Notes under the pieces: model-generated | Told to the model about the DNA's origin: nothing | Databases searched by the model: none | Seen by the model: the letters and a program-made list of their open reading frames with translations, nothing else | Shown here: positions 1 through 64,000 of the stretch, in pieces | Numbering within the stretch: position 1 is the stretch's first letter | Layout: every line of letters begins with the position of its first letter | Assembly: GCA_003151815.1 (NCBI GenBank) | Contig: PLYN01000058.1 | Location: 27,811 to 91,810, forward strand | From: Bacteroidota bacterium | GTDB taxonomy: Bacteria; Bacteroidota; Bacteroidia; 2-12-FULL-35-15 | DNA: 64,000 bases | Direction of reading: 5' to 3' | Program-made: the position numbers and the translations under genes

Positions 1-877
1 CTTCTGTAAGCACACCTTCCTCCAATAGAAATTTCTCAAAATTAGTTAATGGATCTTTTTTGCCCCAGACCTCCAATAATTCTTTCGGGACATATTTGGT
101 ACCGGAAGCCTCCTCATGGCCGCGCATCCGAAAAGTTATTAATTCCAGTAAAACAGGACGAGGATTTTTACGGATTGATTCGGCTAATCGTTTTACAGTA
201 TCATACACCTCTAAAACATTATTGCCATCCACCTGAACGGCTTCCATGCCATAACCAATTCCTTTATCAATAAATTGTTTGCAACGATATTGTTCATTAC
301 TGGGGGTCGACAAGCCATATCCGTTATTTTCGATTGCAAATATTATCGGCAAATCCCATACTGCAGCCACATTTAATGATTCATGAAAATCACCTTCGCT
401 TGCTCCGCCATCACCAGAGAATACAAGCGTTACTTTATTATTTTCCTTTAATATATTGGCAAGTGCAATTCCGTCAGCAACGCCCAACTGAGAGCCAAGG
501 TGTGAGATCATTCCAATAATATGGTACTCTTGGGTTCCGAAATGAAAAGAGCGGTCACGTCCCTGAGTAAAGCCACCGGGCTTTCCCTGAAACTGAGAAA
601 ATAAACGATGTAATGGAATCTCTCGGGAAGTAAAAACACCCAGGTTGCGGTGCATTGGTAAGATGTATTCATCTTTTTCCAAAGCCATAGTGGCTCCAAC
701 GGAGCCTCCCTCCTGCCCTATTCCGCTAAACCATTTTGAAATGATACCCTGACGCAACAATACCAGCATTTTCTCTTCAACCAAACGAGGTTTTAGAACA
801 CCTTTATAAAGGTCTATTAATAAGGTATCCTTATGTTTTTTTTTATCGTAGCGGATAGGAGTTTCAGCGGTAATCAT
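1..877 (-). CDS. TPP-dependent 2-oxoacid dehydrogenase E1 component, alpha-subunit region (3' end runs off the window)
   Basis: Absent from the ORF track because it is open at the window edge. My translation from ATG 877..875 reads MITAETPIRYDKK... It contains GDGGASEGDFHES (TPP-binding) and FRMRGHEEASG motifs typical of E1-alpha of branched-chain/pyruvate dehydrogenases. Confidence 0.8.
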   Translation of the reverse strand, partial: MITAETPIRYDKKKHKDTLLIDLYKGVLKPRLVEEKMLVLLRQGIISKWFSGIGQEGGSVGATMALEKDEYILPMHRNLGVFTSREIPLHRLFSQFQGKPGGFTQGRDRSFHFGTQEYHIIGMISHLGSQLGVADGIALANILKENNKVTLVFSGDGGASEGDFHESLNVAAVWDLPIIFAIENNGYGLSTPSNEQYRCKQFIDKGIGYGMEAVQVDGNNVLEVYDTVKRLAESIRKNPRPVLLELITFRMRGHEEASGTKYVPKELLEVWGKKDPLTNFEKFLLEEGVLTE

Positions 878-975
878 AATTAATATGGATTATTACCCAA
901 CAAAATTATTAAAATAAACAAGCTGGTAAAGGAAATGTTTTTTGTAATTTTGCATATCCAAACAATCCATCCAAC

Positions 976-1116
976 ATGTTACAGGAACTAGCTGTATTTA
1001 TCCTTATAATAATCGCATTCGCATATGTGGTTTATCGCATCTATGGCAGTATAAAAAAGAAACAAGCTTGCGATAAATGTGTATTGATGGAGGCTGCTAA
1101 AAAAGCAAATAAGTAA
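976..1116 (+). CDS. small single-pass membrane protein with C-terminal CxxC (resembles FeoB-associated Cys-rich membrane proteins)
   Basis: 46-codon ORF below the track cutoff: MLQELAVFILIIIAFAYVVYRIYGSIKKKQACDKCVLMEAAKKANK. It has one hydrophobic helix followed by a basic/Cys tail, and a hairpin follows at 1200-1234. Confidence 0.4.
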   Translation: MLQELAVFILIIIAFAYVVYRIYGSIKKKQACDKCVLMEAAKKANK

Positions 1117-1199
1117 ATACTATTCTTTGTAAATATTCTTTTCTACTATTTTAAGTCAATATAATTCTATATATCGCGGACTGACGAAGGAAGGATAAT

Positions 1200-1234
1200 A
1201 AAAAAGGAGTATCGCGAATGCGATACTCCTTTTA
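1200..1234. terminator. bidirectional intrinsic terminator hairpin
   Basis: 10-bp perfect stem ggagtatcgc/gcgatactcc (1206-1215 / 1220-1229) with loop gaat. An A-run sits on the left and a T-run on the right. It lies between convergent ORFs. Confidence 0.6.
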
Positions 1235-1254
1235 AAATTCGTAATAAAGGTAAA

Positions 1255-1518
1255 TTATTTTTTACCTTTACCTTTAGCTGGTGCAGCAGCGGCAGCAGCT
1301 GTAGAATCAGCAACGCGAGTTGCTTCAGCAGCAACAGCAGCAGCAGCAGTTGAATCAGCAGCAGCTTGTTCAGCAGCAGCAGCTTCAACAGCAGCAAGTG
1401 AATCAGTTACGATTTGTGCAGCAGCGGCAGCAGCAGCTTCTTTTTCAGCAGCACTTGGTCCGCAAGCAACGAATGTAAACATTCCCGCAACGGCAACTAA
1501 AGATAATACTTTTTTCAT
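1255..1518 (-). CDS. Ala-rich lipoprotein, paralog 1
   Basis: Signal peptide plus lipobox (MKKVLSLVAVAGMFTFVAC). 33 of the 68 mature residues are Ala by my count. D-S-[LT] recurs every 16 residues, and the protein ends in a basic GKGKK tail. Confidence 0.75.
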   Translation of the reverse strand: MKKVLSLVAVAGMFTFVACGPSAAEKEAAAAAAAQIVTDSLAAVEAAAAEQAAADSTAAAAVAAEATRVADSTAAAAAAPAKGKGKK

Positions 1519-1557
1519 TTTTGTTTTGTTTGTTTGTTATTTTAATTAAAATTTCGG

Positions 1558-1565
1558 CAAAGATA
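1558..1565 (-). promoter_or_regulatory. candidate Bacteroidota -7 box (TAtcTTTG on minus strand)
   Basis: Plus-strand caaagata is the reverse complement of TAnnTTTG. It lies about 40 nt upstream of the ATG at 1518. Confidence 0.35.
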
Positions 1566-1620
1566 TATATATATTTTAATGCGAAACAAATTTTTTATAC
1601 TATTTTTTTTATGCATTCAA

Positions 1621-1650
1621 AAAAAAAGAGCACAGTATAAACTGTACTCC
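1621..1650 (-). terminator. intrinsic terminator of lipoprotein paralog 2
   Basis: On the minus-strand RNA, gagtacagt/actgtgctc forms a 9-bp stem (one G-U pair) with loop ttat, followed by a T7 run. It lies about 30 nt after the stop at 1678. Confidence 0.55.
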
Positions 1651-1677
1651 TTTTTAAAAACCTCTCAGAATAAGGGA

Positions 1678-2013
1678 TTAACCTTTTCCTTGACCTGCTT
1701 TTACTTCAGTGGGTTTTGCTTCAGTTGGTTTTGCAGCTGCCTTTTTTGCACCTGATTTCCCTTTTGAAGCTTTTGCTTCTTCTTCGGCAGCAACAGCAGC
1801 TTCTTCGGCAGCTTTCGCTTCTGCAGCAGCAGTTGCGGCAGCAGTTGAATCAGCAATAGCTTGTGCTTTTGCAGCTTCTGCTGCAGCAGATTCTACAGCA
1901 GCAATTGAATCAGCAGTAGCTTTTGCTTTCGCTTCTTTTTCTGCTGCACTTGGTCCGCAAGCAACGAATGTAAACATTCCTGCAACGGCAACTAATGTAA
2001 GTACTTTTTTCAT
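1678..2013 (-). CDS. Ala-rich lipoprotein, paralog 2
   Basis: Same signal peptide and lipobox (MKKVLTLVAVAGMFTFVAC). A 35-nt stretch in the signal-peptide region is identical to paralog 1. Ala/Glu/Lys-rich, with DSI and DST motifs. Confidence 0.75.
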   Translation of the reverse strand: MKKVLTLVAVAGMFTFVACGPSAAEKEAKAKATADSIAAVESAAAEAAKAQAIADSTAAATAAAEAKAAEEAAVAAEEEAKASKGKSGAKKAAAKPTEAKPTEVKAGQGKG

Positions 2014-2047
2014 TTTGTTTTTAGTTTTTGTTTTGGTTAACCGATGG

Positions 2048-2055
2048 CAAAAGTA
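2048..2055 (-). promoter_or_regulatory. candidate -7 box (TActTTTG on minus strand)
   Basis: Plus-strand caaaagta lies about 35 nt upstream of the ATG at 2013. Confidence 0.35.
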
Positions 2056-2100
2056 TATTTTATTTTACTAAACACAAATTTTTTTTAAAAATAAAAAACA

Positions 2101-2108
2101 TACATTTG
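2101..2108 (+). promoter_or_regulatory. candidate -7 box TAcaTTTG
   Basis: Exact TAnnTTTG match 54 nt upstream of the ATG at 2162. Confidence 0.35.
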
Positions 2109-2161
2109 TGTCCTCAAACAAAAAAAATCCAATCATCAATTAAAACTAAAAAAAGAAAATC

Positions 2162-2812
2162 ATGAAAAAAAACATTTTAAGTTTAACTGCAATTGCTTTA
2201 ATTGCAACGGCATCCATATTTACTGGATGTAAAAAAGAAGCTACAGATACAACAGCCCCGGTTATTACCATTGTGGGTTCGAACCCATATTACCTGCAAA
2301 AATCAACTACCTGGACTGATCCGGGTGCAACCGCAACCGATGACGTTGATGGATCAGTTGTAGCAACACCAACAGGCGTAGTTACTTCCGGAACTGTCGG
2401 AGCTTATACAATTACATATACTGCAAAGGATAAAGCTGGGAATACAGCAACCTTAACTAGAACAGTCAACGTAATTGATGTGGACGGGTTTTACGCTACT
2501 GTGGCAGATGTTAGCGGAACACCTCCTGTTACCAGCACATATAGCGAAACCATGCATCTTGCTACTGACGGTAGCGGCAAAGTAAATTTAACTAAATTTG
2601 GTGACTATAATAATGGTAGCGTTTATTTTAATTTAACAAGTTTAACCACTCTTAATGTTCCTTCACAAACTGTTACATGCGGAACACCTTCTGCAAGCAG
2701 AACTTTCAGTGGAACTGGAACAATCAGTACAACTGCACCTCAAGTAATCATTAACTTTACAGAAGTTACGAATGGAACTTCTATTACTTCACAAGATTCG
2801 TATACACGATAA
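2162..2812 (+). CDS. lipoprotein with DUF5011-type Ig-like domain, paralog 1
   Basis: Lipobox FTGC. APVITIVGSNPYYLQKSTTWTDPGATATDDVDGSV...AGNTATLTRTVNV matches the DUF5011/HYR-like pattern. Confidence 0.75.
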   Translation: MKKNILSLTAIALIATASIFTGCKKEATDTTAPVITIVGSNPYYLQKSTTWTDPGATATDDVDGSVVATPTGVVTSGTVGAYTITYTAKDKAGNTATLTRTVNVIDVDGFYATVADVSGTPPVTSTYSETMHLATDGSGKVNLTKFGDYNNGSVYFNLTSLTTLNVPSQTVTCGTPSASRTFSGTGTISTTAPQVIINFTEVTNGTSITSQDSYTR

Positions 2813-2833
2813 CATTCAAATAATTGAAACAAA

Positions 2834-2866
2834 AGGAGTCCCACAAAATTGCGGGACTCTTTTTTG
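2834..2866 (+). terminator. intrinsic terminator
   Basis: gagtccc ... gggactc stem followed by a T6 run, about 20 nt after the stop. Confidence 0.55.
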
Positions 2867-3015
2867 TTTAAATTATTCTCTCACGCAATTTTATCAATTT
2901 TTAATTGTTTTAAACACCAATAAATTTATTGTTTGCCGACAAGGAAAAAAACAGACAACCATTCCCAGCTATTAAAACAATATAGCGTAATACATTTTAA
3001 CTATTCCTTTAATTG

Positions 3016-3023
3016 TATATTTG
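3016..3023 (+). promoter_or_regulatory. candidate -7 box TAtaTTTG
   Basis: Exact TAnnTTTG match 46 nt upstream of the ATG at 3069. Confidence 0.35.
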
Positions 3024-3068
3024 CCTTCGCAAATAAAAAAGCAACAGAATAAATAAAAACAGAAAAGC

Positions 3069-3746
3069 ATGAAAAAAAACAATTTAATTTTAATCGCAAT
3101 TGCTTTAATTGCTACAACATCAGTATTTACAGGATGCAAAAAAAAGAGTACTGATATAACTCCACCGTATATGACTATTTTAGGGGCGAACCCATATTAC
3201 ATTCAAAAATCATGGATATGGGCTGAACCTGGTGCTATTGCAAGCGATGATATTGATGGAAAAGTTGCAGCAACAGCTTCAGGAGCAATTAATACCGGAA
3301 ATGCCGGTGTTTACTATGTTAACTATACAGCAACGGATAATTCGGGAAACGTAACAACACTAACAAGAACAGTATATGTAGTAGATTTGAACGGTCCTTA
3401 CAGTATTGCAAAATTAATTAGTCCTTATCCTGTGGGAGATACGACTATTACTACAAATACCAATATGACCCTTTCAACTGACGGAACAGGAAAGCTTGCT
3501 ATATCTAATTTCGCTAATTATGCCAATGCCAATGTTTATTGTACTTTATCTGGTATGAATTCTCTAAATATTCCTGTACAAACAGTTACATGCGGAACCG
3601 CACCTACAATTTACGCCAGAACTTTTAGTGGAACAGGAACAATCAATCCTACTTATAATTATACGAATCAAATAGTAATTAACTTTACAGAATTGACTCT
3701 TAATATTTCTCCAAGTGTTTCTTCGCAAGAATCATTCTTTCGATAA
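3069..3746 (+). CDS. lipoprotein with DUF5011-type Ig-like domain, paralog 2
   Basis: Same architecture as 2162-2812: PPYMTILGANPYYIQKSWIWAEPGAIASDDIDGKV...SGNVTTLTRTVYV, with a similar C-terminal domain. Confidence 0.75.
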   Translation: MKKNNLILIAIALIATTSVFTGCKKKSTDITPPYMTILGANPYYIQKSWIWAEPGAIASDDIDGKVAATASGAINTGNAGVYYVNYTATDNSGNVTTLTRTVYVVDLNGPYSIAKLISPYPVGDTTITTNTNMTLSTDGTGKLAISNFANYANANVYCTLSGMNSLNIPVQTVTCGTAPTIYARTFSGTGTINPTYNYTNQIVINFTELTLNISPSVSSQESFFR

Positions 3747-3770
3747 AAATCAAACGGTTCAAGTACAAAA

Positions 3771-3803
3771 AGGAGCTCCTACTATTCGAGGCTCTTTTTT
3801 TTG
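3771..3803 (+). terminator. probable intrinsic terminator
   Basis: Imperfect stem gagctc/gaggctc (one bulge) followed by a T8+ run. Confidence 0.45.
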
Positions 3804-3832
3804 CTATCCTAACTCCCCTCCGGCAATTTTAT

Positions 3833-3840
3833 TACTTTTG
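3833..3840 (+). promoter_or_regulatory. candidate -7 box TActTTTG
   Basis: Exact TAnnTTTG match 35 nt upstream of the ATG at 3875. Confidence 0.35.
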
Positions 3841-3874
3841 TAATTGTATTTTCAATACTAATAATGTTTTCGGC

Positions 3875-5776
3875 ATGCAAAAAAAAATCGGCAACCTAAT
3901 CCTGCTATTAAAACATATTGCTTTTTTACTGATTACCTATACTATTTGCCGAATCCTTTTTTATTGGTTTAATTATTCTTATTTTTCAGATTTAAGTTTC
4001 GGACAATTGTTTTTTATCGTTGTATCCGGTATCCGTTTTGATCTATCGGTTATCATATTAACCAACTTTTTATTTATTATTCTTTACTTACTGCCATTTG
4101 CTTTCAGAGAAAAAAACGGATATCGTAATTTATTAAAATGGCTCTTTATATCTGTGAACAGCATTGCCATATTTTCCAACTGTGTTGATCTTACATATTT
4201 TCAATATACCCTTAAGCGTACCAATGCCACCGTATTTAATTTTTTTGGAGGAGCAATCGGGAATGATCTAGCACATTTACTTCCAGTATTTTTAATAGAT
4301 TATTGGTATATTTTTATTATTGGCGGAATCTTCATCTACCTGATATTCTATTTTTATAAAAAAATTGAAAATAGTATCTTCTTAAATTGGACAAACTCTG
4401 AATATAAATTGCAAAGTATTATTTTTATAGTTGGAGTTTCACTTGCCATCATTGCCTATCGTGGAGGGTTTCAACTGAAACCCATAAGCAGCGTAACTGC
4501 CGGAGAATATGCGACAGTAAAATATATACCTTTGGTTTTGAATACTCCATTTACAATTTTAAAAACATTGGATGTGGAAACCATCAAACCGTCCAACTCT
4601 TGGAAAATCACTAATGAAACCGAATTAAAAAACCTTTACAACCCTATTCATAAAGCACAAAGCAATGGTTTAAAAAAATTGAATGTAGTTGTTATCGCAC
4701 TTGAAAGTTTTTCGAAAGAATATATTGGTGCTTTAAACAATAGGAAAACCGGCTATACTCCATTTTTAGATTCACTTATCGGAGAAAGTTTAACTTTTAC
4801 AAATGCTTTTGCTAATGGCAAAACTTCCATAGATGGCATACCTGCTATCGTTTCAGCCATTCCCACCTGGATGTATGAGCCTTATATCACTTCTGTATAT
4901 GGAACCAATCAGATAAACAGTTTAGCAAACACGTTAAAAAAAGAGGGCTATTATACGGCATTTTTTCATGGTGGAACCAATGGAACGATGGGGTTTGATG
5001 CTTTTTGCAATGTTGCAGGGTATGATAATTATTTTGGGCGAACAGAATACAATAACGAAAAAGATTTCGATGGAAACTGGGGTATATGGGACGAAGAGTT
5101 TATGCAATATACAGCCAATACAATCAATAAAAAACCGCAACCTTTTTTTGCTACTTTGTTTACATTATCCTCACATCACCCTTATCTCATTCCTGACAGA
5201 TATAAAGGGAAATTTAAGGAAGGTGCTTTGCCCATTGAAAGGAGTATCAGTTATACTGATTTTGCTTTGAAAATTTTTTTCGAATCCGCTAAAAAAATGC
5301 CCTGGTTCAACAATACCCTTTTTGTTTTATGTGCAGATCATACCGGTGTTTCAACCGACCCGTTTTATACCAACAAAGTTGGTAATTATGCTATACCAAT
5401 TATTTACTATATGCCCAATAGCACCTTAAAGGGACGCGATTCTACTACAACACAGCAGATAGATATTATGCCTTCTGTGCTTGATTATCTGAATTATCCT
5501 TCACCTTACTTTTCATTCGGAAACAGCGTATTCGATACAACTGTTCAGCATTTTGCAGTAACTTACAATAATAATGTATATCAGTTTATGCAGAACGATT
5601 ATGTACTTCAATTTGATGGTGACAAAGCATCCGATCTATACAATTATAAAAATGACAGCTTGTTAAAAAATGATCTTCTTGCAAAAGAAACGGGTATTGC
5701 TAAAAAGATGGAAAACACTATAAAGGCTGTTATTCAAACCTATCAACAAAGTTTGATCAATAATAAGATGCATTGA
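3875..5776 (+). CDS. LTA synthase family / membrane-anchored sulfatase-fold (phosphoglycerol- or phosphoethanolamine-transferase-like) protein
   Basis: About five N-terminal TM helices followed by an alkaline-phosphatase-superfamily domain (VVIALESFS, GKTSIDGIPA, SSHHPY, CADHTG). Confidence 0.8.
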   Translation: MQKKIGNLILLLKHIAFLLITYTICRILFYWFNYSYFSDLSFGQLFFIVVSGIRFDLSVIILTNFLFIILYLLPFAFREKNGYRNLLKWLFISVNSIAIFSNCVDLTYFQYTLKRTNATVFNFFGGAIGNDLAHLLPVFLIDYWYIFIIGGIFIYLIFYFYKKIENSIFLNWTNSEYKLQSIIFIVGVSLAIIAYRGGFQLKPISSVTAGEYATVKYIPLVLNTPFTILKTLDVETIKPSNSWKITNETELKNLYNPIHKAQSNGLKKLNVVVIALESFSKEYIGALNNRKTGYTPFLDSLIGESLTFTNAFANGKTSIDGIPAIVSAIPTWMYEPYITSVYGTNQINSLANTLKKEGYYTAFFHGGTNGTMGFDAFCNVAGYDNYFGRTEYNNEKDFDGNWGIWDEEFMQYTANTINKKPQPFFATLFTLSSHHPYLIPDRYKGKFKEGALPIERSISYTDFALKIFFESAKKMPWFNNTLFVLCADHTGVSTDPFYTNKVGNYAIPIIYYMPNSTLKGRDSTTTQQIDIMPSVLDYLNYPSPYFSFGNSVFDTTVQHFAVTYNNNVYQFMQNDYVLQFDGDKASDLYNYKNDSLLKNDLLAKETGIAKKMENTIKAVIQTYQQSLINNKMH

Positions 5777-5782
5777 AAATTA

Positions 5783-5917
5783 GTTCAAAGTTTAAAGTTG
5801 GAAAGTTTAAAGTTGTGCTGATTGTTAAAAATTAAGCTGTACTTTAAAGGGTTTTTTTTGAACTTTGAACTTTGAACTTTGAACTTTGAACTTTCCAACT
5901 TTTAAACTTTAAACTTT
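5783..5917. repeat. palindromic element built from TT[CGT]AAAG / GAACTTT heptamers, including (GAACTTT)x5
   Basis: Left arm 5783-5814 and right arm 5860-5917 are reverse complements in several registers. The spacer ends in T8. The same arm type recurs at 8670, 10181, 16778, 16910 and 28075. Confidence 0.7.
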
Positions 5918-6791
5918 GAAAAAGAAGAAAATCCTATTTATTGTAAATCCTGTTTCGGGATTTGGGAAGCAAAAAGTAATTGAAAAGCTGATCAAACAAC
6001 ATCTTGATCACACACTTTTTGATTATGAAATTGCATACACGAAAGCCGCTAAACATGCTACAGCACTTGCTAAAAAAGCTGTTATAGAAAACTTTAATAT
6101 TGTTGTGGCTGTTGGTGGCGATGGCTCGATAAATGAAATTGCAAGAGGATTAATTGGCTCCGATACAGCCTTGGCAATTGTCCCTGCCGGCTCAGGAAAC
6201 GGTTTGGCCAGATGCATGAATATCCCGCTGGATCTAATAAAAGCCATAGGAATAATAAACAATGCGAAAGAAAAGCACATAGATACTTTTCAATTTAACG
6301 AGGAGTATATTTTCAACATTTCAGGTGTTGGTTTTGACGCTTATATCAATGAAAAAATGATGAAACTTACTAACCGTAACTTTTTTGCTTATTTTAAATT
6401 GATAGCTAAAGAATTTTATAAATATAAAGAACAAAATTTTGAACTTATCATTAACGGAAAATCACAACATAAAAAAGCATTTTTGATCTGTTTTGCCAAT
6501 GGCTCTCAATGGGGACATGATGCGTTTATATCACCTTTAGCAGACAATACTGATGGACTTATAGATATTGCCATTTTAAAAGATGTATCTATCTTTAACG
6601 TAATAAAACTTGCTTTCCAATTATTAACTAAATCAATACATGCATCATCTAATCTGGAAATAATAAAAGCAACAGAGGTGACCGTTAAACAAACTGGGTA
6701 TCTTGCCCAAATTGATGGTGAGACTGTTGAAATTGGGAATTCTATAACTATAAAAGTAAATCCATTGTCTTTAAAAGTGATCGTACCGTGA
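5916..6791 (+). CDS. diacylglycerol kinase family lipid kinase (YegS/BmrU-like)
   Basis: FIVNPVSG, GGDGSINE and PAGSGNGLAR motifs. The TTG start lies inside the repeat arm and no nearby ATG is available. Confidence 0.8.
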   Translation: MKKKKILFIVNPVSGFGKQKVIEKLIKQHLDHTLFDYEIAYTKAAKHATALAKKAVIENFNIVVAVGGDGSINEIARGLIGSDTALAIVPAGSGNGLARCMNIPLDLIKAIGIINNAKEKHIDTFQFNEEYIFNISGVGFDAYINEKMMKLTNRNFFAYFKLIAKEFYKYKEQNFELIINGKSQHKKAFLICFANGSQWGHDAFISPLADNTDGLIDIAILKDVSIFNVIKLAFQLLTKSIHASSNLEIIKATEVTVKQTGYLAQIDGETVEIGNSITIKVNPLSLKVIVP

Positions 6792-7846
6792 AAAAACAAT
6801 CGACAACCATGGAATGGCTAAAAGCAATCCTGTTTGCTTTTATAACTATTTTATTATTTCGTATTTTCTTTTTTGAAGCTTTTACAATACCGTCTCCATC
6901 AATGGAAAACACATTGCTTACCGGCGATTATATTGTGGTAAGTAAATTAAGCTATGGTCCACGAATTCCTATTACTCCACTTTCTTTTCCTTTTGTCCAT
7001 CAGCGATTGCCATTTACCGAAAGCACCAACTCTTATCTCGAATGGATTTCAATACCCTATTTTCGTTTATTCGGTTCTCCGGAAATTAAAAATAATGATG
7101 TGGTTGTTTTTAATTATCCGATGCAAAACAATCGACCTATTGACCAACGCATTTATTACGTAAAACGATGCGTAGCTATTTCAGGTGATACCCTGGAAGT
7201 TCGTGAAGGACAAGTTTATATAAATGGTGTTTACAATGACCTACCCGAAAAACTACAATTCAATTATAAAGTAGTAACAGATAACGATACTATTGATTCC
7301 GATACAATAACTAAATTAGGACTTACCGAAGGCGGACAAATGAATAATAAAGGTGGATATTGGTTTACTTTGGATATTGAAAATGTTGAAAAAATAAAAA
7401 AGGTGCCGCACATTACAAGTGTTACTCCAATGCTTGAAAAAAAGGGTAGTTACAGTGATTATATGTTTCCTGAAAACGAACATTTTTTATGGAATGTAGA
7501 TTTTTTCGGGCCTATTTATATTCCAAAAGCCGGTGATTCTGTACAACTAAGCATCGACTCCCTCCCACTCTATGAACGCATTATAAGCGTTTATGAAAAA
7601 AACAACTTACGTGTAAGTAACGATTCTGTTTTCATCAATAATAAATATGCAACTCATTATACTTTTAAAATGAATTACTTTTTTATGATGGGTGATAGTC
7701 GGCACAACTCTGCCGATTCACGATTCTGGGGGTTTTTACCGGAAGATCATATTGTTGGAAAAGCAAAATGGGTGTTGATGTCGATTAATAAATCGGACGA
7801 AAAGAGTACTATCCGTTGGGACAGGTGGTTTAAGAAGGTTGAGTAG
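6788..7846 (+). CDS. lepB: signal peptidase I
   Basis: S26 motifs SPSMENTL (catalytic Ser) and GDSRHNSADSRFWGF. There is a GTGA overlap with the upstream gene. An alternative ATG start exists at 6809. Confidence 0.9.
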   Translation: MKKQSTTMEWLKAILFAFITILLFRIFFFEAFTIPSPSMENTLLTGDYIVVSKLSYGPRIPITPLSFPFVHQRLPFTESTNSYLEWISIPYFRLFGSPEIKNNDVVVFNYPMQNNRPIDQRIYYVKRCVAISGDTLEVREGQVYINGVYNDLPEKLQFNYKVVTDNDTIDSDTITKLGLTEGGQMNNKGGYWFTLDIENVEKIKKVPHITSVTPMLEKKGSYSDYMFPENEHFLWNVDFFGPIYIPKAGDSVQLSIDSLPLYERIISVYEKNNLRVSNDSVFINNKYATHYTFKMNYFFMMGDSRHNSADSRFWGFLPEDHIVGKAKWVLMSINKSDEKSTIRWDRWFKKVE

Positions 7847-7848
7847 AG

Positions 7849-8065
7849 ACCCCTCCCAACCTCCCCACAGGGGAGGAGAATCAACGCACAAGCAACCAAT
7901 TGTAAAAAACTTTAATTTCGTTTGCTCAAATAATCTTAATGTGATATAACACCTTGATATAAATCCTCTTTAAAAAGTTAATATATAAATGAACTCTCAA
8001 TTTGATATACTGGCTGGCGATTTAGCGGGAAGCAACTCCTCCCCTGTGGGGAGGTCGGGAGGGGT
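7849..8065. repeat. 217-bp MITE-like element bounded by 30-nt GC-rich inverted repeats
   Basis: 7849-7878 is acccctcccaacctccccacaggggaggag. The reverse complement of 8036-8065 is identical at 29 of 30 positions. Each arm also holds an internal ctcccc-aca-ggggag hairpin, and the AT-rich core is 157 nt. Confidence 0.65.
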
Positions 8066-8675
8066 GTCTATTTTATCTACCGCTTATCTGGGTCCCATTC
8101 AATATTATTCAAAGCTCATCAACTACCCCACTTGTATCATTGAACATTGTGAACATTATACAAAACAGACCTACCGCAGCCGTTGCGACATCTATTCACC
8201 CAACGGAATTAAAACATTAAGTGTTCCGCTTATAAAAAGAAATCACCGACAAGCAGTTAAAGATCTGAAAATTTCTTACGATGTTGATTGGCAAAAATTG
8301 CATTGGCGAACATTGGAATCGAGCTACCGACGATCACCTTTTTTTGAATATTTTGAAGATGATCTTCATCCGCTTTATCATAATAAAAAATATGATTTTC
8401 TGGTCGACTTAAATGAAGCATTGCAACAAGAAATATTAAGTCTTTTAAAACGTAAAACGAATTATAGCTTCACAAACGAATACCACGAAACATACGCTGA
8501 TGCGGATGATTACAGAAACATTATCTCCCCAAAGGAATCATTAAATTCGGATCCGTTGTTTGAACCTCAACTATATTCTCAGGTATTTGAAACCCGTCAT
8601 GGATTTATTCCAAATTTAAGCATTGTTGATCTGCTTTTTAACCAAGGTTCAAGAGCGATGCAATATTTAGTTTAA
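7989..8675 (+). CDS. WbqC family protein
   Basis: ILSTAYLGPIQYYSKL... through to the end matches the WbqC-like family as I remember it. The first 25 codons are encoded by the repeat element. An alternative in-frame GTG start exists at 8064. Confidence 0.75.
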   Translation: MNSQFDILAGDLAGSNSSPVGRSGGVSILSTAYLGPIQYYSKLINYPTCIIEHCEHYTKQTYRSRCDIYSPNGIKTLSVPLIKRNHRQAVKDLKISYDVDWQKLHWRTLESSYRRSPFFEYFEDDLHPLYHNKKYDFLVDLNEALQQEILSLLKRKTNYSFTNEYHETYADADDYRNIISPKESLNSDPLFEPQLYSQVFETRHGFIPNLSIVDLLFNQGSRAMQYLV

Positions 8676-8692
8676 AGTTTGAATTTGAGTTT
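8670..8692. repeat. heptamer-type repeat arm (left type) overlapping the WbqC stop
   Basis: gtttaaagtttgaatttgagttt. Same motif family as 5783-5814. Confidence 0.5.
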
Positions 8693-8786
8693 ACATTTTA
8701 GAATGTAATTCTATTGATAAATTTGTACTCATCGTTATAGGTAAGCGTAGAAATTTTCATCGTTTAAAATAATAATCAAATTAAAT

Positions 8787-8817
8787 TTTGACAATAGTAA
8801 CTTATAAGTTACATTTG
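8787..8817 (+). promoter_or_regulatory. TA-operon promoter (TTTG -33, TAcaTTTG -7) with an embedded 16-bp perfect palindrome as candidate operator
   Basis: TTTG at 8787-8790 and TAcaTTTG at 8810-8817, spaced 19 nt apart. The palindrome gtaacttataagttac lies at 8797-8812. The ATG at 8823 implies a very short or absent leader. Confidence 0.45.
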
Positions 8818-8822
8818 TACCA

Positions 8823-9167
8823 ATGGAGAAAGTTAGAGAAGTTATAGCCTATAAAAATTATTTCGAAGACTTCCTTAAAGCACAGCCGGAAAAAGTTCAG
8901 GACAAAATATACAAAATAATTGAAGCGATCGAAACTTTGGAAAGAGTTCCCGCCAATTATTTGAAAGCTATGGAAGGAACTAACGGACTTTACGAAGCTC
9001 GGATTCAGCTCGGTTCAAATATTTGGAGAGTTTTCTGCTTTTTTGATAAAGGAAAACTCGTTGTTTTATTAAATGGGTTTACTAAAAAGACTCAGAAGAC
9101 ACCAACAAATGAAATAACAAAAGCGTTGAATTTAATGAAAGAATATTACCAACTTAAAAACAAATAG
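8823..9167 (+). CDS. type II toxin, RelE/ParE superfamily (Gp49/HigB-like)
   Basis: LYEARIQLGSNIWRVFCFFDKGKLVVLLNGFTKKTQKTPTNEI is the Gp49-like (DUF891) signature. The toxin-first gene order is characteristic of HigBA-type modules. Confidence 0.8.
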   Translation: MEKVREVIAYKNYFEDFLKAQPEKVQDKIYKIIEAIETLERVPANYLKAMEGTNGLYEARIQLGSNIWRVFCFFDKGKLVVLLNGFTKKTQKTPTNEITKALNLMKEYYQLKNK

Positions 9168-9169
9168 AA

Positions 9170-9460
9170 ATGGAAACTAAAAACTGGAAAAAAATAAAAG
9201 ACTCTGTATACGGAAAAAAGGGGACAACTAGACGTGACGAACTTGACAGAGAGTTTGAAAGTTTTAAAATTGGTTTGCTTTTACGTAAAGCGCGTGAAGA
9301 AAAACACTTAACACAAGACCAACTTGCTGACCTTGTTGACAAAAAAAGAACTTTCATTTCAAGAGTTGAAAACAATGGAGGAAATCTAACTTTGAAAACA
9401 CTGTTTGACATTGTGGAAAAAGGGCTCGGAGGAAAAGTGAAAATATCAATAGAAATATAA
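9170..9460 (+). CDS. XRE-family HTH antitoxin (HigA-like)
   Basis: Starts 2 nt after the toxin stop. The HTH region reads LRKAREEKHLTQDQLADLVDKKRTFISRVENN. Confidence 0.8.
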   Translation: METKNWKKIKDSVYGKKGTTRRDELDREFESFKIGLLLRKAREEKHLTQDQLADLVDKKRTFISRVENNGGNLTLKTLFDIVEKGLGGKVKISIEI

Positions 9461-9780
9461 AAATGTTAAGTAACACCAGTCTATAACATATGTGCTTATG
9501 ATGTAGAGTTTGGTGCAATTGCAAATGTTTTTTCACAGCGACATAAATTTATTTCTAAACATTTGCAGGCACTTTATATATATACTGCTCAAAAAATATT
9601 GGAACTAAATGATAATATAACCCATAAGTTATAGATTATAAATACGAAAACAAATGGAATCAGAACGAATAGAAGGAACATTATCAGATGAGTTGATGGA
9701 TTTAATAAAGACAACTCCATAGACAGTAACTGTCTCAGCAAACAAAAACATAAACATAAACATAAACCAAATCCAAGACA

Positions 9781-9993
9781 ATGACCAAAGTAAAAGTTTT
9801 CATCGTGCCTTATGAATCACAAGCGAAACATAAAGTTTTCTTTTGTGATTATGTATCACAACAAAAAAATCATCAGCTAATTTGTCCGGGCGAATTGGTT
9901 AAATATGAAAGCCAAACTGATGTAAAAGTTTTTATTGTAAAATATGATTCTCAAGCAACTATTAAAATCATGCGAAAAAATTTTCCAAGCTAA
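9781..9993 (+). CDS. small repeat protein (DUF6150-like, tentative)
   Basis: Internal repeats VKVFIVPYESQAKHKVFF, VKYESQTDVKVFIVKYDSQATIKI. The family assignment is from memory only. Confidence 0.5.
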   Translation: MTKVKVFIVPYESQAKHKVFFCDYVSQQKNHQLICPGELVKYESQTDVKVFIVKYDSQATIKIMRKNFPS

Positions 9994-9996
9994 CAG

Positions 9997-10131
9997 ATGA
10001 AAGTAAAAATTTACAGAGGCACGAAAGAAATTAGCGCAACTTTCATAGAGCTGCCCTTGTTGGTGTTCAAAAAACTCAATAGTGACAAGAATCAGCCAAT
10101 GCAGGTGTTATTTCACCTGCATTGTGTGTAG
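9997..10131 (+). pseudogene. possible N-terminal fragment of a truncated gene (MBL-fold-like start MKVKIYRGTKEI)
   Basis: 44-codon ORF ending in an 11-bp perfect hairpin (10097-10124). Only the first ~18 residues resemble the N-termini of MBL-fold hydrolases. Weak call. Confidence 0.25.
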
Positions 10132-10180
10132 GCAAGAAATAGTAATAATAAACATCGGAACTATAAAGAATTTGGTTTAG

Positions 10181-10204
10181 CTTTAAACTTTAAAACTTTA
10201 AACT
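10181..10204. repeat. heptamer-type repeat arm (right type) abutting the carboxyltransferase start
   Basis: ctttaaactttaaaactttaaact. It is the reverse-complement type of the arm at 8670-8692. Confidence 0.5.
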
Positions 10205-10210
10205 AAAATT

Positions 10211-11839
10211 ATGAATATAGAATTCAACAAAAACGAAGATAAAATGAAACTTCTTATTTCCGCAATGGAACATAAGTTGGAGAAAATTTATCTGGGTGGT
10301 GGGAAAAGCAGAATAGAAAAATTGCATGAACAAGGCAAAATGACTGCCAGAGAACGTATTCAATATCTTATCGACAAAGGCAGCAAAACCATTGAAATAG
10401 GAGCTTTTGCAGGAGAAGACATGTATGCCGATCATGGTGGCTGTCCGGCAGGTGGTGTTGTTGTTGTTATAGGATATGTTAGCGGAAGACAATGCATTAT
10501 TGTTGCCAATGACGCGACAGTAAAAGCCGGAGCTTGGTTCCCTATCACCGGAAAAAAGAATTTGAGAGCGCAGGAAATAGCGATGGAAAACCGTTTACCA
10601 ATTATTTATTTGGTAGATAGTGCCGGAGTTTATCTTCCATTGCAAGATGAAATTTTTGCAGACAAAGAACATTTCGGTCGCATTTTCCGCAACAATGCAA
10701 TCATGTCGGGTATGGGAATATTGCAGATCTCTGCTGTTATGGGCAGCTGTGTTGCAGGAGGAGCTTACCTTCCCATCATGAGTGATGAAGCTATGATCGT
10801 TGATAAAACGGGAAGCATTTTTTTAGCCGGCTCTTATCTTGTGAAAGCTGCTATTGGTGAAACGATCGACAATGAAACATTAGGAGGGGCTACTACACAT
10901 TGTGAAATATCTGGTGTTACCGATTATAAATGCAAAGATGATGCAGACTGTCTTACCCGCATCAAAAACATTATGAGTAAGATAGGATACTTTGATAAAG
11001 CCGGATTCAACCGGATCGAACCTAAAGCACCACAAAAAAATGAACAGGAAATTTTAGGTCTTATACCCGACGCGCACGACAAGCAATACGACATGAATGA
11101 AGTTATTGCCCGACTGGTGGATGATTCTGATTTTGAAGAATACAAAGAAGGCTTCGGACAAACCATTATTTGCGGACTTACACGTATTGATGGCTGGAGT
11201 GTTGGCATTGTTGCCAATCAACGCAAAGTAGTAAAAAGCAAAAAAGGTGAAATGCAGTTTGGTGGTGTTATATATAGCGACAGTGCTGATAAAGCAGCGC
11301 GTTTTATTATGAACTGCAATCAAAAGAAGATCCCATTAGTATTTTTGCAGGATGTAACAGGATTTATGGTAGGCTCACGCTCGGAGCATGCTGGTATCAT
11401 TAAAGATGGAGCGAAAATGGTAAATGCAATGGCGAACTCTGTTGTTCCCAAATTTACGGTTGTAATTGGTAATTCATACGGAGCGGGCAATTACGCCATG
11501 TGCGGAAAAGCCTTTGACCCGCGCTTAATTATCGGCTGGCCAACAGCGCAAATAGCGGTAATGGGTGGTGCGCAGGCAGCTAAAGTATTGGGACAAATAG
11601 AAGTGGCTTCACTGAAAGCAAAAGGCGAAATAATAACTCCGGAAAAAGAAGCCGAATTATATAACAAAACAAAAGACCGTTATGATAGTCAGACTACCCC
11701 TTATTACGCAGCAGCAAGATTATGGGTGGATGCAATTATCAATCCCTTAGATACCCGCAAATGGATCTCGATGGGCATTGAAATGGCTAACAACGCTCCT
11801 ATTATAAAAGCATATAATGTTGGCGTTATTCAGACGTGA
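10211..11839 (+). CDS. acyl-CoA carboxylase carboxyltransferase (beta) subunit, methylcrotonoyl-/propionyl-CoA carboxylase type
   Basis: Two carboxyltransferase domains: GKMTARERIQYLID, VANDATVKAGAW, and GVIYSDSADKAARFI...GNSYGAGNYAM. Confidence 0.85.
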   Translation: MNIEFNKNEDKMKLLISAMEHKLEKIYLGGGKSRIEKLHEQGKMTARERIQYLIDKGSKTIEIGAFAGEDMYADHGGCPAGGVVVVIGYVSGRQCIIVANDATVKAGAWFPITGKKNLRAQEIAMENRLPIIYLVDSAGVYLPLQDEIFADKEHFGRIFRNNAIMSGMGILQISAVMGSCVAGGAYLPIMSDEAMIVDKTGSIFLAGSYLVKAAIGETIDNETLGGATTHCEISGVTDYKCKDDADCLTRIKNIMSKIGYFDKAGFNRIEPKAPQKNEQEILGLIPDAHDKQYDMNEVIARLVDDSDFEEYKEGFGQTIICGLTRIDGWSVGIVANQRKVVKSKKGEMQFGGVIYSDSADKAARFIMNCNQKKIPLVFLQDVTGFMVGSRSEHAGIIKDGAKMVNAMANSVVPKFTVVIGNSYGAGNYAMCGKAFDPRLIIGWPTAQIAVMGGAQAAKVLGQIEVASLKAKGEIITPEKEAELYNKTKDRYDSQTTPYYAAARLWVDAIINPLDTRKWISMGIEMANNAPIIKAYNVGVIQT

Positions 11840-11944
11840 TAATATTTCAAAACATTGCAATGATGAATAAATAATTTTTCATTGATTGTTGACGTACTAA
11901 TTTATCATTTCTCAAAGTAAATTTAGATTCTAAACCTATCAACT

Positions 11945-12235
11945 ATGTACATCTACGATACCGTATCAGAAGCCGTTAACGACCTTACAAAACGTGGCTA
12001 TACACATAACTTCAAACCTTGTTCGGAGGGTATAGAGTGTACTGAACTTAATCTGAAACTCTCTCCTGAGAATTTCAAAATAAAAGAAACTTATCGTTTC
12101 GAGGGAATTACGGATCCTGCTGATGAGGCTATTGTTTATGCCATCGAATCAAATAATGGAATAAAGGGAGTTTTGGTGAATGGATATGGTATTTATTCTG
12201 ATAGCACCACAGATGCGATGGTTAGTAAGTTATAG
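11945..12235 (+). CDS. conserved hypothetical protein
   Basis: 96-aa ORF with no overlapping competitor. No motif that I can assign. Confidence 0.5.
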   Translation: MYIYDTVSEAVNDLTKRGYTHNFKPCSEGIECTELNLKLSPENFKIKETYRFEGITDPADEAIVYAIESNNGIKGVLVNGYGIYSDSTTDAMVSKL

Positions 12236-12393
12236 CGCTTTTGGCTTAATATTAAATATCAAAAAAAACACGATTGTTAAACTATTGTAGTTTTGAAAAT
12301 AACTATCCTGTATTTTTTTGATGAAATTTAAATGCATTCTTATAAAAAATGTAAAATAAATAACTTATTTTTGTTGACAAACATAATAAGTCT

Positions 12394-12936
12394 ATGAAAT
12401 CAAAAATCATTACTCCGCTATTTATTTTTATTACTTCCGCTATTTTTATAGTAGCTGCCAGTCGCTTGTTTCCGCACATTCCAAACTTTACTCCACTTGC
12501 TGCAATGGCGCTGTTTGGCGGTGTTTATTTGTCGGACAAACGTTTAGCATTCATTATTCCTTTACTGGCATTATTTATTAGTGATACAGCATTGCAATTA
12601 CTGTTTGGCTGGGGTTTTCATAATACGATGATCTACGTTTATATCGGATTTATTTTAACTTCTCTTATTGGAATGCTTGTAAAACGCAATGTTTCCATAC
12701 AATCAGTTGCGGCAGGATCTATCATATCTTCCATCCTATTTTTCATCATCACTAATTTTGGTGTATGGGCTGCATCTGGTTTTCAAATGGGCATTGCAGG
12801 ATTAGAAACAACATACCTTCTAGGGGTTCCATTTTTTTCTCCGACATTAGCAGGCGATCTATTTTTTAACAGTATTTTGTTTGGAGCATTTTATCTGGCT
12901 CAAATTAAATTTCCTGTTTTGATCAAGGTAAAATAA
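12394..12936 (+). CDS. DUF6580-family polytopic membrane protein
   Basis: FPHIPNFTPLAAMALFGGVYLSDKRLAFIIPLLALFISD matches my recollection of DUF6580. About five TM helices. Confidence 0.6.
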   Translation: MKSKIITPLFIFITSAIFIVAASRLFPHIPNFTPLAAMALFGGVYLSDKRLAFIIPLLALFISDTALQLLFGWGFHNTMIYVYIGFILTSLIGMLVKRNVSIQSVAAGSIISSILFFIITNFGVWAASGFQMGIAGLETTYLLGVPFFSPTLAGDLFFNSILFGAFYLAQIKFPVLIKVK

Positions 12937-12957
12937 AATTGAATGATGATATTTAAG

Positions 12958-12994
12958 ATCCCTCTGCTGATTTAATTTAGAGAGGGATTTTTTA
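12958..12994 (+). terminator. intrinsic terminator
   Basis: atccctct / agagggat 8-bp stem followed by a T6 run, about 20 nt after the stop. Confidence 0.65.
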
Positions 12995-13045
12995 ATTTAA
13001 TAAGCGTTCTCACATTGTATAAATCACACCCTAAATATTATTAAC

Positions 13046-13993
13046 ATGGATACTTCAATGAAAACTGATTTTAATTATAAAACATTAAATCTGAAAGACG
13101 ATTACGAAGGAAAAGTTACTGCAACGATTATTGCTGCAAAAGCGAACACAGGGAAAAGAAAAGCAATTTTATATATCCATGGGTTTATCGATTACTTTTT
13201 TCATCCGCATGTTGCAAAGCAATTTGACGAGAATGGATTTGATTTTTTTGCCCTTGATTTAAGAAAGTATGGTCATTCATTGATGAACCACCAACGTGCC
13301 TGCTATTGCAAAACGCTGGATGAATATTTTGAAGAAATTGATCTGACGATCAAAGAAATTATTGCAACGGGAAGTGAATCGGTTATCCTGTTAGGGCACT
13401 CTACAGGCGGACTCACGGCAAGTTTATATGCAAATTACGGAGCTGAAAAAAAATATGTTAGCGGGGTGATTTTAAACTCCCCGTTTTTTGAAATGAATCT
13501 TCCTTCATCTACCCGCTCCGTTTTAAAAGTATTGGCCAACACCATTCCTTTGTTTAATCCATATGCTAAAGTAAATGATGCCGTTCCTGAAACATATGGA
13601 AAAAGTTTGCATAAAGATCACAAAGGAGAATGGGAATATAATTTAGATTGGAAACCGCTTAAAGGTTTTCCGGCATACTACGCCTGGTTCAAAGCTGTAA
13701 TGACAGGACATAAAAAATTACAGACCGACTCACACATCACTGTTCCTGTTCTGGTAATGCACTCCTCGAAATCACTTCCTAAAAAATGGAAAAAAGAAGA
13801 TTTTGGTACATCCGACATTGTTCTTAACGTGGATCATATTAAAGAAGTTGGAGTTAAATTAGGTACACAAGTTACCCTTCTTGAAGTTAAAGATGGCATG
13901 CATGATCTTTTCTTATCAAAAGATTACGCAAGGAATTCCGCATTTGACGGCATGTTTAAATGGTTACGAACAACAGCCAATAAATCAAAATAA
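13046..13993 (+). CDS. alpha/beta hydrolase (lysophospholipase / monoacylglycerol lipase-like)
   Basis: HGF oxyanion region, nucleophile elbow GHSTGG, and C-terminal DGMHD (catalytic His). Confidence 0.8.
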   Translation: MDTSMKTDFNYKTLNLKDDYEGKVTATIIAAKANTGKRKAILYIHGFIDYFFHPHVAKQFDENGFDFFALDLRKYGHSLMNHQRACYCKTLDEYFEEIDLTIKEIIATGSESVILLGHSTGGLTASLYANYGAEKKYVSGVILNSPFFEMNLPSSTRSVLKVLANTIPLFNPYAKVNDAVPETYGKSLHKDHKGEWEYNLDWKPLKGFPAYYAWFKAVMTGHKKLQTDSHITVPVLVMHSSKSLPKKWKKEDFGTSDIVLNVDHIKEVGVKLGTQVTLLEVKDGMHDLFLSKDYARNSAFDGMFKWLRTTANKSK

Positions 13994-14012
13994 ATTTTCC
14001 CTGATCCTTTAA

Positions 14013-15425
14013 ATGAGTAGCACAAGTTTAACTTTAGTTGAAAAAACAGAACAAGCTTTCGAGCAGTTAAAAAATTGTTCTGAATCCGATATCGGTAAAC
14101 ATTTCGATTCTATTTTTGAAACATACCCCATGTTAAAAAATGAGGAGAGATCAAAACTTGCTGAATCCTTTTATAATTGGGCTAAAGAAAACACAGTTAA
14201 TCAACCCTTAAAAATTTGTTATGCCAGCTATTTTTTTGCAGGTAATGATTTTTTTGCTGAAAAATATGAAACAGCCATCTTTCTGGCAATAAAAACTCAA
14301 CAACAATTTGCAGAACTCAATGATCAGGATGGAATAGCACTTGGCTCATCACTGCTTGGTGGTATATACCGTACACTTGGGAATGTTGATCTGGCGCTAA
14401 AAACACTTTGGGAGGCTTACGAACACCTTAAAACATCCAATTTTTTTCGGCACAATTTAATGGTTTGCAGTTTTCAGATCGCCAGCATTTATGCAGAAAT
14501 GAAAAATGATGATGAGGCAATACTTCTTTTCAAAAGTACATTTGAAACAGCAGAAAAATTACACAACAAAATGTGGATGATGCATTCCTTAAACGGTTTA
14601 GGAAAAGTATGCCTCATGCAAAAAAAATATCCGGAGGCTAAAGAATATCATGAAAAAGGAATGGCCATCGCTGAAAAACTTAATACGCCTATACATCTTT
14701 CTATATCCTTAACCGAGTTAGCAAATTATTATTTTGAAACAGGCAATTATGCTGAATCTGAACAATTACACCTAAAAGCATTAGCTATCCGCGAACAAAA
14801 TAAATTTCATGGAGGCGCTATCACCAACCTTCTTGGTTTAAGTGAAATTTATATCAGGCAAGAAAAATTTGATGAAGCAATTGTAATGTTAAACAAAGCT
14901 TTGAAAATTGGAGAGGAATTAAAAGTAAAGCCGAAAATTTTTCAAATACATTTTCTGCTTTCTAAAGTATATGAGCTAAAACAAGATCTGCCACAAAGTT
15001 TAATTCATTATAAATTATACCATCAAATTCAAGAGGAAGTTGAAAAAGAAGATGCAGCGAAAAAAATAAAAAACATTCAACTTATTTTTGAAGCTGAACA
15101 AACAAAAAAAGAAAATATTATCATCAAAAAGCAGAAAAAAGAAATTGAAGAAAAAAATACTGAACTGCAGGAAACTATTGATGAATTAACCATTACCAAG
15201 GTAAGTAAAAAGGCGAAGATCATCACAATGGTTATTGCCATTGTATTATTTATAGCTGAAGAAATAATTCATCATAGTGTACTACATCTTATGCATGATG
15301 ATGACTTTACAATGTCATTAATAGTTAAAGGTGTTATTGTTATTTCTTTAAAACCTATTGATAGTGGCGTTGAACATTTTTTGCTAAAAAAAATAATTCT
15401 AAAGAAAAAAATAGTCGTTAGTTAA
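14013..15425 (+). CDS. tetratricopeptide-repeat protein with C-terminal coiled coil and TM segments, no output domain
   Basis: Repeated A-x-x-Y/L TPR-like units. Lys/Glu-rich coiled coil (EAEQTKKENIIIKKQKKEIEEKNTELQETIDEL), then hydrophobic helices. Confidence 0.7.
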   Translation: MSSTSLTLVEKTEQAFEQLKNCSESDIGKHFDSIFETYPMLKNEERSKLAESFYNWAKENTVNQPLKICYASYFFAGNDFFAEKYETAIFLAIKTQQQFAELNDQDGIALGSSLLGGIYRTLGNVDLALKTLWEAYEHLKTSNFFRHNLMVCSFQIASIYAEMKNDDEAILLFKSTFETAEKLHNKMWMMHSLNGLGKVCLMQKKYPEAKEYHEKGMAIAEKLNTPIHLSISLTELANYYFETGNYAESEQLHLKALAIREQNKFHGGAITNLLGLSEIYIRQEKFDEAIVMLNKALKIGEELKVKPKIFQIHFLLSKVYELKQDLPQSLIHYKLYHQIQEEVEKEDAAKKIKNIQLIFEAEQTKKENIIIKKQKKEIEEKNTELQETIDELTITKVSKKAKIITMVIAIVLFIAEEIIHHSVLHLMHDDDFTMSLIVKGVIVISLKPIDSGVEHFLLKKIILKKKIVVS

Positions 15426-15450
15426 AAATAAAAAAATCAATAAACAGATT

Positions 15451-15804
15451 ATGAAATTCATCGTTCAACTTATTATTTCAACATTAGCAGTATTGATTAC
15501 CGCATATTTATTGCCTGGAGTACAAATAGAAGGCAACAACTTTTTTATAGCTTTGAAAGTCGCGGCTGTGCTGGCTTTTTTAAATGCAATTATAAAACCA
15601 ATAATGATTGTGTTGACAATTCCTATCACTATTGTTACACTCGGATTTTTTTTATTAGCGATTAACGCCTTTATAATTCTGCTTGCAAGCAGGTTGGTTG
15701 ATGGCTTTCACGTTGATGGATTTTGGTGGGCACTGCTATTCAGTTTGATTCTTTCTGTTGTTACATCAATTTTAGAAAGCGTTAAAAAGCGTGATGAACA
15801 GTAA
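15451..15804 (+). CDS. phage holin family 4_2 (DUF360/YvlD-like) membrane protein
   Basis: LLPGVQIEG...LNAIIKPIMIVLTIPITIVTLGFF...GFHVDGFWWAL is the typical signature. Four TM helices. Confidence 0.7.
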   Translation: MKFIVQLIISTLAVLITAYLLPGVQIEGNNFFIALKVAAVLAFLNAIIKPIMIVLTIPITIVTLGFFLLAINAFIILLASRLVDGFHVDGFWWALLFSLILSVVTSILESVKKRDEQ

Positions 15805-15874
15805 ATCAATTAATTGATTATTGATGTGCTGATTATCGATTAAAATTTAAAAGGATTGTAAATTACGAGGAACA

Positions 15875-15925
15875 AATCCCCCTTTCAAAGGGGGGCGCGG
15901 AGGCAAGAGGCGTTGCAGGGGGATT
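15875..15925. repeat. GC-rich element with two mutually exclusive hairpins
   Basis: aatccccct (15875-15883) can pair either with aggggg (15889-15895) or with agggggatt (15917-15925). It is a GC island in AT-rich spacer. Confidence 0.55.
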
Positions 15926-15955
15926 AAAAACAAACAATACTAAAAACCTGAAAAA

Positions 15956-16777
15956 TTGATAAACATAGGCAAATACAACGAACTGGAAGTAGTGAAAGAA
16001 TTGGATTTTGGTATTTACCTGCGTGATGGAGATATAGAAATATTAATGCCTACCAAATGGGTTCCGAAAGACACTCGAATTGGGGATTTTTTAAATGTTT
16101 TTATCTTTCGTGATTCGGATGACAGGCTGATTGCAACTACTGTTGAGCCTTTCGCAATTGCAGATTCATTTGCATTTTTGGAAGCAAAACAAGTAAATGA
16201 TATCGGTGCTTTCCTGGATTGGGGAATGGATAAGGATTTGCTTGTTCCTTTTCGTGAACAACAAAATAAAATGGAGCCCGGCAAAAGCTATGTTGTTTTT
16301 GTTTATGTTGATGAAGAGACCGATCGTTTGGTAGCTTCAGCAAAACTGAGTAGATTTATTGAACGTGATAATATTGAAATCCAAGATGGCGATATCGTAG
16401 ATCTACTGATCTATTCAGAAACCGACCTTGGCTTTAATGCCATTGTTAACAACCTATACAGCGGCTTAATTTATAAAAATGAAATTTACGAAGCGATACG
16501 CATTGGAGATGCCATGAAAGGTTTTGTAAAGCATGTGCGTGAGGATAATAAAATTGATCTGAGCTTACAAAAAAGTGGTTTCGAATTGGTAGATGATGTA
16601 AAATGGCGCATCTTAAATATGATGAAACAAAACGGAGGCTTTCTTTCATTAACGGATAACAGCTCACCGGAAGAAATAAAATCAACATTACAAATAAGCA
16701 AGAAAGCATTCAAAAAAGCTATTGGCGCCCTTTACAGAGAACGATTGGTGAAGCTTACGGATAAAGGAGTACAATTA

Positions 16778-16789
<12 letters not shown>
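15956..16789 (+). CDS. S1-like RNA-binding domain protein (CvfB/YitL family)
   Basis: MINIGKYNELEVVKELDFGIYL..., three S1-like repeats and a C-terminal winged-helix-like tail. TTG start. Confidence 0.8.
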
Positions 16790-18806
<2,017 letters not shown>

Positions 18807-18826
18807 AAAAAACAATTCCAATTATT

Positions 18827-19540
18827 ATGGATAAACAGGTACAGATAAGTAAAGAACTTTTCAAAACTATTTTGCAAGACAGCGAGACAACTAAATCTGG
18901 CGACTTACAATTATTACAGACAATTTATTCTTTTGATAATCATGAAGCTTCTGCGACTGATTTAGCAAAGACACTTGGTTATAAAGACAAAATTGTAGCA
19001 AATGCAATTATTGGAAGATTTGGAAAACGTATTGCAGAAAAATATGGCGTTCAAAGAGAACAATTAGAAAATGGTTCTTATGTAACCTATACACTATTTT
19101 TTAATGGTCATTGGGAAGATGCATTTTATATATGGGAACTAAAACCAGAGCTAATACAAGCACTTGAAGAACTTTCATTAAACACTATTTCTCATGAAAA
19201 AGAAATACAAAATAGTGAAACACAAAAAACTTTTACCGAAGGAACAGCCACAGAAGTAACACTAACAAGATACGAAAGAGACCCAAAGGCAAGAACTGAA
19301 TGTATTAAATATTATGGATATACATGTTCTGTATGCTCTTTTGATTTTGAAAAACATTACGGACAAATTGGTAAAAATTTTATTCACGTTCATCACTTGA
19401 CAGAAATCTCATCAATTGGAGAGACTTATGAAATAAATCCAATCAAAGATTTACGACCTGTCTGCCCAAACTGCCATGCTATGATACATAGGAGAAAACC
19501 ATTGTTGAGTATTGAAGAATTAAAAAAAGAAATTCAATGA
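18827..19540 (+). CDS. HNH endonuclease (McrA-like C-terminal nuclease with an uncharacterised N-terminal domain)
   Basis: RDPKARTECIKYYGYTCSVCSF...FIHVHHL...CPNCHAMIH gives the CxxC...HH...CxxC-H HNH zinc-finger pattern. The stop overlaps the next start (ATGA). Confidence 0.8.
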   Translation: MDKQVQISKELFKTILQDSETTKSGDLQLLQTIYSFDNHEASATDLAKTLGYKDKIVANAIIGRFGKRIAEKYGVQREQLENGSYVTYTLFFNGHWEDAFYIWELKPELIQALEELSLNTISHEKEIQNSETQKTFTEGTATEVTLTRYERDPKARTECIKYYGYTCSVCSFDFEKHYGQIGKNFIHVHHLTEISSIGETYEINPIKDLRPVCPNCHAMIHRRKPLLSIEELKKEIQ

Positions 19541-20160
19541 AACTAATTGTAATATCTAATCCGATTAACTTAAAAGATGAACACTCTATTTTATGTTCAT
19601 TGTTTGACGCCGGATTAAAATATTATCATCTTCGAAAACCAGATTTTACATATAAAGAATTAGAAGAGTACATTCAACAAATTCCAAAACAATACAGAGA
19701 CAAAGTGATACTTCATTCGCATCATCAATTGGCTGTTGAATATGGGGTAAAGGGTGTGCATTTTACAAATAAAAATCCGTATCAGGAATCAGATAATTTT
19801 CAGAAAAATATGCATCACAGTGCTTCTTTTCATTCATTGGGAGAAATAAAAAATGCTACGCCAATTTTTCAATATGTGTTTATAAGTCCTGTGTTTGATA
19901 GTATTTCAAAAGCTGATCACAAAACGCAAATAGACAAAACTGCTTTGAAGTTGTTTCTACAAAGGGAAACTAAAACAACTGAAATAATAGCGCTTGGAGG
20001 AATTAACAGTGATACGATCGCTGAAGCTGCGGATATGGGTTTTGACGGAATGGCTCTGTTAGGAAGTATCTGGATGTCGGGGAAACCGATAGAATCATTT
20101 AAGGAATTATTAAGTGTTACAGGTGGATTTAATAAAATTGAAAACAACATCCATGTCTGA
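19537..20160 (+). CDS. thiamine-phosphate synthase / TenI family protein (divergent paralog)
   Basis: TMP-TENI fold pattern: YHLRKP, GVHFT, ISPVFDSISK, ALGGIN. Confidence 0.7.
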   Translation: MKLIVISNPINLKDEHSILCSLFDAGLKYYHLRKPDFTYKELEEYIQQIPKQYRDKVILHSHHQLAVEYGVKGVHFTNKNPYQESDNFQKNMHHSASFHSLGEIKNATPIFQYVFISPVFDSISKADHKTQIDKTALKLFLQRETKTTEIIALGGINSDTIAEAADMGFDGMALLGSIWMSGKPIESFKELLSVTGGFNKIENNIHV

Positions 20161-20929
20161 TACCCGACCAACAATATTAAGCATTGCCGGTTTCGACCCA
20201 AGTGCCGGAGCCGGAGTATTGGCGGATGTAAAAACATTTGAGGCTTGCGGAGTATATGGGATGGGAGTCGTTTCTGCAATAACATATCAAAATGATATTG
20301 AATTTAAAAAAGTCGAATGGTTAAGTATTTCTCAGATAATAGAACAGATAGAAGTCCTTCAAAAGCGATTTAAATTTGAATATATTAAAATCGGTTTGAT
20401 AGAAAATTTGGAAATATTGCATCAACTTATTTCTCATTTAAAATCAGGCAATCCGACAACTAAAATTATTTGGGATCCCATTTTAAAGGCAAGTGCAGGA
20501 TTTGAATTTTACAATATTAAAAATCAAAATTTGCTGGAAGAAATTTGTTCTCAACTTTATTTGATAACCCCTAATATACCGGAGGCATTGCAATTAGGAA
20601 CCATTAAGGATGCAGAAAAAAATTCACAACACTTAAGTAAATTTTGCAATGTGTATTTAAAAGGTGGGCACAATGAAGAAGGAAAAGGAGTTGATATTTT
20701 ATTTACAAAAGATAAAAAGCACACATTATTTCCATCAACAACAAATATTATTTTTCCAAAACACGGCTCAGGATGTGTTTTATCGTCAGCTATTACAGCT
20801 TATTTAGCAAAAGGTTTATCATTGGAACAAGCTTGTATGGAGGCAAAAAAATATGTTACTGAATTTTTATTGAGTAACGATTCTTTATTAGGTTATCATA
20901 GCAATTTAACAAGTATTGCACATGAATAA
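20153..20929 (+). CDS. thiD: hydroxymethylpyrimidine / phosphomethylpyrimidine kinase
   Basis: ILSIAGFDPSAGAGVLADVKTF... I prefer the ATG at 20153 (8-nt overlap with the upstream stop) to the GTG at 20114 used by the ORF track. Confidence 0.85.
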   Translation: MSDTRPTILSIAGFDPSAGAGVLADVKTFEACGVYGMGVVSAITYQNDIEFKKVEWLSISQIIEQIEVLQKRFKFEYIKIGLIENLEILHQLISHLKSGNPTTKIIWDPILKASAGFEFYNIKNQNLLEEICSQLYLITPNIPEALQLGTIKDAEKNSQHLSKFCNVYLKGGHNEEGKGVDILFTKDKKHTLFPSTTNIIFPKHGSGCVLSSAITAYLAKGLSLEQACMEAKKYVTEFLLSNDSLLGYHSNLTSIAHE

Positions 20930-21569
20930 GAACATTTCACATTTACAATTTATAACGCAAGATATTGAAGGTATTGGTCACTCTGAACTTGCTTTGACAG
21001 CTTGTTCTGCAGGAATAGATTGGATACAATTACGTGTAAAAAACAGATCGTATAATGAATGGTTGGATATTGCTCTTAAAACTGAAATGATATGCCGTAA
21101 ATATCACGCCAGGTTTATTGTTAATGATAATGTGGTTATTGCAAAAGCTGTGAAAGCGGACGGTGTGCATTTAGGAAAATCGGATATGAGTCCGCGTGAA
21201 GCACGACAAGAATTAGGCAGCAAAGCCATTATTGGTGGGACAGCTAACTCCTTTGAAGACATAGAAGAATTGAACGATGCAGGAATTGATTATATTGGCT
21301 TAGGGCCGTTTCGATTTACTGCTACCAAAGAAAATTTAAGTCCGGTATTGGGAATTGAAGGATATAAGAATATCATAGATCAATGCAAAAAAAATGGAAT
21401 CACGATTCCTATTATTGCCATTGGAGGAATTAAGATAGAAGATGTTAAACCACTTGCAGAAACGGGTGTATATGGTATTGCTGTTGCTTCTGCTATTAGC
21501 ACTTCGCCTAATATATTTGAAGCTGCGAAACGTTTTAAGAGTAAAGTGAAAATTGGATTTGAGAAGTAA
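20916..21569 (+). CDS. thiE: thiamine-phosphate synthase
   Basis: Canonical ThiE pattern: IQLRVK, DGVHLGKSD, IGGTANS, GLGPFRFTATKEN, AIGGI. Confidence 0.85.
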   Translation: MHMNKNISHLQFITQDIEGIGHSELALTACSAGIDWIQLRVKNRSYNEWLDIALKTEMICRKYHARFIVNDNVVIAKAVKADGVHLGKSDMSPREARQELGSKAIIGGTANSFEDIEELNDAGIDYIGLGPFRFTATKENLSPVLGIEGYKNIIDQCKKNGITIPIIAIGGIKIEDVKPLAETGVYGIAVASAISTSPNIFEAAKRFKSKVKIGFEK

Positions 21570-21574
21570 AAAAA

Positions 21575-21670
21575 CTCACGCAGATTGCGCAGATTTTCGC
21601 GGATAAAAAAATAAAAGAAAAAACAATATTTGATAACTAAAGATCTGCGAAAATCAGCGAAATCAGCGAG
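21575..21670. repeat. empty palindromic element of the cgcaga/tctgcg family (MITE-like)
   Basis: Arms ctcacgcagattgcgcagattttcgcggat (21575-21604) and atctgcgaaaatcagcgaaatcagcgag (21643-21670) are imperfect reverse complements. They lie between the thiE stop and the thiG start. Confidence 0.6.
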
Positions 21671-21687
21671 CAAAAAATACAGAGATC

Positions 21688-22458
21688 ATGAAAAAATTAA
21701 AAATTGGCGACAAAGAATTCAGTTCCAGACTATTCACAGGAACAGGGAAATTCAGCTCATCACAATTGATGGAAGAAGCCTTACTTGCTTCGGGTTCGGA
21801 GTTAGTAACCGTTGCACTTAAACGGGTGGATATGCATAGTGATGACGATGATATTTTAAAACATCTTTGGCATCCGCAATTTAATTTATTGCCGAATACT
21901 TCCGGAGTACGTACCGCTAAAGAGGCTGTATTTGCCGCGCAATTATCACGTGAGGCATTGGAAACTAACTGGCTTAAATTAGAGATACATCCGGATCCTA
22001 AATACCTCCTACCCGACCCAATAGAAACATTAAAAGCAGCGGAAGAATTAGTAAAACTGGGCTTTATTGTATTGCCCTACATCCATGCCGATCCTGTTTT
22101 GTGTAAACATTTGGTAGAGGTTGGTGTTGCAGCGGTAATGCCATTAGGTTCCCCGATTGGCAGTAATAGCGGTTTATTGACAAAACGATTTTTAGAAATA
22201 ATCATTGAGCAAAGCAATGTGCCTGTAATTATAGATGCCGGAATTGGTGCGCCATCACATGCTGCAGAAGCAATGGAAATGGGTGCTGCTGCTGTATTGG
22301 TAAATACCGCAATTGCTGTATCTGAAAATCCAATACAAATGGCAATAGCTTTTAAAATGGCAGTAGAAGCTGGAAGAATGGCATATGAAGCGCGTTTGGC
22401 AAAACCCAAAAACTATGCGGAAGCAAGTAGTCCGTTGACATCGTTTTTACAAGATTAA
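21688..22458 (+). CDS. thiG: thiazole synthase
   Basis: Full-length ThiG ([33 protein letters not shown]). Confidence 0.95.
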
Positions 22459-22459
22459 A

Positions 22460-22993
22460 TTATTTCTCGCAGAGTTGCGCAGATAAAAAACGCTGAGTTT
22501 CGCAGAGCTAATCGCAGTTCCGATAGCTATCGGGATTCGCAGATAAATAAAAATGAAAGAAAACGATATATCTTTTGACATAAGAGGTGCAGCTTTTAAA
22601 GTACATACTGCATTAGGACCGGGGTTGCTAGAATCTGTTTATGAGATAGCGCTTTCGTATGAATTAAGAGAAAAAGGATATGATGTAAAAAATTAGCAGG
22701 GAATTCCGTTGATCTATTCGAATATAAAAATGGATATTGGTTTTAGGTTAGATATTATCGTAAATGATTTAGTAATTATTGAAGTGAAATCAGTTGAAAA
22801 GCTTATTGATGTGCATCACAAACAATTATTAACGTATTTGAAATTATCAAATAAAAAGTTAGGCTTACTTATTAATTTTAATGAATCGTCGTTAAAAGAC
22901 TCAATAGTAAGAATTGTAAATAACTTATAAATTATAAAACAAAAAAATCTGCGAAACTCCGCGAAAAAATCTGCGGAACTCTGCGAGAAATAA
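22460..22993. mobile_element. GxxExxY gene cassette bounded by ~47-nt imperfect terminal inverted repeats
   Basis: Left arm 22460-22506 is ttatttctcgcagagttgcgcagat-A6-cgctgagtttcgcaga. The reverse complement of the right arm 22948-22993 is ttatttctcgcagagttccgcagat-T5-cgcggagtttcgcaga. The cassette exactly fills the thiG-thiH spacer. Confidence 0.5.
22553..22930 (+). pseudogene. GxxExxY protein (PD-(D/E)XK-like) with an in-frame TAG
   Basis: MKENDISFDIRGAAFKVHTALGPGLLESVYE...DVKN*QGIPLIYSNIKMDIGFRLDIIVNDLVIIEVKS... The TAG at 22694-22696 is codon 48, and both halves are in the same frame. Confidence 0.75.
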
Positions 22994-22999
22994 GAAAAA

Positions 23000-24109
23000 A
23001 TGTTTACAGAACTATTCAATACATATAACTGGGACGAAATAAAACAAAGCATCTACTCTAAAACAAAAGCAGATGTGGAGCACGCTTTGAATAAAATCAC
23101 CAAACGTGATCTGGAAGATTTCAAATCTTTGATATCTCCGGCTGCAGCCGACTACCTTGAGCCAATGGCACAATTAAGTCAACGTTTAACACAAAAACGT
23201 TTCGGCAAAACAATTCAGATGTATGTACCACTTTATCTTTCTAATGAATGTCAGAATATTTGCACCTATTGCGGTTTTAGTTTCGATAATAAATTAAAAC
23301 GAAAAACTTTAACTGATGCTGAGATATTAAAAGAAGTAGAAGCAATAAAAGCGTTAGGGTTCGACCATGTATTACTTGTTACAGGTGAAGCAAACCAAAC
23401 TGTTGGAGTTCCATATTTAAAAAATGCTATCAAATTAATTCGTCCACACTTTTCGCTTATCTCCATGGAAGTGCAACCGCTCGATCAGCATGAATACGAA
23501 GAATTAATTACCGAAGGATTAAATACCGTTTTGGTATACCAGGAAACATATCACAAAGAGGATTATAAACTGCATCATCCGAAAGGAAAAAAATCTAATT
23601 TTAATTACCGACTCGAAACACCTGATAGATTGGGGAAATCAGGTATTCATAAAATTGGCTTGGGTACACTTATCGGTTTAGAAGATTGGCGTACCGATTC
23701 ATTTTTTAATGCTTTGCATTTAACTTATCTTGAAAAAAAGTACTGGCGCACAAAGTATTCTATTTCATTTCCTCGCCTGCGTCCTGCCGAAGGGATCATA
23801 GAACCTAAAGTGGTAATGAATGATAAAGAATTGGTGCAGTTGATATGTGCCTATCGCATTTTTAATGAAGAAATTGAACTTTCTATTTCAACACGTGAGA
23901 ATGAAAATTTTCGTAACAACATCATCAAATTAGGAATCACTTCGATGAGTGCAGGCTCTAAAACAAATCCCGGTGGTTATGCCGTTGAAAAAGAATCGCT
24001 CGAACAGTTTGAGATCAGCGACGAACGCAGTCCGAAAGAAATAGAGCAACTCATTAAATTAAATGATTATGAGGTAGTATGGAAAGATTGGGATAACGTT
24101 TTAACCTAA
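23000..24109 (+). CDS. thiH: 2-iminoacetate synthase (radical SAM)
   Basis: CQNICTYCGF radical-SAM cluster motif and ThiH-like length. Confidence 0.9.
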   Translation: MFTELFNTYNWDEIKQSIYSKTKADVEHALNKITKRDLEDFKSLISPAAADYLEPMAQLSQRLTQKRFGKTIQMYVPLYLSNECQNICTYCGFSFDNKLKRKTLTDAEILKEVEAIKALGFDHVLLVTGEANQTVGVPYLKNAIKLIRPHFSLISMEVQPLDQHEYEELITEGLNTVLVYQETYHKEDYKLHHPKGKKSNFNYRLETPDRLGKSGIHKIGLGTLIGLEDWRTDSFFNALHLTYLEKKYWRTKYSISFPRLRPAEGIIEPKVVMNDKELVQLICAYRIFNEEIELSISTRENENFRNNIIKLGITSMSAGSKTNPGGYAVEKESLEQFEISDERSPKEIEQLIKLNDYEVVWKDWDNVLT

Positions 24110-24111
24110 AA

Positions 24112-24747
24112 CTATTCGATTGGAATATTTAACTCTTGAAATTTTTCTACGATCTTATTAAACTCAACCACCGGATCTTTCGACTTCCAGATAGAACTAT
24201 AAAATGCTAATCCTTTAAAATCAATTTTCTTTGCTTTTTCAATGGAAGATACTTCAACCCCACCTCTTGCTATCACATCAAATTTTGTTTTTTGAATAGC
24301 AGAATGCAAACTGTGTTCAGTGAATCCGCTTTGAAATTTACTTGTTATACTATCAAATATAGGACTTAAAAAAACATACGAATAATGATATTTTTGATCT
24401 GTTTCCAAAAGCTGTCCAATGGTTCGGAATGAGGTGGTGATTTTAATATGAGGGTTTTTAAGTCGAATTAATTTTAACGATAACCAGGTTTGGAATTTCT
24501 TTTTTTTATGCGTAGATGTTAAATGAATACCGCCCAACTTAAACGTTGATGCCAGATTGTGGTGTGAGTGAATATATATTCTATTGTGAAAATGTGTCGG
24601 GATCTGTTTAATAAATTTCTTCATTTGATTGGTAGAAAGTTTAAGTTTTCTTAAATGAAAAGTTTCAAGTCCGGCTTCAAATAATTGAGTAACTATTTGC
24701 GCTTCATTTTCAATGCCGCTAGAACTTGAAATAACGATTAACTTCAT
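24112..24747 (-). CDS. thiamine-phosphate synthase / TenI family protein (third paralog)
   Basis: MKLIVISSSSGIENEAQIVTQLFEAGLETFHLRK..GGIHLTS..LSPIFDSITSK closely parallels 19537-20160. Lies downstream of the GGGPS-like gene on the minus strand. Confidence 0.65.
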   Translation of the reverse strand: MKLIVISSSSGIENEAQIVTQLFEAGLETFHLRKLKLSTNQMKKFIKQIPTHFHNRIYIHSHHNLASTFKLGGIHLTSTHKKKKFQTWLSLKLIRLKNPHIKITTSFRTIGQLLETDQKYHYSYVFLSPIFDSITSKFQSGFTEHSLHSAIQKTKFDVIARGGVEVSSIEKAKKIDFKGLAFYSSIWKSKDPVVEFNKIVEKFQELNIPIE

Positions 24748-24770
24748 ACGTTTTTTATTGATTGTTATAT

Positions 24771-25505
24771 TTAAAATGCATGAATAGCCTTCGAAATACT
24801 TTGTATCAAGGATGGATCTTTTTCAATTGCATTGCCGATCACCACAACATCTGCACCTGATTTACAAGCAGTCACAGCTTTTTCAGAACTATTAATCCCA
24901 CCCCCAACGATCAATGGCACATTAGTATTTATACTCACTTTATTGATCATTGTTTCACTAACGTTATTTATTGCGCCACTTCCGGCATCTAAATATATTA
25001 ATTTTAGTCCCAACATTTCTCCAGCCATCGCAGTAGCCATGGCAATGTCGTCTTTATCAAATGGTATCGGATTGGTGTTACTCATATAAGACGCCGCAGT
25101 TTGTTTACCACTTTCAATAAGCATATATCCTGTTGATAAGATCTCTAAATTACTCGACTTTAATTTCGTGGATGCAACCACATGATTTCCAATCAGCATA
25201 TCGGCATTACGACCGGAAATAAGAGAAAGAAGCAATATTCCATCAGCACTCTTACTTATTTGCAAATTATTTCCCGGGAAAATCAATACCGGAATTTTAG
25301 TATGTTTTTTAATTGTCTGGATACATTCCTCAAAATTACCGTTGGTAATGATGCTGCCACCAACCATAATGAAATCAACATTTGCAGACTCACACAATCT
25401 AATAACTTCGGTTGATTTAAATTTATCAGGATCTACTAAGACGGCAAACAGCTTTTTTCCTTGCTTTTTGGCTTCTAATATAGATGTGTAAATGGTTTGT
25501 TGCAT
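24771..25505 (-). CDS. geranylgeranylglyceryl / heptaprenylglyceryl phosphate synthase family protein (PcrB/GGGPS)
   Basis: FAVLVDPDK, FIMVGGS, IFPGN, SGRN, YLDAGSGA and VGGGI are the PcrB/GGGPS TIM-barrel signature. Confidence 0.8.
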   Translation of the reverse strand: MQQTIYTSILEAKKQGKKLFAVLVDPDKFKSTEVIRLCESANVDFIMVGGSIITNGNFEECIQTIKKHTKIPVLIFPGNNLQISKSADGILLLSLISGRNADMLIGNHVVASTKLKSSNLEILSTGYMLIESGKQTAASYMSNTNPIPFDKDDIAMATAMAGEMLGLKLIYLDAGSGAINNVSETMINKVSINTNVPLIVGGGINSSEKAVTACKSGADVVVIGNAIEKDPSLIQSISKAIHAF

Positions 25506-25556
25506 TATTAGTGACTATTTAATTTTACTCAAAAGATTTGTGATGCCAAACGCAAA

Positions 25557-25623
25557 GTCTTCGACAAGCTCAGACTGACCGCGCTCGAGGTCATATTGAG
25601 TTTATCGAAATATGTGCGAAGGC
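25557..25623. repeat. GC-rich nested palindromic element in the ahcY upstream region
   Basis: cttcgaca...tgtgcgaag outer pairing and tgacc-gcgctcga-ggtca inner hairpin (25576-25593). A GC island in AT-rich spacer. Confidence 0.45.
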
Positions 25624-25798
25624 TTGAAAAATAATACTGCCATAACTCTATCATATTTAAATGCAATATTAATTAAATCATTTGAGCATTTTTCATTTTA
25701 TTTTAGGAATAACCTTTGTCCAAAAAGCCTTATAAAAATTTGTTTGTTACCTTCAAAACAACTAATTTCGCCCTCTCAATTAACTAAAAACAAAAAAA

Positions 25799-27118
25799 AT
25801 GGCAAATACATCCGCAGTGAAATTTGAAAAATACAAAGTAAAAGACATGTCCTTGGCAGAATGGGGACGCAAAGAAATAAAATTAGCTGAAGTGGAGATG
25901 CCGGGTTTAATGGCCCTTCGTGCTGAATTTGGTGCGTCAAAACCATTAAAAAACGCAAGAATTGCAGGTTGTTTACACATGACCATTCAAACGGCAGTAT
26001 TAATTGAAACATTGATCGAATTGGGTGCAGAGGTTACCTGGTCGTCATGTAATATTTTTTCAACACAAGATCATGCTGCTGCTGCTATTGCTGCTGCAGG
26101 TATTTCAGTATATGCCTGGAAAGGTATGAATGAACAGGAATTTGACTGGTGTATCGAACAAACATTATTTTTTGGAGAAGACCGTAAACCATTGAACATG
26201 ATATTGGATGATGGTGGTGACTTAACAAATATGGTGTTTGATAGATTCCCTGAATTAATAAAAGAGATCAAAGGTCTTTCGGAAGAAACGACTACAGGTG
26301 TTCACCGTTTATACGAGCGTATGAAAAACGGAACATTGCACATCCCTGCAATTAACGTGAACGACTCTGTTACCAAATCTAAATTTGATAATAAATACGG
26401 TTGCCGTGAATCATTGGTTGACGCGATCAGAAGAGCTACCGACTTGATGCTTGCAGGAAAAGTGGCAGTAGTAGCAGGTTATGGTGATGTTGGAAAAGGT
26501 TCAGCAGAATCATTAAGCTCACAAGGCGTACGCGTTATTGTTACTGAAATTGATCCCATTTGTGCGCTACAAGCTGCAATGGACGGATACCAGGTACAAA
26601 AAATGGACAGAGCAATAAAAGAAGCTGACATTATTGTTACAGCTACAGGTAATAAAAACATCATTACTGACCGTCATTTCAAAGCAATGAAACACAATGC
26701 TATTGTTTGTAATATCGGTCACTTCGATAATGAAATTGATATGGCCTGGTTAAATAAAAACCATGGTGCTTCAAAAGATGTTATTAAACCACAAGTGGAT
26801 AAATATACTGTTGATGGTAAAGATATTATTGTTCTTGCAGAAGGACGTTTAGTGAATTTAGGTTGTGCAACAGGACATCCTTCATTTGTTATGAGTAACT
26901 CATTTACTAACCAAACATTGGCACAATTAGAACTTTGGATCAATACTGATCAATACGAAAACAAAGTATACGTTTTGCCAAAACATTTAGATGAAAAAGT
27001 GGCTCGTTTACACCTGGCAAAAATCAGTGTTGAATTAGATGTGTTAACAAAAGAACAAGCTGCATATATCGGCGTTCCCGTTGAAGGTCCATTTAAATCA
27101 GATGCTTACAGATACTAA
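25799..27118 (+). CDS. ahcY: adenosylhomocysteinase
   Basis: Full-length AhcY ([27 protein letters not shown] site, C-terminal KSDAYRY). Confidence 0.95.
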
Positions 27119-27140
27119 AAAATATTACGATCACAAATTT

Positions 27141-27215
27141 TCACCACAGAGGCACGGAGAACACTAAGAAACACAGAGAATTATCGGTGCAACTTGTGGG
27201 ATTTGTGCCTCTTTG
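27141..27215. repeat. cacagag/cacggag-type repeat element between convergent genes
   Basis: accacagaggcacggagaacactaagaaacacagagaa... is homologous to 48389-48443. The end pairing agaggcac/gtgcctct is followed by a T-run. Confidence 0.5.
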
Positions 27216-27230
27216 ATTTTTTTCTTTATA

Positions 27231-27656
27231 TCAATTAAAAATATGTAACACATTCCCATCAAAGGTGGTGTTATAGGCTTTCAATGGAAACAATGCCGGA
27301 CCATGACTTACACTTCCATCCATCAATAAAAATTTGGATTTACAACAAGTATCCACCGCCAAAATATTGGTAGCATCTACATACACTGTAGCACACGGAT
27401 TTGTTGATTGATAGGTACAATTACGATCATACGCCTTAAATTGATCTGTTGATTGTCTGTATACCAAAATTCCTCTTACACCACCTGCAACATATACCCA
27501 TCCACCAACAGCGTTTAGATTTATATAACTCGGATTATTGATAAACAAACTAATGTCTACCCCGGTAATAGGAACACCAGTACTATTATTATCTTTTTTG
27601 CAACTTGCAACAAAAATTAATATGACTGTTAAACAGAAACTTAAAAATATTTTCAT
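27231..27656 (-). CDS. lipoprotein with degenerate Rieske-like fold
   Basis: Lipobox VASC. GGWVYVAGGVRGILVYR...YDRNCTYQ...CCKSKF...GPA...L.IFN follows the Rieske-domain spacing, but both His ligands are replaced. Confidence 0.5.
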   Translation of the reverse strand: MKIFLSFCLTVILIFVASCKKDNNSTGVPITGVDISLFINNPSYINLNAVGGWVYVAGGVRGILVYRQSTDQFKAYDRNCTYQSTNPCATVYVDATNILAVDTCCKSKFLLMDGSVSHGPALFPLKAYNTTFDGNVLHIFN

Positions 27657-27765
27657 TGTTTTGAATTGACTTTAACAAATTTAAAAAAAATAAATCATAT
27701 TTGATTGTTTACCGATGTTTTTAGGCCATTTTATTCATTAAATTTGTATCCCTTAAAAGATCGAA

Positions 27766-28074
27766 ATGAAAACCTTTTCAAAAAAAATAATAGTACTCTT
27801 CATTTGTTTAATGCCTTTGATAGCTGTTTCGCAGGAAACCAAAACGAGTACAGAGGCACCAGCGGCTACCAGATCGCAACGTCAGAAAGCCAAGAAAAAA
27901 TGGAAAGAGGATCGTATAATAGAAAGAGATAATAAAAAAGCAATTAAAGATCATCATAAACGGATCCAAACAAAGAAAACTCTGAAGGATATGAAAAAAG
28001 AGAAACGGAAAAGTGATAGGCTGAGAGATAATAAAAAGAAAAACTTTTTTATGCGATTGTTTAATAAAGAATAG
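27766..28074 (+). CDS. secreted Lys/Arg-rich hypothetical protein
   Basis: Signal peptide MKTFSKKIIVLFICLMPLIAVSQ followed by a highly basic low-complexity region. Confidence 0.5.
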   Translation: MKTFSKKIIVLFICLMPLIAVSQETKTSTEAPAATRSQRQKAKKKWKEDRIIERDNKKAIKDHHKRIQTKKTLKDMKKEKRKSDRLRDNKKKNFFMRLFNKE

Positions 28075-28091
28075 TTTGAAAGTTCAAAGTT
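28075..28091. repeat. solo heptamer-type repeat arm directly after the stop codon
   Basis: tttgaaagttcaaagtt follows the TAG at 28072-28074. Confidence 0.4.
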
Positions 28092-28224
28092 AAGAAGGAA
28101 ACTGAAATCAATATTGGCAGGTCATTGCAAGGAGATATGACGTTTTTGAATTAAGTTTGAATTTAAGAAGAAACAGAAAATAACGAAACACAATTCATAG
28201 ATAGCGAAATAAATAAATATTTTA

Positions 28225-28232
28225 TACATTTG
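28225..28232 (+). promoter_or_regulatory. candidate -7 box TAcaTTTG for greA
   Basis: Exact TAnnTTTG match 76 nt upstream of the greA ATG and just before the leader hairpin. Confidence 0.35.
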
Positions 28233-28240
28233 CATTCATA

Positions 28241-28283
28241 AAGAGAATCCTTCCAATAGACGAGAGGATTCTCTTTTATCTTT
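28241..28283 (+). terminator. terminator-like leader hairpin upstream of greA
   Basis: 11-bp perfect stem aagagaatcct/aggattctctt (28241-28251 / 28265-28275) with a 13-nt loop, followed by ttatctttt. Confidence 0.5.
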
Positions 28284-28307
28284 TAATAAATCCAACACAA
28301 ATTAATT

Positions 28308-28781
28308 ATGTCACAAATATCCTATTATACTGAAGAAGGGCTAAAAAAACTGAGAGATGAACTTCATCAGTTAAAAACTCACGAGCGCGCTTATATCTCA
28401 AAACAAATTGCTGAAGCACGCGACAAAGGTGATCTTTCAGAAAATGCGGAATATGATGCAGCAAAGGAAGCGCAAGGTTTATTGGAGCTTAAAATTTCAA
28501 AACTCGAAGAAATAATGAGTGGCGCACGATTAATTGATGCTTCCACAATGGATACCTCAAAAGCGCTTGTACTTTCAAAAGTAAAAATAAAAAACATGAC
28601 AACTGGTGCAACAATGACCTATACACTTGTAGCTGAAAATGAAGCTGATCTGAAAGCCGGAAAAATCTCTGTTGATTCGCCAATTGGTAAAGGATTGCTG
28701 GGTAAAAAGGTAGGTGAAATTGCAGAGATAGCAATACCTTCAGGTAAAATTAAATTTGAAATTATTGCAATATCCCGATAA
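28308..28781 (+). CDS. greA: transcription elongation factor GreA
   Basis: DLSENAEYDAAKEAQ coiled-coil tip and a C-terminal FKBP-like domain. 157 aa. Confidence 0.95.
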   Translation: MSQISYYTEEGLKKLRDELHQLKTHERAYISKQIAEARDKGDLSENAEYDAAKEAQGLLELKISKLEEIMSGARLIDASTMDTSKALVLSKVKIKNMTTGATMTYTLVAENEADLKAGKISVDSPIGKGLLGKKVGEIAEIAIPSGKIKFEIIAISR

Positions 28782-28784
28782 ACT

Positions 28785-29177
28785 ATGGCAAGCATTTTTA
28801 CCAAAATAGTGAATGGGGAAATACCTTGTTATAAAATTTTCGAGAACGAAAAGTTCTTAGCTTTTTTAGATGTGTTTCCTCTTGTACATGGACACATATT
28901 GGTGATTCCCAAAAAAGAAATTGATTATATATTTGATATCGAAGATACTGATCTCGCGGAGATGATGCTATTTGCAAAGCACGTTGCTAAAGCTCAGAAA
29001 GCGGCTGTTACCTGCAAACGCATTGGGATTGCAGTAATTGGTTTAGAAGTTCCTCATGCTCACATTCATTTAGTTCCAATGAATTCAGTGAACGATATCA
29101 ACTTTGCTCAGCCTAAAATATCCCCTACTCAGGCTGAATTGTCTGCAATGGCTGAAAAAATAAGGGCGAAGTTTTAA
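28785..29177 (+). CDS. HIT family protein
   Basis: Histidine triad HAHIHLVP and an N-terminal IF..I..GEIP pattern. Confidence 0.9.
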   Translation: MASIFTKIVNGEIPCYKIFENEKFLAFLDVFPLVHGHILVIPKKEIDYIFDIEDTDLAEMMLFAKHVAKAQKAAVTCKRIGIAVIGLEVPHAHIHLVPMNSVNDINFAQPKISPTQAELSAMAEKIRAKF

Positions 29178-29181
29178 TAAA

Positions 29182-29736
29182 TCACTTCACTTTCTTACTC
29201 GGATTTTCAGCCAAGAAAGATTTCCAGCCTGTATATGATTTTGCTGCTGTGCCCGGCTTACGCTGAAAATAATGACATACAGCCGCAGCCAAACCATCCG
29301 TGGCATCTAAAAATTCCGGAGTTTCTTTGAAATTTAAAAGCGATTTTAGCATTGCTGATACTTGTTCCTTGGAAGCGTTTCCATTACCGGTAATGGATTG
29401 TTTTATTTTTTTTGGTGAGTATTCATGTATCGGTAAATTTCTGGAAAGAGCACCCGCAATGGCCACTCCCTGCGCTCTTCCTAATTTAAGCATCGACTGC
29501 ACATTCTTACCAAAAAAAGGAGCCTCGATCGCTAATTCATCCGGTTTGTATTCATCTATCAAAGCCACTACCCTATTAAATATTTTTTGAAGTTTTAATG
29601 CATGGTCACCCACTTTTTCAAGACGTACAACACCCATCACGATCAATTCCATTTTATTGCCTTTGATGTGAATTAGTCCGTAGCCCATGATATTGGTACC
29701 GGGATCAATACCTAAAATAATTCTATCAGTTGCCAT
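29182..29736 (-). CDS. ruvC: crossover junction endodeoxyribonuclease RuvC
   Basis: [30 protein letters not shown] and [13 protein letters not shown] prefer the ATG at 29736 ([13 protein letters not shown]) to the longer ORF-track start. Confidence 0.9.
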
Positions 29737-29802
29737 TTTAGTAGAATTCGTTGGTTTTCGTAGATTTGTGCATTCATCCAAACTTTATCAGGATAGTAAT
29801 TT

Positions 29803-30756
29803 ATGATGACCGCACTTTCCAATAAACATTCTTACAAAGTTATAAGTCTTTTGTTGAAGACCGTTATTTTTATTCTTTCTATTTGGTATATATTCCAAAA
29901 ATTAACGAATACAAATGTTGCTCTGAATTTTGATGAAATCATATCAAAAATCTATTCACCTTATTTTTTTATCGCATTGCTTTTGGTTGTTTTAAATTGG
30001 GGAATTGAAGCTGTTAAATGGAAATATCTGATTCAAAAAATGGAGCTCATCTCCTATTCAACGGCTCTTAAATCAATACTATCTGGAGTTACTATCAGTA
30101 TATTTACACCTAACAGAGTTGGAGAATTTGCCGGCAGGGTTTTTTATCTGAAAAGCACAGATAAAGTAAAAGCAACAATGATAAGCCTTACAGGAAGTAT
30201 GTTTCAACTTTCAGTAACCATTTTAGCAGGAATAACGGCATGTATCTTTTATTATTATCAGCATAAAAACGAACCCGTTATTTTAAACTTTATATCTTTA
30301 AATAATTTATTGTTGTTACTAATTACACTTGCTCTCCTTCTATTTTCAATAATATTTATCTATCTAAAAAGAAATTCATTATCCCATCGAATAAAGAATG
30401 TATTTTTTTTATTCAATTCAAAAGAGATGTTTAACACTTTTGCACTTTCGCTACTGCGATATTTGGTTTTTTCATTTCAATATTATTTGGTTCTTCTGGT
30501 ATTTGGTATCGATGCAGGATTGATCAATTCTTTTGTATTAATTGCAATAACATTTTTTGTTACCTCTGCCATACCAACATTTGCACTAACCGAATTAACC
30601 GTTAGAGGAGCGTCATCCGTATATTTTTTCAGCACAGTTACTAATGATACTACATCAATTATAACAGCCTCAATAGTAATTTGGATCATCAACCTTGCTA
30701 TACCGGCAATCATAGGAGGGGCATTTATTTGGAATCTTAATTTTTTTGAAGATTAA
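29803..30756 (+). CDS. UPF0104 / lysylphosphatidylglycerol-synthase-TM-region (flippase-like) membrane protein
   Basis: About 8 TM helices. The pattern around IFTPNRVGEFAGRVFYL is typical of the LPG_synthase_TM family. Confidence 0.75.
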   Translation: MMTALSNKHSYKVISLLLKTVIFILSIWYIFQKLTNTNVALNFDEIISKIYSPYFFIALLLVVLNWGIEAVKWKYLIQKMELISYSTALKSILSGVTISIFTPNRVGEFAGRVFYLKSTDKVKATMISLTGSMFQLSVTILAGITACIFYYYQHKNEPVILNFISLNNLLLLLITLALLLFSIIFIYLKRNSLSHRIKNVFFLFNSKEMFNTFALSLLRYLVFSFQYYLVLLVFGIDAGLINSFVLIAITFFVTSAIPTFALTELTVRGASSVYFFSTVTNDTTSIITASIVIWIINLAIPAIIGGAFIWNLNFFED

Positions 30757-30759
30757 AAA

Positions 30760-31929
30760 ATGATGGGACAACTCTTTTTAATCATTATTACTATTATAAC
30801 AATTATCTGTTTTGCATACATAATTTTAATTGCTTCTTATTGTTATGCATGGATAAAAATAAAATCGCCTATCATTAACCCTAATGTTTTAAAAACATTG
30901 GTAACAGTAATTATAGCCGCTAGAAATGAAGAAGATAACATTGAAAATTGCCTTACCTCTATCCTCCATCAATCCTACCCATTGGAAAATATGGAAATAA
31001 TTGTTGTTGATGATGCATCTGAAGATACCACCAATTCGAAGATTCAGCAGTTTTGTGATACATATAAAAATATCAAATTAATTACGCTCAACAAAAATTC
31101 AAACCTTTTAGGAAAAAAAAATGCTCTCAATGCTGCTATTAAAGAAGCAAAAGGCGAATTAATTGTTACAACCGATGCTGATTGCATAATGGGTAACAAT
31201 TGGTTAAGTATAATGGTGAGTTATTATAAGGAATCGCAAGCCAAGATGATAGTGGCACCTGTATGTTTTTACAACGAAAAAACAGTTTTTGAAAAAATGC
31301 AAAGCCTCGAATTTATGGCGTTGATGTTGAGCACTGGCGCTTCGTTGTATTTTAATAAAGCCATAATGTGCAACGGAGCAAACCTGGCATATTCAAAAAA
31401 GGTTTTTTATGATGTCGGTGGCTTTGAAGACATTGACCAACAGCCTTCGGGCGATGATGTATTGCTGATGTATAAAATCGCAGAAAAATACCCGGCAGGA
31501 ATACAGTTCCTGAAACATAGAGAGGCGATCGTTTACACAAAAGCTAAATCAACAGTAAGTGAATTTATTAATCAACGAAAGCGTTGGGCTTCAAAGGGAT
31601 TTAACGTCCTAAATGGAGAAACGAAATTGGTTTCATTGATTGTTTATTTATTCAATACCTTACTTTTAATTATTGCTGTTATAAGCCCATTCTATTTCGA
31701 AAATCAGGTCTTCCATCTTTCATTATTTAAAATTTGTCTTATTCTTTTAGGAATTAAATGCTTATTTGATTTTTTGTTACTATTTTTATCAACATCCTTT
31801 TTTAAAAAGAAGCGTTTTTTAATTTATTTCTTGCCTGAACAAATTTTATATATAGCATATATCATGATGATAGGATTGCTTGGTTCAATTGGTAAATATG
31901 AATGGAAGAATAGAAATATAAACAGATAA
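30760..31929 (+). CDS. membrane-embedded family 2 glycosyltransferase with QxxRW motif
   Basis: VTVIIAARNEE, TDADC (DxD) and QRKRWA. One N-terminal TM helix and several C-terminal ones. Starts 3 nt after the upstream stop. Confidence 0.8.
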   Translation: MMGQLFLIIITIITIICFAYIILIASYCYAWIKIKSPIINPNVLKTLVTVIIAARNEEDNIENCLTSILHQSYPLENMEIIVVDDASEDTTNSKIQQFCDTYKNIKLITLNKNSNLLGKKNALNAAIKEAKGELIVTTDADCIMGNNWLSIMVSYYKESQAKMIVAPVCFYNEKTVFEKMQSLEFMALMLSTGASLYFNKAIMCNGANLAYSKKVFYDVGGFEDIDQQPSGDDVLLMYKIAEKYPAGIQFLKHREAIVYTKAKSTVSEFINQRKRWASKGFNVLNGETKLVSLIVYLFNTLLLIIAVISPFYFENQVFHLSLFKICLILLGIKCLFDFLLLFLSTSFFKKKRFLIYFLPEQILYIAYIMMIGLLGSIGKYEWKNRNINR

Positions 31930-33180
31930 ATGAGCAAAAAAGACGATAAATATGATTCACATTCACTATCATACTATACGTGGCTACGCTTAAAAAAAAA
32001 TAAGCTTGCTATGTTTGGTTTAATGGTTATAGGTCTTAGCATGCTAACAGCTTTACTTGGTTTTTCTATTACCCCTGATTCAACACCCAACGCAAACGAT
32101 CAACTACTTGAACTATCAAAAAAACCACCTGGTTTTAAAATTCAGATGCTTGAAATAAAAAAAAATGAAGCAACACATAAAGTAAATTTTTTTTATAAAA
32201 TGATGTTTGGTGAAGTAAGCGACTACCGTTCTATACCCTTTTCTTCTTACCGATTTGATGGAACAGATATTGTTTGTGTAGAATATACCGGAAACAATAA
32301 GCGGGTTGATAGCGAAATAAAATTTAATATAGCTGATGTTTTGTATGCAATAAACTATGATACGCCTATTAAAAACAATGTCAAGGAAGGCTATATCGAA
32401 TTTTACGAATTGGGCAGCAATAAAAAAATCAGGAAATCGATAACCGAATTACGCAATGAAATCATAGCTGATAATATCATCACCAAAAAATTTATTTTAG
32501 GTACCGATCCTGCAGGACGTGATTTATTAAGCCGTTTAATGATTGGAATAAGAGTTTCTTTTTCTGTTGGTTTTGTCGCCGTATTTATCTCCGTATTTAT
32601 TGGTGTTTTGATGGGTGCATTGGCGGGCTACTACCGTGGCTGGGTGGATGATGTAATCATTTGGTTTATCAATGTGGTTTGGTCTGTACCAACACTATTA
32701 CTTGTTATTGCCATTACATTGGCATTAGGTAAAGGATTTTGGCAAGTATTTATTGCAGTTGGCCTTACGATGTGGGTTGAAGTAGCACGCGTAATTCGTG
32801 GGCAAATTATGAGCATACGAGAAAAGGAATTTGTGGAAGCAGGAAGAGCCTTAGGATTTTCGAATTTCAGAATCATTTTTCGCCATGTATTGCCCAATGT
32901 AATGGGACCGGTAATAGTTATTTCGGCTGCCAATTTTGCTTCAGCGATATTAATTGAAGCTGGTTTAAGTTTCCTTGGCATCGGTGCCCAGCCACCGACA
33001 GCCTCTTGGGGCGCTATGATCAATGCGCATAGAGGTTATATTATAGGTGATGCTCCTTACCTTGCATTTGTTCCCGGAATAGCAATCATGATAATGGTAC
33101 TTGCGTTTGTTTTGCTTGGCAATGGCTTGCGCGACTCTATGGATACCAAAGTTGTTGATGAAGATCAGACAATGTATTAA
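31930..33180 (+). CDS. ABC transporter permease, DppC/OppC family, with a long extracytoplasmic insertion
   Basis: EAA-type motif EAGRALGFSNFRIIFRHVLPN. About 140 residues lie between TM1 and TM2. The start abuts the upstream TAA. Confidence 0.8.
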   Translation: MSKKDDKYDSHSLSYYTWLRLKKNKLAMFGLMVIGLSMLTALLGFSITPDSTPNANDQLLELSKKPPGFKIQMLEIKKNEATHKVNFFYKMMFGEVSDYRSIPFSSYRFDGTDIVCVEYTGNNKRVDSEIKFNIADVLYAINYDTPIKNNVKEGYIEFYELGSNKKIRKSITELRNEIIADNIITKKFILGTDPAGRDLLSRLMIGIRVSFSVGFVAVFISVFIGVLMGALAGYYRGWVDDVIIWFINVVWSVPTLLLVIAITLALGKGFWQVFIAVGLTMWVEVARVIRGQIMSIREKEFVEAGRALGFSNFRIIFRHVLPNVMGPVIVISAANFASAILIEAGLSFLGIGAQPPTASWGAMINAHRGYIIGDAPYLAFVPGIAIMIMVLAFVLLGNGLRDSMDTKVVDEDQTMY

Positions 33181-33196
33181 TCACAATTATTTCAAA

Positions 33197-33982
33197 ATGG
33201 AATACAAAAACAAACAAAAAATATTACGAAAAAAATTGCTCTCGCTTTATTTTGAAGCGAATGCAGGCCATATAGGATGTTCTTTAAGTTGCATTGATCT
33301 ATTAATTGCTTTGTTTGAAATAAAGACAGTCAGTGAACGGGTAATTTTATCGAAAGGACATGCTGCTGCGGCTTTATACACCATATTAAATTCGACCGGG
33401 GAAATTAGTGATGAAACCTTGGCAACTTTTTATAAAAACGGAACCAAATTATCAGCACACCCATCTGCAAATTTGTTCACCAACATCCCGTTTGCTTTAG
33501 GTTCTTTAGGACATGGATTTCCAATTGGATGTGGAATAGCTTATGCGAATAAACTTCAAAACAATTCAGAAAATGTATATGTTCTTATGTCTGACGGTGA
33601 AACAAACGAAGGTACAACATGGGAAGCAGCACATTTTGCAGTTGCAAAAAAACTGGATAATATTGTTGTGTTGATAGATAAAAATAAATTACAAGGTTTT
33701 GGCTTCACCAAGGATATTTTAGGTGATACCGCAGATATTAATAAATGGAAAAGTATAGGATTTGATATTATTGAAGAGGATGGGCATGATGTTGAAAAAC
33801 TCTTTTCAAGTATCAACCTTCTCAAGAATAAAAAAAATGGAATGCCCAAATTAATTATTGCCAACACGGTAAAAGGCAAAGGTGTTAATTTTATGGAAAA
33901 TAAAATGGAATGGCACTATTTGCCAATGAATGAAGATATGTATAAAAAAGCTTTATCATCAGTAGAAGAAAATTATGCGTAA
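33197..33982 (+). CDS. transketolase, N-terminal (TPP-binding) subunit
   Basis: GHIGCSLSCIDL, SKGHAAAALY, GSLGHGF and MSDGETNEG. I prefer the ATG at 33197, because the ORF-track start overlaps the permease. Confidence 0.85.
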   Translation: MEYKNKQKILRKKLLSLYFEANAGHIGCSLSCIDLLIALFEIKTVSERVILSKGHAAAALYTILNSTGEISDETLATFYKNGTKLSAHPSANLFTNIPFALGSLGHGFPIGCGIAYANKLQNNSENVYVLMSDGETNEGTTWEAAHFAVAKKLDNIVVLIDKNKLQGFGFTKDILGDTADINKWKSIGFDIIEEDGHDVEKLFSSINLLKNKKNGMPKLIIANTVKGKGVNFMENKMEWHYLPMNEDMYKKALSSVEENYA

Positions 33983-34880
33983 CGAGTTTTCAAAAAAAGC
34001 CGAAGATATTATTTCTTCAAATCCTAAAACTGTATTTATTACAGGTGATTTGGGTTATAATGCATTAGAAAACATACAAAAAATTGCCAAAGAACGTTTT
34101 ATAAATGCCGGAGTAGCTGAACAAAATATGGTTGGTGTTGCTGCAGGATTGGCTTATAAAGGCTTTGAAACATTCGTATATAGTATTGCACCATTTGCAG
34201 TATTCCGATGTTTAGAACAAATTAAAATAGATGTTTGTATTCATAATTTGCCTGTTTATATTGTAGGTAATGGCGGTGGATATGGCTATGGAATTATGGG
34301 TGCAACTCATCACGCGATAGAAGATATTGCATGTTTAAGTCCACTGCCGAACATGACATGTTGGGTGCCTGCTTTTAAAGAAGACGTAGCTTTTTGTTTA
34401 AACCAAATAACTGATCAAAAAAAACCTGCGTATTTACGTTTGGGCTTGGGGAAACCTTATCCTGCTGCAATTGCGATTTCAAAAATCAATAAAATTGTTG
34501 CATCTGAAAGTCCAAGAATTACCATTATTGCTTTGGGTCCTGTTGTTCATAATGTATTAGAAGCTATTCCTGAAAATAAAAATATTGATTTATTTACTAT
34601 ACTTGCAATTCCACTTGTAAAATTAAGTGATGAACTAATAAAAAGTCTATCTGAAACAAAAAAAATAATTGTCATTGAGGAACATGTTGAACGTGGCGGA
34701 CTTGGAGAACATTTACTTTCAATTCTTGCTAAAATGTCCATCAAAAATATAGAATATGTTAGTTTACATGCCAAAGGATATCCGAGTAAATTATACGGAA
34801 ATCAAGCATTTCATCAAAAAGAAAGCGGTTTGGATTCAGAAAATATACGAAAAGAAATAACCAAATTATTGGAAGTTTAA
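33975..34880 (+). CDS. transketolase, C-terminal (pyrimidine-binding + C-terminal domain) subunit
   Basis: FINAGVAEQNMVGVAAGLA and GATHHAIEDIA. There is an 8-nt overlap with the N-terminal subunit gene. Confidence 0.85.
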   Translation: MRNEFSKKAEDIISSNPKTVFITGDLGYNALENIQKIAKERFINAGVAEQNMVGVAAGLAYKGFETFVYSIAPFAVFRCLEQIKIDVCIHNLPVYIVGNGGGYGYGIMGATHHAIEDIACLSPLPNMTCWVPAFKEDVAFCLNQITDQKKPAYLRLGLGKPYPAAIAISKINKIVASESPRITIIALGPVVHNVLEAIPENKNIDLFTILAIPLVKLSDELIKSLSETKKIIVIEEHVERGGLGEHLLSILAKMSIKNIEYVSLHAKGYPSKLYGNQAFHQKESGLDSENIRKEITKLLEV

Positions 34881-36848
34881 ATGGGCGAAATCAAAGAAAA
34901 AATACAACAACTACAAGGTCCCATTTTTATTTTTGGGGCCAGCGGATTTATTGGTGCTAACTTATTAAAAACTATTTTAACGTATCGTAAAGATTGTTAT
35001 GCTATAACTCACAACCCCAGATCTGCTTGGCGTTTAAAATTATTGGAAATCCCTTCTGAAAACATTTTACATTGTGATATCAATTATAAAAAATCCATTG
35101 AGTCCATATTTAAAGAACATACCCCACAAACTATTTTTAACCTTTCGGCTTACGGCGCATATAGTAAACAAAACAATACGAGTTTAATATATGAAACGAA
35201 TATTGTTGGTACTGTAAATATCCTCGAAATCTGCAAAAATATTAAAGCGTATATCCATGCCGGAAGCAGTTCGGAATATGGACTAAACAGCGATAACCCA
35301 AAAGAAAAGGACGAGTTAATACCTAATAGTCATTATTCTGTTTCTAAAATAACCACAGGGTATTTATTATCATTTTATGCACGTTTTCACAATTTACCTT
35401 GTTTAAATTTAAGATTATATTCAATCTATGGACCCTGGGAAGAACCTGATAGATTAATTCCAAAAATGGTTGAATGTGCCTTATCAAAAACATATCCTCC
35501 TTTTGTTAATCCTTCTACTTCACGTGATTTTGTTTATATTGATGATTGCGTTGAAGCATTTATCGATGCCGCCAATAATGTTAATAAGGAAAACTCCGGT
35601 CAATCAATAAACATAGGTAGCGGACAGAAAACTACTTTAGAGAAATTAGCAAATACATGTCAAAAAATATTTAATATTGAAAAAAATCCTATATGGGGAA
35701 ACATGCCTAACAGAACTTGGGATACTGCTGAATGGGTTGGTAATTATGGAAAAGCTAATGAATTAATTAATTGGCAACCAAAAACAAACCTTGAAGACGG
35801 TCTGAAAAAATATGCAGAATGGCAAAAAGAAATAAATTATACAAACAAAATATTGCCGGCTTTTCAATCTCCTAAAAAACTTGCTAAAATCAGTCCGATT
35901 ATCGCCTGCTATAAAGACGCGCAGGCTATACCCTTTATGTATAATCGTTTGGTGGAAACATTCCATAAAATAGGCTGCAATTATGAAATCATATTTGTAA
36001 ATGATAACTCACCGGACGATACAGAAAAGATACTTCAGGAAATTTGCGAAAAAGATATGAATGTTATTGCCATAAAGCATTCACGAAATTTTGGTTCTCA
36101 AGCAGCCTTCGTTAGCGGAATGGAGATTGCTACCGGAGATGCTGTTGTATTAATGGATGGGGATTTACAAGACCCTCCGGAAATGATTGCTCAATTTTTT
36201 GAGCAGTGGCAAAATGGATACCAGGTTGTTTATGGGAGACGAGTAAAAAGAGAAGCTTCTATGTTTATGAATTTTGCTTACAAGACTTTTTATAAAATAT
36301 TCAGTAAGATGTCTGATATTACTATTCCTCAAAATGCCGGGGACTTTTCTTTAATTGACACAAAAGTAGTTGAGCACATTGTTAATTTACCGGAAAAAGA
36401 ACAGTTTTTAAGGGGCTTAAGAGCTTGGGTAGGTTTTAAACAAACAGGAGTTGACTACATAAGACCAGAACGAATGTTTGGTGTTAGTACTAACAACCTA
36501 CGAAAAAATATATGGTGGGCTAAAAAAGGAATTTTATCATTTAGTTATTTACCGCTTGAGATTATGAGTTATACAGGTTTTTTCTTAACAATAGCTTCCT
36601 TTTTAGCCATCGCATTTCAAGTGGTTGGAAAAATAATGTATCCGGATTTACCGCATGGTATTCCAACCATTATTGTATTGGTATTATTTTTTGGTGGAGT
36701 GCAATTACTTGCTATTTCACTCATCGGCGAATATTTATCAAAGGTGGTTGATGAAACAAAATCTCGTCCGAAATTTATCAGAGATAAAGTAATTATTAAA
36801 GGACGAAGTATTGAAACGAACAGCGAATTGAAAAACCTTTTGAAATAG
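34881..36848 (+). CDS. fusion protein: NAD-dependent epimerase/dehydratase (SDR) + polyprenyl-phosphate glycosyltransferase (GT2, GtrB/ArnC type)
   Basis: Residues 1-320 form the SDR (GASGFIGANL, YSVSK). Residues ~336-655 form the GT2 (VNDNSPDDT, DGDLQDPP) and end in two TM helices. The ATG abuts the transketolase TAA. Confidence 0.8.
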   Translation: MGEIKEKIQQLQGPIFIFGASGFIGANLLKTILTYRKDCYAITHNPRSAWRLKLLEIPSENILHCDINYKKSIESIFKEHTPQTIFNLSAYGAYSKQNNTSLIYETNIVGTVNILEICKNIKAYIHAGSSSEYGLNSDNPKEKDELIPNSHYSVSKITTGYLLSFYARFHNLPCLNLRLYSIYGPWEEPDRLIPKMVECALSKTYPPFVNPSTSRDFVYIDDCVEAFIDAANNVNKENSGQSINIGSGQKTTLEKLANTCQKIFNIEKNPIWGNMPNRTWDTAEWVGNYGKANELINWQPKTNLEDGLKKYAEWQKEINYTNKILPAFQSPKKLAKISPIIACYKDAQAIPFMYNRLVETFHKIGCNYEIIFVNDNSPDDTEKILQEICEKDMNVIAIKHSRNFGSQAAFVSGMEIATGDAVVLMDGDLQDPPEMIAQFFEQWQNGYQVVYGRRVKREASMFMNFAYKTFYKIFSKMSDITIPQNAGDFSLIDTKVVEHIVNLPEKEQFLRGLRAWVGFKQTGVDYIRPERMFGVSTNNLRKNIWWAKKGILSFSYLPLEIMSYTGFFLTIASFLAIAFQVVGKIMYPDLPHGIPTIIVLVLFFGGVQLLAISLIGEYLSKVVDETKSRPKFIRDKVIIKGRSIETNSELKNLLK

Positions 36849-36855
36849 AAATTGT

Positions 36856-37608
36856 ATGCCAAAATATATTGAAGAAGGCTTCAAACCCATTAAGCACGAA
36901 CCTCCCACTACCCTAGTCAGGAAAATAAAATTTTACGGACGAATGCTGTTGGATCTGCAGATCCTGACTATCTATACCGATATAAAAGATGAACTTCCTA
37001 AATTTAAAGGAATGGTTTTAGATATTGGCTGTGGACAAAGTCCGTATAGATATTTACTTAACAAATCTGAAACTGAATACAAAGGAATTGATGTAATTGA
37101 AGCTTCCAGCTTTGATTATGTAAATAACGATATTACCCTTTTTAATGGCGAGACCATTCCATTCAATGATAATACCTTTGATGCCATAATATGTACGGAG
37201 GTTTTAGAACACGTATACAATTATCAGACCTTGGTTGATGAAATGTATCGCGTGTCTAAACCCGGAGCTAAAGCAGTTATTACTATTCCCTTTTCTGCAC
37301 GATATCATTATATTCCTTATGACTTTTTCAGATATACACCAAGTGCATTGGAAAAGATATTCTCTAAATTTTCTAAAGTAGAAATTACTCCGAGAGGTAC
37401 TGATGTTTTATCGATATGCGGAAAAATAATTGTTTTATTTTTCCGAAACATCATTCCCAATAGTTTTATGAGGGTGATCTGCCTACCCTTTTGGATATTG
37501 ATGTTGCCGGTTTTAGGAATAACAGTTATCATTGCCCATATAAGCAATATATTTAATTTAGGAAGCAATTTAGATCCTATAGGTTATACAATCAAGATTG
37601 TAAAATAA
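36856..37608 (+). CDS. class I SAM-dependent methyltransferase with hydrophobic C-terminal region
   Basis: VLDIGCGQSPY motif I and FDAIICTEVLEHV. The C-terminal sequence FMRVICLPFWILMLPVLGITVIIAHI is hydrophobic. Confidence 0.75.
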   Translation: MPKYIEEGFKPIKHEPPTTLVRKIKFYGRMLLDLQILTIYTDIKDELPKFKGMVLDIGCGQSPYRYLLNKSETEYKGIDVIEASSFDYVNNDITLFNGETIPFNDNTFDAIICTEVLEHVYNYQTLVDEMYRVSKPGAKAVITIPFSARYHYIPYDFFRYTPSALEKIFSKFSKVEITPRGTDVLSICGKIIVLFFRNIIPNSFMRVICLPFWILMLPVLGITVIIAHISNIFNLGSNLDPIGYTIKIVK

Positions 37609-37635
37609 TTAGAAAAATCAGACGCATTATTTACC

Positions 37636-39333
37636 TTACTTCCATTCGTAAATATAAATATTATAGTTTGGCTCAGGTTTATAATTAGCCAACTCATCTC
37701 GCCATACGTATTTGCTATGCTGCCCATCTATCATATCAACCAATCCTATAAGTTTGTAGTGTTCATTTACATATTTATTGGCCCATTCAAAAACATAATG
37801 ATCCACATTCGGCTGAACCATTAATGAAATTGGATGATCAAAATAAATTAAATACCTCGGTTTTGCTTTTTCAGTATCTCTAACAAATTCTCTCTGCCAA
37901 TCTTTATGCATTGGTACGTTTGTTACAAGTGCAGTAAAATAAGCGTGCCGCGACGGGGATTTCTTCTTTGTATAAAAATAAATTTGAGGTTCAGATCCAA
38001 TTAGCACTATATTATCTTCCGGTTTTGAATTTGCATTGATATAATTACCGATCTCCATTGCTTCTGGAAATGGGTTATTACCATACACTTGTCGTAAAAT
38101 TAATTCATAATTAGGATGAAAATAATATGATTTTAGCGTTTTTATATGATAAAAAACAAGAATTGAGAAAATAGATAAGTAAATATATTTGATGCTTAAT
38201 TTGCCAAGTTTAAATTTATTCTCAAAAATAGTAATTACACAATGATAGGTTAATCCTGCAACAACAGCTAAACCAGGTATAATTTGAATCCAATAATGTC
38301 CGTAAAAGAAATAGCCCGGCACTATAGTTAAAAATGAACATGCTAATAAAGTAATTCCATAAACTTTTAATTGATATGGGATAGGGCGGAATAAACAAAC
38401 AGCTATAGCTAATATTGAATGATACCAAAATAATTTATGATTTTGTAATATAGCATCGCGTGTATATCCAAAATACTTAATCCCTTCATCAAAAGTTATT
38501 AATTGTGAATATTGTTTTGAATATTCGAATGTCCAGTATAACATTTCATCAAAACCACCTTTTATTTTTATGATTAAAAAGAAAACGCAAACTATGGTAA
38601 TTCCCCCAAGCGAATAAGCAAAAATGTTTTTAAAAAATTCTTTATATTTCTTTTCCTTTTCAAATAAAAACTCTAAAAAAATTATTACTCCTCCCCATAC
38701 AGCAACAAAAACTGCAGTTGTCTTAATCATAACGGCCATGGCCATACTCATGCCGGTAAATAAATAAAGCAGAAAATGTTTTTTGCTTCGAGCATGTGCA
38801 TATAATAATAAACCTAAGCTTATAAATAACGCTACACCATGTTCTGATTGAACTGTAAAACCACTTAAACTTGGCGTTAATGAAACAAATGCCATTGTTG
38901 CTGCAGAAATAATTCCTGCGATAGGACTAAACATTTTTTTAGATGCGAAATACACAAATAGTATGGATAAAATATTAATCCACATAAAACCTGTATGAAC
39001 CCCTTTTACTGTTTCCCCAAAAAAATTAATTATGAATGCGTATAAATAAAAAATACCCGGAAATTTCATTTCATAAAAATCTTTATATGGAACTTTACCC
39101 TCGAGTAAAAGTTCACCCATATAGCTATAAATGCCTTCATCGCGTTCAAACGGGATTAATAAAAATTTTGAACGAATAGTGTAAACTAAAAAAACAAGTA
39201 TTAACAATAATGCTGTGCAAATTTTTTCCTCTAATGAAAAAGAAAATGTTTTACCGGCAATTGTAAAAGAACTGCTCGATTCGATGTTTCGAGTAATTTT
39301 TTGAGACTTATTATTACTAATTGCTTTTGCCAT
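37636..39333 (-). CDS. GT-C fold glycosyltransferase (ArnT / PMT_2-like)
   Basis: More than 12 TM helices. The acidic first-loop motif FERDEGIYSYMG...PYKD is typical of ArnT/PMT-family enzymes. Soluble C-terminal domain. Confidence 0.7.
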   Translation of the reverse strand: MAKAISNNKSQKITRNIESSSSFTIAGKTFSFSLEEKICTALLLILVFLVYTIRSKFLLIPFERDEGIYSYMGELLLEGKVPYKDFYEMKFPGIFYLYAFIINFFGETVKGVHTGFMWINILSILFVYFASKKMFSPIAGIISAATMAFVSLTPSLSGFTVQSEHGVALFISLGLLLYAHARSKKHFLLYLFTGMSMAMAVMIKTTAVFVAVWGGVIIFLEFLFEKEKKYKEFFKNIFAYSLGGITIVCVFFLIIKIKGGFDEMLYWTFEYSKQYSQLITFDEGIKYFGYTRDAILQNHKLFWYHSILAIAVCLFRPIPYQLKVYGITLLACSFLTIVPGYFFYGHYWIQIIPGLAVVAGLTYHCVITIFENKFKLGKLSIKYIYLSIFSILVFYHIKTLKSYYFHPNYELILRQVYGNNPFPEAMEIGNYINANSKPEDNIVLIGSEPQIYFYTKKKSPSRHAYFTALVTNVPMHKDWQREFVRDTEKAKPRYLIYFDHPISLMVQPNVDHYVFEWANKYVNEHYKLIGLVDMIDGQHSKYVWRDELANYKPEPNYNIYIYEWK

Positions 39334-40267
39334 AAAAATTAATTAAGGAATGATTTTTTATACAATCATAGGTTTCTGAAATGCCTTGAGATATTGGAGT
39401 AAATTTAAAATTAGGTACTACATTAATAAGCTTACTATTATCAAGATCAATCGCAGTATTATCACTTTCTCTTTTTGGGGTATAAACGATTTCAAAAGGT
39501 TCAGAAACAACTTTTTTAATCAAATCAACAATTTCATTAATTGATAAGGTATCATTTGATGAAAGGTTATATGTTTCGGATGTGTTTATATCTCTGATTA
39601 ACGATAGACTCAATAATTCGGCTACATCTTTTACATAAATATAATTACGAATATTAGAACCATCTCCAAAAATCTTAATTTCATGATCTGAAATAATTTT
39701 TTCTAAAAAAGTATTTATTAAACCTAAACCTTTTGACGTGTTTTGTCCTGCTCCGTATACATTAGAAATCCGATAAATATCTGAGTTAATACCATATTTT
39801 GTTTTATAGTATAATAAAAAATTTTCAATTGCTAATTTTGTAATTCCGTAAGGAGAGAAGGGATTTTTATTGAAATTTTCGTCAACCTTTTTATGAGTGG
39901 TACCATAAACTGTACCTGCACTGCTCAAATACACTATCTTTTTTATACCTAATTTGGACACAGCTTCCAAGAAAGTTAAAAATGGAACTAAATTTTTCTG
40001 TACATCTACTAATGGGTTTTCCCAGCTATTAGCCGGAATTGTTTCGGAGGCCAGATAATAAACAAGATCTATATTTTTAAAATAGTTTGCGTTTTCAACA
40101 TTATTAAGCAAATTTATTTGATTATATTCTATAGGAATATCTAAAATACTCTCTTTACTTCTACCAAATAAATGAAGATTAATATTGTCTTTTTTTAATA
40201 ATAAATTAGTTAAGTGACTGCCAATAAAACCATTACTTCCTATTATAGCTACGTTGATCTTATTCAT
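39317..40267 (-). CDS. NAD-dependent epimerase/dehydratase (SDR)
   Basis: GSNGFIGSHL Rossmann motif and YGITK catalytic YxxxK. 4-nt overlap with the upstream GT2 and 17-nt overlap with the downstream GT-C. Confidence 0.85.
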   Translation of the reverse strand: MNKINVAIIGSNGFIGSHLTNLLLKKDNINLHLFGRSKESILDIPIEYNQINLLNNVENANYFKNIDLVYYLASETIPANSWENPLVDVQKNLVPFLTFLEAVSKLGIKKIVYLSSAGTVYGTTHKKVDENFNKNPFSPYGITKLAIENFLLYYKTKYGINSDIYRISNVYGAGQNTSKGLGLINTFLEKIISDHEIKIFGDGSNIRNYIYVKDVAELLSLSLIRDINTSETYNLSSNDTLSINEIVDLIKKVVSEPFEIVYTPKRESDNTAIDLDNSKLINVVPNFKFTPISQGISETYDCIKNHSLINFYGKSN

Positions 40268-41190
40268 ATGTTGATGGTTTTTTCAATAACAACATACGGA
40301 CGTTGGCGTACTTCGTCGTAAATTCTTACAATATATTCACCAATAATACCTAAACAAATTAGGATTAACGAACTAAAAAAAGAAATTAATATTGCCAAGG
40401 TAGCAAAACCTTTAGCTTCAATTTTGTGAACAAAATATCCATAAATTGTATTTAAACTGTACATACACGCAAAACTAAAACCTACTAGCCCTAAAACTGT
40501 AATTAATCGAATTGGAGCACTTGAAAATGAAAATATACCATCTAAAGCAATTTTTAATAATTTTTTTAAGGTATAACCGGATTGCCCATCCACTCTATTA
40601 GCACGTTCATACTCAACACCAATTTGCTTAAAACCAACCCATGCTCTGATGCCTCTTAAAAATGGATTTTGCTCTTGTAGTTTAAGCATATTATCCACCA
40701 CGTGCTTTTTCATAACGCAAAAATCACCGCTATCAATCGGTATGTGAATATCGCTCATACCTTTTAATATTTTATAGAAACTACTATATGCCAAACGTTT
40801 TGTAAAAGATTCTTTACGTTTTTTTCTAACCCCATAAGCAACGTCATAGCCATTATCTAAAAATGTAAAAAAGTGCGGGAGTTGAGAAGGGGGATCTTGC
40901 AAATCATCGTCTATAACAGCAATATAATCGCCTGTGCAGTGGCTTAATGCAGTTTTTACAGCAATTTGATGGCCGAAATTTTTTGATAATTTTATTCCCT
41001 TTATATAGCTGTATTGTTTACTAAGTTCTTCGATTTTTTCGTAACTTTTATCACGGCTACCGTCATCTACTAAAATAACTTCCAAATTCCAGTTAGATTT
41101 CTGTCTTTGAGTATCAATAGCTTCTAGCAGCAAATTCATAAACGCTGCCGAATTGTATATAGGTACTAGTATCGAAATCTTTTTATTCAT
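40264..41190 (-). CDS. polyprenyl-phosphate glycosyltransferase (GT2, GtrB/ArnC type)
   Basis: ISILVPIYN, VDDGSRD and DDDLQDPP, with two C-terminal TM helices. A clear paralog of the GT2 half of 34881-36848. Confidence 0.85.
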   Translation of the reverse strand: MNKKISILVPIYNSAAFMNLLLEAIDTQRQKSNWNLEVILVDDGSRDKSYEKIEELSKQYSYIKGIKLSKNFGHQIAVKTALSHCTGDYIAVIDDDLQDPPSQLPHFFTFLDNGYDVAYGVRKKRKESFTKRLAYSSFYKILKGMSDIHIPIDSGDFCVMKKHVVDNMLKLQEQNPFLRGIRAWVGFKQIGVEYERANRVDGQSGYTLKKLLKIALDGIFSFSSAPIRLITVLGLVGFSFACMYSLNTIYGYFVHKIEAKGFATLAILISFFSSLILICLGIIGEYIVRIYDEVRQRPYVVIEKTINI

Positions 41191-41275
41191 TTATTTATTT
41201 TTAATACTTTTTAGTTAAAATCTAACATATCGTAGTTACGACTTACATGCTAATTGTTGATTTATCAAACTTAGC

Positions 41276-42223
41276 TCATTTATTAAGCTTAGTTGCGACT
41301 TTTGGGCTGAAATTATTTCTTTTAAAATATTTAAAAACAAACGAAAAGTAATATTGAACTCTATTTATAACACCCATAAGTGATTTATCGCTAAAAGGCA
41401 CATCGCCCCAAGGTGAAAGTTTTTTATAATGTAAATAGTTTTTTTTATATGGTGAAGGGTCGAGCCAAAACCAAGGTTTAAAAAGTCTATTGGCATAATG
41501 AATTATTTTAGGATTATTATATTCATTAAAAATCTCTTCTTTTGAATAAAATCTAAAATCAGCATTTCCTAGTCCGTATTTAACTAAACCTAACCTTGCA
41601 ATCACATTCCATCTATAAGGCACTATTTGCCAGGTATCTTGTAATATAATATTTAAGGAATCCTGATCGGGATATTCTAATAAATGCTCATTATCAATTT
41701 GATATTGATAGGCCTTTTGAGAAATTTTATCTTCTTGCCATTTTTTACAATCTATTAACATCATCCCTGCATTAAATGATTTTGTAAGATTAATTTTTTC
41801 TAAATGTTTTACCGGGCACAAAACCTCATAAGATGCTGATATGATATTCCCTTCCTGATTAACATTATACAACTCGGTTACATCCCCCTCAATGATCATG
41901 TCGCAATCTAAATACAACATTTTATCGATCAACAATGTATCTAATAAAAAGTATCTGTAATATGTGGCTTCGCTGTATATTTCAAATATTTTTAGTTTTT
42001 CAAAATATGCTCTATCAGGTTTTAAGAAATGTAATTTACAACCAAATTTAATTGCAACTTCTTCAAATCGATTTATATCTTCCGGAAGTATTCCTCCATC
42101 TACAATATAAATATCAAATAATTCCGGGTATTTTGTGTTTGACATTAGGGAATAAATCATTATTCCTAAGTGTTGGGCGTAGTTTTTATCAGTTGCACAA
42201 CCAATATTATATCTCGTAGTCAT
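41276..42223 (-). CDS. family 8 glycosyltransferase
   Basis: GCATDKNYAQHLG, YLDCDMII (DxD), FNAGMMLID and H-x-x-N region. Confidence 0.8.
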   Translation of the reverse strand: MTTRYNIGCATDKNYAQHLGIMIYSLMSNTKYPELFDIYIVDGGILPEDINRFEEVAIKFGCKLHFLKPDRAYFEKLKIFEIYSEATYYRYFLLDTLLIDKMLYLDCDMIIEGDVTELYNVNQEGNIISASYEVLCPVKHLEKINLTKSFNAGMMLIDCKKWQEDKISQKAYQYQIDNEHLLEYPDQDSLNIILQDTWQIVPYRWNVIARLGLVKYGLGNADFRFYSKEEIFNEYNNPKIIHYANRLFKPWFWLDPSPYKKNYLHYKKLSPWGDVPFSDKSLMGVINRVQYYFSFVFKYFKRNNFSPKVATKLNK

Positions 42224-42227
42224 AAAT

Positions 42228-43121
42228 TTATTTCTTTTTATAAATGACTAATGCAGTTCTTTTGCCAACGATATCATTAAAAAATTTAAACGAAAATTTT
42301 AAAATTGACGAGGTAAAATTACTGTTTATTCCCGTTTTACGTTTAAAATATTGAATGAGATAGTCAAAGCCTTCGTATTTAAAATCTTGCACTTGTAAGT
42401 CAAAATGGGAAGCCATTTTTGTTAAACTATCTTTGTTCCATAATCCCATATGATGGGGCGGTAAGTTTAATGTATGGTACTTATCGTATTTCATAAAATA
42501 AGGTTCGTTATTAGGCACTGCAATAATTAAAACACCATCTTTTTTTAGCATTTTCACCATGCAACTTATAAATTCACCGGGCTGTTTAACATGTTCTAAA
42601 ATTTGGAATCCGGTAACGTAATCAAACTTCCCAATATTTTTTTCGGCAAAAATTTCAATAGGTTCATTACTAAATTCAACACCTTTGTTCTTTAATAAGT
42701 CAGCTGCAAAATCACTTTTATCAAGTCCATAGCAATGACAATTTTTTCCATTTAACTCATCAAAGAAACTTCCCGACCCACAGCCAACATCCAAAACGGA
42801 TGAATTATCCTTAATCATATTAGCACCCTCTTTAAACTCCCATTTTGTATCTTGATACAATCTATTTTTATTACTCTTATATAAATCAATATAAAACTTA
42901 TTATCGCCCTCTATGGATAATGGATAATAAAAACGAAATCCTGTTTCGTTACATTGCATGATTTTTACCTCGTTCACATTTTTAAACAGATACGATATAT
43001 TTAAATTATAATTTTTAAAATATTTTTTTATAATTTTTCCAACATTTAAAACTTCAATTTCTTTTACTGTAGCGTTTTTTATTAAGGTGTTTTCTATCAT
43101 TTTATAAAAATAATTAAACAT
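42228..43121 (-). CDS. class I SAM-dependent methyltransferase with ~100-aa N-terminal extension
   Basis: VLDVGCGSGSF, FDYVTGFQILEHV and DGVLIIAVPN. Confidence 0.75.
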   Translation of the reverse strand: MFNYFYKMIENTLIKNATVKEIEVLNVGKIIKKYFKNYNLNISYLFKNVNEVKIMQCNETGFRFYYPLSIEGDNKFYIDLYKSNKNRLYQDTKWEFKEGANMIKDNSSVLDVGCGSGSFFDELNGKNCHCYGLDKSDFAADLLKNKGVEFSNEPIEIFAEKNIGKFDYVTGFQILEHVKQPGEFISCMVKMLKKDGVLIIAVPNNEPYFMKYDKYHTLNLPPHHMGLWNKDSLTKMASHFDLQVQDFKYEGFDYLIQYFKRKTGINSNFTSSILKFSFKFFNDIVGKRTALVIYKKK

Positions 43122-43132
43122 TTAAACATATG

Positions 43133-43140
43133 CAAAATTA
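43133..43140 (-). promoter_or_regulatory. candidate -7 box (TAatTTTG on minus strand) for the 43121..37636 operon
   Basis: Plus-strand caaaatta lies 12 nt upstream of the ATG at 43121, implying a very short leader. Confidence 0.3.
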
Positions 43141-43242
43141 TAAAATCTATCTTAGTTCTAACTTGATAGTGAAAACAATCAATTAATTTGCTATGATACT
43201 TAAATAATAGCTATTTTCGTTTTCTTAAATAAATGAAATTTT

Positions 43243-43938
43243 ATGTCTGAATTTCTTAATCCAAAACTAAGTTCTCCTTTTTATTTTACAAGAAAAGGGT
43301 TATATGGAGCTGCAATTATTTTTTCCAAATCTGCTAAAGGTGGGCGTTTATTGGATTTTGGCTGTGGTTCAAAACCATATAGATCTTTATTTAAGGTAGA
43401 TGAATATATTGGAATAGATTATGAAAATGAAGGGCATCCTCATGACGAGGAGCAAATAGATATTTTTTATGATGGCGGTAAATTACCCTTTAAAGATGCC
43501 GAATTTGATTATGTTTTATGTACAGAAGTGTTTGAGCATTTGTTTGATCTAGATGATAAACTTGTTGAATTTAATAGAGTTCTTAAGGATAATGGGTTGA
43601 TGTTTGTGACTTGCCCTTTTGTATGGAACGAACATGAAATACCTTATGACTATGCGCGATATACTTCGTTTGCATTAAACGATAAATTTAAAAAGAAAGG
43701 TTTTGAAGTTGTATCATACAATAAAGGGGGGACTTTTATTGAAACGTATACACAAACTTTCTTTTTATATTTTTCGAGAAAAGACACCAAATTTAAAAGT
43801 GATAAAATCGGTATATTTAAAAAGAGTGTAATTTTTATGGTTAACTTATTTGGAAAAATAATGAACAAACTATTGCCGAATAACGATTCGCTTTATTTAA
43901 CTAATATTTACGTTGTAAGAAAATCAAAAAACCTATAA
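43243..43938 (+). CDS. class I SAM-dependent methyltransferase (paralog of 36856-37608)
   Basis: LLDFGCGSKPY, FDYVLCTEVFEHL and IPYDYARYT align with VLDIGCGQSPY, FDAIICTEVLEHV and IPYDFFRYT of the other copy. Confidence 0.75.
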   Translation: MSEFLNPKLSSPFYFTRKGLYGAAIIFSKSAKGGRLLDFGCGSKPYRSLFKVDEYIGIDYENEGHPHDEEQIDIFYDGGKLPFKDAEFDYVLCTEVFEHLFDLDDKLVEFNRVLKDNGLMFVTCPFVWNEHEIPYDYARYTSFALNDKFKKKGFEVVSYNKGGTFIETYTQTFFLYFSRKDTKFKSDKIGIFKKSVIFMVNLFGKIMNKLLPNNDSLYLTNIYVVRKSKNL

Positions 43939-43959
43939 TGTTTCAAATTATTTAAAGCA

Positions 43960-46569
43960 ATGATACAAGTATTTAATATAAAAAAAGAATATTTAAGATA
44001 TTCCATCATGACATGGTTTGGAATATTAGTTGCCATAATATCAAGTAAAATCATTTCATCAGTTTATGTAACTAATATTGAAGATGCAAATAAAATAGCC
44101 CAAGATATTTTACTAAATCCAGCAATGGCGCAGCCAGAACCTATGGAGAAAGCGGTTTTTTTTGGAGGTATAATTATAACAGTACTATCTTTGTTTTTAT
44201 TTTATTTTATTTTAGATCGTTTTTTAAAAAAAAATGACAATGAGATAAAAGATTCATTGTTTAATATTGTTACTACTATTAACGTTGTAATTAGCTGTTA
44301 TTTCCTGTACTATTGTTTTATTACCGTTAACCCTTTTTTTGCAGCACCTCAAAATTCGCATGATGCTCTTGCTAAAACCAATTTCGATTTTTATTTTTTT
44401 CAAACTTTTTTATATAAGCGATTAGTATTATACACTATTATTTTATTCCCACTATTGGCTTTTCTATTAATTAAAAACATTAAACTTTCAGAGCACCTTA
44501 ATTTATTATTGAAAAAAACTGTATTTGTTTTATGTCTTGGTTTAAGCGTATTAGCCTCAGCCATATCAATTTTTAAATTCCCTTATACCTATGAAAACAA
44601 ATACGATTTTAATGCTATTTATTATTCAGTAGTTCAGGTATATAATGGCTTCCCATTATTAGTAGATGGTTTTACAAATACGTATGGATTGTACCCACAT
44701 TTTGTAATGCCAATTTTAAAATTAACCGGATTAAGTGTATTAAGTTTTTCAATGACAATGAGTATTTTATTGTTTTTTTGTTTTTGTTTTTTGTACTATT
44801 TCATGAATAAAATCATTAATAACAAACTCATTTTATTGTTTGGTTTTTGTTTAGTGTATTTTATGTGCTATTCATTTCAAACAACCACATTAAATTATGA
44901 TGCCGCTTTCTCTTGCCATCCTGTGCGTTGGATTATGCCATTATTACTATTTGCATACATAGTTTATTATATGTCAAATCAAATGAAAGCTAATTTTATG
45001 TTTAAGAAGTGGCGTTTTTTTAAAGTGATAGAAATCATCCCTATTAAAATAGTATTCTTTTTTGTTTTTGCATTTGGCGTATTATGGAACCCTGACTTTG
45101 GATTTTTTTCTTTTTTAAGTTTAATCGCTTTTTATGTTTTTTATGAGTTTGATATAAATGAAATTAAAAAATCATTGATTCAGCTATTGTTTAATGTAAT
45201 ACAAGCATTTTTTTTATTAGTAATAGCATTTATTTTGTATTATGTTTATATAAAATTCGCATATCATCAAGCTCCCGATTTTTCTCTTTTATATGAAACA
45301 ATTAGTACTTATTCAGTAATTGGTTTTGGTATGCTTCCAATGCCAACAACCATGCATCCGTGGATGTTGATAGCATTGATTTATGGTATAGGTTGGGTTA
45401 TATCTATTATTAATTTTTTAAATAATCGTAAAACGCAATTTGCATTAGCTATTTTTGTTTTAACCTTTTTAGGAACTATCGGATTGTCTTATTACCAAGG
45501 CAGGAGCCATAATTGGCAATTAATGGTTTGTAACCTTTCTGCATTTATCTTATTGCCTATTTACGCGGATAAACTATTGATAACCGCAAGAGGACATAAG
45601 TTATTTATACCAATTTTTTCGATGTCACTCTTTGTAATTGCATTTGCTCCTTTTCAATTATTAGGAAGTTGGACTAAGCTACAGGAATTAGTGTTTACTA
45701 AAAAAGATAAAGCCATTAATCAAATAGAACAAAATCATATATATTCTACAGCCTCTGCAATTGATAAGTTATGTGAAGATGGAGAAAAAATATATATCCT
45801 ATCTGCCGATTATTATCAAGGGTTATATCACACTTTATCTAAAACGGCTTCGGTTGCTAATCCTGGGTTGGGCGATTTATATACTAAAAAACAATACGAA
45901 CTAATTATTGAAAAACTAAAAAATGAAAATCAAAAACTGTTCTTGGAACCTCAGTTTTACCGCCCAAAGGATACAAAATTATTAAACGTTATAGGAGCCT
46001 ATTACGAACTCAATGCAATTGAAAATATGCCGACATTGTATTATTATAAAAAAAGAGAGTTTGGTAAATATCAACCTAAATTAATAAATGATGCCAGCAC
46101 CCTTTTTTATATTAATACCAATGCAAATGGCAATGATAATTTTAAATTATATGAAGCTGCAGTAAAACCAATACAATTAGATAACGCATTTACTATTGAT
46201 GTTATCTTTACTTCACCTTCAAACATTATCACAAACATTAATACTGGTGGTACAATATTATCTAATTTAGATGGCTACAAAGGTTTTGTAGTTCAACAAC
46301 AAAAAGATAATCCAAGTCAATTCATTTTTGGATTTAAAGGCCGGGGGATTTTATGTAACGTTGAATTAAACAAACAAACAAAAATGACTTTTAAGGTAGA
46401 CGGCATAAATATTTCGTGTTATGTAAATGATATGTTGCAATCTAAATCAATGGTTACAGAGGTATTTGAAAATAGCCAACAACCTATTTGTGTGGGAAGT
46501 ATACAAAACATGTCGAATTTCTTTTTAGGAAATATTGATGAAATAAAAATATCAAATGGAGCTAAATGA
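43960..46569 (+). CDS. 869-aa polytopic membrane protein with C-terminal LamG-like (concanavalin A-type) domain
   Basis: About 14 or more hydrophobic helices over residues 1-560, then a soluble region. The C-terminal ~150 aa carry the LamG pattern (...MTFKVDGINISCYVNDML...PICVGS...FFLGNIDEIKISN). Confidence 0.7.
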   Translation: MIQVFNIKKEYLRYSIMTWFGILVAIISSKIISSVYVTNIEDANKIAQDILLNPAMAQPEPMEKAVFFGGIIITVLSLFLFYFILDRFLKKNDNEIKDSLFNIVTTINVVISCYFLYYCFITVNPFFAAPQNSHDALAKTNFDFYFFQTFLYKRLVLYTIILFPLLAFLLIKNIKLSEHLNLLLKKTVFVLCLGLSVLASAISIFKFPYTYENKYDFNAIYYSVVQVYNGFPLLVDGFTNTYGLYPHFVMPILKLTGLSVLSFSMTMSILLFFCFCFLYYFMNKIINNKLILLFGFCLVYFMCYSFQTTTLNYDAAFSCHPVRWIMPLLLFAYIVYYMSNQMKANFMFKKWRFFKVIEIIPIKIVFFFVFAFGVLWNPDFGFFSFLSLIAFYVFYEFDINEIKKSLIQLLFNVIQAFFLLVIAFILYYVYIKFAYHQAPDFSLLYETISTYSVIGFGMLPMPTTMHPWMLIALIYGIGWVISIINFLNNRKTQFALAIFVLTFLGTIGLSYYQGRSHNWQLMVCNLSAFILLPIYADKLLITARGHKLFIPIFSMSLFVIAFAPFQLLGSWTKLQELVFTKKDKAINQIEQNHIYSTASAIDKLCEDGEKIYILSADYYQGLYHTLSKTASVANPGLGDLYTKKQYELIIEKLKNENQKLFLEPQFYRPKDTKLLNVIGAYYELNAIENMPTLYYYKKREFGKYQPKLINDASTLFYINTNANGNDNFKLYEAAVKPIQLDNAFTIDVIFTSPSNIITNINTGGTILSNLDGYKGFVVQQQKDNPSQFIFGFKGRGILCNVELNKQTKMTFKVDGINISCYVNDMLQSKSMVTEVFENSQQPICVGSIQNMSNFFLGNIDEIKISNGAK

Positions 46570-46643
46570 ATTTTGTTTTAGATTAAAAATTCTTGATATT
46601 TATTGGTATAATGGCAAAAAACAGTTGGTGAAACTGCCTCTAT

Positions 46644-46864
46644 GAGTTTCGCAAACGTATTGGAGCAGAGGGCGTAAAATTAATTTTAAAAGAAAGTATC
46701 CTTGTGAATGGAAAAGATGCAGATGAGGATACCTTGAGCGGAGACACAACTGTTCAAGAAAAAAATATCCCTTATCCGATGATAAATTACATAAAAAAAT
46801 CATAGACAAGTGTCAATCAATTGCAGCTAGCGAACAAGTAGAACTCCACATTGATTTTTTTCAG
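46644..46864 (+). pseudogene. IS5-family transposase relic (frameshifted internal fragment)
   Basis: EFRKRIGAEGVKLILKESILVNG...GDTTVQEKNIPYP, then after a frame shift DDKLHKKIIDKCQSIAASEQVEL. This matches the FRKRIG...DTTVQEKNI.FPTD.KL block of IS5-family transposases. There are stops upstream and no DDE domain. Confidence 0.6.
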
Positions 46865-46876
46865 TAAAATTCAAGT

Positions 46877-46917
46877 ATAAAAAACAAACACTCATACCTT
46901 TTCGATATGAGTGTTTG
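46877..46917 (-). terminator. intrinsic terminator of the DUF3127 gene
   Basis: 12-bp perfect stem caaacactcata/tatgagtgtttg with a 9-nt loop. A T-run follows on the minus strand. Confidence 0.6.
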
Positions 46918-46969
46918 TGAAGTCTAAATATAAGTTGACGTTTTCACGTTTTTAAATTTAGAGATATTA

Positions 46970-47341
46970 TTAAAATGGCAAATCATCACCCTCTGTAGCA
47001 GCGGAAAATGTTTCAGAAACATTTTCCATTTTATTTGCTGATGAAGCAGCTCCAGAACCCGCATTAGCGCCACCTTCAATACGCCAAGCCTCAAGTGTAT
47101 TAAAATATTTTATTTCGCCTTGCGGACTAGTCCACTCGCGACCACGAAGGTTGAAATGCACTTTTATTTCAGAACCAACAGCATAGTTATCAATTAAATT
47201 AGTTTTGTCTTGTGTTAATTGAAATGAAATGTGCTGAGGGTATTGTGATGAATTGTCAGTAAGAACAAAATCTCTCTTTTTGAATTTTTCTGATACCTGT
47301 TGCGCTTCGCTTTTTACTTTTAAGATTCCTGTGATGTCCAT
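46970..47341 (-). CDS. DUF3127 (OB-fold-like) protein with SSB-type acidic C-terminal tip
   Basis: MDITGILKVKSEAQQVSEKFKKRDFVLTD...ISFQLTQDK...WRIE is the DUF3127 pattern. A Gly/Ala/Ser linker is followed by a terminal DDLPF. Confidence 0.75.
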   Translation of the reverse strand: MDITGILKVKSEAQQVSEKFKKRDFVLTDNSSQYPQHISFQLTQDKTNLIDNYAVGSEIKVHFNLRGREWTSPQGEIKYFNTLEAWRIEGGANAGSGAASSANKMENVSETFSAATEGDDLPF

Positions 47342-47453
47342 TTTTTTTATAATTAATTATTGATTTAGTGAATTAGTGATCTAGTAAATTATTAATTTGT
47401 TAATTCTTGGTTTATTTAATTTAATTTCTCCAACTCTTCATTTCTCCAATCCT

Positions 47454-48350
47454 CTATTTCCCCTCACTTAATAAAACCATCCAAGCTTCTTCTACTTTTC
47501 CATTGTCTAATAAGGCTTTAGCAATATGATGAATGTGATTATCTAAATCAGGCAAACGTTCCCCGTAAATTTCAGAGGCTTCATCAATACCTCCCGATTC
47601 CATAAACTCAGCTACTTCAGTAGGAGTAGGTAATTTTTCGACATTGCCCAACTGCCCTAAATTATTTCCTGTTAACACATTTGAGTTGCGAATATACTCA
47701 GGAATTTGGTCAATTCCAATACCAGTTTTCAACAATGGTTTTGTTACTTCAAACAAAGCTTTTTCGTTGGTTCTGCTATACCAATTTCCTCCTAAGCGAG
47801 CCACCAGATCAATTTTATGAGGATCGATATGATGATGACTATCCAAGACATCTTCATTTAAATGAAATAATACCACTTCACATATAACTAAATTGCCCGA
47901 ACCGGCTTCTTTGCCAAGTTCAATGACATTTATTACTTTGCATTCCATTTGTGCCGGCGACTCTTTTACTCTAAATGGTTTTACCATTTCAGATTGAATT
48001 GGTGTAAACCCTGCTTTGGTAAACTCATTTACTCCTTTCGGATATTCAATGCCTGCCAATGATGTTTGATGCACCATATCATAATTTACCATATTGATAA
48101 CTACTTCGGCTACTTCTAATATATTTTCGTAGGTGTGTTTGGATTTAGCATCTTTTCCAGTACGTGAAGGTGAAAAAACAACAATTGGCGGATTGGCACT
48201 AAACACATTAAAAAAACTAAAAGGTGCTAAATTTGGATTTCCTTCTTTATCAACAGTGCTGGCAAATGCTATTGGTCGTGGAGCTATGGCGCCAACCAGA
48301 TAATTATAAAAAACGCGGGTTGAAACTTCTTTAGGGTTGATAGTGAACAT
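47454..48350 (-). CDS. flavin reductase family protein (FMN-binding split barrel) with C-terminal extension
   Basis: IAPRPIAFASTVDKEGNPNLAPFSFFNVFSANPP is the typical flavin reductase-like domain signature. Confidence 0.8.
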   Translation of the reverse strand: MFTINPKEVSTRVFYNYLVGAIAPRPIAFASTVDKEGNPNLAPFSFFNVFSANPPIVVFSPSRTGKDAKSKHTYENILEVAEVVINMVNYDMVHQTSLAGIEYPKGVNEFTKAGFTPIQSEMVKPFRVKESPAQMECKVINVIELGKEAGSGNLVICEVVLFHLNEDVLDSHHHIDPHKIDLVARLGGNWYSRTNEKALFEVTKPLLKTGIGIDQIPEYIRNSNVLTGNNLGQLGNVEKLPTPTEVAEFMESGGIDEASEIYGERLPDLDNHIHHIAKALLDNGKVEEAWMVLLSEGK

Positions 48351-48388
48351 TTGAAGGAAACAGAAAAAATTAAATTTATAATTATTTT

Positions 48389-48443
48389 ACCACGGAGACA
48401 CAGAGTTCACTAAGAAAAACACGGAGAACTTTTCTCTGTGGTT
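48389..48443. repeat. cacggag/cacagag-type repeat element (second copy)
   Basis: accacggagacacagagttcactaagaaaaacacggagaacttttctctgtggt aligns with 27143-27180. The ends accac.gag / ctctgtggt can pair. Confidence 0.5.
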
Positions 48444-48490
48444 ATAATTTTTTCATTTGAACAGGACGAAATGCAGGTGTTAAAATATTC

Positions 48491-49798
48491 TTATTTTATT
48501 ACAGCTGTACCCAATAAATAATCTTTCAATTGGTTGAATTCCGGTTTTATTTTAATGCTCTTTTTCTCCAGTTTAAAAAGATACTCCATGGAAGCAGGTA
48601 TTGCAACATCTTCATTAATTATTTTTTTAACAACATCATCAAACTTAACAGGGTGTGCTGTTTCCAAAATTATTCCTTTTTTATTTGGGTATTTCTTTAA
48701 ATATTGTTGAAGCCCATAATAAGCAACAGCTCCATGTGGTTCTAAAAGATATTTATCAGTTTTGTAAACTTCTAAAATCGTTTCTGCAGTTGAAGCATCA
48801 TCAACAGAACAATTGCTGATCACTTTTTTTATTTTTTTATGATCATGTCCAAACAATTCTAAAAGTCTAACAAAATTACTCGGGTTGCCTACATCCATTG
48901 CATTGGATAAAGTGGATACAGCAGTTTTCGGAGTAAAAACTTCGGTTTCAATATAATTTGAAAACACATCATTTGCATTGCATGCAGCAACAAAATGATT
49001 GATGCGCGCACCGGAAACATACGCCACCAAACCTGCACAGATATTTCCAAAATTACCACTTGGCACACTAATTACCGGAGGCAAAGCGTGCGGCCATTGT
49101 TGTAATGCATAAAAATAATAAAATTGTTGTGGTAGCCAACGAGCCACATTAATTGAGTTTGCTGATGTAAGAGATAAATTTTGATTTAATGTTTCATCAG
49201 CAAAGGCTTGCTTTACCATTGCTTGACAATCATCAAAAGACCCCTGAACTTCCAATGCGGTAATGTTTTTTCCAAGTGTTGTTAATTGTAATTCTTGAAT
49301 TTTACTCACCTTACCTGAAGGATACAAAATAACAACATCTATTCCTTCAACATCTAAAAAGCCATTTGCTACTGCACTGCCTGTATCACCTGAAGTAGCA
49401 ACCAGCACTGTAATTTTTTTATCACTTCCTTTAGAGAAATACCCCAAACAGCGACTCATAAATCTCGCTCCAACATCTTTAAATGCCAAGGTAGGACCAT
49501 GAAAAAGTTCAAGAGAATAAATATATTCATTAATTTTTTTTAAAGGGAAATCAAAATTTACGGTCTCTTCGCAAATAACACGCAAGTCCTTTTCAGGGAT
49601 AGTATCACCAACGTAAGGACTGATTACTTCAAATGCAATTTCTGCTTTCGATTTGTTTTTTAGAGTTTGAAAAAAATCATCTGAAAGTTTAGGTATACGT
49701 TCAGGGAAATATAATCCTTTATCCGGAGCTTGCCCGGTAATAGCTGCTTCCCGAAAATTAACAGAAGCCGATTGTTTATTAAGACTGTAAAATAACAT
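48491..49798 (-). CDS. thrC: threonine synthase
   Basis: FHGPTLAFKDVGARF (PLP lysine) and SGNFGN. 435 aa. Confidence 0.95.
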   Translation of the reverse strand: MLFYSLNKQSASVNFREAAITGQAPDKGLYFPERIPKLSDDFFQTLKNKSKAEIAFEVISPYVGDTIPEKDLRVICEETVNFDFPLKKINEYIYSLELFHGPTLAFKDVGARFMSRCLGYFSKGSDKKITVLVATSGDTGSAVANGFLDVEGIDVVILYPSGKVSKIQELQLTTLGKNITALEVQGSFDDCQAMVKQAFADETLNQNLSLTSANSINVARWLPQQFYYFYALQQWPHALPPVISVPSGNFGNICAGLVAYVSGARINHFVAACNANDVFSNYIETEVFTPKTAVSTLSNAMDVGNPSNFVRLLELFGHDHKKIKKVISNCSVDDASTAETILEVYKTDKYLLEPHGAVAYYGLQQYLKKYPNKKGIILETAHPVKFDDVVKKIINEDVAIPASMEYLFKLEKKSIKIKPEFNQLKDYLLGTAVIK

Positions 49799-49842
49799 TG
49801 TTTTATTGTTTAAGTTAAACGTTTCAAATTATTTTAAATAGG

Positions 49843-51012
49843 TCAGGAATCAAGTGCTCCATCAAATATGTTTATTGACTCAAGATGTTTACCAGAATTT
49901 TTTATATAGATGTTGGCAGGAATAGAAGAACCAATTTGTGTATCTTCTATTAGTCGTGTATTATCAAATATTTGTCCTAATTCTATAAAATTAATATATG
50001 GCTCCAGCGCATAAAGCAAAATTCTTAATTTTGTATGATCGCCAAAGTTAAGAGTCCAATAATCCAGATAGTCTTTATACTTATAAAGATGATTACTTTC
50101 ATTAATTTCAGTATTTTCTTTTGACCATTTTTTCATATCCACCAAAAAACCTTTTGGAACAAATTTAAAATCAGGTTTACCTGGAAAAAAATCTTTAATC
50201 GCATTTGTTACCTTTTCAGGATTTGTTGCAGATGCCTTACCTGATGAAATATGATAAATATTGTATTTTCTATGTTTATTAAATAATAATTCAATGATAG
50301 ATTGAGTAGCGTAATCGATAGAAATCACATCGATATTGCTTTGAGCGTTAACAGGGAAAAGGCGCATTTGATTAAGTGTTGCTAAAGCCCATAAAATCAC
50401 GTTTGATCGAGGAACCCATGTTCGGCTGTCACCCATTATAATTGAAGGTCTCACAACCAAAATTTTATCTTTAGGAAGATAATCTTTTAGAAGAAGCTCT
50501 CCTTTCATTTTTGTATAGGAATATTTCACCAAATGATTTGCTGCTAAATTGGGCGACATATCTTCTGTAATGATGCAGTTTTTAACCGTTGTTCCACAAA
50601 TTGTTGCAGTACCTACATACGTAAAAACATTTAAATTATGTAATGTTTGAGCCCATTTCAATAATTGACGGGTTCCACCGATATTTACTTTTTCAACGAT
50701 GTCATCATATATTTTTGAAAACGAGGTGTTAGCAGCAGAATGAATGATTGTATCAATATCTTTTAATTGTTTGTTTTTTGCTAATTTATCAGAAAGGTTA
50801 TTATCGGTTAATTCACCCACAACCGGAATTATTTTTTGCGGATCAAAATGATCTCCATGTAAATCAAATACTTTTATTATTCTCTCCAATGCTTTTTCAT
50901 TGCTTGAAGCTCTCACTAAACAATAAATTTTTTCAACTTCAACCTTTTTTGCCAATTCTACAAGTAATTCTCCACCTAAAAATCCGGTACTTCCTGTTAA
51001 AAATATTTGCAT
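49843..51012 (-). CDS. stand-alone thioester/fatty-acyl reductase-like SDR (NAD_binding_4 type)
   Basis: FLTGSTGFLGGELLVEL...IYCLVRA...SAANTSF, and Y-x-x-x-K (YSYTK). Resembles terminal reductase (R) domains. Confidence 0.75.
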   Translation of the reverse strand: MQIFLTGSTGFLGGELLVELAKKVEVEKIYCLVRASSNEKALERIIKVFDLHGDHFDPQKIIPVVGELTDNNLSDKLAKNKQLKDIDTIIHSAANTSFSKIYDDIVEKVNIGGTRQLLKWAQTLHNLNVFTYVGTATICGTTVKNCIITEDMSPNLAANHLVKYSYTKMKGELLLKDYLPKDKILVVRPSIIMGDSRTWVPRSNVILWALATLNQMRLFPVNAQSNIDVISIDYATQSIIELLFNKHRKYNIYHISSGKASATNPEKVTNAIKDFFPGKPDFKFVPKGFLVDMKKWSKENTEINESNHLYKYKDYLDYWTLNFGDHTKLRILLYALEPYINFIELGQIFDNTRLIEDTQIGSSIPANIYIKNSGKHLESINIFDGALDS

Positions 51013-51027
51013 TTTTTATTTTGTTTT

Positions 51028-51339
51028 TTAAAAAAATTCTAATCCGATAACTCCAAGTACAATTAATATCATAGAAACTATTTTAATAACTGTAACTGGC
51101 TCGTTCAGCCATATTATACCAACTAGTGCCATTATTAAAATACCTGAACTTGCCCAAATAGCATAAGCTACACTGGTATCCATTTTTTTTAATACTAAAA
51201 TCAAGCATCCTAATGCAAGTGAATAAAACAAGAAGACAAATAATATCGGATATAATTTTGTAAAACCTTCTGATTTTTTCATAAAAACCAAAGCAATGAT
51301 TTCAAAAAAAATACCCAGTAAAAGCAATATCCACTTCAT
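51028..51339 (-). CDS. SMR-family small multidrug resistance transporter (EmrE/QacE-like)
   Basis: 103 aa with 4 TM helices. Conserved membrane Glu (FFEI), KKSEGFT and AYAIW motifs. Confidence 0.85.
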   Translation of the reverse strand: MKWILLLLGIFFEIIALVFMKKSEGFTKLYPILFVFLFYSLALGCLILVLKKMDTSVAYAIWASSGILIMALVGIIWLNEPVTVIKIVSMILIVLGVIGLEFF

Positions 51340-51469
51340 AAAATTTCAATATAAATTTTGTGAAACAAAAATCTTTCGGCTTTATCCATTGCACATTTTA
51401 TTTTTCTTCCCCTTATTGCAAACACAATGCCATCAATTTGATTATAAATGATGGCATTCAACTTGTTAA

Positions 51470-52402
51470 TTATATAAATTTTACACCTTGCTTGCTAATA
51501 GTAGTAATATGAGTATGGAAATTAATCCCTATATTTTTATAAACATCCGTAATTACTTTTTCTACAGTTTTTGCAGTTTTTTCATTTTTACTTAAGAAAA
51601 ACACTGATGGTCCTGAACCTGAAATACCGCCGCCTAATGCACCTGCAGCCATGCTTTTCGTTTTAACTTCATCGAAATGAGGAATTAAAATGCTTCTTAC
51701 AGGCTCAACAATCACATCCATAAGCGATCTTCCGATAAGGTCGTAATCACTTTTCATAAGGCCTGCGATCAATCCTGCAATATTCCCCCATTGAATGATG
51801 GCATCTTTCAATAAAATTTGTTTCTTTAAAATTTCTCTTGCATCGGATGTCTTTACTTCAATCTGAGGATGTAAAATGGTTACGTATAACTTCGGTGATG
51901 GTATTTGTATAATATCTAAAGGACTCGCTGAGCGGATAAGTGTAATGCCACCATAAATGCAAGGAGCAATGTTATCCGCATGTTTAGAGCCGGAAGCCAC
52001 TTCTTCACCGCACAAAGCAAATTCAACAAGTTGTTCTTTTGTAAAGCGATTATTTAAAAGATGATTGGCTCCTACAACAGCACCAGCAGCACTTGCAGCA
52101 CTCGAGCCGATCCCGCTTCCGGGCTTAATTATTTTAGTGCTCTCTACAATAAAACCAATTTCTTCCGGAACCGCTTTTAATAAAGCAAGCAAAGCAGCAC
52201 CAATTACATTTTTACTCGGCTGAGTCGGTAAATTATAATCGTCTTTATTGATAATGGTAACACCTTTTTTTGATGTTTTACGAATCAGCATTTTATCAAA
52301 AAGACCATCAAGCGCAAAACCTAGTATATCGAACCCGCATACCACATTTGCAACTGTTGCCGGAGCAAGAACTGTTATTTCATTTATTTTTTTACCGGAC
52401 AT
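51470..52402 (-). CDS. thrB: homoserine kinase (GHMP family)
   Basis: GHMP motif KPGSGIGSSAASAAGAV. 310 aa. Directly downstream of thrA. Confidence 0.9.
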   Translation of the reverse strand: MSGKKINEITVLAPATVANVVCGFDILGFALDGLFDKMLIRKTSKKGVTIINKDDYNLPTQPSKNVIGAALLALLKAVPEEIGFIVESTKIIKPGSGIGSSAASAAGAVVGANHLLNNRFTKEQLVEFALCGEEVASGSKHADNIAPCIYGGITLIRSASPLDIIQIPSPKLYVTILHPQIEVKTSDAREILKKQILLKDAIIQWGNIAGLIAGLMKSDYDLIGRSLMDVIVEPVRSILIPHFDEVKTKSMAAGALGGGISGSGPSVFFLSKNEKTAKTVEKVITDVYKNIGINFHTHITTISKQGVKFI

Positions 52403-52414
52403 AAGAAAATCTTT

Positions 52415-54859
52415 TTAAACTCTTCCTGCTCTTATTATATCAGCAAATATTCCCGATGCGGTTACATCTGCTCCTGCTCCTGCCCCCTTAATCACTAAAG
52501 GTTGCTGTGCATACCGATTGGTAAAAAACAATACCACATTATCTTTCCCATACAAATGGTATAGGTCCTGCTCTTTATTGATATGTTGTAAACCAACGGA
52601 AGCCTTACCTTTCTCCAGTGTGGCAACAAATTTTAATTTACAATCTTTCTTTGCAGCAGCATCATACAAAGCTTTGAAATGTGCTTCGTGTTTTACCAAT
52701 TCTTTGTAAAAGTCCTTTACATCGCCTTTCATACATGATGCAGGTAAAAAAGAATTATTACTAATGTCATCCATTTCCATTTTGTAACCCGCTTCGCGAG
52801 CCAAAATTAATATCTTACGCATTACATCTTTTCCGCTCAGGTCCAAACGAGGATCCGGTTCAGTGAATCCTTCGTCCTGTGCATTTTGTACGATCTCGGC
52901 AAAAGGTTTTTTACCATCATAATTATTAAAAACATAATTAAGAGTACCCGATAGAACAGCTTCAATTTTATTTACTTTATCTCCACTGCGAATAAAATCG
53001 TTTAGCGTTCCGATAATTGGTAAGGCCGCTCCAACATTGGTTTCATATAAAAATGAAGCGTTAAACTCACGTGAATATTCTTTCAATTTTATGTAATCAT
53101 TATAATCCGAAGAGCAAGCAATTTTATTACAAGCCACTACCGAAATACTTTTCTTTAATAAAGAACCATAAAGTTCAGCCATATCTGCATTTGCCGTTAC
53201 ATCGACAAACACAGAGTTACGAAGATTTTTTTGCACAATGAAATCAATGAATTTTTCTGAATTCATTTTAGCGGAATCCTGTAGTTTTTCTTTCCAATTT
53301 TTCAGATCAATGCCCTCTTCATTCAATAGCATTTTTTTACTACTTGCAAGGCCAACAACTCTTATCTGCAAGTGAAGTTGCCCATCAATATTTTTAATTT
53401 GTTCTTTTAACTGCTCTATTAACCTGCCTCCAACATTACCACAACCAACAATAAAAAGGTTTAATTGTTTGTGAACAGTTTCAAAAAATGCTTCATGCAG
53501 CACGTTCACCGCCTTTTTAACATCAGCGGTTTTAATAACTGTAGAGATATTTTTTTCCGAAGATCCCTGAGCAATAGCACGGATATTTATTCCGTTACGT
53601 CCCAGCGCACTAAACATTTTACCGCTGATACCGGTATGGTTTTTCATATTCTCACCCACCAATGCGATGATCGAAAGGTCGCCTTCTACAACAACAGGAT
53701 CAATTTTACTAAAAGTAATTTCGTTTGCAAATTCAGTATCTAATATAGCTTTTGCCTTTGCTGCATTCGCTTCATCCACAGCAACACAAATAGAATGTTC
53801 GGATGATGCCTGTGTAATTAATATAATATTTATTTTTTCGGTAGATAAAGACTCGAACATCCGTTTTGAAATACCCGGCACGCCAACCATACCACTACCT
53901 TCAAGACTCAACAATGTTATTTTACCTATGCTGGAAATTCCGCATACGCTATTTTTATTTCCTTTTGCTTTCCTTTCTACCAAGGTTCCAAAGTCGTTCG
54001 GAGCAAAAGTGTTTTTTATCTTAATTGGAATATTTTTAACCATCACCGGATGGATAGTTGGAGGATAAATAACTTTAGCACCAAAATGCGAAAGCTCCAT
54101 AGCTTCCGGGTAAGAGATATTCGGAATAACTTTGGCATTACTCACCAGTCGCGGATCCGCAGTCATCATACCACTTACATCTGTCCATATTTCCAACAAC
54201 TTCGCATCAGTGGCTGCCGCCGCAATTGCAGCAGTATAGTCAGAACCTCCTCTACCTAAAGTAGTAGTAACTCCATTGCTATTAGAAGCAATGAAACCGG
54301 GAACAATATATAATTTTTGTGGATTTTTTGTGATGTACTTTTTTATCGCTTTGTTGGTTGTATCAAAGTCGACTACCGCATGACCAAAATCAGAATTGGT
54401 GTGAATAATTTCTCTTGAATCTACCCATTGGTGAGCAATTTTTAAAGAGTTGAATTTGGAGGAAATAATTAAAGATGAAAGCAACTCACCAAAGCTCACG
54501 ATACTATCAAGGGTGCGTGGGGATAACTCCTGTAACAAAAATACTCCTTCACAAAGACTTTCTAATTCGTTACACTTTTTTTTCACTAAGCTAAGTGTTG
54601 TGCTTTGTTTCTCAACAGGGATTAGGTCTTTAACAACTTTCAAGTGCCTGTTTTCAATAACTTTCAATTTTTCTTTATACGATTCATCGCGTGATGCTGC
54701 CAATTTAACGGCATCTATCAACATATCGGTAGTGCCACCCAAAGCGGATACCACTAAAATTATTTTATCCTTTGAAAGTGCGCTCTTAACTATTTCAACA
54801 ACTTTGTTTATGTTTTCGGCATTTGCTACTGAAGTGCCACCGAATTTCAATACTTGCAT
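52415..54859 (-). CDS. thrA: bifunctional aspartate kinase / homoserine dehydrogenase
   Basis: N-terminal KFGGTSV aspartokinase, two ACT regions, and a C-terminal GCGNVGG homoserine dehydrogenase. 814 aa. Confidence 0.95.
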   Translation of the reverse strand: MQVLKFGGTSVANAENINKVVEIVKSALSKDKIILVVSALGGTTDMLIDAVKLAASRDESYKEKLKVIENRHLKVVKDLIPVEKQSTTLSLVKKKCNELESLCEGVFLLQELSPRTLDSIVSFGELLSSLIISSKFNSLKIAHQWVDSREIIHTNSDFGHAVVDFDTTNKAIKKYITKNPQKLYIVPGFIASNSNGVTTTLGRGGSDYTAAIAAAATDAKLLEIWTDVSGMMTADPRLVSNAKVIPNISYPEAMELSHFGAKVIYPPTIHPVMVKNIPIKIKNTFAPNDFGTLVERKAKGNKNSVCGISSIGKITLLSLEGSGMVGVPGISKRMFESLSTEKINIILITQASSEHSICVAVDEANAAKAKAILDTEFANEITFSKIDPVVVEGDLSIIALVGENMKNHTGISGKMFSALGRNGINIRAIAQGSSEKNISTVIKTADVKKAVNVLHEAFFETVHKQLNLFIVGCGNVGGRLIEQLKEQIKNIDGQLHLQIRVVGLASSKKMLLNEEGIDLKNWKEKLQDSAKMNSEKFIDFIVQKNLRNSVFVDVTANADMAELYGSLLKKSISVVACNKIACSSDYNDYIKLKEYSREFNASFLYETNVGAALPIIGTLNDFIRSGDKVNKIEAVLSGTLNYVFNNYDGKKPFAEIVQNAQDEGFTEPDPRLDLSGKDVMRKILILAREAGYKMEMDDISNNSFLPASCMKGDVKDFYKELVKHEAHFKALYDAAAKKDCKLKFVATLEKGKASVGLQHINKEQDLYHLYGKDNVVLFFTNRYAQQPLVIKGAGAGADVTASGIFADIIRAGRV

Positions 54860-55101
54860 ACTTATTCTATTTTATTGATATTTGTTAAATTAGGCAATAA
54901 TTATAGCGAAAAATATCGACATAAAGCCAAAAGAATTGCAAAAATATGAAAAATCTAACCGACGTACACAACCAACAGCATTTTAAAAAATCATTTTCAC
55001 AAAACAATAAAATCTATCAAGGAAATAAAAGACCTTACCATGAATAACAAAATGAAAAAAATCTCATATTTGTAATTGCGAAAATTATCAAAAATTAATC
55101 T

Positions 55102-55527
55102 ATGGAAATAGCAAATAAAATATCTATCACGATAGAAACCACTGTAAACGCTTCAATTGAAAAGATTTGAGAATTCTGGAATAAACCCCAACACATTACC
55201 AAATGGTATAATGCATCAGAAGATTGGCATGCACCATCTGCTGAAAACGACTTAAAAGTTGGTGGAAAAAGCATGATCAAAATGGCAGCAAAAGATGGCA
55301 GTTTTGGTTTTGATTTTATATTTATTCACACAAAAATAAAAGATCTGGAACTTATTGAATCTACTATGGAGGATGGAAGAAAAATGTCCGTTCAGTTTTT
55401 AAAAACAGATAATGGACTTAAAATTATTGAAATATTTGAAGCGGAAACTACCAATCCTATTGAAATGCAAAAAGGTGGATGGCAGGCTATTTTGAACAAT
55501 TTTAAAAAATATGTAGAGTCAAATTAG
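55102..55527 (+). pseudogene. SRPBCC / AHSA1-family protein interrupted by TGA at a conserved Trp position
   Basis: MEIANKISITIETTVNASIEKI*EFWNKPQHITKWYNASEDWHAPSAENDLKVGGK...GGWQAILNNFKKYVESN. The TGA at 55168-55170 sits where homologs have W (..KVWEFW..). The frame is continuous. Confidence 0.7.
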
Positions 55528-55578
55528 GCTTATGCATTTATTTATTACAATTTCAATAAAACAAAACCCATATTTAGT

Positions 55579-55676
55579 ACGTCATTGCGAGGAACATTCT
55601 GCGTTGAAGCAGACACTCAATCTAAATAATAATTTGGTATGAGATTGCTTCGGGCGAAAAGCCATCGCGATGACGT
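55579..55676. repeat. ~98-bp nested palindromic element (gtcattgcgagg type)
   Basis: acgtcattgcgagg (55579-55592) pairs with ccatcgcgatgacgt (55662-55676), and gaagca (55606-55611) pairs with tgcttc (55646-55651). It creates a spurious MRLLRAKSHRDD N-terminus in the ORF track. Confidence 0.55.
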
Positions 55677-55725
55677 TCTCAATAAAAAATCATATAAAAC
55701 AGTCCTATTAAAAAAATTAAACAAA

Positions 55726-56199
55726 ATGACAATCAATCAAATTACCCCTTGCTTATGGTTTGATACCCAAGCCGAAGAAGCCGCTAATTTATATGTATCT
55801 ATCTTCAAAAATTCAAAAATAACTAGTGTTAGCCGCTATGGAAAAGAAGGTTTTGAATTTCACCATATGCCTGAAGGTACAGCATTAACAGTGGCATTTC
55901 AATTAGACGGACAATCTTTTACAGCTTTAAATGGTGGTCCGATCTTTAAATTCAATGAAGCAATTTCATTTCAGGTAAGTTGCGAAACGCAAGCAGAGAT
56001 CGATCACTTTTGGGAAAAATTATCTGAAGGCGGCTCTGAAGGACAATGCGGATGGTTGAAAGACAAATATGGCTTATCATGGCAAATTATCCCTACCATA
56101 CTTGGAAAATTAATGAGCGACCCTGCAAAAGCCGGAAAAGTTATGAAGGTGTTTTTGCAAATGAAGAAATTCGATATTGAGAAATTAATGCAGGCATAA
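55726..56199 (+). CDS. VOC-family protein (3-demethylubiquinone-9 3-methyltransferase-domain / PhnB-like)
   Basis: MTINQITPCLWFDTQAEEAANLYVSIFKNSKI...WGLSWQI. I prefer the ATG at 55726, downstream of the repeat. Confidence 0.8.
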   Translation: MTINQITPCLWFDTQAEEAANLYVSIFKNSKITSVSRYGKEGFEFHHMPEGTALTVAFQLDGQSFTALNGGPIFKFNEAISFQVSCETQAEIDHFWEKLSEGGSEGQCGWLKDKYGLSWQIIPTILGKLMSDPAKAGKVMKVFLQMKKFDIEKLMQA

Positions 56200-56214
56200 A
56201 ATAATTTTAGCAAA

Positions 56215-56562
56215 ATGGATAAAATTACTGCTCCCGATATTGATACCTACATTGCCGGTTTTCCAAAGGATATCCAAAAACTTTTGAAGCAGGTTCGCGC
56301 AACTGTCAAGAAGGTTGCACCCGAAGCAAAAGAGAGAATTAGTTATGGAATGCCCGCTTTTACATTAAACGGGAGTTCCGTTTATTTTGCAGCTTTTAAA
56401 AAACATATTGGATTTTATCCCGCACCAAAAGGGATTGAGGAGTTTCAAAAAGAATTATCACAGTATAAAGGCGGCAAAGGTTCAGTTCAATTTCCATTTG
56501 ACCAACCTATTCCGCTTGACTTAATAAGTAGAATAGTGAAATTCAGATTCAAGAAAAAATAA
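56215..56562 (+). CDS. DUF1801 (YdhG-like) domain protein
   Basis: IDTYIAGFPKDIQKLLKQVRATVKKVAPEAKERISYGMPAF...KHIGFYP. Confidence 0.8.
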   Translation: MDKITAPDIDTYIAGFPKDIQKLLKQVRATVKKVAPEAKERISYGMPAFTLNGSSVYFAAFKKHIGFYPAPKGIEEFQKELSQYKGGKGSVQFPFDQPIPLDLISRIVKFRFKKK

Positions 56563-56595
56563 AAATGCCGGCGAAGATTTCCGCCGGCATTTTAT
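56562..56595. terminator. bidirectional intrinsic terminator
   Basis: 10-bp perfect GC-rich stem aatgccggcg/cgccggcatt with an 8-nt loop. An A-run precedes it and a T-run follows. It lies between convergent genes. Confidence 0.7.
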
Positions 56596-56613
56596 TATAA
56601 TTTTAATCATTTA

Positions 56614-58242
56614 TTAAGCCTTAACTGCGTCCGGTCTTAGCATTCTGCGAAGAATTTTTCCGATCGGAGTTTTTGGCAGATCATCTCTGAATTCAATAGC
56701 TTTAGGAACTTTATATCCTGTAAGAAGTTGTTTACAATGTTCCATCAATTCAGCTTCTGTTAATGAAGGATCTTTTTTCACTACGAAGATCTTCACTACT
56801 TCTCCCGATTTTGCATCTTCAATACCAATACATGCAGCTTCCATTACTTTCGGATGCATTACAACTATTTCTTCCACTTCATTCGGATAAACATTGAAAC
56901 CCGAAACAATGATCATATCTTTTTTACGATCTACAATTTTAAAATAACCATCTTCGCTAACTACTCCTACATCACCTGTTTTCAACCAACCATCCGCAGT
57001 CATAACTTTCGCTGTTTCATCAGGTCTGTTGTAGTATCCTTGCATTACTTGCGGACCTTTCACCCATATCTCGCCGGCTTCGCCCTGAGCAACTTCAACT
57101 CCGTCATCATCCATTAATTTAACTTCTGTTGATGGCATCGGGATACCTATTGTTCCTACTCTTTCTGTTCCATCAATTTTATTACAAGTAACAACAGGAG
57201 AAGTTTCTGTTAAACCATAGCCCTCCACCAAAGAAGTTCCTGTTACTTTTTTCCAAAGATCAGCCACCGGTTTTTGAACAGCGGTAGCACCGCCAATAAC
57301 ACCTTTCAAGGTACTGAAATCTAATTTTTGAAACTCCGGATCGTTGGCAAGTGTATTAAACAAAGTATTTACACCTGTTAAGAAAGTAAGTTTACTTGTA
57401 GATAATGTTTTTACAAATCCTGGAATATCACGAGGATTAGCAATTAATATATTTTTACCTCCATTGGCGATATACCCAATAAAATTAACTGTTAAAGAAA
57501 ATATATGATAAAGGGGAAGTGGCGTAACGATGATTTCTTTTCCTTCAATTGTTCTGATAGAATTTAATGAAGATGTTTGTTCAACATTCGCTAAAACATT
57601 GCGATGCGTCAACACTGCACCTTTTGAAACACCTGTTGTTCCACCTGTATATTGCAAGAAAGCAATATCCGAAGATTTTGTTTCTACAGCAGTAAATTTA
57701 TTTGCTGGTATATCAGCAACAACATCTCTGAAACTGATTCCTCCTTCATAAGGCATTGGTGATGCAGGAGTTGGGAATAGATCCGTTGCTTCAGCAATGA
57801 TAACCGTTTTGATATCAGTATTGGCAACGATGCTTTTTAATACCGGAGCGAAAGGTGAAAAAATAACGATGGCTTTAGCGCCTGAATCTTTGAACTGATG
57901 TTCCATTTCTCTGGCAGTATACAATGGATTGGTATTAACTACAACCAACCCCGCTAACATAGAACCATATATTGCAATCGGATAAGAAAGAATATTTGGC
58001 ATTTGTAATGCAATTCTATCTCCCGGTTTTAAATCCGTATTGGTTTGTAAATAAGCAGCAAAATTATGTGCCAAACGGTCAAAATTTTTGAACGTTACCG
58101 GAACACCCATACTTTCAAGGGCTACATTGTCTGCAAACTTTTTAGTACTCAGTTCAAATAATTCAACGATACTTTTATATTTATCAGGATTGATCTCTGC
58201 GGGTACTCCTTCAGGATACTGTTTTAACCATGTTTTTTCCAT
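56614..58242 (-). CDS. fadD: long-chain-fatty-acid--CoA ligase
   Basis: The N-terminus MEKTWLKQYPEGVPAEINPDKYKSIVELFE parallels E. coli FadD. AMP-binding motif YTGGTTGVSKG, plus GYGLTE. Confidence 0.9.
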   Translation of the reverse strand: MEKTWLKQYPEGVPAEINPDKYKSIVELFELSTKKFADNVALESMGVPVTFKNFDRLAHNFAAYLQTNTDLKPGDRIALQMPNILSYPIAIYGSMLAGLVVVNTNPLYTAREMEHQFKDSGAKAIVIFSPFAPVLKSIVANTDIKTVIIAEATDLFPTPASPMPYEGGISFRDVVADIPANKFTAVETKSSDIAFLQYTGGTTGVSKGAVLTHRNVLANVEQTSSLNSIRTIEGKEIIVTPLPLYHIFSLTVNFIGYIANGGKNILIANPRDIPGFVKTLSTSKLTFLTGVNTLFNTLANDPEFQKLDFSTLKGVIGGATAVQKPVADLWKKVTGTSLVEGYGLTETSPVVTCNKIDGTERVGTIGIPMPSTEVKLMDDDGVEVAQGEAGEIWVKGPQVMQGYYNRPDETAKVMTADGWLKTGDVGVVSEDGYFKIVDRKKDMIIVSGFNVYPNEVEEIVVMHPKVMEAACIGIEDAKSGEVVKIFVVKKDPSLTEAELMEHCKQLLTGYKVPKAIEFRDDLPKTPIGKILRRMLRPDAVKA

Positions 58243-58439
58243 TTGCTTCTGTTTTGTTTTAAAGGTGTCTATTAATTAAGGAGGTTGAATGAGTTTCAAC
58301 GATGAATTAGTTGAAATTCATGACAAAAATAACACTATATTCATATAAATAAAATTTGATTTGAATTTTACCATTTAAGTATTGTGTTATACCAATTAGT
58401 ATGGTAGAATAATGAAATCGAGGATTAACATATTGAGAA

Positions 58440-59723
58440 TTAAATCTCTTCAATCTCAAAACCAACCTTTTTCAAGTCCTTCCAAAAATCTGGGTAAGAT
58501 TTTTTTACAACTTCGGGATGATCAATGGTAATTGAATCCTGAATCATTGCCAAAGGTGCAAATGCCATTGCCATGCGATGGTCCTCATACGTTGCAATAG
58601 GAGAAGATTGTTGAACCAATTGTTTTGTGTTGATCTTGATCTTATCATCATTTACAATTTCTACTTCAACACCTATTTTAGCCAACTCATTTTTAAGAGC
58701 CAAGGTTCTGTCGGTTTCTTTTATTCGGAGAGTATGTAAGCCAGTAAATGTTGAGGGTATTCCTAAAGCACCAACCACAACAGCAACTGTTTGGGCTATG
58801 TCTGGAGAAGCATAAAAATTATACGTAAAAACACTTTCTTTTTGCCCTCCTTTTGTTAAAAGAATACCACCATCAATATATTTCGTCTCTACCCCAAAAT
58901 TATGAGAACATATACCATTTACAATATCATCACCCTGTAAACTATTTTGTTTTAATCCTTTAATAGAGAAGTTGTCAATTTTTTTTGCTAATGCAGCAAA
59001 GGCATACCAATACGAAGCAGAACTCCAATCTCCTTCTACTTCATATATATAATCTTTGGTTTTAATATGATAATCTTCTCTTTTAATAATAATTGAATCG
59101 CCAACAGATTTATAAAACCAATTAAGAAAAGTTATGCCAAATTCTTCCATCATTTTTCTGGTCATATTAATATAGGGGACTGACGTAGTTACAGCATCAT
59201 TAAATTTTAAAGTCAATCCATTTCGTAATGTGGGAGCAACAAGTAATAATGCTGTTATATATTGACTACTCACATTCCCATCGATCAATACTTCACCACC
59301 ATCCAATTCTTTTCCTTTTATTCTTAATGGCGGATATCCTTCTTTTTCAGCGTATTCAATATCAGCACCCAGATCGCGTAAAGCATCAACCAATATTTTG
59401 ATTGGACGATTTTTCATACGCTCCGAACCTGTCAGAATACAATTAACACCTTTTCTGGTTGCCAGAAATGCAGTTAGAAAACGCATCGTAGTTCCGGCAG
59501 CACCCACATCATACGTTTCAATTTCTATTGAAGTATTGGCTTTAACCTTAGCAAGTATTTCTTTTAAAACCCTTGTATCTTCGGCCGTAGCAAGGTTTTT
59601 TATTTCAAATTTTTCTTCACACAAAGCTTGAATAATAAGCGCACGATTGCTCTCGCTTTTGGAAGCGGTCAACTCAATACAACCTTTCAATACTTTTGTT
59701 GGGTGACTAATACGGTAACTCAT
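58440..59723 (-). CDS. aroA: 3-phosphoshikimate 1-carboxyvinyltransferase
   Basis: LTASKSESNRALI, GAAGTTMRF, RMKNRPI and DHRMAMAFA. Confidence 0.95.
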   Translation of the reverse strand: MSYRISHPTKVLKGCIELTASKSESNRALIIQALCEEKFEIKNLATAEDTRVLKEILAKVKANTSIEIETYDVGAAGTTMRFLTAFLATRKGVNCILTGSERMKNRPIKILVDALRDLGADIEYAEKEGYPPLRIKGKELDGGEVLIDGNVSSQYITALLLVAPTLRNGLTLKFNDAVTTSVPYINMTRKMMEEFGITFLNWFYKSVGDSIIIKREDYHIKTKDYIYEVEGDWSSASYWYAFAALAKKIDNFSIKGLKQNSLQGDDIVNGICSHNFGVETKYIDGGILLTKGGQKESVFTYNFYASPDIAQTVAVVVGALGIPSTFTGLHTLRIKETDRTLALKNELAKIGVEVEIVNDDKIKINTKQLVQQSSPIATYEDHRMAMAFAPLAMIQDSITIDHPEVVKKSYPDFWKDLKKVGFEIEEI

Positions 59724-60808
59724 TTCGACTTAATTTGTTCTGAATAATAATTAAGCGATTCTTTGATAAGGTCGGCTGTAGCCCCTGCATTTATTTTGCA
59801 TTTGCCTATTGCTGATAATAATGAAAAATTAATCTTTCCTTTTTCATTTTTTTTATCGTGCTGCATCAATTCAAGAAATCGGCTATAATTATTTTCCTTT
59901 ATTTTTACCGGCTTGTAAACCGATAAAATAAATGTTGTTATTTCTTTCAACTCTTTACCGGAAAGTCCTGATACTTTATTTGATAAATATGCTTCACAGA
60001 TCATCCCAACAGCTATTGCTTCGCCATGCAACAATGGAGCTTGATTTTCCTGTTCTAAAAAATGTGTTTCAATAGCATGGCCAATGGTATGTCCAAAATT
60101 CAACGTTTTCCGCATATTTTTTTCAAATGGATCGGCCAACACAACTTTGTTCTTTATTTTAATGGAAGTATCAATAAGCTTGGTCAAATTTTCAAGATTA
60201 GAGAAATCAACTTTTTTAATTTGTTTCCAATAATCTGCATCGGAGATCAACGCATGCTTGATCATTTCAGCAAAGCCCGAAACTACCTGCCGTTCTTCAA
60301 GTGTATTCAAAAAGGCAGGGTCGACAAATACAGCGAGAGGATTATTAAACACGCCTATTTCATTTTTCAGGTGATTCAGATCAATACCTAATTTACCGCC
60401 AACTGAGGCATCTACCTGGGAAAGTAGCGTTGTAGGGATATTTATGAATCCGATACCGCGTTTAAAAGTGGAAGCAATAAAACCACCCATATCGCCAATT
60501 ACGCCACCGCCAATATTTACAAATAGTGATTGTCTGTCGGCAGAATATTCACTTAATGTAGACCAAATTTGTACGCAAACCTCAATGTTCTTATTTTCTT
60601 CGCCACTCTCAATTTCAATGATTTCGGCATCTGCAAATGCAGGAACATTTGCAACCAATTGCGGATAACAATGTTTCAAGGTGTTTTCATCAACCAAAAT
60701 AAAAATCTTGGAATACTTATTTTTGTTGACTTTAAAAAATTGGTTGATTTCTCTGGTGATACCATTCGATACAAAAACCGAATAATTATTTGCTTTAATT
60801 TCTGTCAT
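59720..60808 (-). CDS. aroB: 3-dehydroquinate synthase
   Basis: GGGVIGDMGGF, IPTTLLSQVDASVGGK and NFGHTIGHAIE. I prefer the ATG at 60808 (MTEIKANNY), because the longer ORF-track form overlaps the next gene. Confidence 0.9.
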   Translation of the reverse strand: MTEIKANNYSVFVSNGITREINQFFKVNKNKYSKIFILVDENTLKHCYPQLVANVPAFADAEIIEIESGEENKNIEVCVQIWSTLSEYSADRQSLFVNIGGGVIGDMGGFIASTFKRGIGFINIPTTLLSQVDASVGGKLGIDLNHLKNEIGVFNNPLAVFVDPAFLNTLEERQVVSGFAEMIKHALISDADYWKQIKKVDFSNLENLTKLIDTSIKIKNKVVLADPFEKNMRKTLNFGHTIGHAIETHFLEQENQAPLLHGEAIAVGMICEAYLSNKVSGLSGKELKEITTFILSVYKPVKIKENNYSRFLELMQHDKKNEKGKINFSLLSAIGKCKINAGATADLIKESLNYYSEQIKSK

Positions 60809-60854
60809 AAAACTTATTGAAGCGGCAAATGTAATAAGAATTAGCAATAAAAAT

Positions 60855-61427
60855 CTAAAAAGCCCTGATTGCACGGACAGCATTAGGCATACTTATATTG
60901 ATGTCTTGGCGACCATTTCCAAAATCCTGAAACCAGGTAACGTCATTTTTATAAATGGTAGAAGTCCAATAATAATTATAAGAAAAACCACCAACTAGAT
61001 TTCTTCTAATATACAATAAACTTAATTCTAATTTTGAAGGTAAGTACCAATCATCATATTTCACCCCATCTATCTTTACAGAATACTCTTTGCATAGTTT
61101 GGCAGCAAAAGTAACATCAGGTGGCACTCCTTTATAACCCAAAATAATATCTGTATTTTTTAAACCTGATCCAACTCCGTCTCCTGTAGTAACATTAATT
61201 CCACCAAACCACCTCAATCCTTTATCCTGATCTTCGAGAGCTGCTATTAAACCATGCTCTCCCCTGCCATATACAAAAAACACAATGCCACCTCCAAAGC
61301 TTTCGCCAATTCTGTGGGTAACAGTCCGGGAATATTTTTCAAATTTACTATCTTGACCATATAAGAAGCCATTAAACATATCGCCCCTTAACGATAATAC
61401 TAATAATACTATAAAAAGTTTTTTCAT
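60855..61427 (-). CDS. secreted DUF1566 (Lcl C-terminal domain-like) protein
   Basis: Signal peptide, GGGIVFFV, GLIAA, DDWYLPSKLEL, YWTST and VRAIRAF. Confidence 0.7.
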   Translation of the reverse strand: MKKLFIVLLVLSLRGDMFNGFLYGQDSKFEKYSRTVTHRIGESFGGGIVFFVYGRGEHGLIAALEDQDKGLRWFGGINVTTGDGVGSGLKNTDIILGYKGVPPDVTFAAKLCKEYSVKIDGVKYDDWYLPSKLELSLLYIRRNLVGGFSYNYYWTSTIYKNDVTWFQDFGNGRQDINISMPNAVRAIRAF

Positions 61428-61567
61428 ATTATTTGTTTTTCAATTATTAAAAATTGGAAGAATAATTTATCTTAACACAATGGAAAATTACAATATTATT
61501 TTATAAAATAAAACTTTTTTTACCTCAATAGATTTTTTATCCATCAATGCCTTGATATCATTTTATA

Positions 61568-64000
61568 TTAACGATTACAAATCCCTTTAAAAGCGCAATA
61601 TTTACAATTATCAATATCTATAGTTTGAGAAAATTCAGTTTCAGGATCAAATATCTCGGAAAGAATGTTTCTCAATTGTTCTTCAAACAAGCTTAAAACA
61701 GATACGTCCAACATATCATTGTTATTTATTTTAACCGTTTTTAATCCTGCACTCAATTCACGAAAGGTAATAATTCCCGAAACCATATTATCTTTAATTG
61801 CCGGATTCATCTTTTGATACATCCATGCATACATCAATAATTGAAAACTTTTTGAAAGTCCGGCATCATTTGTCAATTCGCCCCATTCAACCAGTTTTAA
61901 CTCTTTATCTTCAGCTTTACCTGTTTTATAATCGATTATACGATGGAGAGAACCAACATTATCGATCCTGTCGGCTTTACCATGCAATTTTATTTTTTGA
62001 TCCTGAATAGTTATTGTTGTTTCAAGTGGTTGCTCTAATGTTTTAATAATGAAAGGTGTTCCTTCTTTTTCTGATTTGGTAACGCTTTTAATTTCAGAAT
62101 TTAAAAAATTATTTAAAAATTTCAATGCAACTTTAACAGTCAGATAATTTTTTCCATAGCTTATTTCGCTTTTACTGTATTCTTTCTCAAAGGTTGAGAT
62201 GGTAAGCGCTTCCAACTCTTGCTTCATTCCTTTTATGTTAGCTACGCTCAACTTTTTTCCAACAAAAGGTTGATATAATTTTTCCAATACTTCATGGATC
62301 GAATTTCCTAATGTATCTGCTCCAATGGTTTCTTCCACCTCATCTGCTTCTTTCAATCCTGCAATGGCTTGAAAATAAAATTGCAACGAGCAGTTACGAT
62401 AGGTATTTAATAACGATGGAGAAAAACCTTTTTGGGCTTTTTCATTTAATGTTTCAATTATTTTTTTTGTTTTGTGTATACGTATAAGATCTCCTGTATT
62501 ATCAATATTTACAGGGATGTTTACCAATTTCTCTTCAATCACCACCTGCTTATTTATTTTCGGAAGTTCATGAATAAGTTGGGTCAGAAAACGGCTTTTT
62601 TCTCCACTGCCAAGTGCATCATTTTCGGTATTGTACAACAAATAAATTGTTGTAGCCCTTTGCAATAAACGATAAAAGTGATACGCAAAAATGGCGTCCT
62701 TATCGCTATAAGTGGGCAATCCAAAATAACGCTTCAACTCAAACGGGATAAATGAATTCACCGTTTTACCGGATGGCAATATATCTTCGTTGCAGGATAA
62801 TAAAATAACATTTTCAAAATCAAGTGTTCGCGTTTCCAACATACCCATCACCTGTAAACCCATTAAAGGCTCGCCATAAAAAGGTAAGGTGGTACTACGG
62901 GCAATTTGTTTAAAAATAGTTTGTAAGGTTTTCAGATCCGTGATGCTGCTCGGATAATCGAACTGCAATGCCTGTATCCTTTTAATGATTTTTGTGAAAG
63001 CAAACAAATATTCGAGCTCCAGATTAGCTTTGTTTGCAGCATCTTTGCCTTGTTGCGCAATGATGGAGTTTTTTAATGTATCAATTAAATAGTTGACACA
63101 AGCAATCGCATCAGCAGGTTCATTCCAATAATTGAAAACCGGTTTTAATATTTTTAATAATGCTGATTGCTTTTCTATAATTATATTCTCTATAGTAGAA
63201 AGTGCTGCGAAAACAATATTTCTGTCCTGTATCGCTTTAACGATGGGTTTAATGGAATGATAGGATGTTCCTGCAGGCATCGAAATCAAAAGACTCGTAT
63301 AGGGATGGCTTAACAGGTTCAATAGATCTTTGTGATAAAAACTATATTTGGTTTTGCCCTGACTTAATTTTATAGCATTGATATGAAGATTAAATACCAA
63401 ATCAAAATATCCTGAAAGGGGCGTATTTTTTAGCGGATATCCCATCGTAACATTTATATCCTGCAAATTTTCAGGAAGCGAATGCAAAACAGGAAACAAC
63501 AAATTTTCGTCGGCAAGCACCAAAGCGGTATTTTGTAAACTGATGTTTTGTTTTTGAAATTCAGCTACTAAATTACCTGCAACCTTTGCTTGTGCAACAT
63601 TTTTAGCAGCCCCGATAATGGTAATATGTTTTTTTTCTGTTGAAAGTAAATTCTCCTCGATCACAAGATTTTTATCTGTTGCGCCCTTTCCCGATCTGAA
63701 GTTCCCCTTTTCATTATACTTCCGAATGAACTTACCCGCCTCCTGTTTTACATCATTAATGTAATAAGCATCGGTATCCCAAATGATCTCGGCCTTTCCG
63801 CTGTTCAATAACTTTTCAATGATCTGTTCTTCGGCTTTGTTGAGCGCATTAAAACCGGCAAAAATTATTTTTTTCCAGGGATGTTTATTTACTCTTTCTT
63901 CAGTATTTTCGGCAACAATTTTATAAGCCAATCCTTGATATGCCTGATGTTTATTTAATAATCGTTTGGAAAAATCAAAATAATAAGCTCCTAACGATTG
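61568..64000 (-). CDS. PD-(D/E)XK nuclease family protein, AddB-like (5' end beyond the window)
   Basis: The reading frame stays open upstream of the TTG used by the ORF track, through to position 64000. C-terminal nuclease region (RIDY-type D...D.K) with CKYCAFKGIC (CX2CX5C iron-staple motif). Confidence 0.75.
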   Translation of the reverse strand, partial: QSLGAYYFDFSKRLLNKHQAYQGLAYKIVAENTEERVNKHPWKKIIFAGFNALNKAEEQIIEKLLNSGKAEIIWDTDAYYINDVKQEAGKFIRKYNEKGNFRSGKGATDKNLVIEENLLSTEKKHITIIGAAKNVAQAKVAGNLVAEFQKQNISLQNTALVLADENLLFPVLHSLPENLQDINVTMGYPLKNTPLSGYFDLVFNLHINAIKLSQGKTKYSFYHKDLLNLLSHPYTSLLISMPAGTSYHSIKPIVKAIQDRNIVFAALSTIENIIIEKQSALLKILKPVFNYWNEPADAIACVNYLIDTLKNSIIAQQGKDAANKANLELEYLFAFTKIIKRIQALQFDYPSSITDLKTLQTIFKQIARSTTLPFYGEPLMGLQVMGMLETRTLDFENVILLSCNEDILPSGKTVNSFIPFELKRYFGLPTYSDKDAIFAYHFYRLLQRATTIYLLYNTENDALGSGEKSRFLTQLIHELPKINKQVVIEEKLVNIPVNIDNTGDLIRIHKTKKIIETLNEKAQKGFSPSLLNTYRNCSLQFYFQAIAGLKEADEVEETIGADTLGNSIHEVLEKLYQPFVGKKLSVANIKGMKQELEALTISTFEKEYSKSEISYGKNYLTVKVALKFLNNFLNSEIKSVTKSEKEGTPFIIKTLEQPLETTITIQDQKIKLHGKADRIDNVGSLHRIIDYKTGKAEDKELKLVEWGELTNDAGLSKSFQLLMYAWMYQKMNPAIKDNMVSGIITFRELSAGLKTVKINNNDMLDVSVLSLFEEQLRNILSEIFDPETEFSQTIDIDNCKYCAFKGICNR

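What the first reader, a model, noticed from the sequence alone, without database searches (positions are those of the whole stretch)
22460..22993. GxxExxY pseudogene cassette with ~47-nt terminal inverted repeats precisely filling the thiG-thiH spacer
Seen: the left arm starts 2 nt after the thiG stop and the right arm ends 6 nt before the thiH ATG. The first 25 nt of the arms match at 24 of 25 positions and the inner 16 nt at 15 of 16. An A6 versus T5 tract lies between them. Inside are a 14-bp perfect palindrome (ccgatagctatcgg, 22520-22533) and a GxxExxY-family ORF (GPGLLESVYE) broken by a single TAG at codon 48. Established: GxxExxY proteins are a small PD-(D/E)XK-like family, abundant and multi-copy in Bacteroidota, with unknown function. 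Inference: the inverted-repeat framing suggests the gene travels as a discrete cassette. This copy is decaying while the operon around it stays intact.
Basis: partly seen in the sequence, partly recalled or inferred. Interest (0 to 1): 0.6.

Follow-up and report, generated by a model that had tools for sequence, protein, structure and literature searches.

The report
Hairpin-armed GxxExxY nuclease cassette, freshly broken
A small nuclease gene enclosed by two mirror-image arms of repeated 7-base words sits as an insert between the thiamine genes thiG and thiH and carries one fresh stop codon; it belongs to a widespread gene-plus-repeat unit, not found described in print, that resembles the intervening sequences of ribosomal RNA.

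Summary
The thiG-thiH spacer (541 nt) is filled by a GxxExxY (PF13366/TIGR04256) gene between about 47-nt inverted arms. One TAG replaces a nearly invariant Gln48.

The arms are arrays of four CGCNGA(G/T) heptamers, not plain repeats.

Evidence that gene and arms form one unit:
- All four GxxExxY genes of this genome have their own arms, each with its own heptamer.
- 76 of 105 and 40 of 78 relatives are framed likewise, against 6 and 1 in controls.
- The heptamer type follows the protein tree.
- The same arms accompany the gene in other phyla.

At this junction related species are empty (8-13 nt), or hold the intact orthologue, a 67-nt relic, a second cassette lineage, or gene-less hairpins.

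The orthologous arms stay 75-91% identical where synonymous sites are saturated. The gene is under strong purifying selection (pN/pS about 0.08).

Gene-less arrays in a genome match the heptamer of its resident cassettes.

Most likely this is a nuclease-plus-cognate-repeat unit, like REP/RAYT or Ssn/NTS in logic and like ORF-bearing 23S rRNA intervening sequences in form. Movement and cleavage are not shown.

This scan has noted the same class in over 2,000 findings on other DNA.

The parts
21575..21670 (.). Gene-less hairpin of the same heptamer family in the thiE-thiG spacer. Left array 21579-21604 and right array 21643-21668, three units each, with a 38-nt A-rich loop.
   Evidence: The closest relative G076 has thiE and thiG overlapping here, that is, an empty site. 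G049 has a solo right array.
21688..22458 (+). thiG (thiazole synthase), intact, upstream flank.
   Evidence: PF05690, 360 bits.
22460..22507 (+). Left arm. Terminal word TTCTCGC, then four heptamers at 22468 (CGCAGAG), 22478 (CGCAGAT), 22491 (CGCTGAG) and 22501 (CGCAGAG).
   Evidence: It is 75-82% identical to the left arms of the orthologous cassettes, although synonymous sites are saturated.
22507..22543 (+). 37-nt leader segment specific to this genome, bounded by an 8-nt direct repeat TTCGCAGA. It holds the 14-bp palindrome 22520-22533 and two extra units (22513, 22538).
   Evidence: Absent from the orthologues G049 and L070, where the fourth unit abuts the ATG. The palindrome is unique in the genome.
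22553..22930 (+). GxxExxY / PD-(D/E)XK gene, 125 codons, interrupted by TAG at 22694-22696 (codon 48, elsewhere Gln). Catalytic E27, D67, E77 and K79 are present.
   Evidence: Model pLDDT is 93.7 and the nearest fold is Cas4 SSO0001.
22947..22993 (+). Right arm: four units read as TCTGCG/CTCNGCG at 22948, 22957, 22970 and 22979, ending in GCGAGAA.
   Evidence: It is 80-89% identical to the orthologous right arms.
23000..24109 (+). thiH (2-iminoacetate synthase), intact, downstream flank.
   Evidence: TIGR02351, 550 bits.

Best explanation
This is one copy of a two-part unit: a small PD-(D/E)XK (GxxExxY) nuclease gene in the loop of a long inverted repeat, whose arms are arrays of a clade-specific heptamer.

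Shown:
- The unit occupies the thiG-thiH junction as a block, and the block is absent from near relatives.
- Gene and arms are inherited and transferred together.
- Both the gene and the arm sequences are under strong purifying selection.
- Gene-less arrays of the same heptamer are scattered over the genome.
- Across the genus, the array type that has expanded in a genome is the type that flanks a resident GxxExxY gene.
- The unit lies on the operon strand, no promoter of its own was recognised, and the arms close into a long stem in the predicted transcript.

Inferred:
- The heptamers are the recognition sites of the encoded nuclease. The partnership would resemble REP with RAYT, or NTS with Ssn.
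- This partnership would underlie the rare gain, loss and spread of gene-less copies.
- The operon tolerates the insert because the stem can be handled like a 23S rRNA intervening sequence.

In this genome a C-to-T change turned Gln48 (CAG) into TAG very recently. That leaves the CGCAGA-type arrays without an intact cognate gene in the 77%-complete assembly.
For: Unit character:
- All 4 genomic copies have their own complementary arms.
- 76 of 105 and 40 of 78 relatives have flanking inverted repeats, against 6 and 1 in reversed controls.
- The heptamer type is clade-coherent on the protein tree.
- Arms of the form TCTCGCAAAG-CGCAAAG accompany the gene in MAGs labelled Planctomycetota, Chloroflexota, Spirochaetota and Ignavibacteria.

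Insertion:
- G076, G080 and G075 have 8-13-nt spacers.
- G049, L070, L071, L151 and L152 hold the same cassette lineage at the same junction.
- G023 holds a relic, and G068 holds a different lineage (62% aa; dN 0.37 against 0.07-0.11 in the flanks).

Selection:
- For the ORF, G000 against G049 gives pN 0.048 and pS 0.615, like thiG and thiH.
- The arms are 75-91% identical where pS is 0.62-0.70.
- Complementarity within an element (34 of 44) is no higher than between elements (34.9 of 44), so the sequence is what is conserved, not element-specific pairing.

Cognate arrays:
- This genome has 47 CGCNGAK, 39 CACRGAG and 14 CACAGAT arrays. These are the types of its own cassettes. It has only 3 arrays of the foreign CGCAAAG type.
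- Across 68 genomes the CGCAGAK and CGCAAAG expansions largely exclude each other, and each flanks a resident gene.
- All 5 genomes without the gene have neither array type, against 41 of 63 with the gene.

RNA: the arms pair in the MFE and centroid structures, z = -6.3.

Fold: a confident minimal nuclease core, nearest to Cas4.
Against: - No cleavage or binding has been shown.
- No target-site duplication can be recognised.
- There are no near-identical copies within the genome; the four copies are 32-48% identical.
- The cassette has stayed at one junction while the flanks diverged to 71-74% identity. This looks like a resident gene rather than an active transposon.
- The flank tree does not formally exclude a single gain without losses (p-AU 0.051).
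- A four-helix-bundle gene, which is not a nuclease, also sits between arms.
- Co-occurrence of arrays and genes is expected if the arrays are merely decayed cassettes.
- The genus counts ignore relatedness.
- Later checks recorded by this scan priced the self-mobilising reading at only 12-28%.
Confidence: 0.5

Rival explanations
1. A purely RNA-level, IVS-like element. The arms matter only as a double-stranded RNA stem in the thi transcript. RNase III cuts the stem, which uncouples thiG, the insert and thiH. The nuclease has nothing to do with the arms.
For: - Same strand as the operon, with no promoter recognised.
- A stem of about 45 bp is predicted in the MFE and centroid structures.
- The ORF-bearing 23S rRNA IVS of Coxiella has terminal inverted repeats, tandem heptamers (GACAGAT) before the ORF, proven RNase III excision and a decaying ORF (PMC4990558).
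- 82% of upstream neighbours are co-oriented with the cassette gene.
Against: - RNase III needs no conserved heptamer, yet the words are conserved and clade-specific.
- Mismatches between the arms persist across species without compensation.
- The gene is under strong purifying selection, unlike the Coxiella ORF.
- 16 of 89 cassettes face a divergent upstream gene.
- No RNA data could be obtained.
Confidence: 0.2
2. The hairpin is the mobile or recombinogenic unit, and the gene is passive cargo captured between two arms. The framing then says nothing about what the nuclease does.
For: - Gene-less hairpins far outnumber cassettes: 11 paired hairpins and 23 solo arrays against one gene for this heptamer.
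- A four-helix-bundle gene also lies between arms.
- In L151 the gene lies between two complete hairpins.
Against: - The heptamer type tracks the protein clade.
- The same gene-arm pairing recurs across phyla.
- Each cargo gene in this genome has its own heptamer.
- An earlier scan-wide count found 62% of PF13366 genes framed against about 1% of other genes (not mine).
Confidence: 0.15
3. The TAG is an assembly or consensus error of this metagenome-assembled genome. The gene is intact, so nothing is decaying here.
For: - It is the only lesion, and all invariant residues are kept.
- The terminal branch is not longer than those of the orthologues.
- A second single-nonsense lesion of the same C-to-T type lies in the window at 55168-55170. 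That could point to damaged or mixed template.
Against: - It is a substitution outside any homopolymer, which is a rare error type in short-read consensus.
- Other family members carry single stops at other codons.
- A related species shows a real relic at this site.
Confidence: 0.15

Closest known systems
ORF-bearing intervening sequences (IVS) of 23S rRNA, for example Coxiella burnetii and Leptospira (PMC4990558)
   Same: - An element of 430-550 nt closed by terminal inverted repeats that form a long stem.
- A roughly 120-codon ORF in the loop.
- Tandem heptamers of the NNCAGAT kind next to the ORF.
- Rides on a host transcript.
- The ORF is prone to decay.
- Regarded as selfish.
   Different: - It lies in an mRNA operon spacer, not in helix 45 of 23S rRNA.
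- The cargo is a PD-(D/E)XK nuclease, not the S23p four-helix bundle.
- The cargo is under strong purifying selection.
- RNase III cutting has not been tested here.
REP/REPIN repeats with their RAYT transposase (PMC3733652; my own knowledge for RAYT biochemistry)
   Same: - A single small nuclease gene flanked by inverted copies of the repeat that is dispersed over the genome in gene-less form.
- The repeat type matches the resident gene.
- Inheritance is mostly vertical.
   Different: - The enzyme is a PD-(D/E)XK fold, not a HUH/Y1 fold.
- The arms are arrays of 3-4 spaced heptamers rather than one 20-40-bp palindrome.
- Copy numbers are tens, not hundreds.
Ssn GIY-YIG nucleases with NTS/SRM repeats (PMC11893778)
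   Same: - A small nuclease gene with its target repeats on both sides: 42% of homologues are flanked on both sides.
- The repeats are dispersed in the genome.
- The association spans phyla.
   Different: - The nuclease fold is unrelated.
- For Ssn, single-strand-specific cleavage and an effect on transformation are shown. Nothing has been shown for GxxExxY.
MITEs and Correia-type elements (my own knowledge)
   Same: - Short, inverted-repeat-bounded inserts in intergenic, co-transcribed positions.
- The gene-less copies look like non-autonomous derivatives.
   Different: - No transposase.
- No target-site duplication recognised.
- The arms are internally repetitive.

Membership tests
GxxExxY protein family (TIGR04256 / PF13366 PDDEXK_3) | Profile score above the curated cut-off over the full length. 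| tested here: met
   TIGR04256 scores 140.9 bits (cut-off 35) over 2-116 of 116. PF13366 scores 134.3 bits (cut-off 22).
GxxExxY protein family (TIGR04256 / PF13366 PDDEXK_3) | GxxExxY motif and the PD-(D/E)XK catalytic residues. | tested here: met
   G24, E27, Y30, D67, E77 and K79 are invariant in 42 sequences and present here. The fold model has pLDDT 93.7 and its nearest solved structure is Cas4 SSO0001.
GxxExxY protein family (TIGR04256 / PF13366 PDDEXK_3) | Intact reading frame. | tested here: not met
   TAG at codon 48 where at least 90% of relatives have Gln. TAG is an ordinary stop in this genome, ending 194 of 1012 long ORFs.
23S rRNA intervening sequence | Inserted in a 23S rRNA helix. 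| tested here: not met
   It lies between thiG and thiH. No Rfam family matches in 14000-26000.
23S rRNA intervening sequence | Terminal inverted repeats form a stem around an ORF. | tested here: met
23S rRNA intervening sequence | Excision from the transcript by RNase III. | not testable with these tools
REP/RAYT (REPIN) system | HUH/Y1 (RAYT) transposase gene. | tested here: not met
   The enclosed gene is PD-(D/E)XK.
REP/RAYT (REPIN) system | The gene is flanked by inverted copies of a repeat that is dispersed in the same genome. | tested here: met
Ssn/NTS system | GIY-YIG nuclease. | tested here: not met
   Pfam and fold results place it in PD-(D/E)XK.
TIR transposon / MITE | Target-site duplication at the ends. 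| tested here: inconclusive
   None is recognisable in the A/T-rich 8-13-nt target. In outer-clade genomes the overlapped ATGAAT junction is duplicated around the insert.
TIR transposon / MITE | Several near-identical copies in a genome, showing recent transposition. | tested here: not met
   The four GxxExxY copies are 32-48% identical to this one.
Integron gene cassette | A single attC site downstream and an integrase with attI nearby. | not tested
   The architecture differs, with arms on both sides. No integrase search was made.

The most novel reading that the evidence does not exclude
GxxExxY genes with their heptamer-array arms, their gene-less hairpin copies and the ORF-bearing intervening sequences of 23S rRNA are one class of very small mobile element. 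In this class the encoded protein recognises the phased heptamers and drives insertion and clean excision at gene junctions. This would give the 30-year-old IVS puzzle a mechanism and add a third nuclease-plus-repeat system beside REP/RAYT and Ssn/NTS.
Probability: 0.2. Interest if true: 0.8.

Novelty: new variant of a known kind. Interest (0 to 1): 0.5.

Why it matters
GxxExxY proteins are among the commonest uncharacterised small proteins of Bacteroidota and many other phyla.

This locus offers a natural series at one junction: an intact cassette, a cassette freshly broken by one stop codon, a relic, empty sites, a second cassette lineage and gene-less hairpins.

It also shows that the non-coding arms are conserved about as strongly as amino-acid-changing sites in the gene, and that the array types in a genome match its resident genes.

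Together these turn 'function unknown' into a testable claim: the protein recognises its own heptamer arrays. The locus also links the old question of what ORF-bearing rRNA intervening sequences are to an experimentally easier mRNA context.

Tried and rejected
Metagenome and genome scans returned no conspecific copy; the best were 90-92%.
- PDB sequence search: no hit at E up to 10. Foldseek found nothing at E of 0.001 or better.
- Rfam: no family in 14000-26000, so no TPP riboswitch was seen there.
- Promoter and terminator scans were at chance level.
- Target-site duplication: none found.
- The 14-bp palindrome is not a repeat family.
- Loops of the gene-less hairpins show no remnant of the ORF.
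- Ordering relatives by dS failed because synonymous sites are saturated (pS 0.6-0.76).
- The AU test of a single clade of cassette bearers was borderline (p 0.051), and the group was named after the tree was seen. The number of losses therefore stays open.
- Helical phasing was dropped as an argument. Spacing is 10-13 nt here but 8-9 nt in the CGCAAAG and CGCAGAG clades.
- Co-orientation with upstream genes (82%) is too close to the usual background to decide anything.

Full report
WHAT IS THERE

thiG (21688-22458) and thiH (23000-24109) are intact and lie on the + strand. The 541 nt between them hold a 125-codon ORF (22553-22930). When TAG 22694-22696 is read through, the ORF matches PF13366 (134 bits) and TIGR04256 'GxxExxY' (141 bits) end to end.

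The ORF lies between two arms:
- 22460-22484 pairs with 22969-22993 at 24 of 25 positions.
- 22491-22506 pairs with 22948-22963 at 15 of 16 positions.

The 14-bp palindrome is at 22520-22533.

Two refinements apply.
- The tract between the arm halves is an A-run on the + strand on both sides, so it is an unpaired loop.
- Each arm is an array of four CGCNGA(G/T) heptamers spaced 10-13 nt apart, ending outward in TTCTCGC.

The arm word occurs 7 times in the window against 0.08 expected. Four of these are in the arms and two are in the thiE-thiG spacer, which holds a gene-less hairpin of three plus three units.

THE GENE

In a 42-sequence alignment, H18, G22, G24, E27, Y30, D67, E77, K79, Y95, G104, L105, N108 and F109 are invariant. 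All are present here. Position 48 is Gln in at least 90% of sequences. The TAG is therefore one C-to-T change in CAG, and it is the only lesion.

The predicted structure is confident (pLDDT 93.7, pTM 0.88). It is a minimal PD-(D/E)XK core. The nearest solved chains are Cas4 SSO0001, tRNA-splicing endonucleases and lambda exonuclease, none better than E = 0.0036. Weak Cas4 profile matches agree with this, and no PDB sequence relative exists.

TAG is a normal stop in this genome. Stops in other family pseudogenes lie at other codons, so recoding is not indicated.

GENE AND ARMS ARE ONE UNIT

- The genome (2.53 Mb, 61 contigs, 76.6% complete) has four GxxExxY genes. Each has its own complementary arms built from a different heptamer: CGCAGAG/T here, CACAGAG, CACGGAG/CACAGAG, and CACAGAT.
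- Among relatives from the genus and from metagenomes, 76 of 105 have an inverted repeat scoring 30 or more between their 200-nt flanks. The reversed, uncomplemented control gives 6 of 105.
- In named genomes the figures are 40 of 78 against 1 of 78.
- On the protein tree the heptamer types form coherent groups: a CGCAGAT group that holds the window, a CACAGAT group, a CGCAGAG group and a large CGCAAAG remainder.
- Proteins 55-63% identical to this one keep arms of the form TCTCGCAAAG-CGCAAAG-CGCAAAG in MAGs labelled Pirellulales, Zavarzinella, Anaerolineae, Spirochaetia, Ignavibacteria and others.
- The one four-helix-bundle (TIGR02436) gene of the genome also has arms, of yet another word.

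THE ORTHOLOGOUS JUNCTION

I collected thiG-thiH spacers from 28 species of the genus. On a ThiG+ThiH tree the window falls in a 9-species clade (support 100/100). The states found there are:

| Genome | State of the thiG-thiH spacer |
|---|---|
| G076 (groups with the window, support 93/77; ThiH 92%) | Empty, 11 nt |
| G080 | Empty, 13 nt |
| G075 | Empty, 8 nt |
| G049 | Same cassette, intact (92% aa), with additional right arms |
| G023 | 67-nt relic: the last 22 nt of the ORF (21 of 22 identical) plus a degenerate right arm |
| G068 | A gene-less hairpin plus a different cassette |
| G063 | A solo CACAGAG-type arm |
| G041 | An unrelated palindrome |

The G068 cassette is 62% identical in protein, with dN 0.37 against 0.07-0.11 for its flanks.

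In the outer clade most species have thiG and thiH overlapping. Two have gene-less CGCAGA hairpins at this junction.

The window's cassette lineage is also found at this same junction in metagenome and MAG contigs:
- L070: 90% protein identity.
- L071, L151 and L152: 82-83% protein identity, with flanking ThiG and ThiH only 71-74% identical to the window's.

The lineage also sits at other sites, such as upstream of dnaG in G062.

Protein divergence of the cassette rises with flank divergence: 8% against 12-14% for G049, and 17-18% against 26-29% for L071, L151 and L152. This fits long co-inheritance followed by many losses, but a site preference is not excluded.

An AU test disfavours, but does not formally reject, a single clade of the three cassette or relic bearers (delta lnL 21.7, p 0.051). 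The group was named after the tree was seen.

The thiE-thiG hairpin shows the same pattern. G076 is empty and overlapping, G000 has a full hairpin and G049 has a solo arm.

SELECTION

Between G000 and G049 the values are:

| Gene | pS | pN |
|---|---|---|
| Cassette ORF | 0.615 | 0.048 |
| thiG | 0.655 | 0.068 |
| thiH | 0.600 | 0.074 |

The gene has therefore been constrained like a housekeeping gene for nearly all of that time, and the TAG must be recent.

The 44-nt arms of four orthologous cassettes are 75-91% identical where the ORFs differ at 62-70% of synonymous sites. The arm sequence itself is conserved.

Complementarity between the two arms of one element (mean 34 of 44) is no higher than between arms of different elements (34.9 of 44). 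Some mismatches are shared across species, for example left CGCAAAG opposite right CGCGGAG. In this small sample there is thus no compensatory signal for pairing as such. Both arms simply conform to one consensus.

DISPERSED GENE-LESS ARRAYS

The genome holds 47 arrays of at least two CGC[ATG]GA[GT] units, against 0 in the reversed control. They comprise 11 gene-less hairpins, this cassette and 23 solo arrays.

Array counts by heptamer type in this genome:

| Heptamer type | Arrays | Resident cassette of that type |
|---|---|---|
| CGCNGAK | 47 | Yes (this one) |
| CACRGAG | 39 | Yes |
| CACAGAT | 14 | Yes |
| CGCAAAG | 3 | No |

Triple CGCWGAK arrays are frequent in G022, G048, G073, G065, G016 and G000. 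These genomes have 0 or 1 CGCWAAG arrays, except G016, which has 2. G050, G079, G053, G078, G051 and G007 show the reverse pattern.

Wherever I had the locus, the expanded array type flanks a resident GxxExxY gene.

The five genomes without any GxxExxY gene have neither array type, against 41 of 63 genomes with the gene. The hypergeometric p is about 0.008. This count ignores relatedness, and some of the five genomes are incomplete.

RNA CONTEXT

The cassette is on the operon strand. No promoter or terminator rises above chance. In the folded 556-nt transcript the arms close a long interrupted stem in both the MFE and the centroid structure (z = -6.3). No RNA data could be fetched.

COMPARISON WITH WHAT IS KNOWN

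The word 'GxxExxY' occurs in only three papers of the held library, and none deals with this architecture. PF13366 is listed as 'unknown' in the PD-(D/E)XK survey.

- Closest in form: the ORF-bearing 23S rRNA IVS. In Coxiella it is a 428-nt element with a 28-bp terminal stem and tandem GACAGAT heptamers before the ORF. It is excised by RNase III and its ORF is decaying (PMC4990558).
- Closest in logic: REP/RAYT (PMC3733652, abstract) and Ssn/NTS, where 42% of homologues have target repeats on both sides (PMC11893778).
- This element fails the defining features of each: it is not in rRNA, and it has neither a HUH nor a GIY-YIG enzyme. It works like them but is not a member.

EARLIER NOTES OF THIS SCAN

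The scan holds over 2,000 notes on the same class in other genomes. Later checks recorded there priced the self-mobilising reading at 12-28%.

My results agree with those notes. They add the junction series, the selection estimates on gene and arms, the lack of compensation between arms, and the cognate-array cross-tabulation within one genus.

VERDICT

This is a real cassette, recently inactivated or possibly mis-assembled at one base, in a class that is not yet in print.

The mechanism I commit to is that the nuclease recognises its own heptamer arrays and that the stem makes the insert tolerable in the transcript. This is inferred, not shown. I give it a confidence of about 0.5.

Noticed in passing
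G000 contigs C6:26900-27032, C28:1598-1709, C44:9015-9140, C44:36979-37161, C54:287-410, C54:272576-272611: A second, MITE-like family of 130-200 bp. Its roughly 32-nt terminal inverted repeats begin AATGGAACGCAGATGACGCAGAT, with two CGCAGAT units 9 nt apart. About eight solo ends also occur.
   Followed up: partly
window 55102-55527 (TGA at 55168-55170): A second single-nonsense lesion in the window, in an AHSA1/SRPBCC-like ORF. It is again of the C-to-T type. This could mean real decay or a template or assembly problem.
   Followed up: partly
L023, L027, L035 versus L040 (genus genomes G048, G073, G022 versus G065): A CGCAGAT-armed cassette about 850 nt downstream of thiH lies in opposite orientation relative to the same neighbour gene in G065. 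This could be an inversion between the arms or a separate insertion.
   Followed up: no
L151:300-1010: At thiG-thiH the GxxExxY gene sits between two complete hairpins. A 26-nt segment that includes the thiH start codon is duplicated on both sides.
   Followed up: no
L071:1860-2480, compared with L010, L055 and L056: Where thiG and thiH normally overlap (AATGAATAG), the cassette-bearing contig keeps ATGAAT at the thiG end and has a second ATGAAC as the thiH start. The overlapped junction is thus duplicated around the insert.
   Followed up: partly
G000:C58:30576-30899 (L005): The genome's one four-helix-bundle (TIGR02436, 'IVS protein') gene has its own inverted arms of TTTAAAGTTCAAA-type units.
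   Followed up: partly
L013, L014, L058, L060, L062 (thiG-thiH spacers of other species): An unrelated palindromic repeat (CTCTGACAGGGTTTTAAACCCTGTTAGAG type) fills the same junction in several species, in up to three copies. The junction is a general landing place for hairpin repeats.
   Followed up: no
window 22507-22543: A 37-nt segment specific to this genome in the cassette leader, bounded by an 8-nt direct repeat TTCGCAGA. It carries the unique 14-bp palindrome.
   Followed up: yes

Follow-up and report, generated by a model that had tools for sequence, protein, structure and literature searches.

The Pgf protein glycosylation system of streptococci combines an epimerase with one GT-A enzyme and two GT-C enzymes (PMC12041528). 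For a novel GT-C family whose C-terminus carries a carbohydrate-binding module, GT136 is a precedent (PMC11127046). In the stretch of Bacteroidota DNA analyzed here (64,000 nucleotides, referred to as the window), we identified an island of eleven genes that joins two gene modules, each of which is found separately elsewhere. Module A consists of tktN-tktC-SDR·GT2-MT1 plus the 869-aa protein BIG, and module B (MT2-GT8-GT2b-SDR2-PMT_2 GT-C plus the divergent MT3) is nested within it, between MT1 and BIG. The rest of the window otherwise carries housekeeping genes. The island genes are as follows.

33197..33982, + strand: tktN, ThDP-binding N-terminal subunit of a split transketolase-like enzyme, module A (Pfam Transketolase_N, 6e-27)
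33975..34880, + strand: tktC, pyrimidine-binding/C-terminal subunit of the split transketolase-like enzyme, module A (Pfam Transket_pyr and Transketolase_C)
34881..36848, + strand: fused extended SDR (epimerase type) and polyprenyl-phosphate GT2 (ArnC/GtrB/PgfS-like), module A (Pfam Epimerase, 5e-41; Glycos_transf_2, 2.5e-27)
36856..37608, + strand: MT1, class I SAM methyltransferase, fourth gene of the module A cassette (Pfam Methyltransf_11/23)
37636..39333, - strand: PMT_2/ArnT-family GT-C glycosyltransferase, 565 aa, module B (Pfam PMT_2, 30.8 bits)
39317..40267, - strand: SDR2, GalE-like NDP-sugar 4-epimerase, module B (Pfam Epimerase, 5e-43)
40264..41190, - strand: GT2b, polyprenyl-phosphate glycosyltransferase (GtrB/ArnC/PgfS-like), module B (PDB GtrB and ArnC; NCBIfam PgfS)
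41276..42223, - strand: GT8, retaining Leloir glycosyltransferase, soluble, module B (Pfam Glyco_transf_8, 1e-42)
42228..43121, - strand: MT2, soluble class I SAM methyltransferase, first gene of the module B operon (Pfam Methyltransf_23, 3e-21)
43243..43938, + strand: MT3, soluble class I SAM methyltransferase, divergent from MT2 and traveling with module B (Pfam Methyltransf_11/23)
43960..46569, + strand: BIG, 869 aa, about 13 TM helices, candidate GT-C-like transferase of an unclassified family, module A (AlphaFold/Foldseek)

All 11 ORFs have the coordinates and overlaps given in an earlier interpretation of the letters alone (the sequence-only reading), and Pfam profile searches agree with its domains, including the GT8 and the three class I methyltransferases. 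The junctions comprise an 8-nt overlap (tktN/tktC), an abutting pair (tktC/SDR-GT2), a 17-nt overlap (GT-C/SDR2), and a 4-nt overlap (SDR2/GT2b). That reading had held that the genes should differ from their flanks in composition and be co-conserved in relatives, and both were found. The seven genes at 37.6-46.6 kb, described as A+T-rich, have a G+C content of 0.291 versus 0.354 in the 40 other window ORFs (Mann-Whitney p = 2e-6) and a GC3 of 0.226 versus 0.274 (p = 0.006); by the G+C comparison, the 33.2-37.6 kb part is indistinguishable from the remainder of the window. Also as had been read, no ArnA-formyltransferase, ArnB, or ArnD-type gene was found among the island genes by Pfam/NCBIfam profile matches. 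Overall, the interpretation is partly supported. The two parallel modules that it proposed do stand alone elsewhere, and yet they are not its three transcription units, since module B with MT3 lies inside module A. The first SDR and GT2 form a single fused ORF of 655 aa. The supposed IS5 relic was not found at 46570-46969, where the longest ORF is 69 aa and has no transposase match, and the upstream LPG_synthase_TM/GT2/OppC genes showed no co-conservation with the cassette.

Module B alone, in the same gene order and at 66-89% identity, is present in the cultured Aurantibacillus circumpalustris, where its neighbors are unrelated genes. The GT2-SDR-GT-C trio recurs in locus L143, the PMT_2 GT-C gene follows GT2b-SDR2 in both L142 and L143, GT8 and MT2 are syntenic in L142 (83% and 74% identical, respectively), and the divergent MT3/MT2 pair is found in Aurantibacillus (MT3 80% identical) and in L003. 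SDR2 is 75% identical to its Aurantibacillus counterpart, has UDP-glucose 4-epimerase 4zrm as its top PDB match (E = 8e-36), and carries an SSAGTVYG motif without the dehydratase-type acid residue. GT2b matches GtrB (5ekp, E = 2e-57) and ArnC (9hwj, E = 6.5e-43) over its full length, including the TM hairpin (helices 225-243 and 265-283), which supports the proposed logic of SDR, polyprenyl-phosphate GT2, and GT-C. The PMT-like GT-C is likewise borne out, scoring 30.8 bits against a Pfam cutoff of 26.1; its ERDEG motif (E62-R63-D64-E65-G66) is invariant in 24 relatives, which are annotated as "glycosyltransferase family 39" or "ArnT family". GT8 has no predicted TM helices and weakly matches an LPS 3-alpha-galactosyltransferase (82 bits versus an NCBIfam cutoff of 461).

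In module A, the SDR·GT2 fusion is conserved in >100 protein clusters of 652-666 aa, with an invariant DGDLQDPPE motif and NCBIfam matches over residues 332-639 to PgfS (3e-70) and ArnC (4e-41). Like GT2b, it ends in two hydrophobic helices (567-585 and 597-615), as the sequence-only reading had noted of both GT2s. Its SDR domain aligns best with "SSSSVYG / YGPWGRPD"-type epimerases but reads SSSEYG / YGPWEEPD. The GT2 domains of the two modules are 36% identical, but the SDR domains are only 22% identical, so the duplicated sets that had been proposed are not a clean duplication. MT1, 38% identical to MT3, has one C-terminal TM helix (208-226), and in 58 of 80 loci the cassette is accompanied by a class I methyltransferase cluster. 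The cassette is widespread in metagenomic loci (>583 relatives of the fusion in metagenomic data), and we found no paper on the tktN-tktC-SDR·GT2-MT arrangement. Next to it lie polytopic proteins (PMT_2, YfhO, and BIG types), with GtrA in six loci. The complete order tktN-tktC-SDR·GT2-MT-BIG is contiguous in another MAG (L061); BIG also directly follows the cassette in L007 and L017, and cassette-then-BIG recurs in L011. A BIG-like protein occurs in about 9-12 of 80 cassette loci and the cassette in only about 6 of 58 BIG loci; the two are non-obligate partners.

BIG is the second large polytopic protein that had been recognized, with about 13 predicted TM helices; on the periplasmic side it has an alpha/beta domain and a C-terminal jelly-roll of the LamG/CBM type, which has a weak Pfam Laminin_G_3 match and matches LamG/CBM folds in structure comparison. 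For its TM part, sequence searches of Pfam, NCBIfam, and PDB gave no match, and profile comparison with the PMT_2 family found nothing; BIG belongs to a rare, unclassified family. With AlphaFold models (pLDDT 89.6 and 88.7), the top four Foldseek matches of the TM domain were AglB, PglB (two entries), and STT3, with Pmt1/2 and DPY19 lower. These GT-C matches are weak (E = 0.014-0.35, TM-score 0.34-0.36), and the predicted fold is closest, if weakly, to that of OST-type GT-C enzymes.

The most likely function of both modules, in our view, is to charge a lipid carrier in the membrane with sugars, which are then added to the cell envelope from outside, and we modestly favor the full two-module scheme set out below, in which our leading guess for the acceptor is a surface polysaccharide or LPS. 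A more doubtful proposal is that the acceptors are proteins, with both polytopic enzymes O-glycosylating periplasmic or surface proteins in regions rich in Ser/Thr, on the pattern of streptococcal Pgf or actinobacterial Ppm/Pmt. PgfS is the top NCBIfam match of both GT2s (2e-68 for GT2b), the composition of epimerase, GT-A, and two GT-Cs recalls Pgf, PMT_2 includes protein O-mannosyltransferases, and oligosaccharyltransferases are the top fold matches of BIG. However, the PgfS scores (237 and 231 bits) are far under the curated cutoff of 500, the Pgf GT-C enzymes are of the YfhO type, unlike PMT_2 or BIG, and the OST sequence signature is absent from BIG in profile searches. LamG/CBM-type domains are more typical of glycan-binding enzymes (compare the CBM of GT136), GT8 resembles LPS core transferases, and polysaccharide sugar genes are present in the related loci L143 and L061.

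Equally tentative is the proposal that BIG is no glycosyltransferase but a polysaccharide polymerase/ligase, a flippase/exporter, or a membrane-anchored protein that binds or senses glycans and only happens to occur with glycan genes, with the PMT_2 enzyme serving both donor modules. Its lack of a sequence link to any GT family and its weak fold matches would fit this, as would the usual first-loop Asp, which is Asn in the BIG of the window and is kept in just 28 of 42 relatives. Moreover, L003 has a single ArnC-like GT2 (the fusion) with both polytopic proteins, and around many BIG loci no GT2 was detected. Nevertheless, an ArnC-like GT2 lies ≤10 kb from BIG in 30 of 58 family loci (52%), against a chance expectation that we estimate at about 1-2%, and in L005 the neighbors of BIG are a GT2, GtrA, genes of the CDP-sugar type, and another kind of ThDP enzyme (TPP_enzyme type). 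GT-C enzymes are the only coherent fold matches, all others having probabilities of <0.3 (transporters below about 0.1); the topology is that of PglB/AglB; and the conserved periplasm-facing residues E60, E63, and D/E379, with the invariant R323 and R515, would fit a putative donor-phosphate binding site.

It is improbable that the island is part of a conventional O-antigen or capsule locus (Wzx/Wzy- or ABC-dependent) with the polytopic proteins as polymerase or ligase. Surface-polysaccharide loci do typically show low G+C and a variable-looking set of genes and commonly include GT8 and methyltransferases, and rml-type genes lie beside some relatives; however, neither the island nor the larger window ORFs scanned yielded an initiating phosphoglycosyltransferase, a Wzx, Wzy, Wzz, or Wza protein, or an ABC exporter, each GT2 is of the type that transfers a monosaccharide to polyprenyl phosphate, and module B stands alone amid unrelated genes in Aurantibacillus.

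Module A also encodes the split transketolase-like enzyme. The closest PDB match of its subunits is the Carboxydothermus split transketolase (tktN to the N chain 6yak, E = 2e-48; tktC to 6yaj, E = 1.5e-30). In the alignment to 6yak, tktN keeps the GH, KGH, HP, DG...N, and WH motifs and the donor-side His residues. Among 66 cassette homologues of tktC, the ThDP-activating Glu and a conserved His are invariant, canonical His461 is Gly in all 66, Asp469 is Met in 55, and canonical Ser385 and Arg520 are not retained. Hence tktC keeps its ThDP residues, whereas those that canonically bind acceptor and phosphate are systematically substituted. The involvement of transketolase subunits that had been proposed is supported by their nearly obligatory linkage to the SDR·GT2 fusion, but the enzyme is not a canonical transketolase. 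Although real split transketolases work in primary metabolism, the window is otherwise housekeeping, and the tkt part matches the flanks in G+C, a chance-neighbor pentose-phosphate enzyme in an island making ordinary, merely methylated hexoses is very improbable and largely refuted by these replacements, by the finding that, of 48 metagenomic loci with sufficient flank, 47 have both subunits adjacent to the fusion (across 40-70% identity), and by loci (L003, L059, and several others) in which the fusion gene itself splits the two tkt genes.

In the two-module scheme that we favor, module B would be a classical three-component system in which SDR2 supplies an NDP-sugar, GT2b puts its sugar on polyprenyl phosphate at the inner membrane face, and, after flipping, the PMT_2/ArnT-family GT-C moves it to an envelope acceptor; GT8 and the soluble MT2 and MT3 probably make or modify acceptor or donor in the cytoplasm. 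The island encodes no flippase (GtrA, SMR, MATE, or Wzx), which speaks against the scheme, and we infer this step. In module A, the epimerase-type SDR domain and the ThDP-dependent heterodimer may remodel a common nucleotide sugar; judging solely by family membership, ketol (C2) transfer to a keto or aldehyde sugar intermediate is the likeliest reaction and would yield a sugar with a branch or a lengthened chain. The fused GT2 would load this sugar on polyprenyl phosphate, membrane-anchored MT1 would methylate it, and BIG, as a divergent GT-C-like transferase, would deliver the sugar to a glycan acceptor bound by its LamG domain. Such a role would accord with the topology that BIG shares with PglB and AglB (13 TM helices and a C-terminal periplasmic domain), and GT136, which was discovered similarly, provides a precedent for it.

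ruvC (29182-29781, minus strand) and a DUF3127 gene (46970-47341) flank the eleven genes of the island, whose coordinates are identical to those of the sequence-only reading and whose profile assignments are as follows.

Genes of the island, with position in the window, strand and assignment (Pfam/NCBIfam)
33197-33982, plus strand: tktN, Transketolase_N subunit
33975-34880, plus strand: tktC, Transket_pyr and Transketolase_C subunit
34881-36848, plus strand: fusion, 655 aa, Epimerase and Glycos_transf_2 (SDR-GT2)
36856-37608, plus strand: MT1, class I methyltransferase
37636-39333, minus strand: PMT_2 protein, 565 aa
39317-40267, minus strand: SDR2, Epimerase-family SDR
40264-41190, minus strand: GT2b, Glycos_transf_2
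41276-42223, minus strand: GT8, Glyco_transf_8
42228-43121, minus strand: MT2, methyltransferase
43243-43938, plus strand: MT3, methyltransferase
43960-46569, plus strand: BIG, 869 aa, whose sole profile match is a weak Laminin_G_3 at the C terminus

Much of what had been read by eye stands. The 8-, 17-, and 4-nt overlaps and one abutting junction all follow from the coordinates, the ERDEG motif occupies residues 62-66 of the PMT_2 protein, and a hydropathy scan found that each ArnC-type GT2 closes with two transmembrane (TM) helices; the same scan gave MT1 one C-terminal TM helix and BIG about 13 helices. The suspected A+T-richness of the 37.6-46.6 kb part is borne out (G+C of 0.291 versus 0.354, p = 2e-6; GC3, p = 0.006), and the composition of the 33.2-37.6 kb part resembles that of the remainder of the window. 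Two sets of SDR plus GT2 are indeed present, but the first is a single fused protein rather than two, and the pair is not a clean duplication, with GT2 domains that are 36% identical and SDRs that are only 22% identical; MT1 and MT3 share 38% identity. The IS5 relic placed downstream of the island has to be withdrawn, as the interval 46570-46969 holds no open reading frame (ORF) longer than 69 aa and its longest ORF has no transposase match. Because there is no transposase ORF there and the window has neither tRNA genes nor Rfam matches, we see no sign of a mobile-element boundary at the island. In the 400 bp that follow the island, only one element strongly resembles a terminator: a 15-bp perfect hairpin with a T-run at 46884-46918 (minus strand), 3' of the DUF3127 gene.

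Related loci resolve the island into two nested modules. In a Bacteroidota MAG (L061), the order tktN-tktC-SDR·GT2-methyltransferase-BIG is uninterrupted, and three further loci (L007, L017, and L011) likewise have a BIG homologue immediately after the cassette. Conversely, Aurantibacillus circumpalustris, a cultured organism whose genome is complete, carries an operon MT2-GT8-GT2b-SDR2-GT-C that ends in an orthologue of the PMT_2 protein (66% identical), with MT3 divergent and upstream, in the gene order of the window minus strand; the five other module B proteins are 74 to 89% identical to those of the window, and the surroundings contain neither transketolase genes nor BIG. In a second genome (L143), the GT2-SDR-GT-C trio stands alone amid rhamnose-type sugar genes. 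As each module thus occurs separately elsewhere, we read the island as module A, consisting of the cassette and BIG, with module B and its MT3 inserted between MT1 and BIG. The arrangement varies: in a 61%-related MAG (L003), SDR2 and GT2b are missing, and the fusion and a methyltransferase separate tktN from tktC. A phage-type integrase gene lies 1.3 kb past the end of module B in A. circumpalustris (L142:12986-13984), which, together with the low G+C content in the window, fits a mobile module B.

Module B appears to follow the conventional three-component plan, with additional genes. GT2b matches GtrB, a solved polyprenyl-phosphate glucosyltransferase, over residues 4-302 (5ekp, E = 2e-57), and ArnC over residues 3-306 (9hwj, E = 6.5e-43), that is, at full length including the C-terminal TM pair. 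The two island GT2s match Pfam Glycos_transf_2 with E-values of 2.5e-27 and 4.6e-32, and both carry the DxD-type motif (D-x-D-L-Q-D/N-P-P), as DDDLQDPPS in GT2b and as DGDLQDPPE, invariant, in the fusion family. Both are hence assigned to the polyprenyl-phosphate GT2 type (GtrB/ArnC/DPMS) and predicted to transfer to polyprenyl phosphate. The nearest relatives of SDR2 are UDP-hexose 4-epimerases (4zrm, E = 8e-36), and it has a GalE-like SSAGTVYG motif with no dehydratase-type acid residue. The PMT_2 protein scores above its Pfam threshold (30.8 bits versus a cutoff of 26.1) and has several hundred relatives, labelled "glycosyltransferase family 39" or "ArnT family," which carry PF13231 and often PF02366 as well; against the PDB, its family profile gave no more than a marginal match to Pmt2 (E = 0.029). 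Residues E62, R63, D64, E65, and G66, in the first extracytoplasmic loop after TM1, are invariant in 24/24 PMT_2 sequences down to 52% identity. GT8 matches its family profile (Glyco_transf_8, 1e-42, 147 bits versus a cutoff of 24.3), and the soluble GT8, MT2, and MT3 travel with the GT2-SDR-GT-C trio, where they may act in the cytoplasmic building or methylation of the donor or acceptor.

The cassette of module A is widespread. More than 100 protein clusters have at least 59% identity to the fusion, one of them from the cultured Arcicella aurantiaca, and metagenome contigs hold more than 583 relatives. We surveyed the best 80 of these metagenomic relatives, 48 of which had enough flank for counting transketolase genes: tktN and tktC both lie within 4 kb of the fusion in 47/48 loci, and the remaining one has tktN. 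When all neighboring ORFs of the 80 loci were clustered, the recurring families were the fusion (80), tktN (60), tktC (59), and a class I methyltransferase (58), and no further family recurred in more than 7 of the 80. No nucleotide-sugar synthesis gene, sought as a clue to the substrate, is conserved beside the cassette across the 80 loci; the starting substrate is therefore probably a common nucleotide sugar. A full-text literature search found no account of this gene set or of a characterized equivalent.

At least one large polytopic protein lies near the cassette, a few kilobases away at most, in the majority of loci with enough flank. By iterated profile search, at least 16 of these neighbors are PMT_2-like; others are YfhO proteins (Pfam E-values of 1e-49 and 7e-56) or BIG-like (about 9 to 12), and the remainder have no profile match. 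GtrA occurs in six cassette loci. Such surroundings are those expected where GT-C-type enzymes draw on a lipid-linked monosaccharide donor. A. aurantiaca has the same cassette with a different downstream toolkit in a cultured organism: its locus (L059:13065-21986) reads tktN-SDR·GT2-tktC, followed by a 553-aa polytopic protein without a Pfam match and, further downstream, an Acyl_transf_3 protein, a 246-aa GT2, UDP-galactopyranose mutase, an 878-aa protein with neither a Pfam match nor similarity to BIG, and an MBOAT protein.

The closest solved relatives of tktN and tktC are the two chains of the split transketolase of Carboxydothermus (E = 2e-48 and 1.5e-30). Aligned to 6yak, tktN keeps the GH, KGH, HP, DG..N, and WH motifs, which cover thiamine diphosphate (ThDP) binding, the metal, and the donor-side histidines, and tktC has an invariant ThDP-activating Glu and an invariant His in 66/66 cassette sequences. 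The acceptor side differs. Ser385, His461, Asp469, and Arg520 (E. coli numbering), which we take to be the acceptor and sugar-phosphate residues, hold the phosphate and C2 hydroxyl of the acceptor sugar in transketolase. In the 66 cassette sequences, His461 is replaced by Gly in all 66 and Asp469 by Met in 55, Glu468 is Ile or Val and Ser385 is Met or Asn in most, and the Arg520 position is variable, with Leu in the window protein; the stretch THAGLTVGEDGASHQ of the solved enzyme corresponds to the cassette signature GNGGGYGYG(I/V)MGxTHH in tktC. As the canonical residues have been replaced, the acceptor pocket has been rebuilt with aromatic and hydrophobic residues. Because the acceptor and phosphate residues are lost, tktN/tktC should be called transketolase-like rather than transketolase (EC 2.2.1.1).

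A thiamine biosynthesis operon is also present in the window (16950-24109, plus strand), running from ThiC (16950-18806) to a ThiH-like radical SAM protein (23000-24109), and is followed by S-adenosylhomocysteine hydrolase at 25799-27118; a TPP riboswitch was found upstream of thiC neither at the gathering threshold nor at a permissive E-value. Both pathways serve island enzymes, and their nearness is probably a coincidence.

The fused SDR domain aligns best with epimerases bearing SSSSVYG and YGPWGRPD motifs (5u4q and 6zl6); its best PDB matches are a near tie between depositions named dehydratase and epimerase. Its own motifs, SSSEYG and YGPWEEPD, are both invariant in the fusion family and lean towards a 4-epimerase. 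The change of the Arg of YGPWGRPD to Glu makes a uronic acid doubtful as its substrate.

The BIG family is small. It comprises 94 clusters (90% identity), each of them either without a name or labelled "LamG domain," and 53 loci among 185,579 species genomes, nearly all of them MAGs, from Bacteroidota, Fibrobacterota, Elusimicrobiota, Spirochaetota, Smithella, and Geobacter; its TM domain is matched by 874 of 1.84 billion representative proteins. The membrane part has no Pfam or NCBIfam match in the window protein, 10 distant relatives likewise lack a Pfam match, and phmmer and profile searches of the PDB gave no sequence match for the TM part. Comparison by hhalign gave no support for kinship with the PMT_2 protein and its family (probability of <2%), and it linked BIG to neither of the large membrane proteins encoded next to the cassette in Arcicella. 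Across Pfam, NCBIfam, the PDB, and hhalign, the sequence of BIG does not place it in a described GT-C family. The public record of this protein (P0001, 853 aa) begins 16 codons later, leaving out 43960-44007; the longer start is probably right, because relatives with 88 to 89% identity are called at 869 aa.

The predicted structure of BIG resembles the GT-C fold weakly. AlphaFold models were confident, with a pLDDT of 89.6 (full length) or 88.7 (residues 1-605), and show TM1 at residues 2-35, then a loop whose short helix spans residues 40-50, and TM2, with a soluble alpha/beta region and the LamG domain after residue 605. The topology fits the GT-C plan of a cytoplasmic N terminus, a long first outer loop, and an extracytoplasmic C-terminal domain, the orientation being deduced from the helix count and the basic N terminus. 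The C terminus matches LamG/CBM-type jelly rolls, including arabinanase and sialidase CBMs. As full-length Foldseek searches matched the LamG domain only, the TM domain was modelled separately; its top four matches were AglB (5gmy, E = 0.014), PglB (3rce and 5ogl, E = 0.13), and STT3 (8agb, E = 0.35), all GT-C-fold oligosaccharyltransferases but weak, with TM-scores of 0.34 to 0.36. Pmt1/2 and DPY19 came lower in the list, and the other matches were unrelated, mostly transporters, with probabilities of <0.3.

That BIG is not a transferase is a minority reading to which we give real weight, given these low scores and position 39, that of the usual first-loop Asp, which is Asp in 28/42 sequences and Asn in the window protein. 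On the other side, the end of the same loop is strongly conserved (E60 in 88% and E63 in 98%, within PEPxE), D/E379 of NPDFG is conserved in 100%, and further conserved periplasm-side features include invariant R323 and R515 as well as H466/H517. An ArnC-like GT2 also lies within 10 kb of BIG in 30/58 family loci (roughly 1 to 2% estimated by chance).

Other BIG loci differ in content. In L005 (10001-22697), the genes that come after a 34%-identical homologue encode a DegT-type enzyme, a nucleotidyltransferase, a member of the Epimerase family that may be a sugar 4,6-dehydratase, an SDR, an ArnC-like GT2, GtrA, a methyltransferase, a reductase resembling RmlD, a TPP_enzyme-family protein of 599 aa, an HpcH aldolase, and a HAD hydrolase. 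These CDP-sugar-type genes with GT2, GtrA, and a different ThDP enzyme echo the ThDP theme of the window, and the locus seems to encode a pathway whose product, a branched or dideoxy sugar, feeds the same kind of membrane protein. Two Flavipsychrobacter-type MAGs carry two tandem BIG paralogues (L029:7347-12571 and L037:5509-10822), and no ArnC-like GT2 was detected within 10 kb of BIG in either.

From these gene-level observations, we infer the sugar chemistry, the transferase activity of BIG, the flipping step, and the acceptors. In module B, an epimerase would supply the sugar for a polyprenyl-phosphate sugar, which would be flipped and then transferred by the PMT_2 enzyme. In module A, the SDR domain and the transketolase-like heterodimer would turn a common nucleotide sugar into a two-carbon branched or extended sugar, the fused GT2 would load it onto polyprenyl phosphate, the membrane-anchored MT1 would methylate it, and BIG would move it to a glycan recognized by the LamG domain. 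We lean slightly toward this scheme for the two modules as a whole. More tentative, and rather less probable than its opposite, is the specific proposal that the cassette makes an undescribed lipid-linked sugar by ThDP-dependent C2 ketol transfer, with methylation, and that BIG represents a new GT-C family placing this sugar on a surface glycan.

The acceptor might instead be a protein, as in Pgf or PMT systems, an option that the relationship of one GT-C candidate to PMT enzymes keeps in view; the carbohydrate-binding character of the LamG domain favors a glycan, and we consider a protein acceptor rather unlikely. A conventional O-antigen or capsule locus is also unlikely: glycosyltransferases and methyltransferases are present, but neither the island nor the larger window ORFs scanned, which are housekeeping genes (thi operon, SAH hydrolase, thr operon, and aro genes), encode an initiating transferase, Wzx, Wzy, or an exporter. 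That tktN/tktC are simply a housekeeping transketolase, as their family membership would allow, is very improbable and largely refuted by their linkage to the fusion and the active-site changes. For the scheme of two lipid-linked donor modules, no flippase is encoded in the island.

Three genes lie directly upstream of tktN, on the same strand (29803-33180, plus) and with gaps of 3, 0, and 16 nt. They encode LPG_synthase_TM, which is MprF-flippase-like; a GT2 of 389 aa that has 4 TM helices; and an isolated OppC-type ABC permease extended at its N terminus. As general parts of the system these three were rejected, since the roughly 140 related loci contain no homologue of any of them; the MprF-flippase-like protein might nevertheless act for the flippase-less island. 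Between thrC and thrB (49843-51339, minus strand), 3 kb from the island, are a 389-aa SDR (Epimerase/NAD_binding_4) and a 103-aa SMR (Multi_Drug_Res) membrane protein; because the SMR family includes the ArnE/ArnF flippases for lipid-linked sugars, this pair might be related to the island. A 633-aa protein at 3875-5776 (plus strand), with a Sulfatase domain at 270-540 behind an N-terminal region, has an EptA/LtaS-type envelope-modifying architecture.

Glycosylation from polyprenyl-phosphate sugars outside the cytoplasm shapes lipopolysaccharide (LPS), teichoic acids, arabinan, and surface proteins and thereby antibiotic resistance, phage receptors, and antigenicity. The logic of the system proposed here is known, and its component parts appear to be new. 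To our knowledge, all characterized systems use ordinary nucleotide-sugar chemistry or PRPP; if the genomic context of the cassette has been read correctly, it would add a new reaction type in lipid-linked donor synthesis and predict an undescribed envelope sugar, and the BIG family would add a GT-C-like clan that currently has no profile model. The main interest lies in the widespread transketolase-like cassette, which, if the proposal holds, would represent a broadly distributed way of making branched or chain-extended envelope sugars, used by Bacteroidota and by other environmental bacteria. The predictions are testable in cultured organisms, namely, A. aurantiaca for the cassette and A. 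circumpalustris for module B.

Among known systems, Pgf of Streptococcus mutans (PgfS, PgfE, PgfM1, and PgfM2) combines an epimerase, a GT-A that produces a lipid-linked monosaccharide, and two polytopic GT-C enzymes acting outside the membrane (PMC12041528). PgfS is the best NCBIfam match of both island GT2s; because the scores fall below half the curated cutoff, the relationship is best regarded as analogy, not orthology. The Pgf GT-Cs are YfhO-type, whereas the island candidates are one PMT_2 protein and one unclassified protein, and Pgf lacks a ThDP enzyme, an SDR-GT2 fusion, GT8, and methyltransferases; the island host, moreover, is a Gram-negative member of the Bacteroidota. The Gtr (GtrA/GtrB/Gtr-type) and Arn (ArnC/ArnE-F/ArnT) systems share with the island the full-length match of GT2b and the fusion GT2 to GtrB/ArnC, including the two C-terminal TM helices, and the membership of the 565-aa enzyme in the ArnT/PMT_2 family. 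However, the island has no GtrA or SMR flippase and additionally has a ThDP enzyme, three methyltransferases, and GT8. The sequence-only reading had held that the genes for L-Ara4N are absent, and no island protein indeed has a Formyl_trans, DegT/aminotransferase, or polysaccharide-deacetylase domain (ArnA formyltransferase, ArnB, and ArnD, respectively).

In the Rhizobium LpsL/RgtE/RgtA-D and Bacillus CsbB/YfhO systems, LPS or teichoic acids are decorated through a 4-epimerase for nucleotide sugars, a GT2 of the polyprenyl-phosphate type, and GT-Cs, and we know of no ThDP enzyme involved in either. The island resembles them in that the fused SDR is nearest to SSSSVYG/YGPWGRPD epimerases and that YfhO neighbors the cassette in other loci. 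For the chemistry, YerE of yersiniose synthesis and the E1-like AviB1/AviB2 provide examples of a ThDP enzyme adding a two-carbon unit to an SDR-made 4-keto nucleotide sugar, and the L005 homologue of BIG, beside a TPP_enzyme-type protein, CDP-sugar-type genes, GT2, and GtrA, recalls them. The island enzyme differs in being of the transketolase family, with split N and C subunits, rather than of the acetolactate synthase or E1 type, and our literature search found no C2-transfer activity for a transketolase-like protein in a glycan locus.

The closest precedent for BIG is GT136, from the three-component pentofuranose system of Citrobacter youngae, which uses a lipid-linked monosaccharide donor and an auxiliary epimerase (PMC11127046). 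Its GT-C has 11 TM helices, with a catalytic Asp conserved close to TM1 and a beta-rich carbohydrate-binding module at the C terminus, and shows no sequence similarity to earlier families; a polyprenyl phosphoribose synthase produces the donor from PRPP, and the flippase is of the MATE type (PMC11127046). The donor there does not come from an ArnC-type GT2, and BIG differs in its approximately 13 TM helices and other conserved motifs (PEPxE, NPDFG, and GRSH). GT136 is nonetheless the best parallel, and it was recognized from predicted structure and gene context before any assay (PMC11127046).

Follow-up and report, generated by a model that had tools for sequence, protein, structure and literature searches.

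The SDR-GT2 fusion gene at positions 34,881 to 36,848 of the window (the whole 64,000-nucleotide stretch that was analysed) is real and intact. Our main reading, to which we give a probability of roughly 0.45, is that its product is a bifunctional membrane enzyme that completes the cytoplasmic work of a sugar-tailoring cassette with four parts (TK_N, TK_C, SDR-GT2, methyltransferase). This cassette, in which the two genes of a split transketolase (TK) are followed by the fusion and often by a SAM methyltransferase, is conserved in at least 12 phyla, and the fusion probably helps to make a modified cell-surface sugar. The features concerned are the following:

29803 to 30756, plus strand: LPG_synthase_TM (UPF0104) membrane protein, head of the plus-strand unit (Pfam PF03706, 5.1e-16)
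33197 to 33982, plus strand: N-terminal (ThDP/PP-domain) subunit of the cassette transketolase, TK_N (Pfam Transketolase_N, 6.4e-27)
33975 to 34880, plus strand: C-terminal (Pyr-domain) subunit of the cassette transketolase, TK_C (Pfam Transket_pyr and Transketolase_C; PDB 6yaj, 110 bits)
34881 to 36848, plus strand: SDR-GT2 fusion gene, 655 aa (domain, homology and structure evidence)
34881 to 35840, plus strand: extended-SDR domain, residues 1-320 (Pfam Epimerase, 4.7e-41)
35841 to 35885, plus strand: interdomain linker, residues 321-335 (helical in the AF2 model, partly conserved)
35886 to 36848, plus strand: GtrB/ArnC-type polyprenyl-phosphate glycosyltransferase domain, residues 336-655 (PDB 5ekp, ArnC 9hwj)
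36549 to 36761, plus strand: two C-terminal TM helices, residues ~557-586 and ~593-627 (AF2, Kyte-Doolittle)
36856 to 37608, plus strand: class-I SAM methyltransferase (Pfam Methyltransf_11 and Methyltransf_23)
37636 to 39333, minus strand: PMT_2/ArnT-like GT-C membrane glycosyltransferase, last gene of the minus-strand unit (Pfam PMT_2, 4e-07)
39317 to 40267, minus strand: stand-alone GalE-like SDR, P0003 (Pfam Epimerase, 5.4e-43; TIGR01179 galE, 119 bits, below cut-off)
40264 to 41190, minus strand: stand-alone GtrB-type GT2, P0002 (Pfam Glycos_transf_2, 4.6e-32; PgfS, 231 bits, below the cut-off of 500)

The fusion frame runs from ATG to TAG with no internal stops. Upstream of it, TK_N and TK_C overlap by 8 nt and the TAA of TK_C abuts the fusion ATG; downstream, 7 nt (36849-36855) separate the fusion stop from the methyltransferase. 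Close to the junction (35826-35880) the DNA has A-rich runs, which in principle favour frameshifts, and a sequencing or assembly artefact, either a lost stop or a frameshift joining two genes, could have produced such a protein; the sequence-only reading had itself allowed for a missing stop at about 35840-35890. However, the linker DNA holds neither a stop nor a frameshift, and the same continuous frame of 640-670 aa with its conserved linker was found in more than 100 independent assemblies. The 120 best database matches, also from independent assemblies, carry both domains in proteins of 624-666 aa that are 59-91% identical. Within the linker, F328 is invariant and Y320, P326, and P331 are nearly so, with a helix at residues 320-329 in the AF2 model. 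Because the frame is conserved in independent assemblies, an assembly error is excluded, and we give the artefact practically no credence. The gene is ordinary within its family.

The C half of the fusion is of the GtrB/ArnC type and is predicted to load undecaprenyl phosphate, on the inner membrane face, with the sugar of a nucleotide sugar. Pfam Glycos_transf_2 covers residues 340-499, and the half matches GtrB (PDB 5ekp) with an E value of 7e-68 over residues 336-633 and ArnC (9hwj) with 1.5e-31. The DGDLQDPP motif (426-433) contains the DxD element D426-G-D428, and G487-D-F489 and R511-G-L-R-A-W follow; columns D426, G427, D428, Q430, D431, P432, P433, G487, D488, and F489 are invariant in 32 orthologues, and the motif table of 28 distant fusions has DxD and GDF retained in most. 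Kyte-Doolittle windows of 19 residues exceeding 1.6 begin at residues 559-569 and 589-601. In the AF2 model (pLDDT 80.8), Foldseek matched this half to GtrB 9nyc (E 6e-23, TMt ~0.7) and the SDR half to UDP-sugar epimerases (E ~1e-20), while no solved chain in that search spanned both domains (TMq at most 0.44). The assignment first made from motif and TM helices is thus borne out by PDB matches, model, and hydropathy.

For the N half, Pfam Epimerase (residues 15-246) and GDP_Man_Dehyd (16-310) agree with the motifs from which an extended SDR had been called at residues 1-320, namely GASGFIGANL (19-28) and YSVSK (152-156). The former includes GxxGxxG at 19-25 with the Rossmann glycines G19, G22, and G25, and the latter supplies Y152-x3-K156; further motifs are the family signature G128-S-S-S-E-Y-G134, R215-D216, and R278-x-W-D281. 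The closest solved SDRs (PDB 4zrm, 5u4q, and 6zl6, each at ~97 bits) are 4-epimerases with 23-28% identity to the fusion SDR, and S129, which is aligned to the catalytic Thr of 6zl6, completes a catalytic triad with Y152 and K156. None of R215-D216, R278, and D281 varies, and their counterparts in the UDP-Glc 4-epimerase 4zrm lie in 'RDYVYVDD' and 'PRKGD'; from what is known of GalE, we take these residues to bind the nucleotide. Each half of the fusion has the catalytic motifs expected of its family, and the fusion family conserves them.

Two more specific assignments of the SDR were rejected. For an RmlB-type NDP-hexose 4,6-dehydratase the T-D-E arrangement is missing, the block reading S129-S-S-E132-Y-G with E132 aligned to the Val that follows the dehydratase Glu, and TIGR01181 scores 109 against a cut-off of 365. 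An ArnA-type decarboxylase would have T-S-E, which is also missing, and that model scores 31 bits, far under its cut-off. The SDR also stays below the cut-off of the GalE equivalog TIGR01179, with 88 bits against 262. On the GT2 side, PgfS (237 bits, cut-off 500) and ArnC (141 bits) likewise stay under cut-off, so that neither half of the fusion reaches an NCBIfam equivalog cut-off.

The minus-strand GT2 (DDDLQDPP) and SDR (YGITK) are, as had been recognised from the letters, separate genes that overlap by 4 nt. They had also been called paralogs of the fusion halves, which holds at the superfamily level and fails beyond it. In pairwise comparison, the fusion GT2 is 36% identical to P0002 (E 8e-65) and the fusion SDR 22% identical to P0003 (E 2e-6), and two other SDR genes of the same genome outscore P0003 against the fusion SDR. 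In the trees, P0002 falls in a stand-alone GtrB clade outside the fusion clade and P0003 falls outside the TK-linked SDR clade; the base composition (GC) of the fusion and the pair also differs. These separate clades and compositions uphold the earlier view that the fusion is no read-through of the neighbouring pair, and because of them the reversed domain order, once offered as a clue, is uninformative. The same identities, clades, and GC difference led us to reject a recent duplication or rearrangement of the pair as the source of the fusion. Two unrelated lipid-linked glycosylation modules of different origin adjoin in the window, and with this the puzzle of the reversed paralogs dissolves.

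The coupling of SDR to a GtrB-type enzyme is not universal. Solo SDR orthologues, 48-53% identical to the fusion SDR, directly follow TK_N-TK_C and are themselves followed by another GT2, which is short, has no TM helices, and is 25% identical to the fusion GT2. Read-through of an ancestral SDR-then-GT2 pair of this kind is not supported, on account of that difference. The solo SDRs nest inside the fused-SDR clade; fusion or fission may therefore have happened more than once. Three 'solo' GT2 representatives (P0147, P0158, and P0160) lie within the fusion clade and may be fragments.

The linkage to transketolase, which the sequence-only reading had passed over, is the strongest signal of the locus. 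In 80 species genomes, at least one TK subunit adjoins the fusion in 75 of the 80 loci; in the other five, none lies within 6 kb. TK_N and TK_C flank the fusion in L038-L042, and in 19 loci the fusion separates the one from the other. The genomes come from Bacteroidota, Pseudomonadota, Bdellovibrionota, Fibrobacterota, Lentisphaerota, Verrucomicrobiota, Acidobacteriota, Planctomycetota, Chloroflexota, Actinomycetota, Armatimonadota, and CPR, and cultured carriers of the fusion family include Dyadobacter, Spirosoma, Larkinella, Taibaiella, and Methylobacterium cerastii. TK_N of the window is 57-65% identical to the TK_N genes adjoining fusion orthologues and has the N-chain of a split transketolase (6yak, 168 bits) as its best PDB match; its true start is the ATG at 33197, which fits the homologue length of 262-275 aa. 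Of the 80 loci, 46 have a class-I SAM methyltransferase no more than 6 kb from the fusion, 37 of them immediately downstream of it, and direct homologues of the window's own methyltransferase stand downstream of the fusion in 18. PMT_2 or YfhO proteins occur beside fusion orthologues, PMT_2 in 18/80 related loci, and in the window the GT-C partner encoded near the GT2 is the PMT_2 protein at 37636-39333. The LPG_synthase_TM protein is a candidate flippase only, a role that we infer. Among the neighbour clusters, no gene for nucleotide-sugar supply, such as UDP-glucose dehydrogenase, was recurrent.

The cassette transketolase appears dedicated, because the genome has a second split transketolase that is more canonical (163 vs 94 bits). 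When 17 cassette TK_C proteins were aligned with the housekeeping TK_C of this genome, the Glu of AEQN and the His of THH were found to be retained, whereas the Ser of DLxxS, the His of SHAG, and the Asp of GEDG were lost and the Arg of GR was variable. With residue roles that we presume from E. coli and yeast transketolase, the cassette enzyme is predicted to have kept its ThDP-binding and catalytic residues and to have lost those that bind the sugar phosphate and the aldose 2-hydroxyl, which the housekeeping enzyme retains. A ketone acceptor would explain this loss.

The sequence-only reading had suggested that the SDR, as an epimerase or 4-oxidase, feeds the GT2 directly, in which case the adjacent transketolase would be metabolic and unrelated. 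An SDR with a GtrB-type GT2 and a GT-C enzyme but no transketolase is indeed an established combination (Pgf, and the minus-strand unit of the window), and 4-epimerases are the closest solved relatives of the SDR. Nevertheless, this explanation is improbable: transketolase adjoins the fusion in nearly all loci and in many phyla, in some with the fusion between the TK genes; the cassette enzyme has lost its sugar-phosphate-binding residues while a separate, more canonical split transketolase is kept in the genome; and a genome of the same genus (G363) has neither the fusion nor the cassette transketolase. Since split transketolase and methyltransferase accompany the fusion across phyla, the GT2 is more likely to load a transketolase-modified sugar than to take a bare 4-keto or epimerised one straight from the SDR. 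It is plausible, as the same reading held, that the SDR is tethered to the lipid-carrier GT2 to hand on a reactive (keto) intermediate.

In the tailoring cassette that we favour, the SDR domain would oxidise a nucleotide sugar at one hydroxyl, leaving a ketone, and the transketolase would add a two-carbon (hydroxyacetyl-type) unit to this carbonyl. The new ketone in the side chain may next be reduced with the SDR's own cofactor, now in its reduced form; the methyltransferase would place a methyl group on the product, and the GT2 domain, beside the SDR, would put the finished sugar on undecaprenyl phosphate. Fusion with the GT2 would hold the reactive intermediate close to the membrane enzyme. 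After flipping, a GT-C enzyme would transfer the sugar to an envelope acceptor, with the PMT_2 protein and an 869-aa LamG protein as candidates in the window. That the SDR oxidises without re-reduction is an assumption, its closest solved relatives being 4-epimerases at modest identity. It is possible, although on balance doubtful, that the cassette makes an undescribed C2-branched or chain-extended, methylated sugar on undecaprenyl phosphate that decorates envelope glycans or proteins in at least 12 phyla, with the one nicotinamide cofactor bound by the fused SDR both opening the carbonyl for the transketolase and reducing the branch. Cell-surface glycan synthesis would thereby gain its first carboligase of the transketolase family.

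The cofactor site of the SDR bears on the direction of its chemistry. The end of beta-strand 2 (T43/H44) has no acidic residue of the kind typical of NAD+-binding SDRs, and family-wide this position is Thr, Ser, or Arg instead of the Asp of NAD+-dependent epimerases, which would also suit an NADPH-dependent reductase. The SDR might then be a finishing ketoreductase rather than an oxidase, as YerF is to YerE, with the carbonyl otherwise provided and the ketol branch left by the transketolase reduced with NADPH before GT2 loading. Consistent with this, the SDR gene always comes after the TK genes, and ketoreduction of branches set by a ThDP enzyme is known from C-4 branched octoses (PMC4753412) and from the YerE pathway. 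However, the conserved cassette holds no other enzyme able to make a carbonyl acceptor, and the nearest structural relatives of the SDR are epimerases that work by transient oxidation. It is also general knowledge that NADP-binding SDRs can oxidise, as GDP-mannose dehydratase does. We therefore regard a purely reductive role as unlikely.

The SDR might instead act after transfer, on the undecaprenyl-phosphate-linked sugar, and the fusion to the GT2 would then serve to place it at its lipid substrate. DprE1/E2 act on lipid-linked pentofuranoses. Genetic evidence points to a GalE-like SDR acting on undP-Ribf (ORF13 of Citrobacter youngae O2; PMC11127046), and three fusions (P0126, P0132, and P0133) combine degenerate GT2 catalytic motifs with an intact SDR, as if anchoring alone had been kept. 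This order of events is nonetheless quite unlikely, given that R215, R278, and D281 are invariant and aligned with the UDP-binding residues of UDP-sugar epimerases, that the solo SDR orthologues are of soluble type and precede a TM-less GT2, and that transketolase and methyltransferase are soluble cytoplasmic types.

GtrB-type enzymes load ordinary sugars onto a lipid carrier for surface-glycan modification beyond the cytoplasmic membrane. A loader joined to a redox enzyme and a dedicated transketolase points to a tailored sugar on many environmental bacteria, and knowing the product would give bacterial glycobiology both another sugar and a novel role for transketolase chemistry, as well as a first in-vitro test of ketone-accepting transketolases. 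The sequence-only reading had held open that the architecture might prove common and already characterised; it is common (>100 assemblies), but our literature search found no report on the TK/SDR-GT2 cassette, its architecture, or its product. Split TK genes in polysaccharide clusters receive a domain-level mention only (PMC13390465), and a 2025 review calls ketone-accepting transketolases uncharacterised (PMC12247030).

Several known systems share parts of the proposed pathway. The C half of the fusion is 36-39% identical over ~300 residues to GtrB of Synechocystis (sll0501; 5ekp, 9nyc), with which it shares the GT-A fold, DxD, two C-terminal TM helices, and GT-C partners nearby; unlike the fusion, GtrB lacks an SDR at its N-terminus, and its donor is plain UDP-glucose. 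O-antigen glucosylation by GtrA/GtrB/Gtr* employs GtrA, whereas a GtrA-family (PF04138) flippase had no match in the present genome (76.6% complete). The Pgf system of Streptococcus mutans (PgfS GT-A, PgfE 4-epimerase, PgfM1/M2 GT-C) has the same three activities, and of the NCBIfam models PgfS scores highest against both GT2s of the window, although far under 500. However, the Pgf enzymes are separate and there is no transketolase, and the minus-strand unit (GT2, SDR, PMT_2) is closer to Pgf than the fusion is. The Arn pathway (ArnA with its C-terminal SDR decarboxylase, ArnB, the GT2 ArnC, and the GT-C ArnT) likewise has an SDR-made 4-keto nucleotide sugar, tailoring, ArnC-type transfer, and a PMT_2-type GT-C. 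The cassette differs in having no aminotransferase, formyltransferase, or deformylase, its tailoring enzyme being a transketolase, and its SDR matches the ArnA-type model weakly.

The three-component pentofuranose system of Citrobacter youngae O1/O2 (PPPRS, a MATE flippase, and GT136, with the SDR ORF13) is a precedent for GT-C enzymes that draw on lipid-linked donors (PMC11127046). As may be the case here, a GalE-like SDR tailors a lipid-phosphate sugar ahead of export, and the GT-C that uses it has a carbohydrate-binding domain; however, the lipid donor comes from PRPP via a UbiA-type synthase rather than a GtrB-type GT2, the SDR stands alone, and the system has no transketolase. In the YerE/YerF system (CDP-4-keto-3,6-dideoxyglucose, yersiniose and relatives), a nucleotide keto-sugar bound for a surface glycan gains a C2 unit from a ThDP enzyme and is then ketoreduced. 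YerE, by contrast, is an AHAS-like enzyme of the decarboxylase superfamily with pyruvate as donor, and its product is used by Leloir glycosyltransferases rather than loaded on undecaprenyl phosphate. The miharamycin and amipurimycin clusters come close in that they, too, pair a redox enzyme with a transketolase encoded by two genes, both directed at a sugar scaffold; in section 2.3 of PMC12247030, an oxidoreductase and a split-gene transketolase are proposed to put a hydroxyacetyl branch on a keto sugar, a reaction described there as a proposal untested in vitro. Those are Streptomyces secondary-metabolite clusters with no lipid-carrier GT2, and the 13 candidates in the review are all from Streptomycetes, whereas the present cassette occurs in at least 12 phyla.

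The SDR-GT2 fusion gene at 34881-36848 is an unexceptional part of a widespread and uncharacterised cassette in which it accompanies a split transketolase and, often, a SAM methyltransferase. As the sequence-only reading had claimed, the fusion is a real open reading frame, running for 655 uninterrupted codons on the plus strand with both Pfam domains, and the motifs cited at that time lie at residues 19-28, 152-156, and 426-433. The features are as follows.

33197-33982, plus strand: TK_N, a split transketolase half, upstream of the fusion gene
33975-34880, plus strand: TK_C, a split transketolase half, directly upstream; its stop codon TAA abuts the fusion ATG
Fusion residues 15-310, plus strand: extended-SDR domain (Pfam Epimerase 4.7e-41, GDP_Man_Dehyd 3.5e-37)
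Fusion residues 340-499, plus strand: GT2 domain (Pfam 2.5e-27)
Downstream of the fusion gene: SAM methyltransferase, 7 nt after the fusion stop codon

The mechanically called TK_N frame begins at a TTG at 33101 and overlaps an OppC-like permease gene; TK_N homologues are 262-275 aa long, which places the true start at the ATG at 33197.

Over its full length, the C-terminal half of the fusion matches GtrB, a polyprenyl-phosphate glycosyltransferase of known structure (5ekp, E 7e-68), and ArnC (E 1.5e-31); the N-terminal half matches UDP-sugar 4-epimerases and their relatives at about 97 bits. The defining features that were tested for a GtrB/ArnC-type GT2 and for an extended SDR are present; those of RmlB-type dehydratases are not, and the protein corresponds to no curated equivalog. 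In an AlphaFold2 model built with 32 orthologues as input (mean pLDDT 80.8, pTM 0.68), two long C-terminal helices span residues 557-586 and 593-627, and the strong hydropathy peaks are confined to them. Foldseek led from one half of the model to GtrB and from the other to epimerases, and found no solved chain that spans both (TMq at most 0.44). An assembly error at the junction, which had been named as a possible source of the fusion, was not borne out: no stop or frameshift was found in the junction DNA, the best 120 matches in a collection of 5.8 billion proteins are all 624-666 aa long with both domains (59-91% identical), and 32 of these homologues, when aligned, show little or no variation at Y320, P326, F328, and P331 of the linker. 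The fusion is no artefact.

The fusion architecture is common, although its distribution is patchy. Scanning one genome per prokaryotic species returned at least 594 stretches matching the fusion. Of the refuting condition set earlier, that the architecture be both common and already characterised, the first part thus holds; in the literature searched, neither the fusion nor the cassette turned up as the subject of a study, and its database names are generic ('NAD-dependent epimerase/dehydratase family protein' or 'dolichol-phosphate mannosyltransferase'). Each of the best 80 matching stretches is full length, with 45-84% identity, and together they span Bacteroidota (including the cultured genera Dyadobacter, Larkinella, Spirosoma, Siphonobacter, and Taibaiella), Pseudomonadota (Methylobacterium cerastii), Bdellovibrionota, Fibrobacterota, Lentisphaerota, Verrucomicrobiota, Acidobacteriota, Planctomycetota, Chloroflexota, Actinomycetota, Armatimonadota, Desulfobacterota, Firestonebacteria, and CPR. 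When 1.84 billion representatives were searched exhaustively with HMMER, the top 150 included about 35-40 clusters of full-length fusions (clustered at 50% identity), the most distant of them about 27% identical. Within an even sample of the phylum, only 3 of 401 genomes carry a full-length fusion, and neither the fusion nor the cassette transketolase occurs in G363, the complete genome from the same genus. Phyla are mixed at short distances on both the GT2 and SDR trees, a pattern that fits horizontal transfer of an accessory cassette.

Some distant family members have lost the DxD and GDF motifs of the GT2 with the SDR intact (P0126, P0132, and P0133), and others keep the GT2 beside a degenerate SDR (P0145, P0151, P0175, and P0235); the degenerate halves may be pseudo-enzymes retained as anchors or scaffolds. 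Four proteins of 466-538 aa with an SDR and a partial GT2 (P0288, P0276, P0304, and P0322), encoded on long contigs, one of 5.29 Mb, may be variants without transmembrane helices or frameshifts.

At least one transketolase subunit lies beside the fusion in 75 of the 80 best-matching loci, with the order TK_N-TK_C-fusion in 45 and TK_N-fusion-TK_C, the Spirosomataceae type, in 19. Unsupervised clustering of all ORFs near the fusion in these loci ranked TK_C (68/80) and TK_N (64/80) first by far; class-I methyltransferases occur in 46 loci (directly downstream in 37), acyltransferase-3 proteins in 20, and PMT_2 GT-C enzymes in 18. Five further loci have the fusion flanked by TK_N and TK_C orthologues that are 53-65% identical. 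In Spirosomataceae-type loci (L055:8893-10587 and 19 similar ones), TK_C is followed by a protein of about 564 aa without a Pfam match, accompanied by an Acyl_transf_3 protein and a PMT_2 GT-C.

Solo SDR orthologues (48-53% identical) also stand directly after TK_N-TK_C in Bacteroidota, Eisenbacteria, and Patescibacteria, where a different, short GT2 comes next and YfhO-type GT-C genes adjoin. The most constant unit is therefore TK_N-TK_C-SDR, and the GtrB-type GT2 is one of its two alternative downstream partners. At two loci (L046:7995-9829 and L048:8005-9845), the GT2 after the solo SDR is about 225 aa long, has YTN(S/T)ART at the expected place of the DxD, and is followed by two further proteins, one with DUF4915 and the other unannotated and about 313 aa long; these loci represent a second form of the cassette, so far undescribed. 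On a Patescibacteria-labelled contig (L049:5319-12618), two transketolase pairs lie back to back, one followed by an SDR and a short GT2, the other by a GtrB-like GT2 (44% identical to the fusion GT2) and a DegT aminotransferase, which indicates that the transketolase module combines with different tailoring enzymes. Upstream of the transketolase genes in the window, a plus-strand unit at 29803-33180 encodes an LPG_synthase_TM (UPF0104) membrane protein, a multi-domain GT2, and an orphan OppC-like permease, one of which may be a flippase; no GtrA-family gene was found in the source genome (76.6% complete).

The source genome has a second split transketolase that scores 163 bits in Pfam, compared with 94 bits for the cassette enzyme, and is presumably the metabolic one. 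When 17 cassette TK_C proteins were aligned with the housekeeping TK_C, the cofactor-activating Glu (AEQN) and the THH His were retained, the Ser of DLxxS, His of SHAG, and Asp of GEDG were substituted, and the Arg of the GR block was variable. In the E. coli and yeast enzymes, these four residues bind the phosphate of sugar-phosphate substrates and the 2-hydroxyl of the aldose acceptor. Their alteration suggests that the cassette transketolase is specialised for another acceptor, for example a keto group carried by a nucleotide- or lipid-linked sugar.

The minus-strand GT2 (40264-41190) and SDR (39317-40267) are present with the 4-nt overlap described in the sequence-only reading, and the fusion is not a read-through of this pair because the two are unrelated modules. 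Identity to the corresponding half of the fusion is 36% for the GT2 and 22% for the SDR, and two other SDR genes of the source genome outscore the latter. In a maximum-likelihood tree, 27 fusion GT2 domains from many phyla group in one clade with three solo representatives (SH-aLRT 97), and the minus-strand GT2 belongs to the other clade, of stand-alone GtrB proteins (support 97 and 99). Fused SDRs and their solo orthologues share a clade on a long stem (support 99), outside which the minus-strand SDR groups with other SDRs of the source genome. The pair are paralogs of the fusion domains at superfamily level only. G+C is 0.276-0.30 at the minus-strand unit versus 0.32-0.36 at the cassette; the glycosylation modules on the two strands probably differ in origin. 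The low-G+C stretch (38001-46000) holds a minus-strand GT-C/SDR/GT2/GT8/methyltransferase unit and an 869-aa LamG membrane protein; its translationally coupled GT2, SDR, and PMT_2 GT-C are an ordinary Pgf/Gtr-like three-component set. The reversed domain order was correctly observed, but carries no message as a contrast between paralogs. In a Moraniibacteriota locus (L101:~11250-12200), an SDR 34-36% identical to the minus-strand one lies about 3.3 kb from that locus's own fusion gene; this SDR type may travel with the cassette now and then.

The SDR family signature is G-S-S-S-E-Y-G at 128-134 plus Y152-x3-K156. In HMMER alignments, S129 aligns with the catalytic Thr of the Bacillus UDP-GlcA 4-epimerase, and the Glu falls one position after that of dehydratases and decarboxylases, so the protein is of neither the T-D-E nor the T-S-E type; no NCBIfam equivalog cut-off was reached. 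Confidence in the model is lowest in the loop at 131-139. Where beta-strand 2 ends, Thr/His replaces the Asp of NAD+-type enzymes, a hint of NADP(H).

The best-supported scheme, as we infer it, has six steps. The SDR would open a carbonyl on a nucleotide sugar, the transketolase would add a two-carbon, hydroxyacetyl-type unit, and the branch might be reduced by the SDR's reduced cofactor; the methyltransferase would then methylate the product, the fused GT2 would load it onto undecaprenyl phosphate, and after flipping a GT-C would transfer it to an envelope acceptor. Among the rivals, the main one with a different step order has the SDR act on a lipid-linked sugar, as the GalE-like SDR of the Citrobacter pentofuranose system does in tailoring lipid-linked donors (PMC11127046), and the few family members with an intact SDR and degenerate GT2 motifs hint in the same direction. 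However, R215, R278, and D281 show no variation and correspond to the Arg/Asp blocks with which UDP-glucose 4-epimerase binds UDP, which favours a nucleotide sugar. The SDR could alternatively be a terminal ketoreductase. The simpler model first proposed, an epimerase supplying the GT2, is made unlikely by the transketolase linkage.

The interest attaches to the cassette, which is probably worth attention, rather than to the domain-order argument. For a redox enzyme acting with a split transketolase, the one precedent found in the literature is that proposed for miharamycin and amipurimycin, which a 2025 review describes as untested in vitro, with only 13 further candidates, all in Streptomycetes (PMC12247030). 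A methyltransferase-TK_N-TK_C-aminotransferase set was reported in 2026, by domain only, from an Actinoplanes polysaccharide cluster (PMC13390465), and GT-C enzymes with carbohydrate-binding domains are part of the Citrobacter pentofuranose system (PMC11127046).
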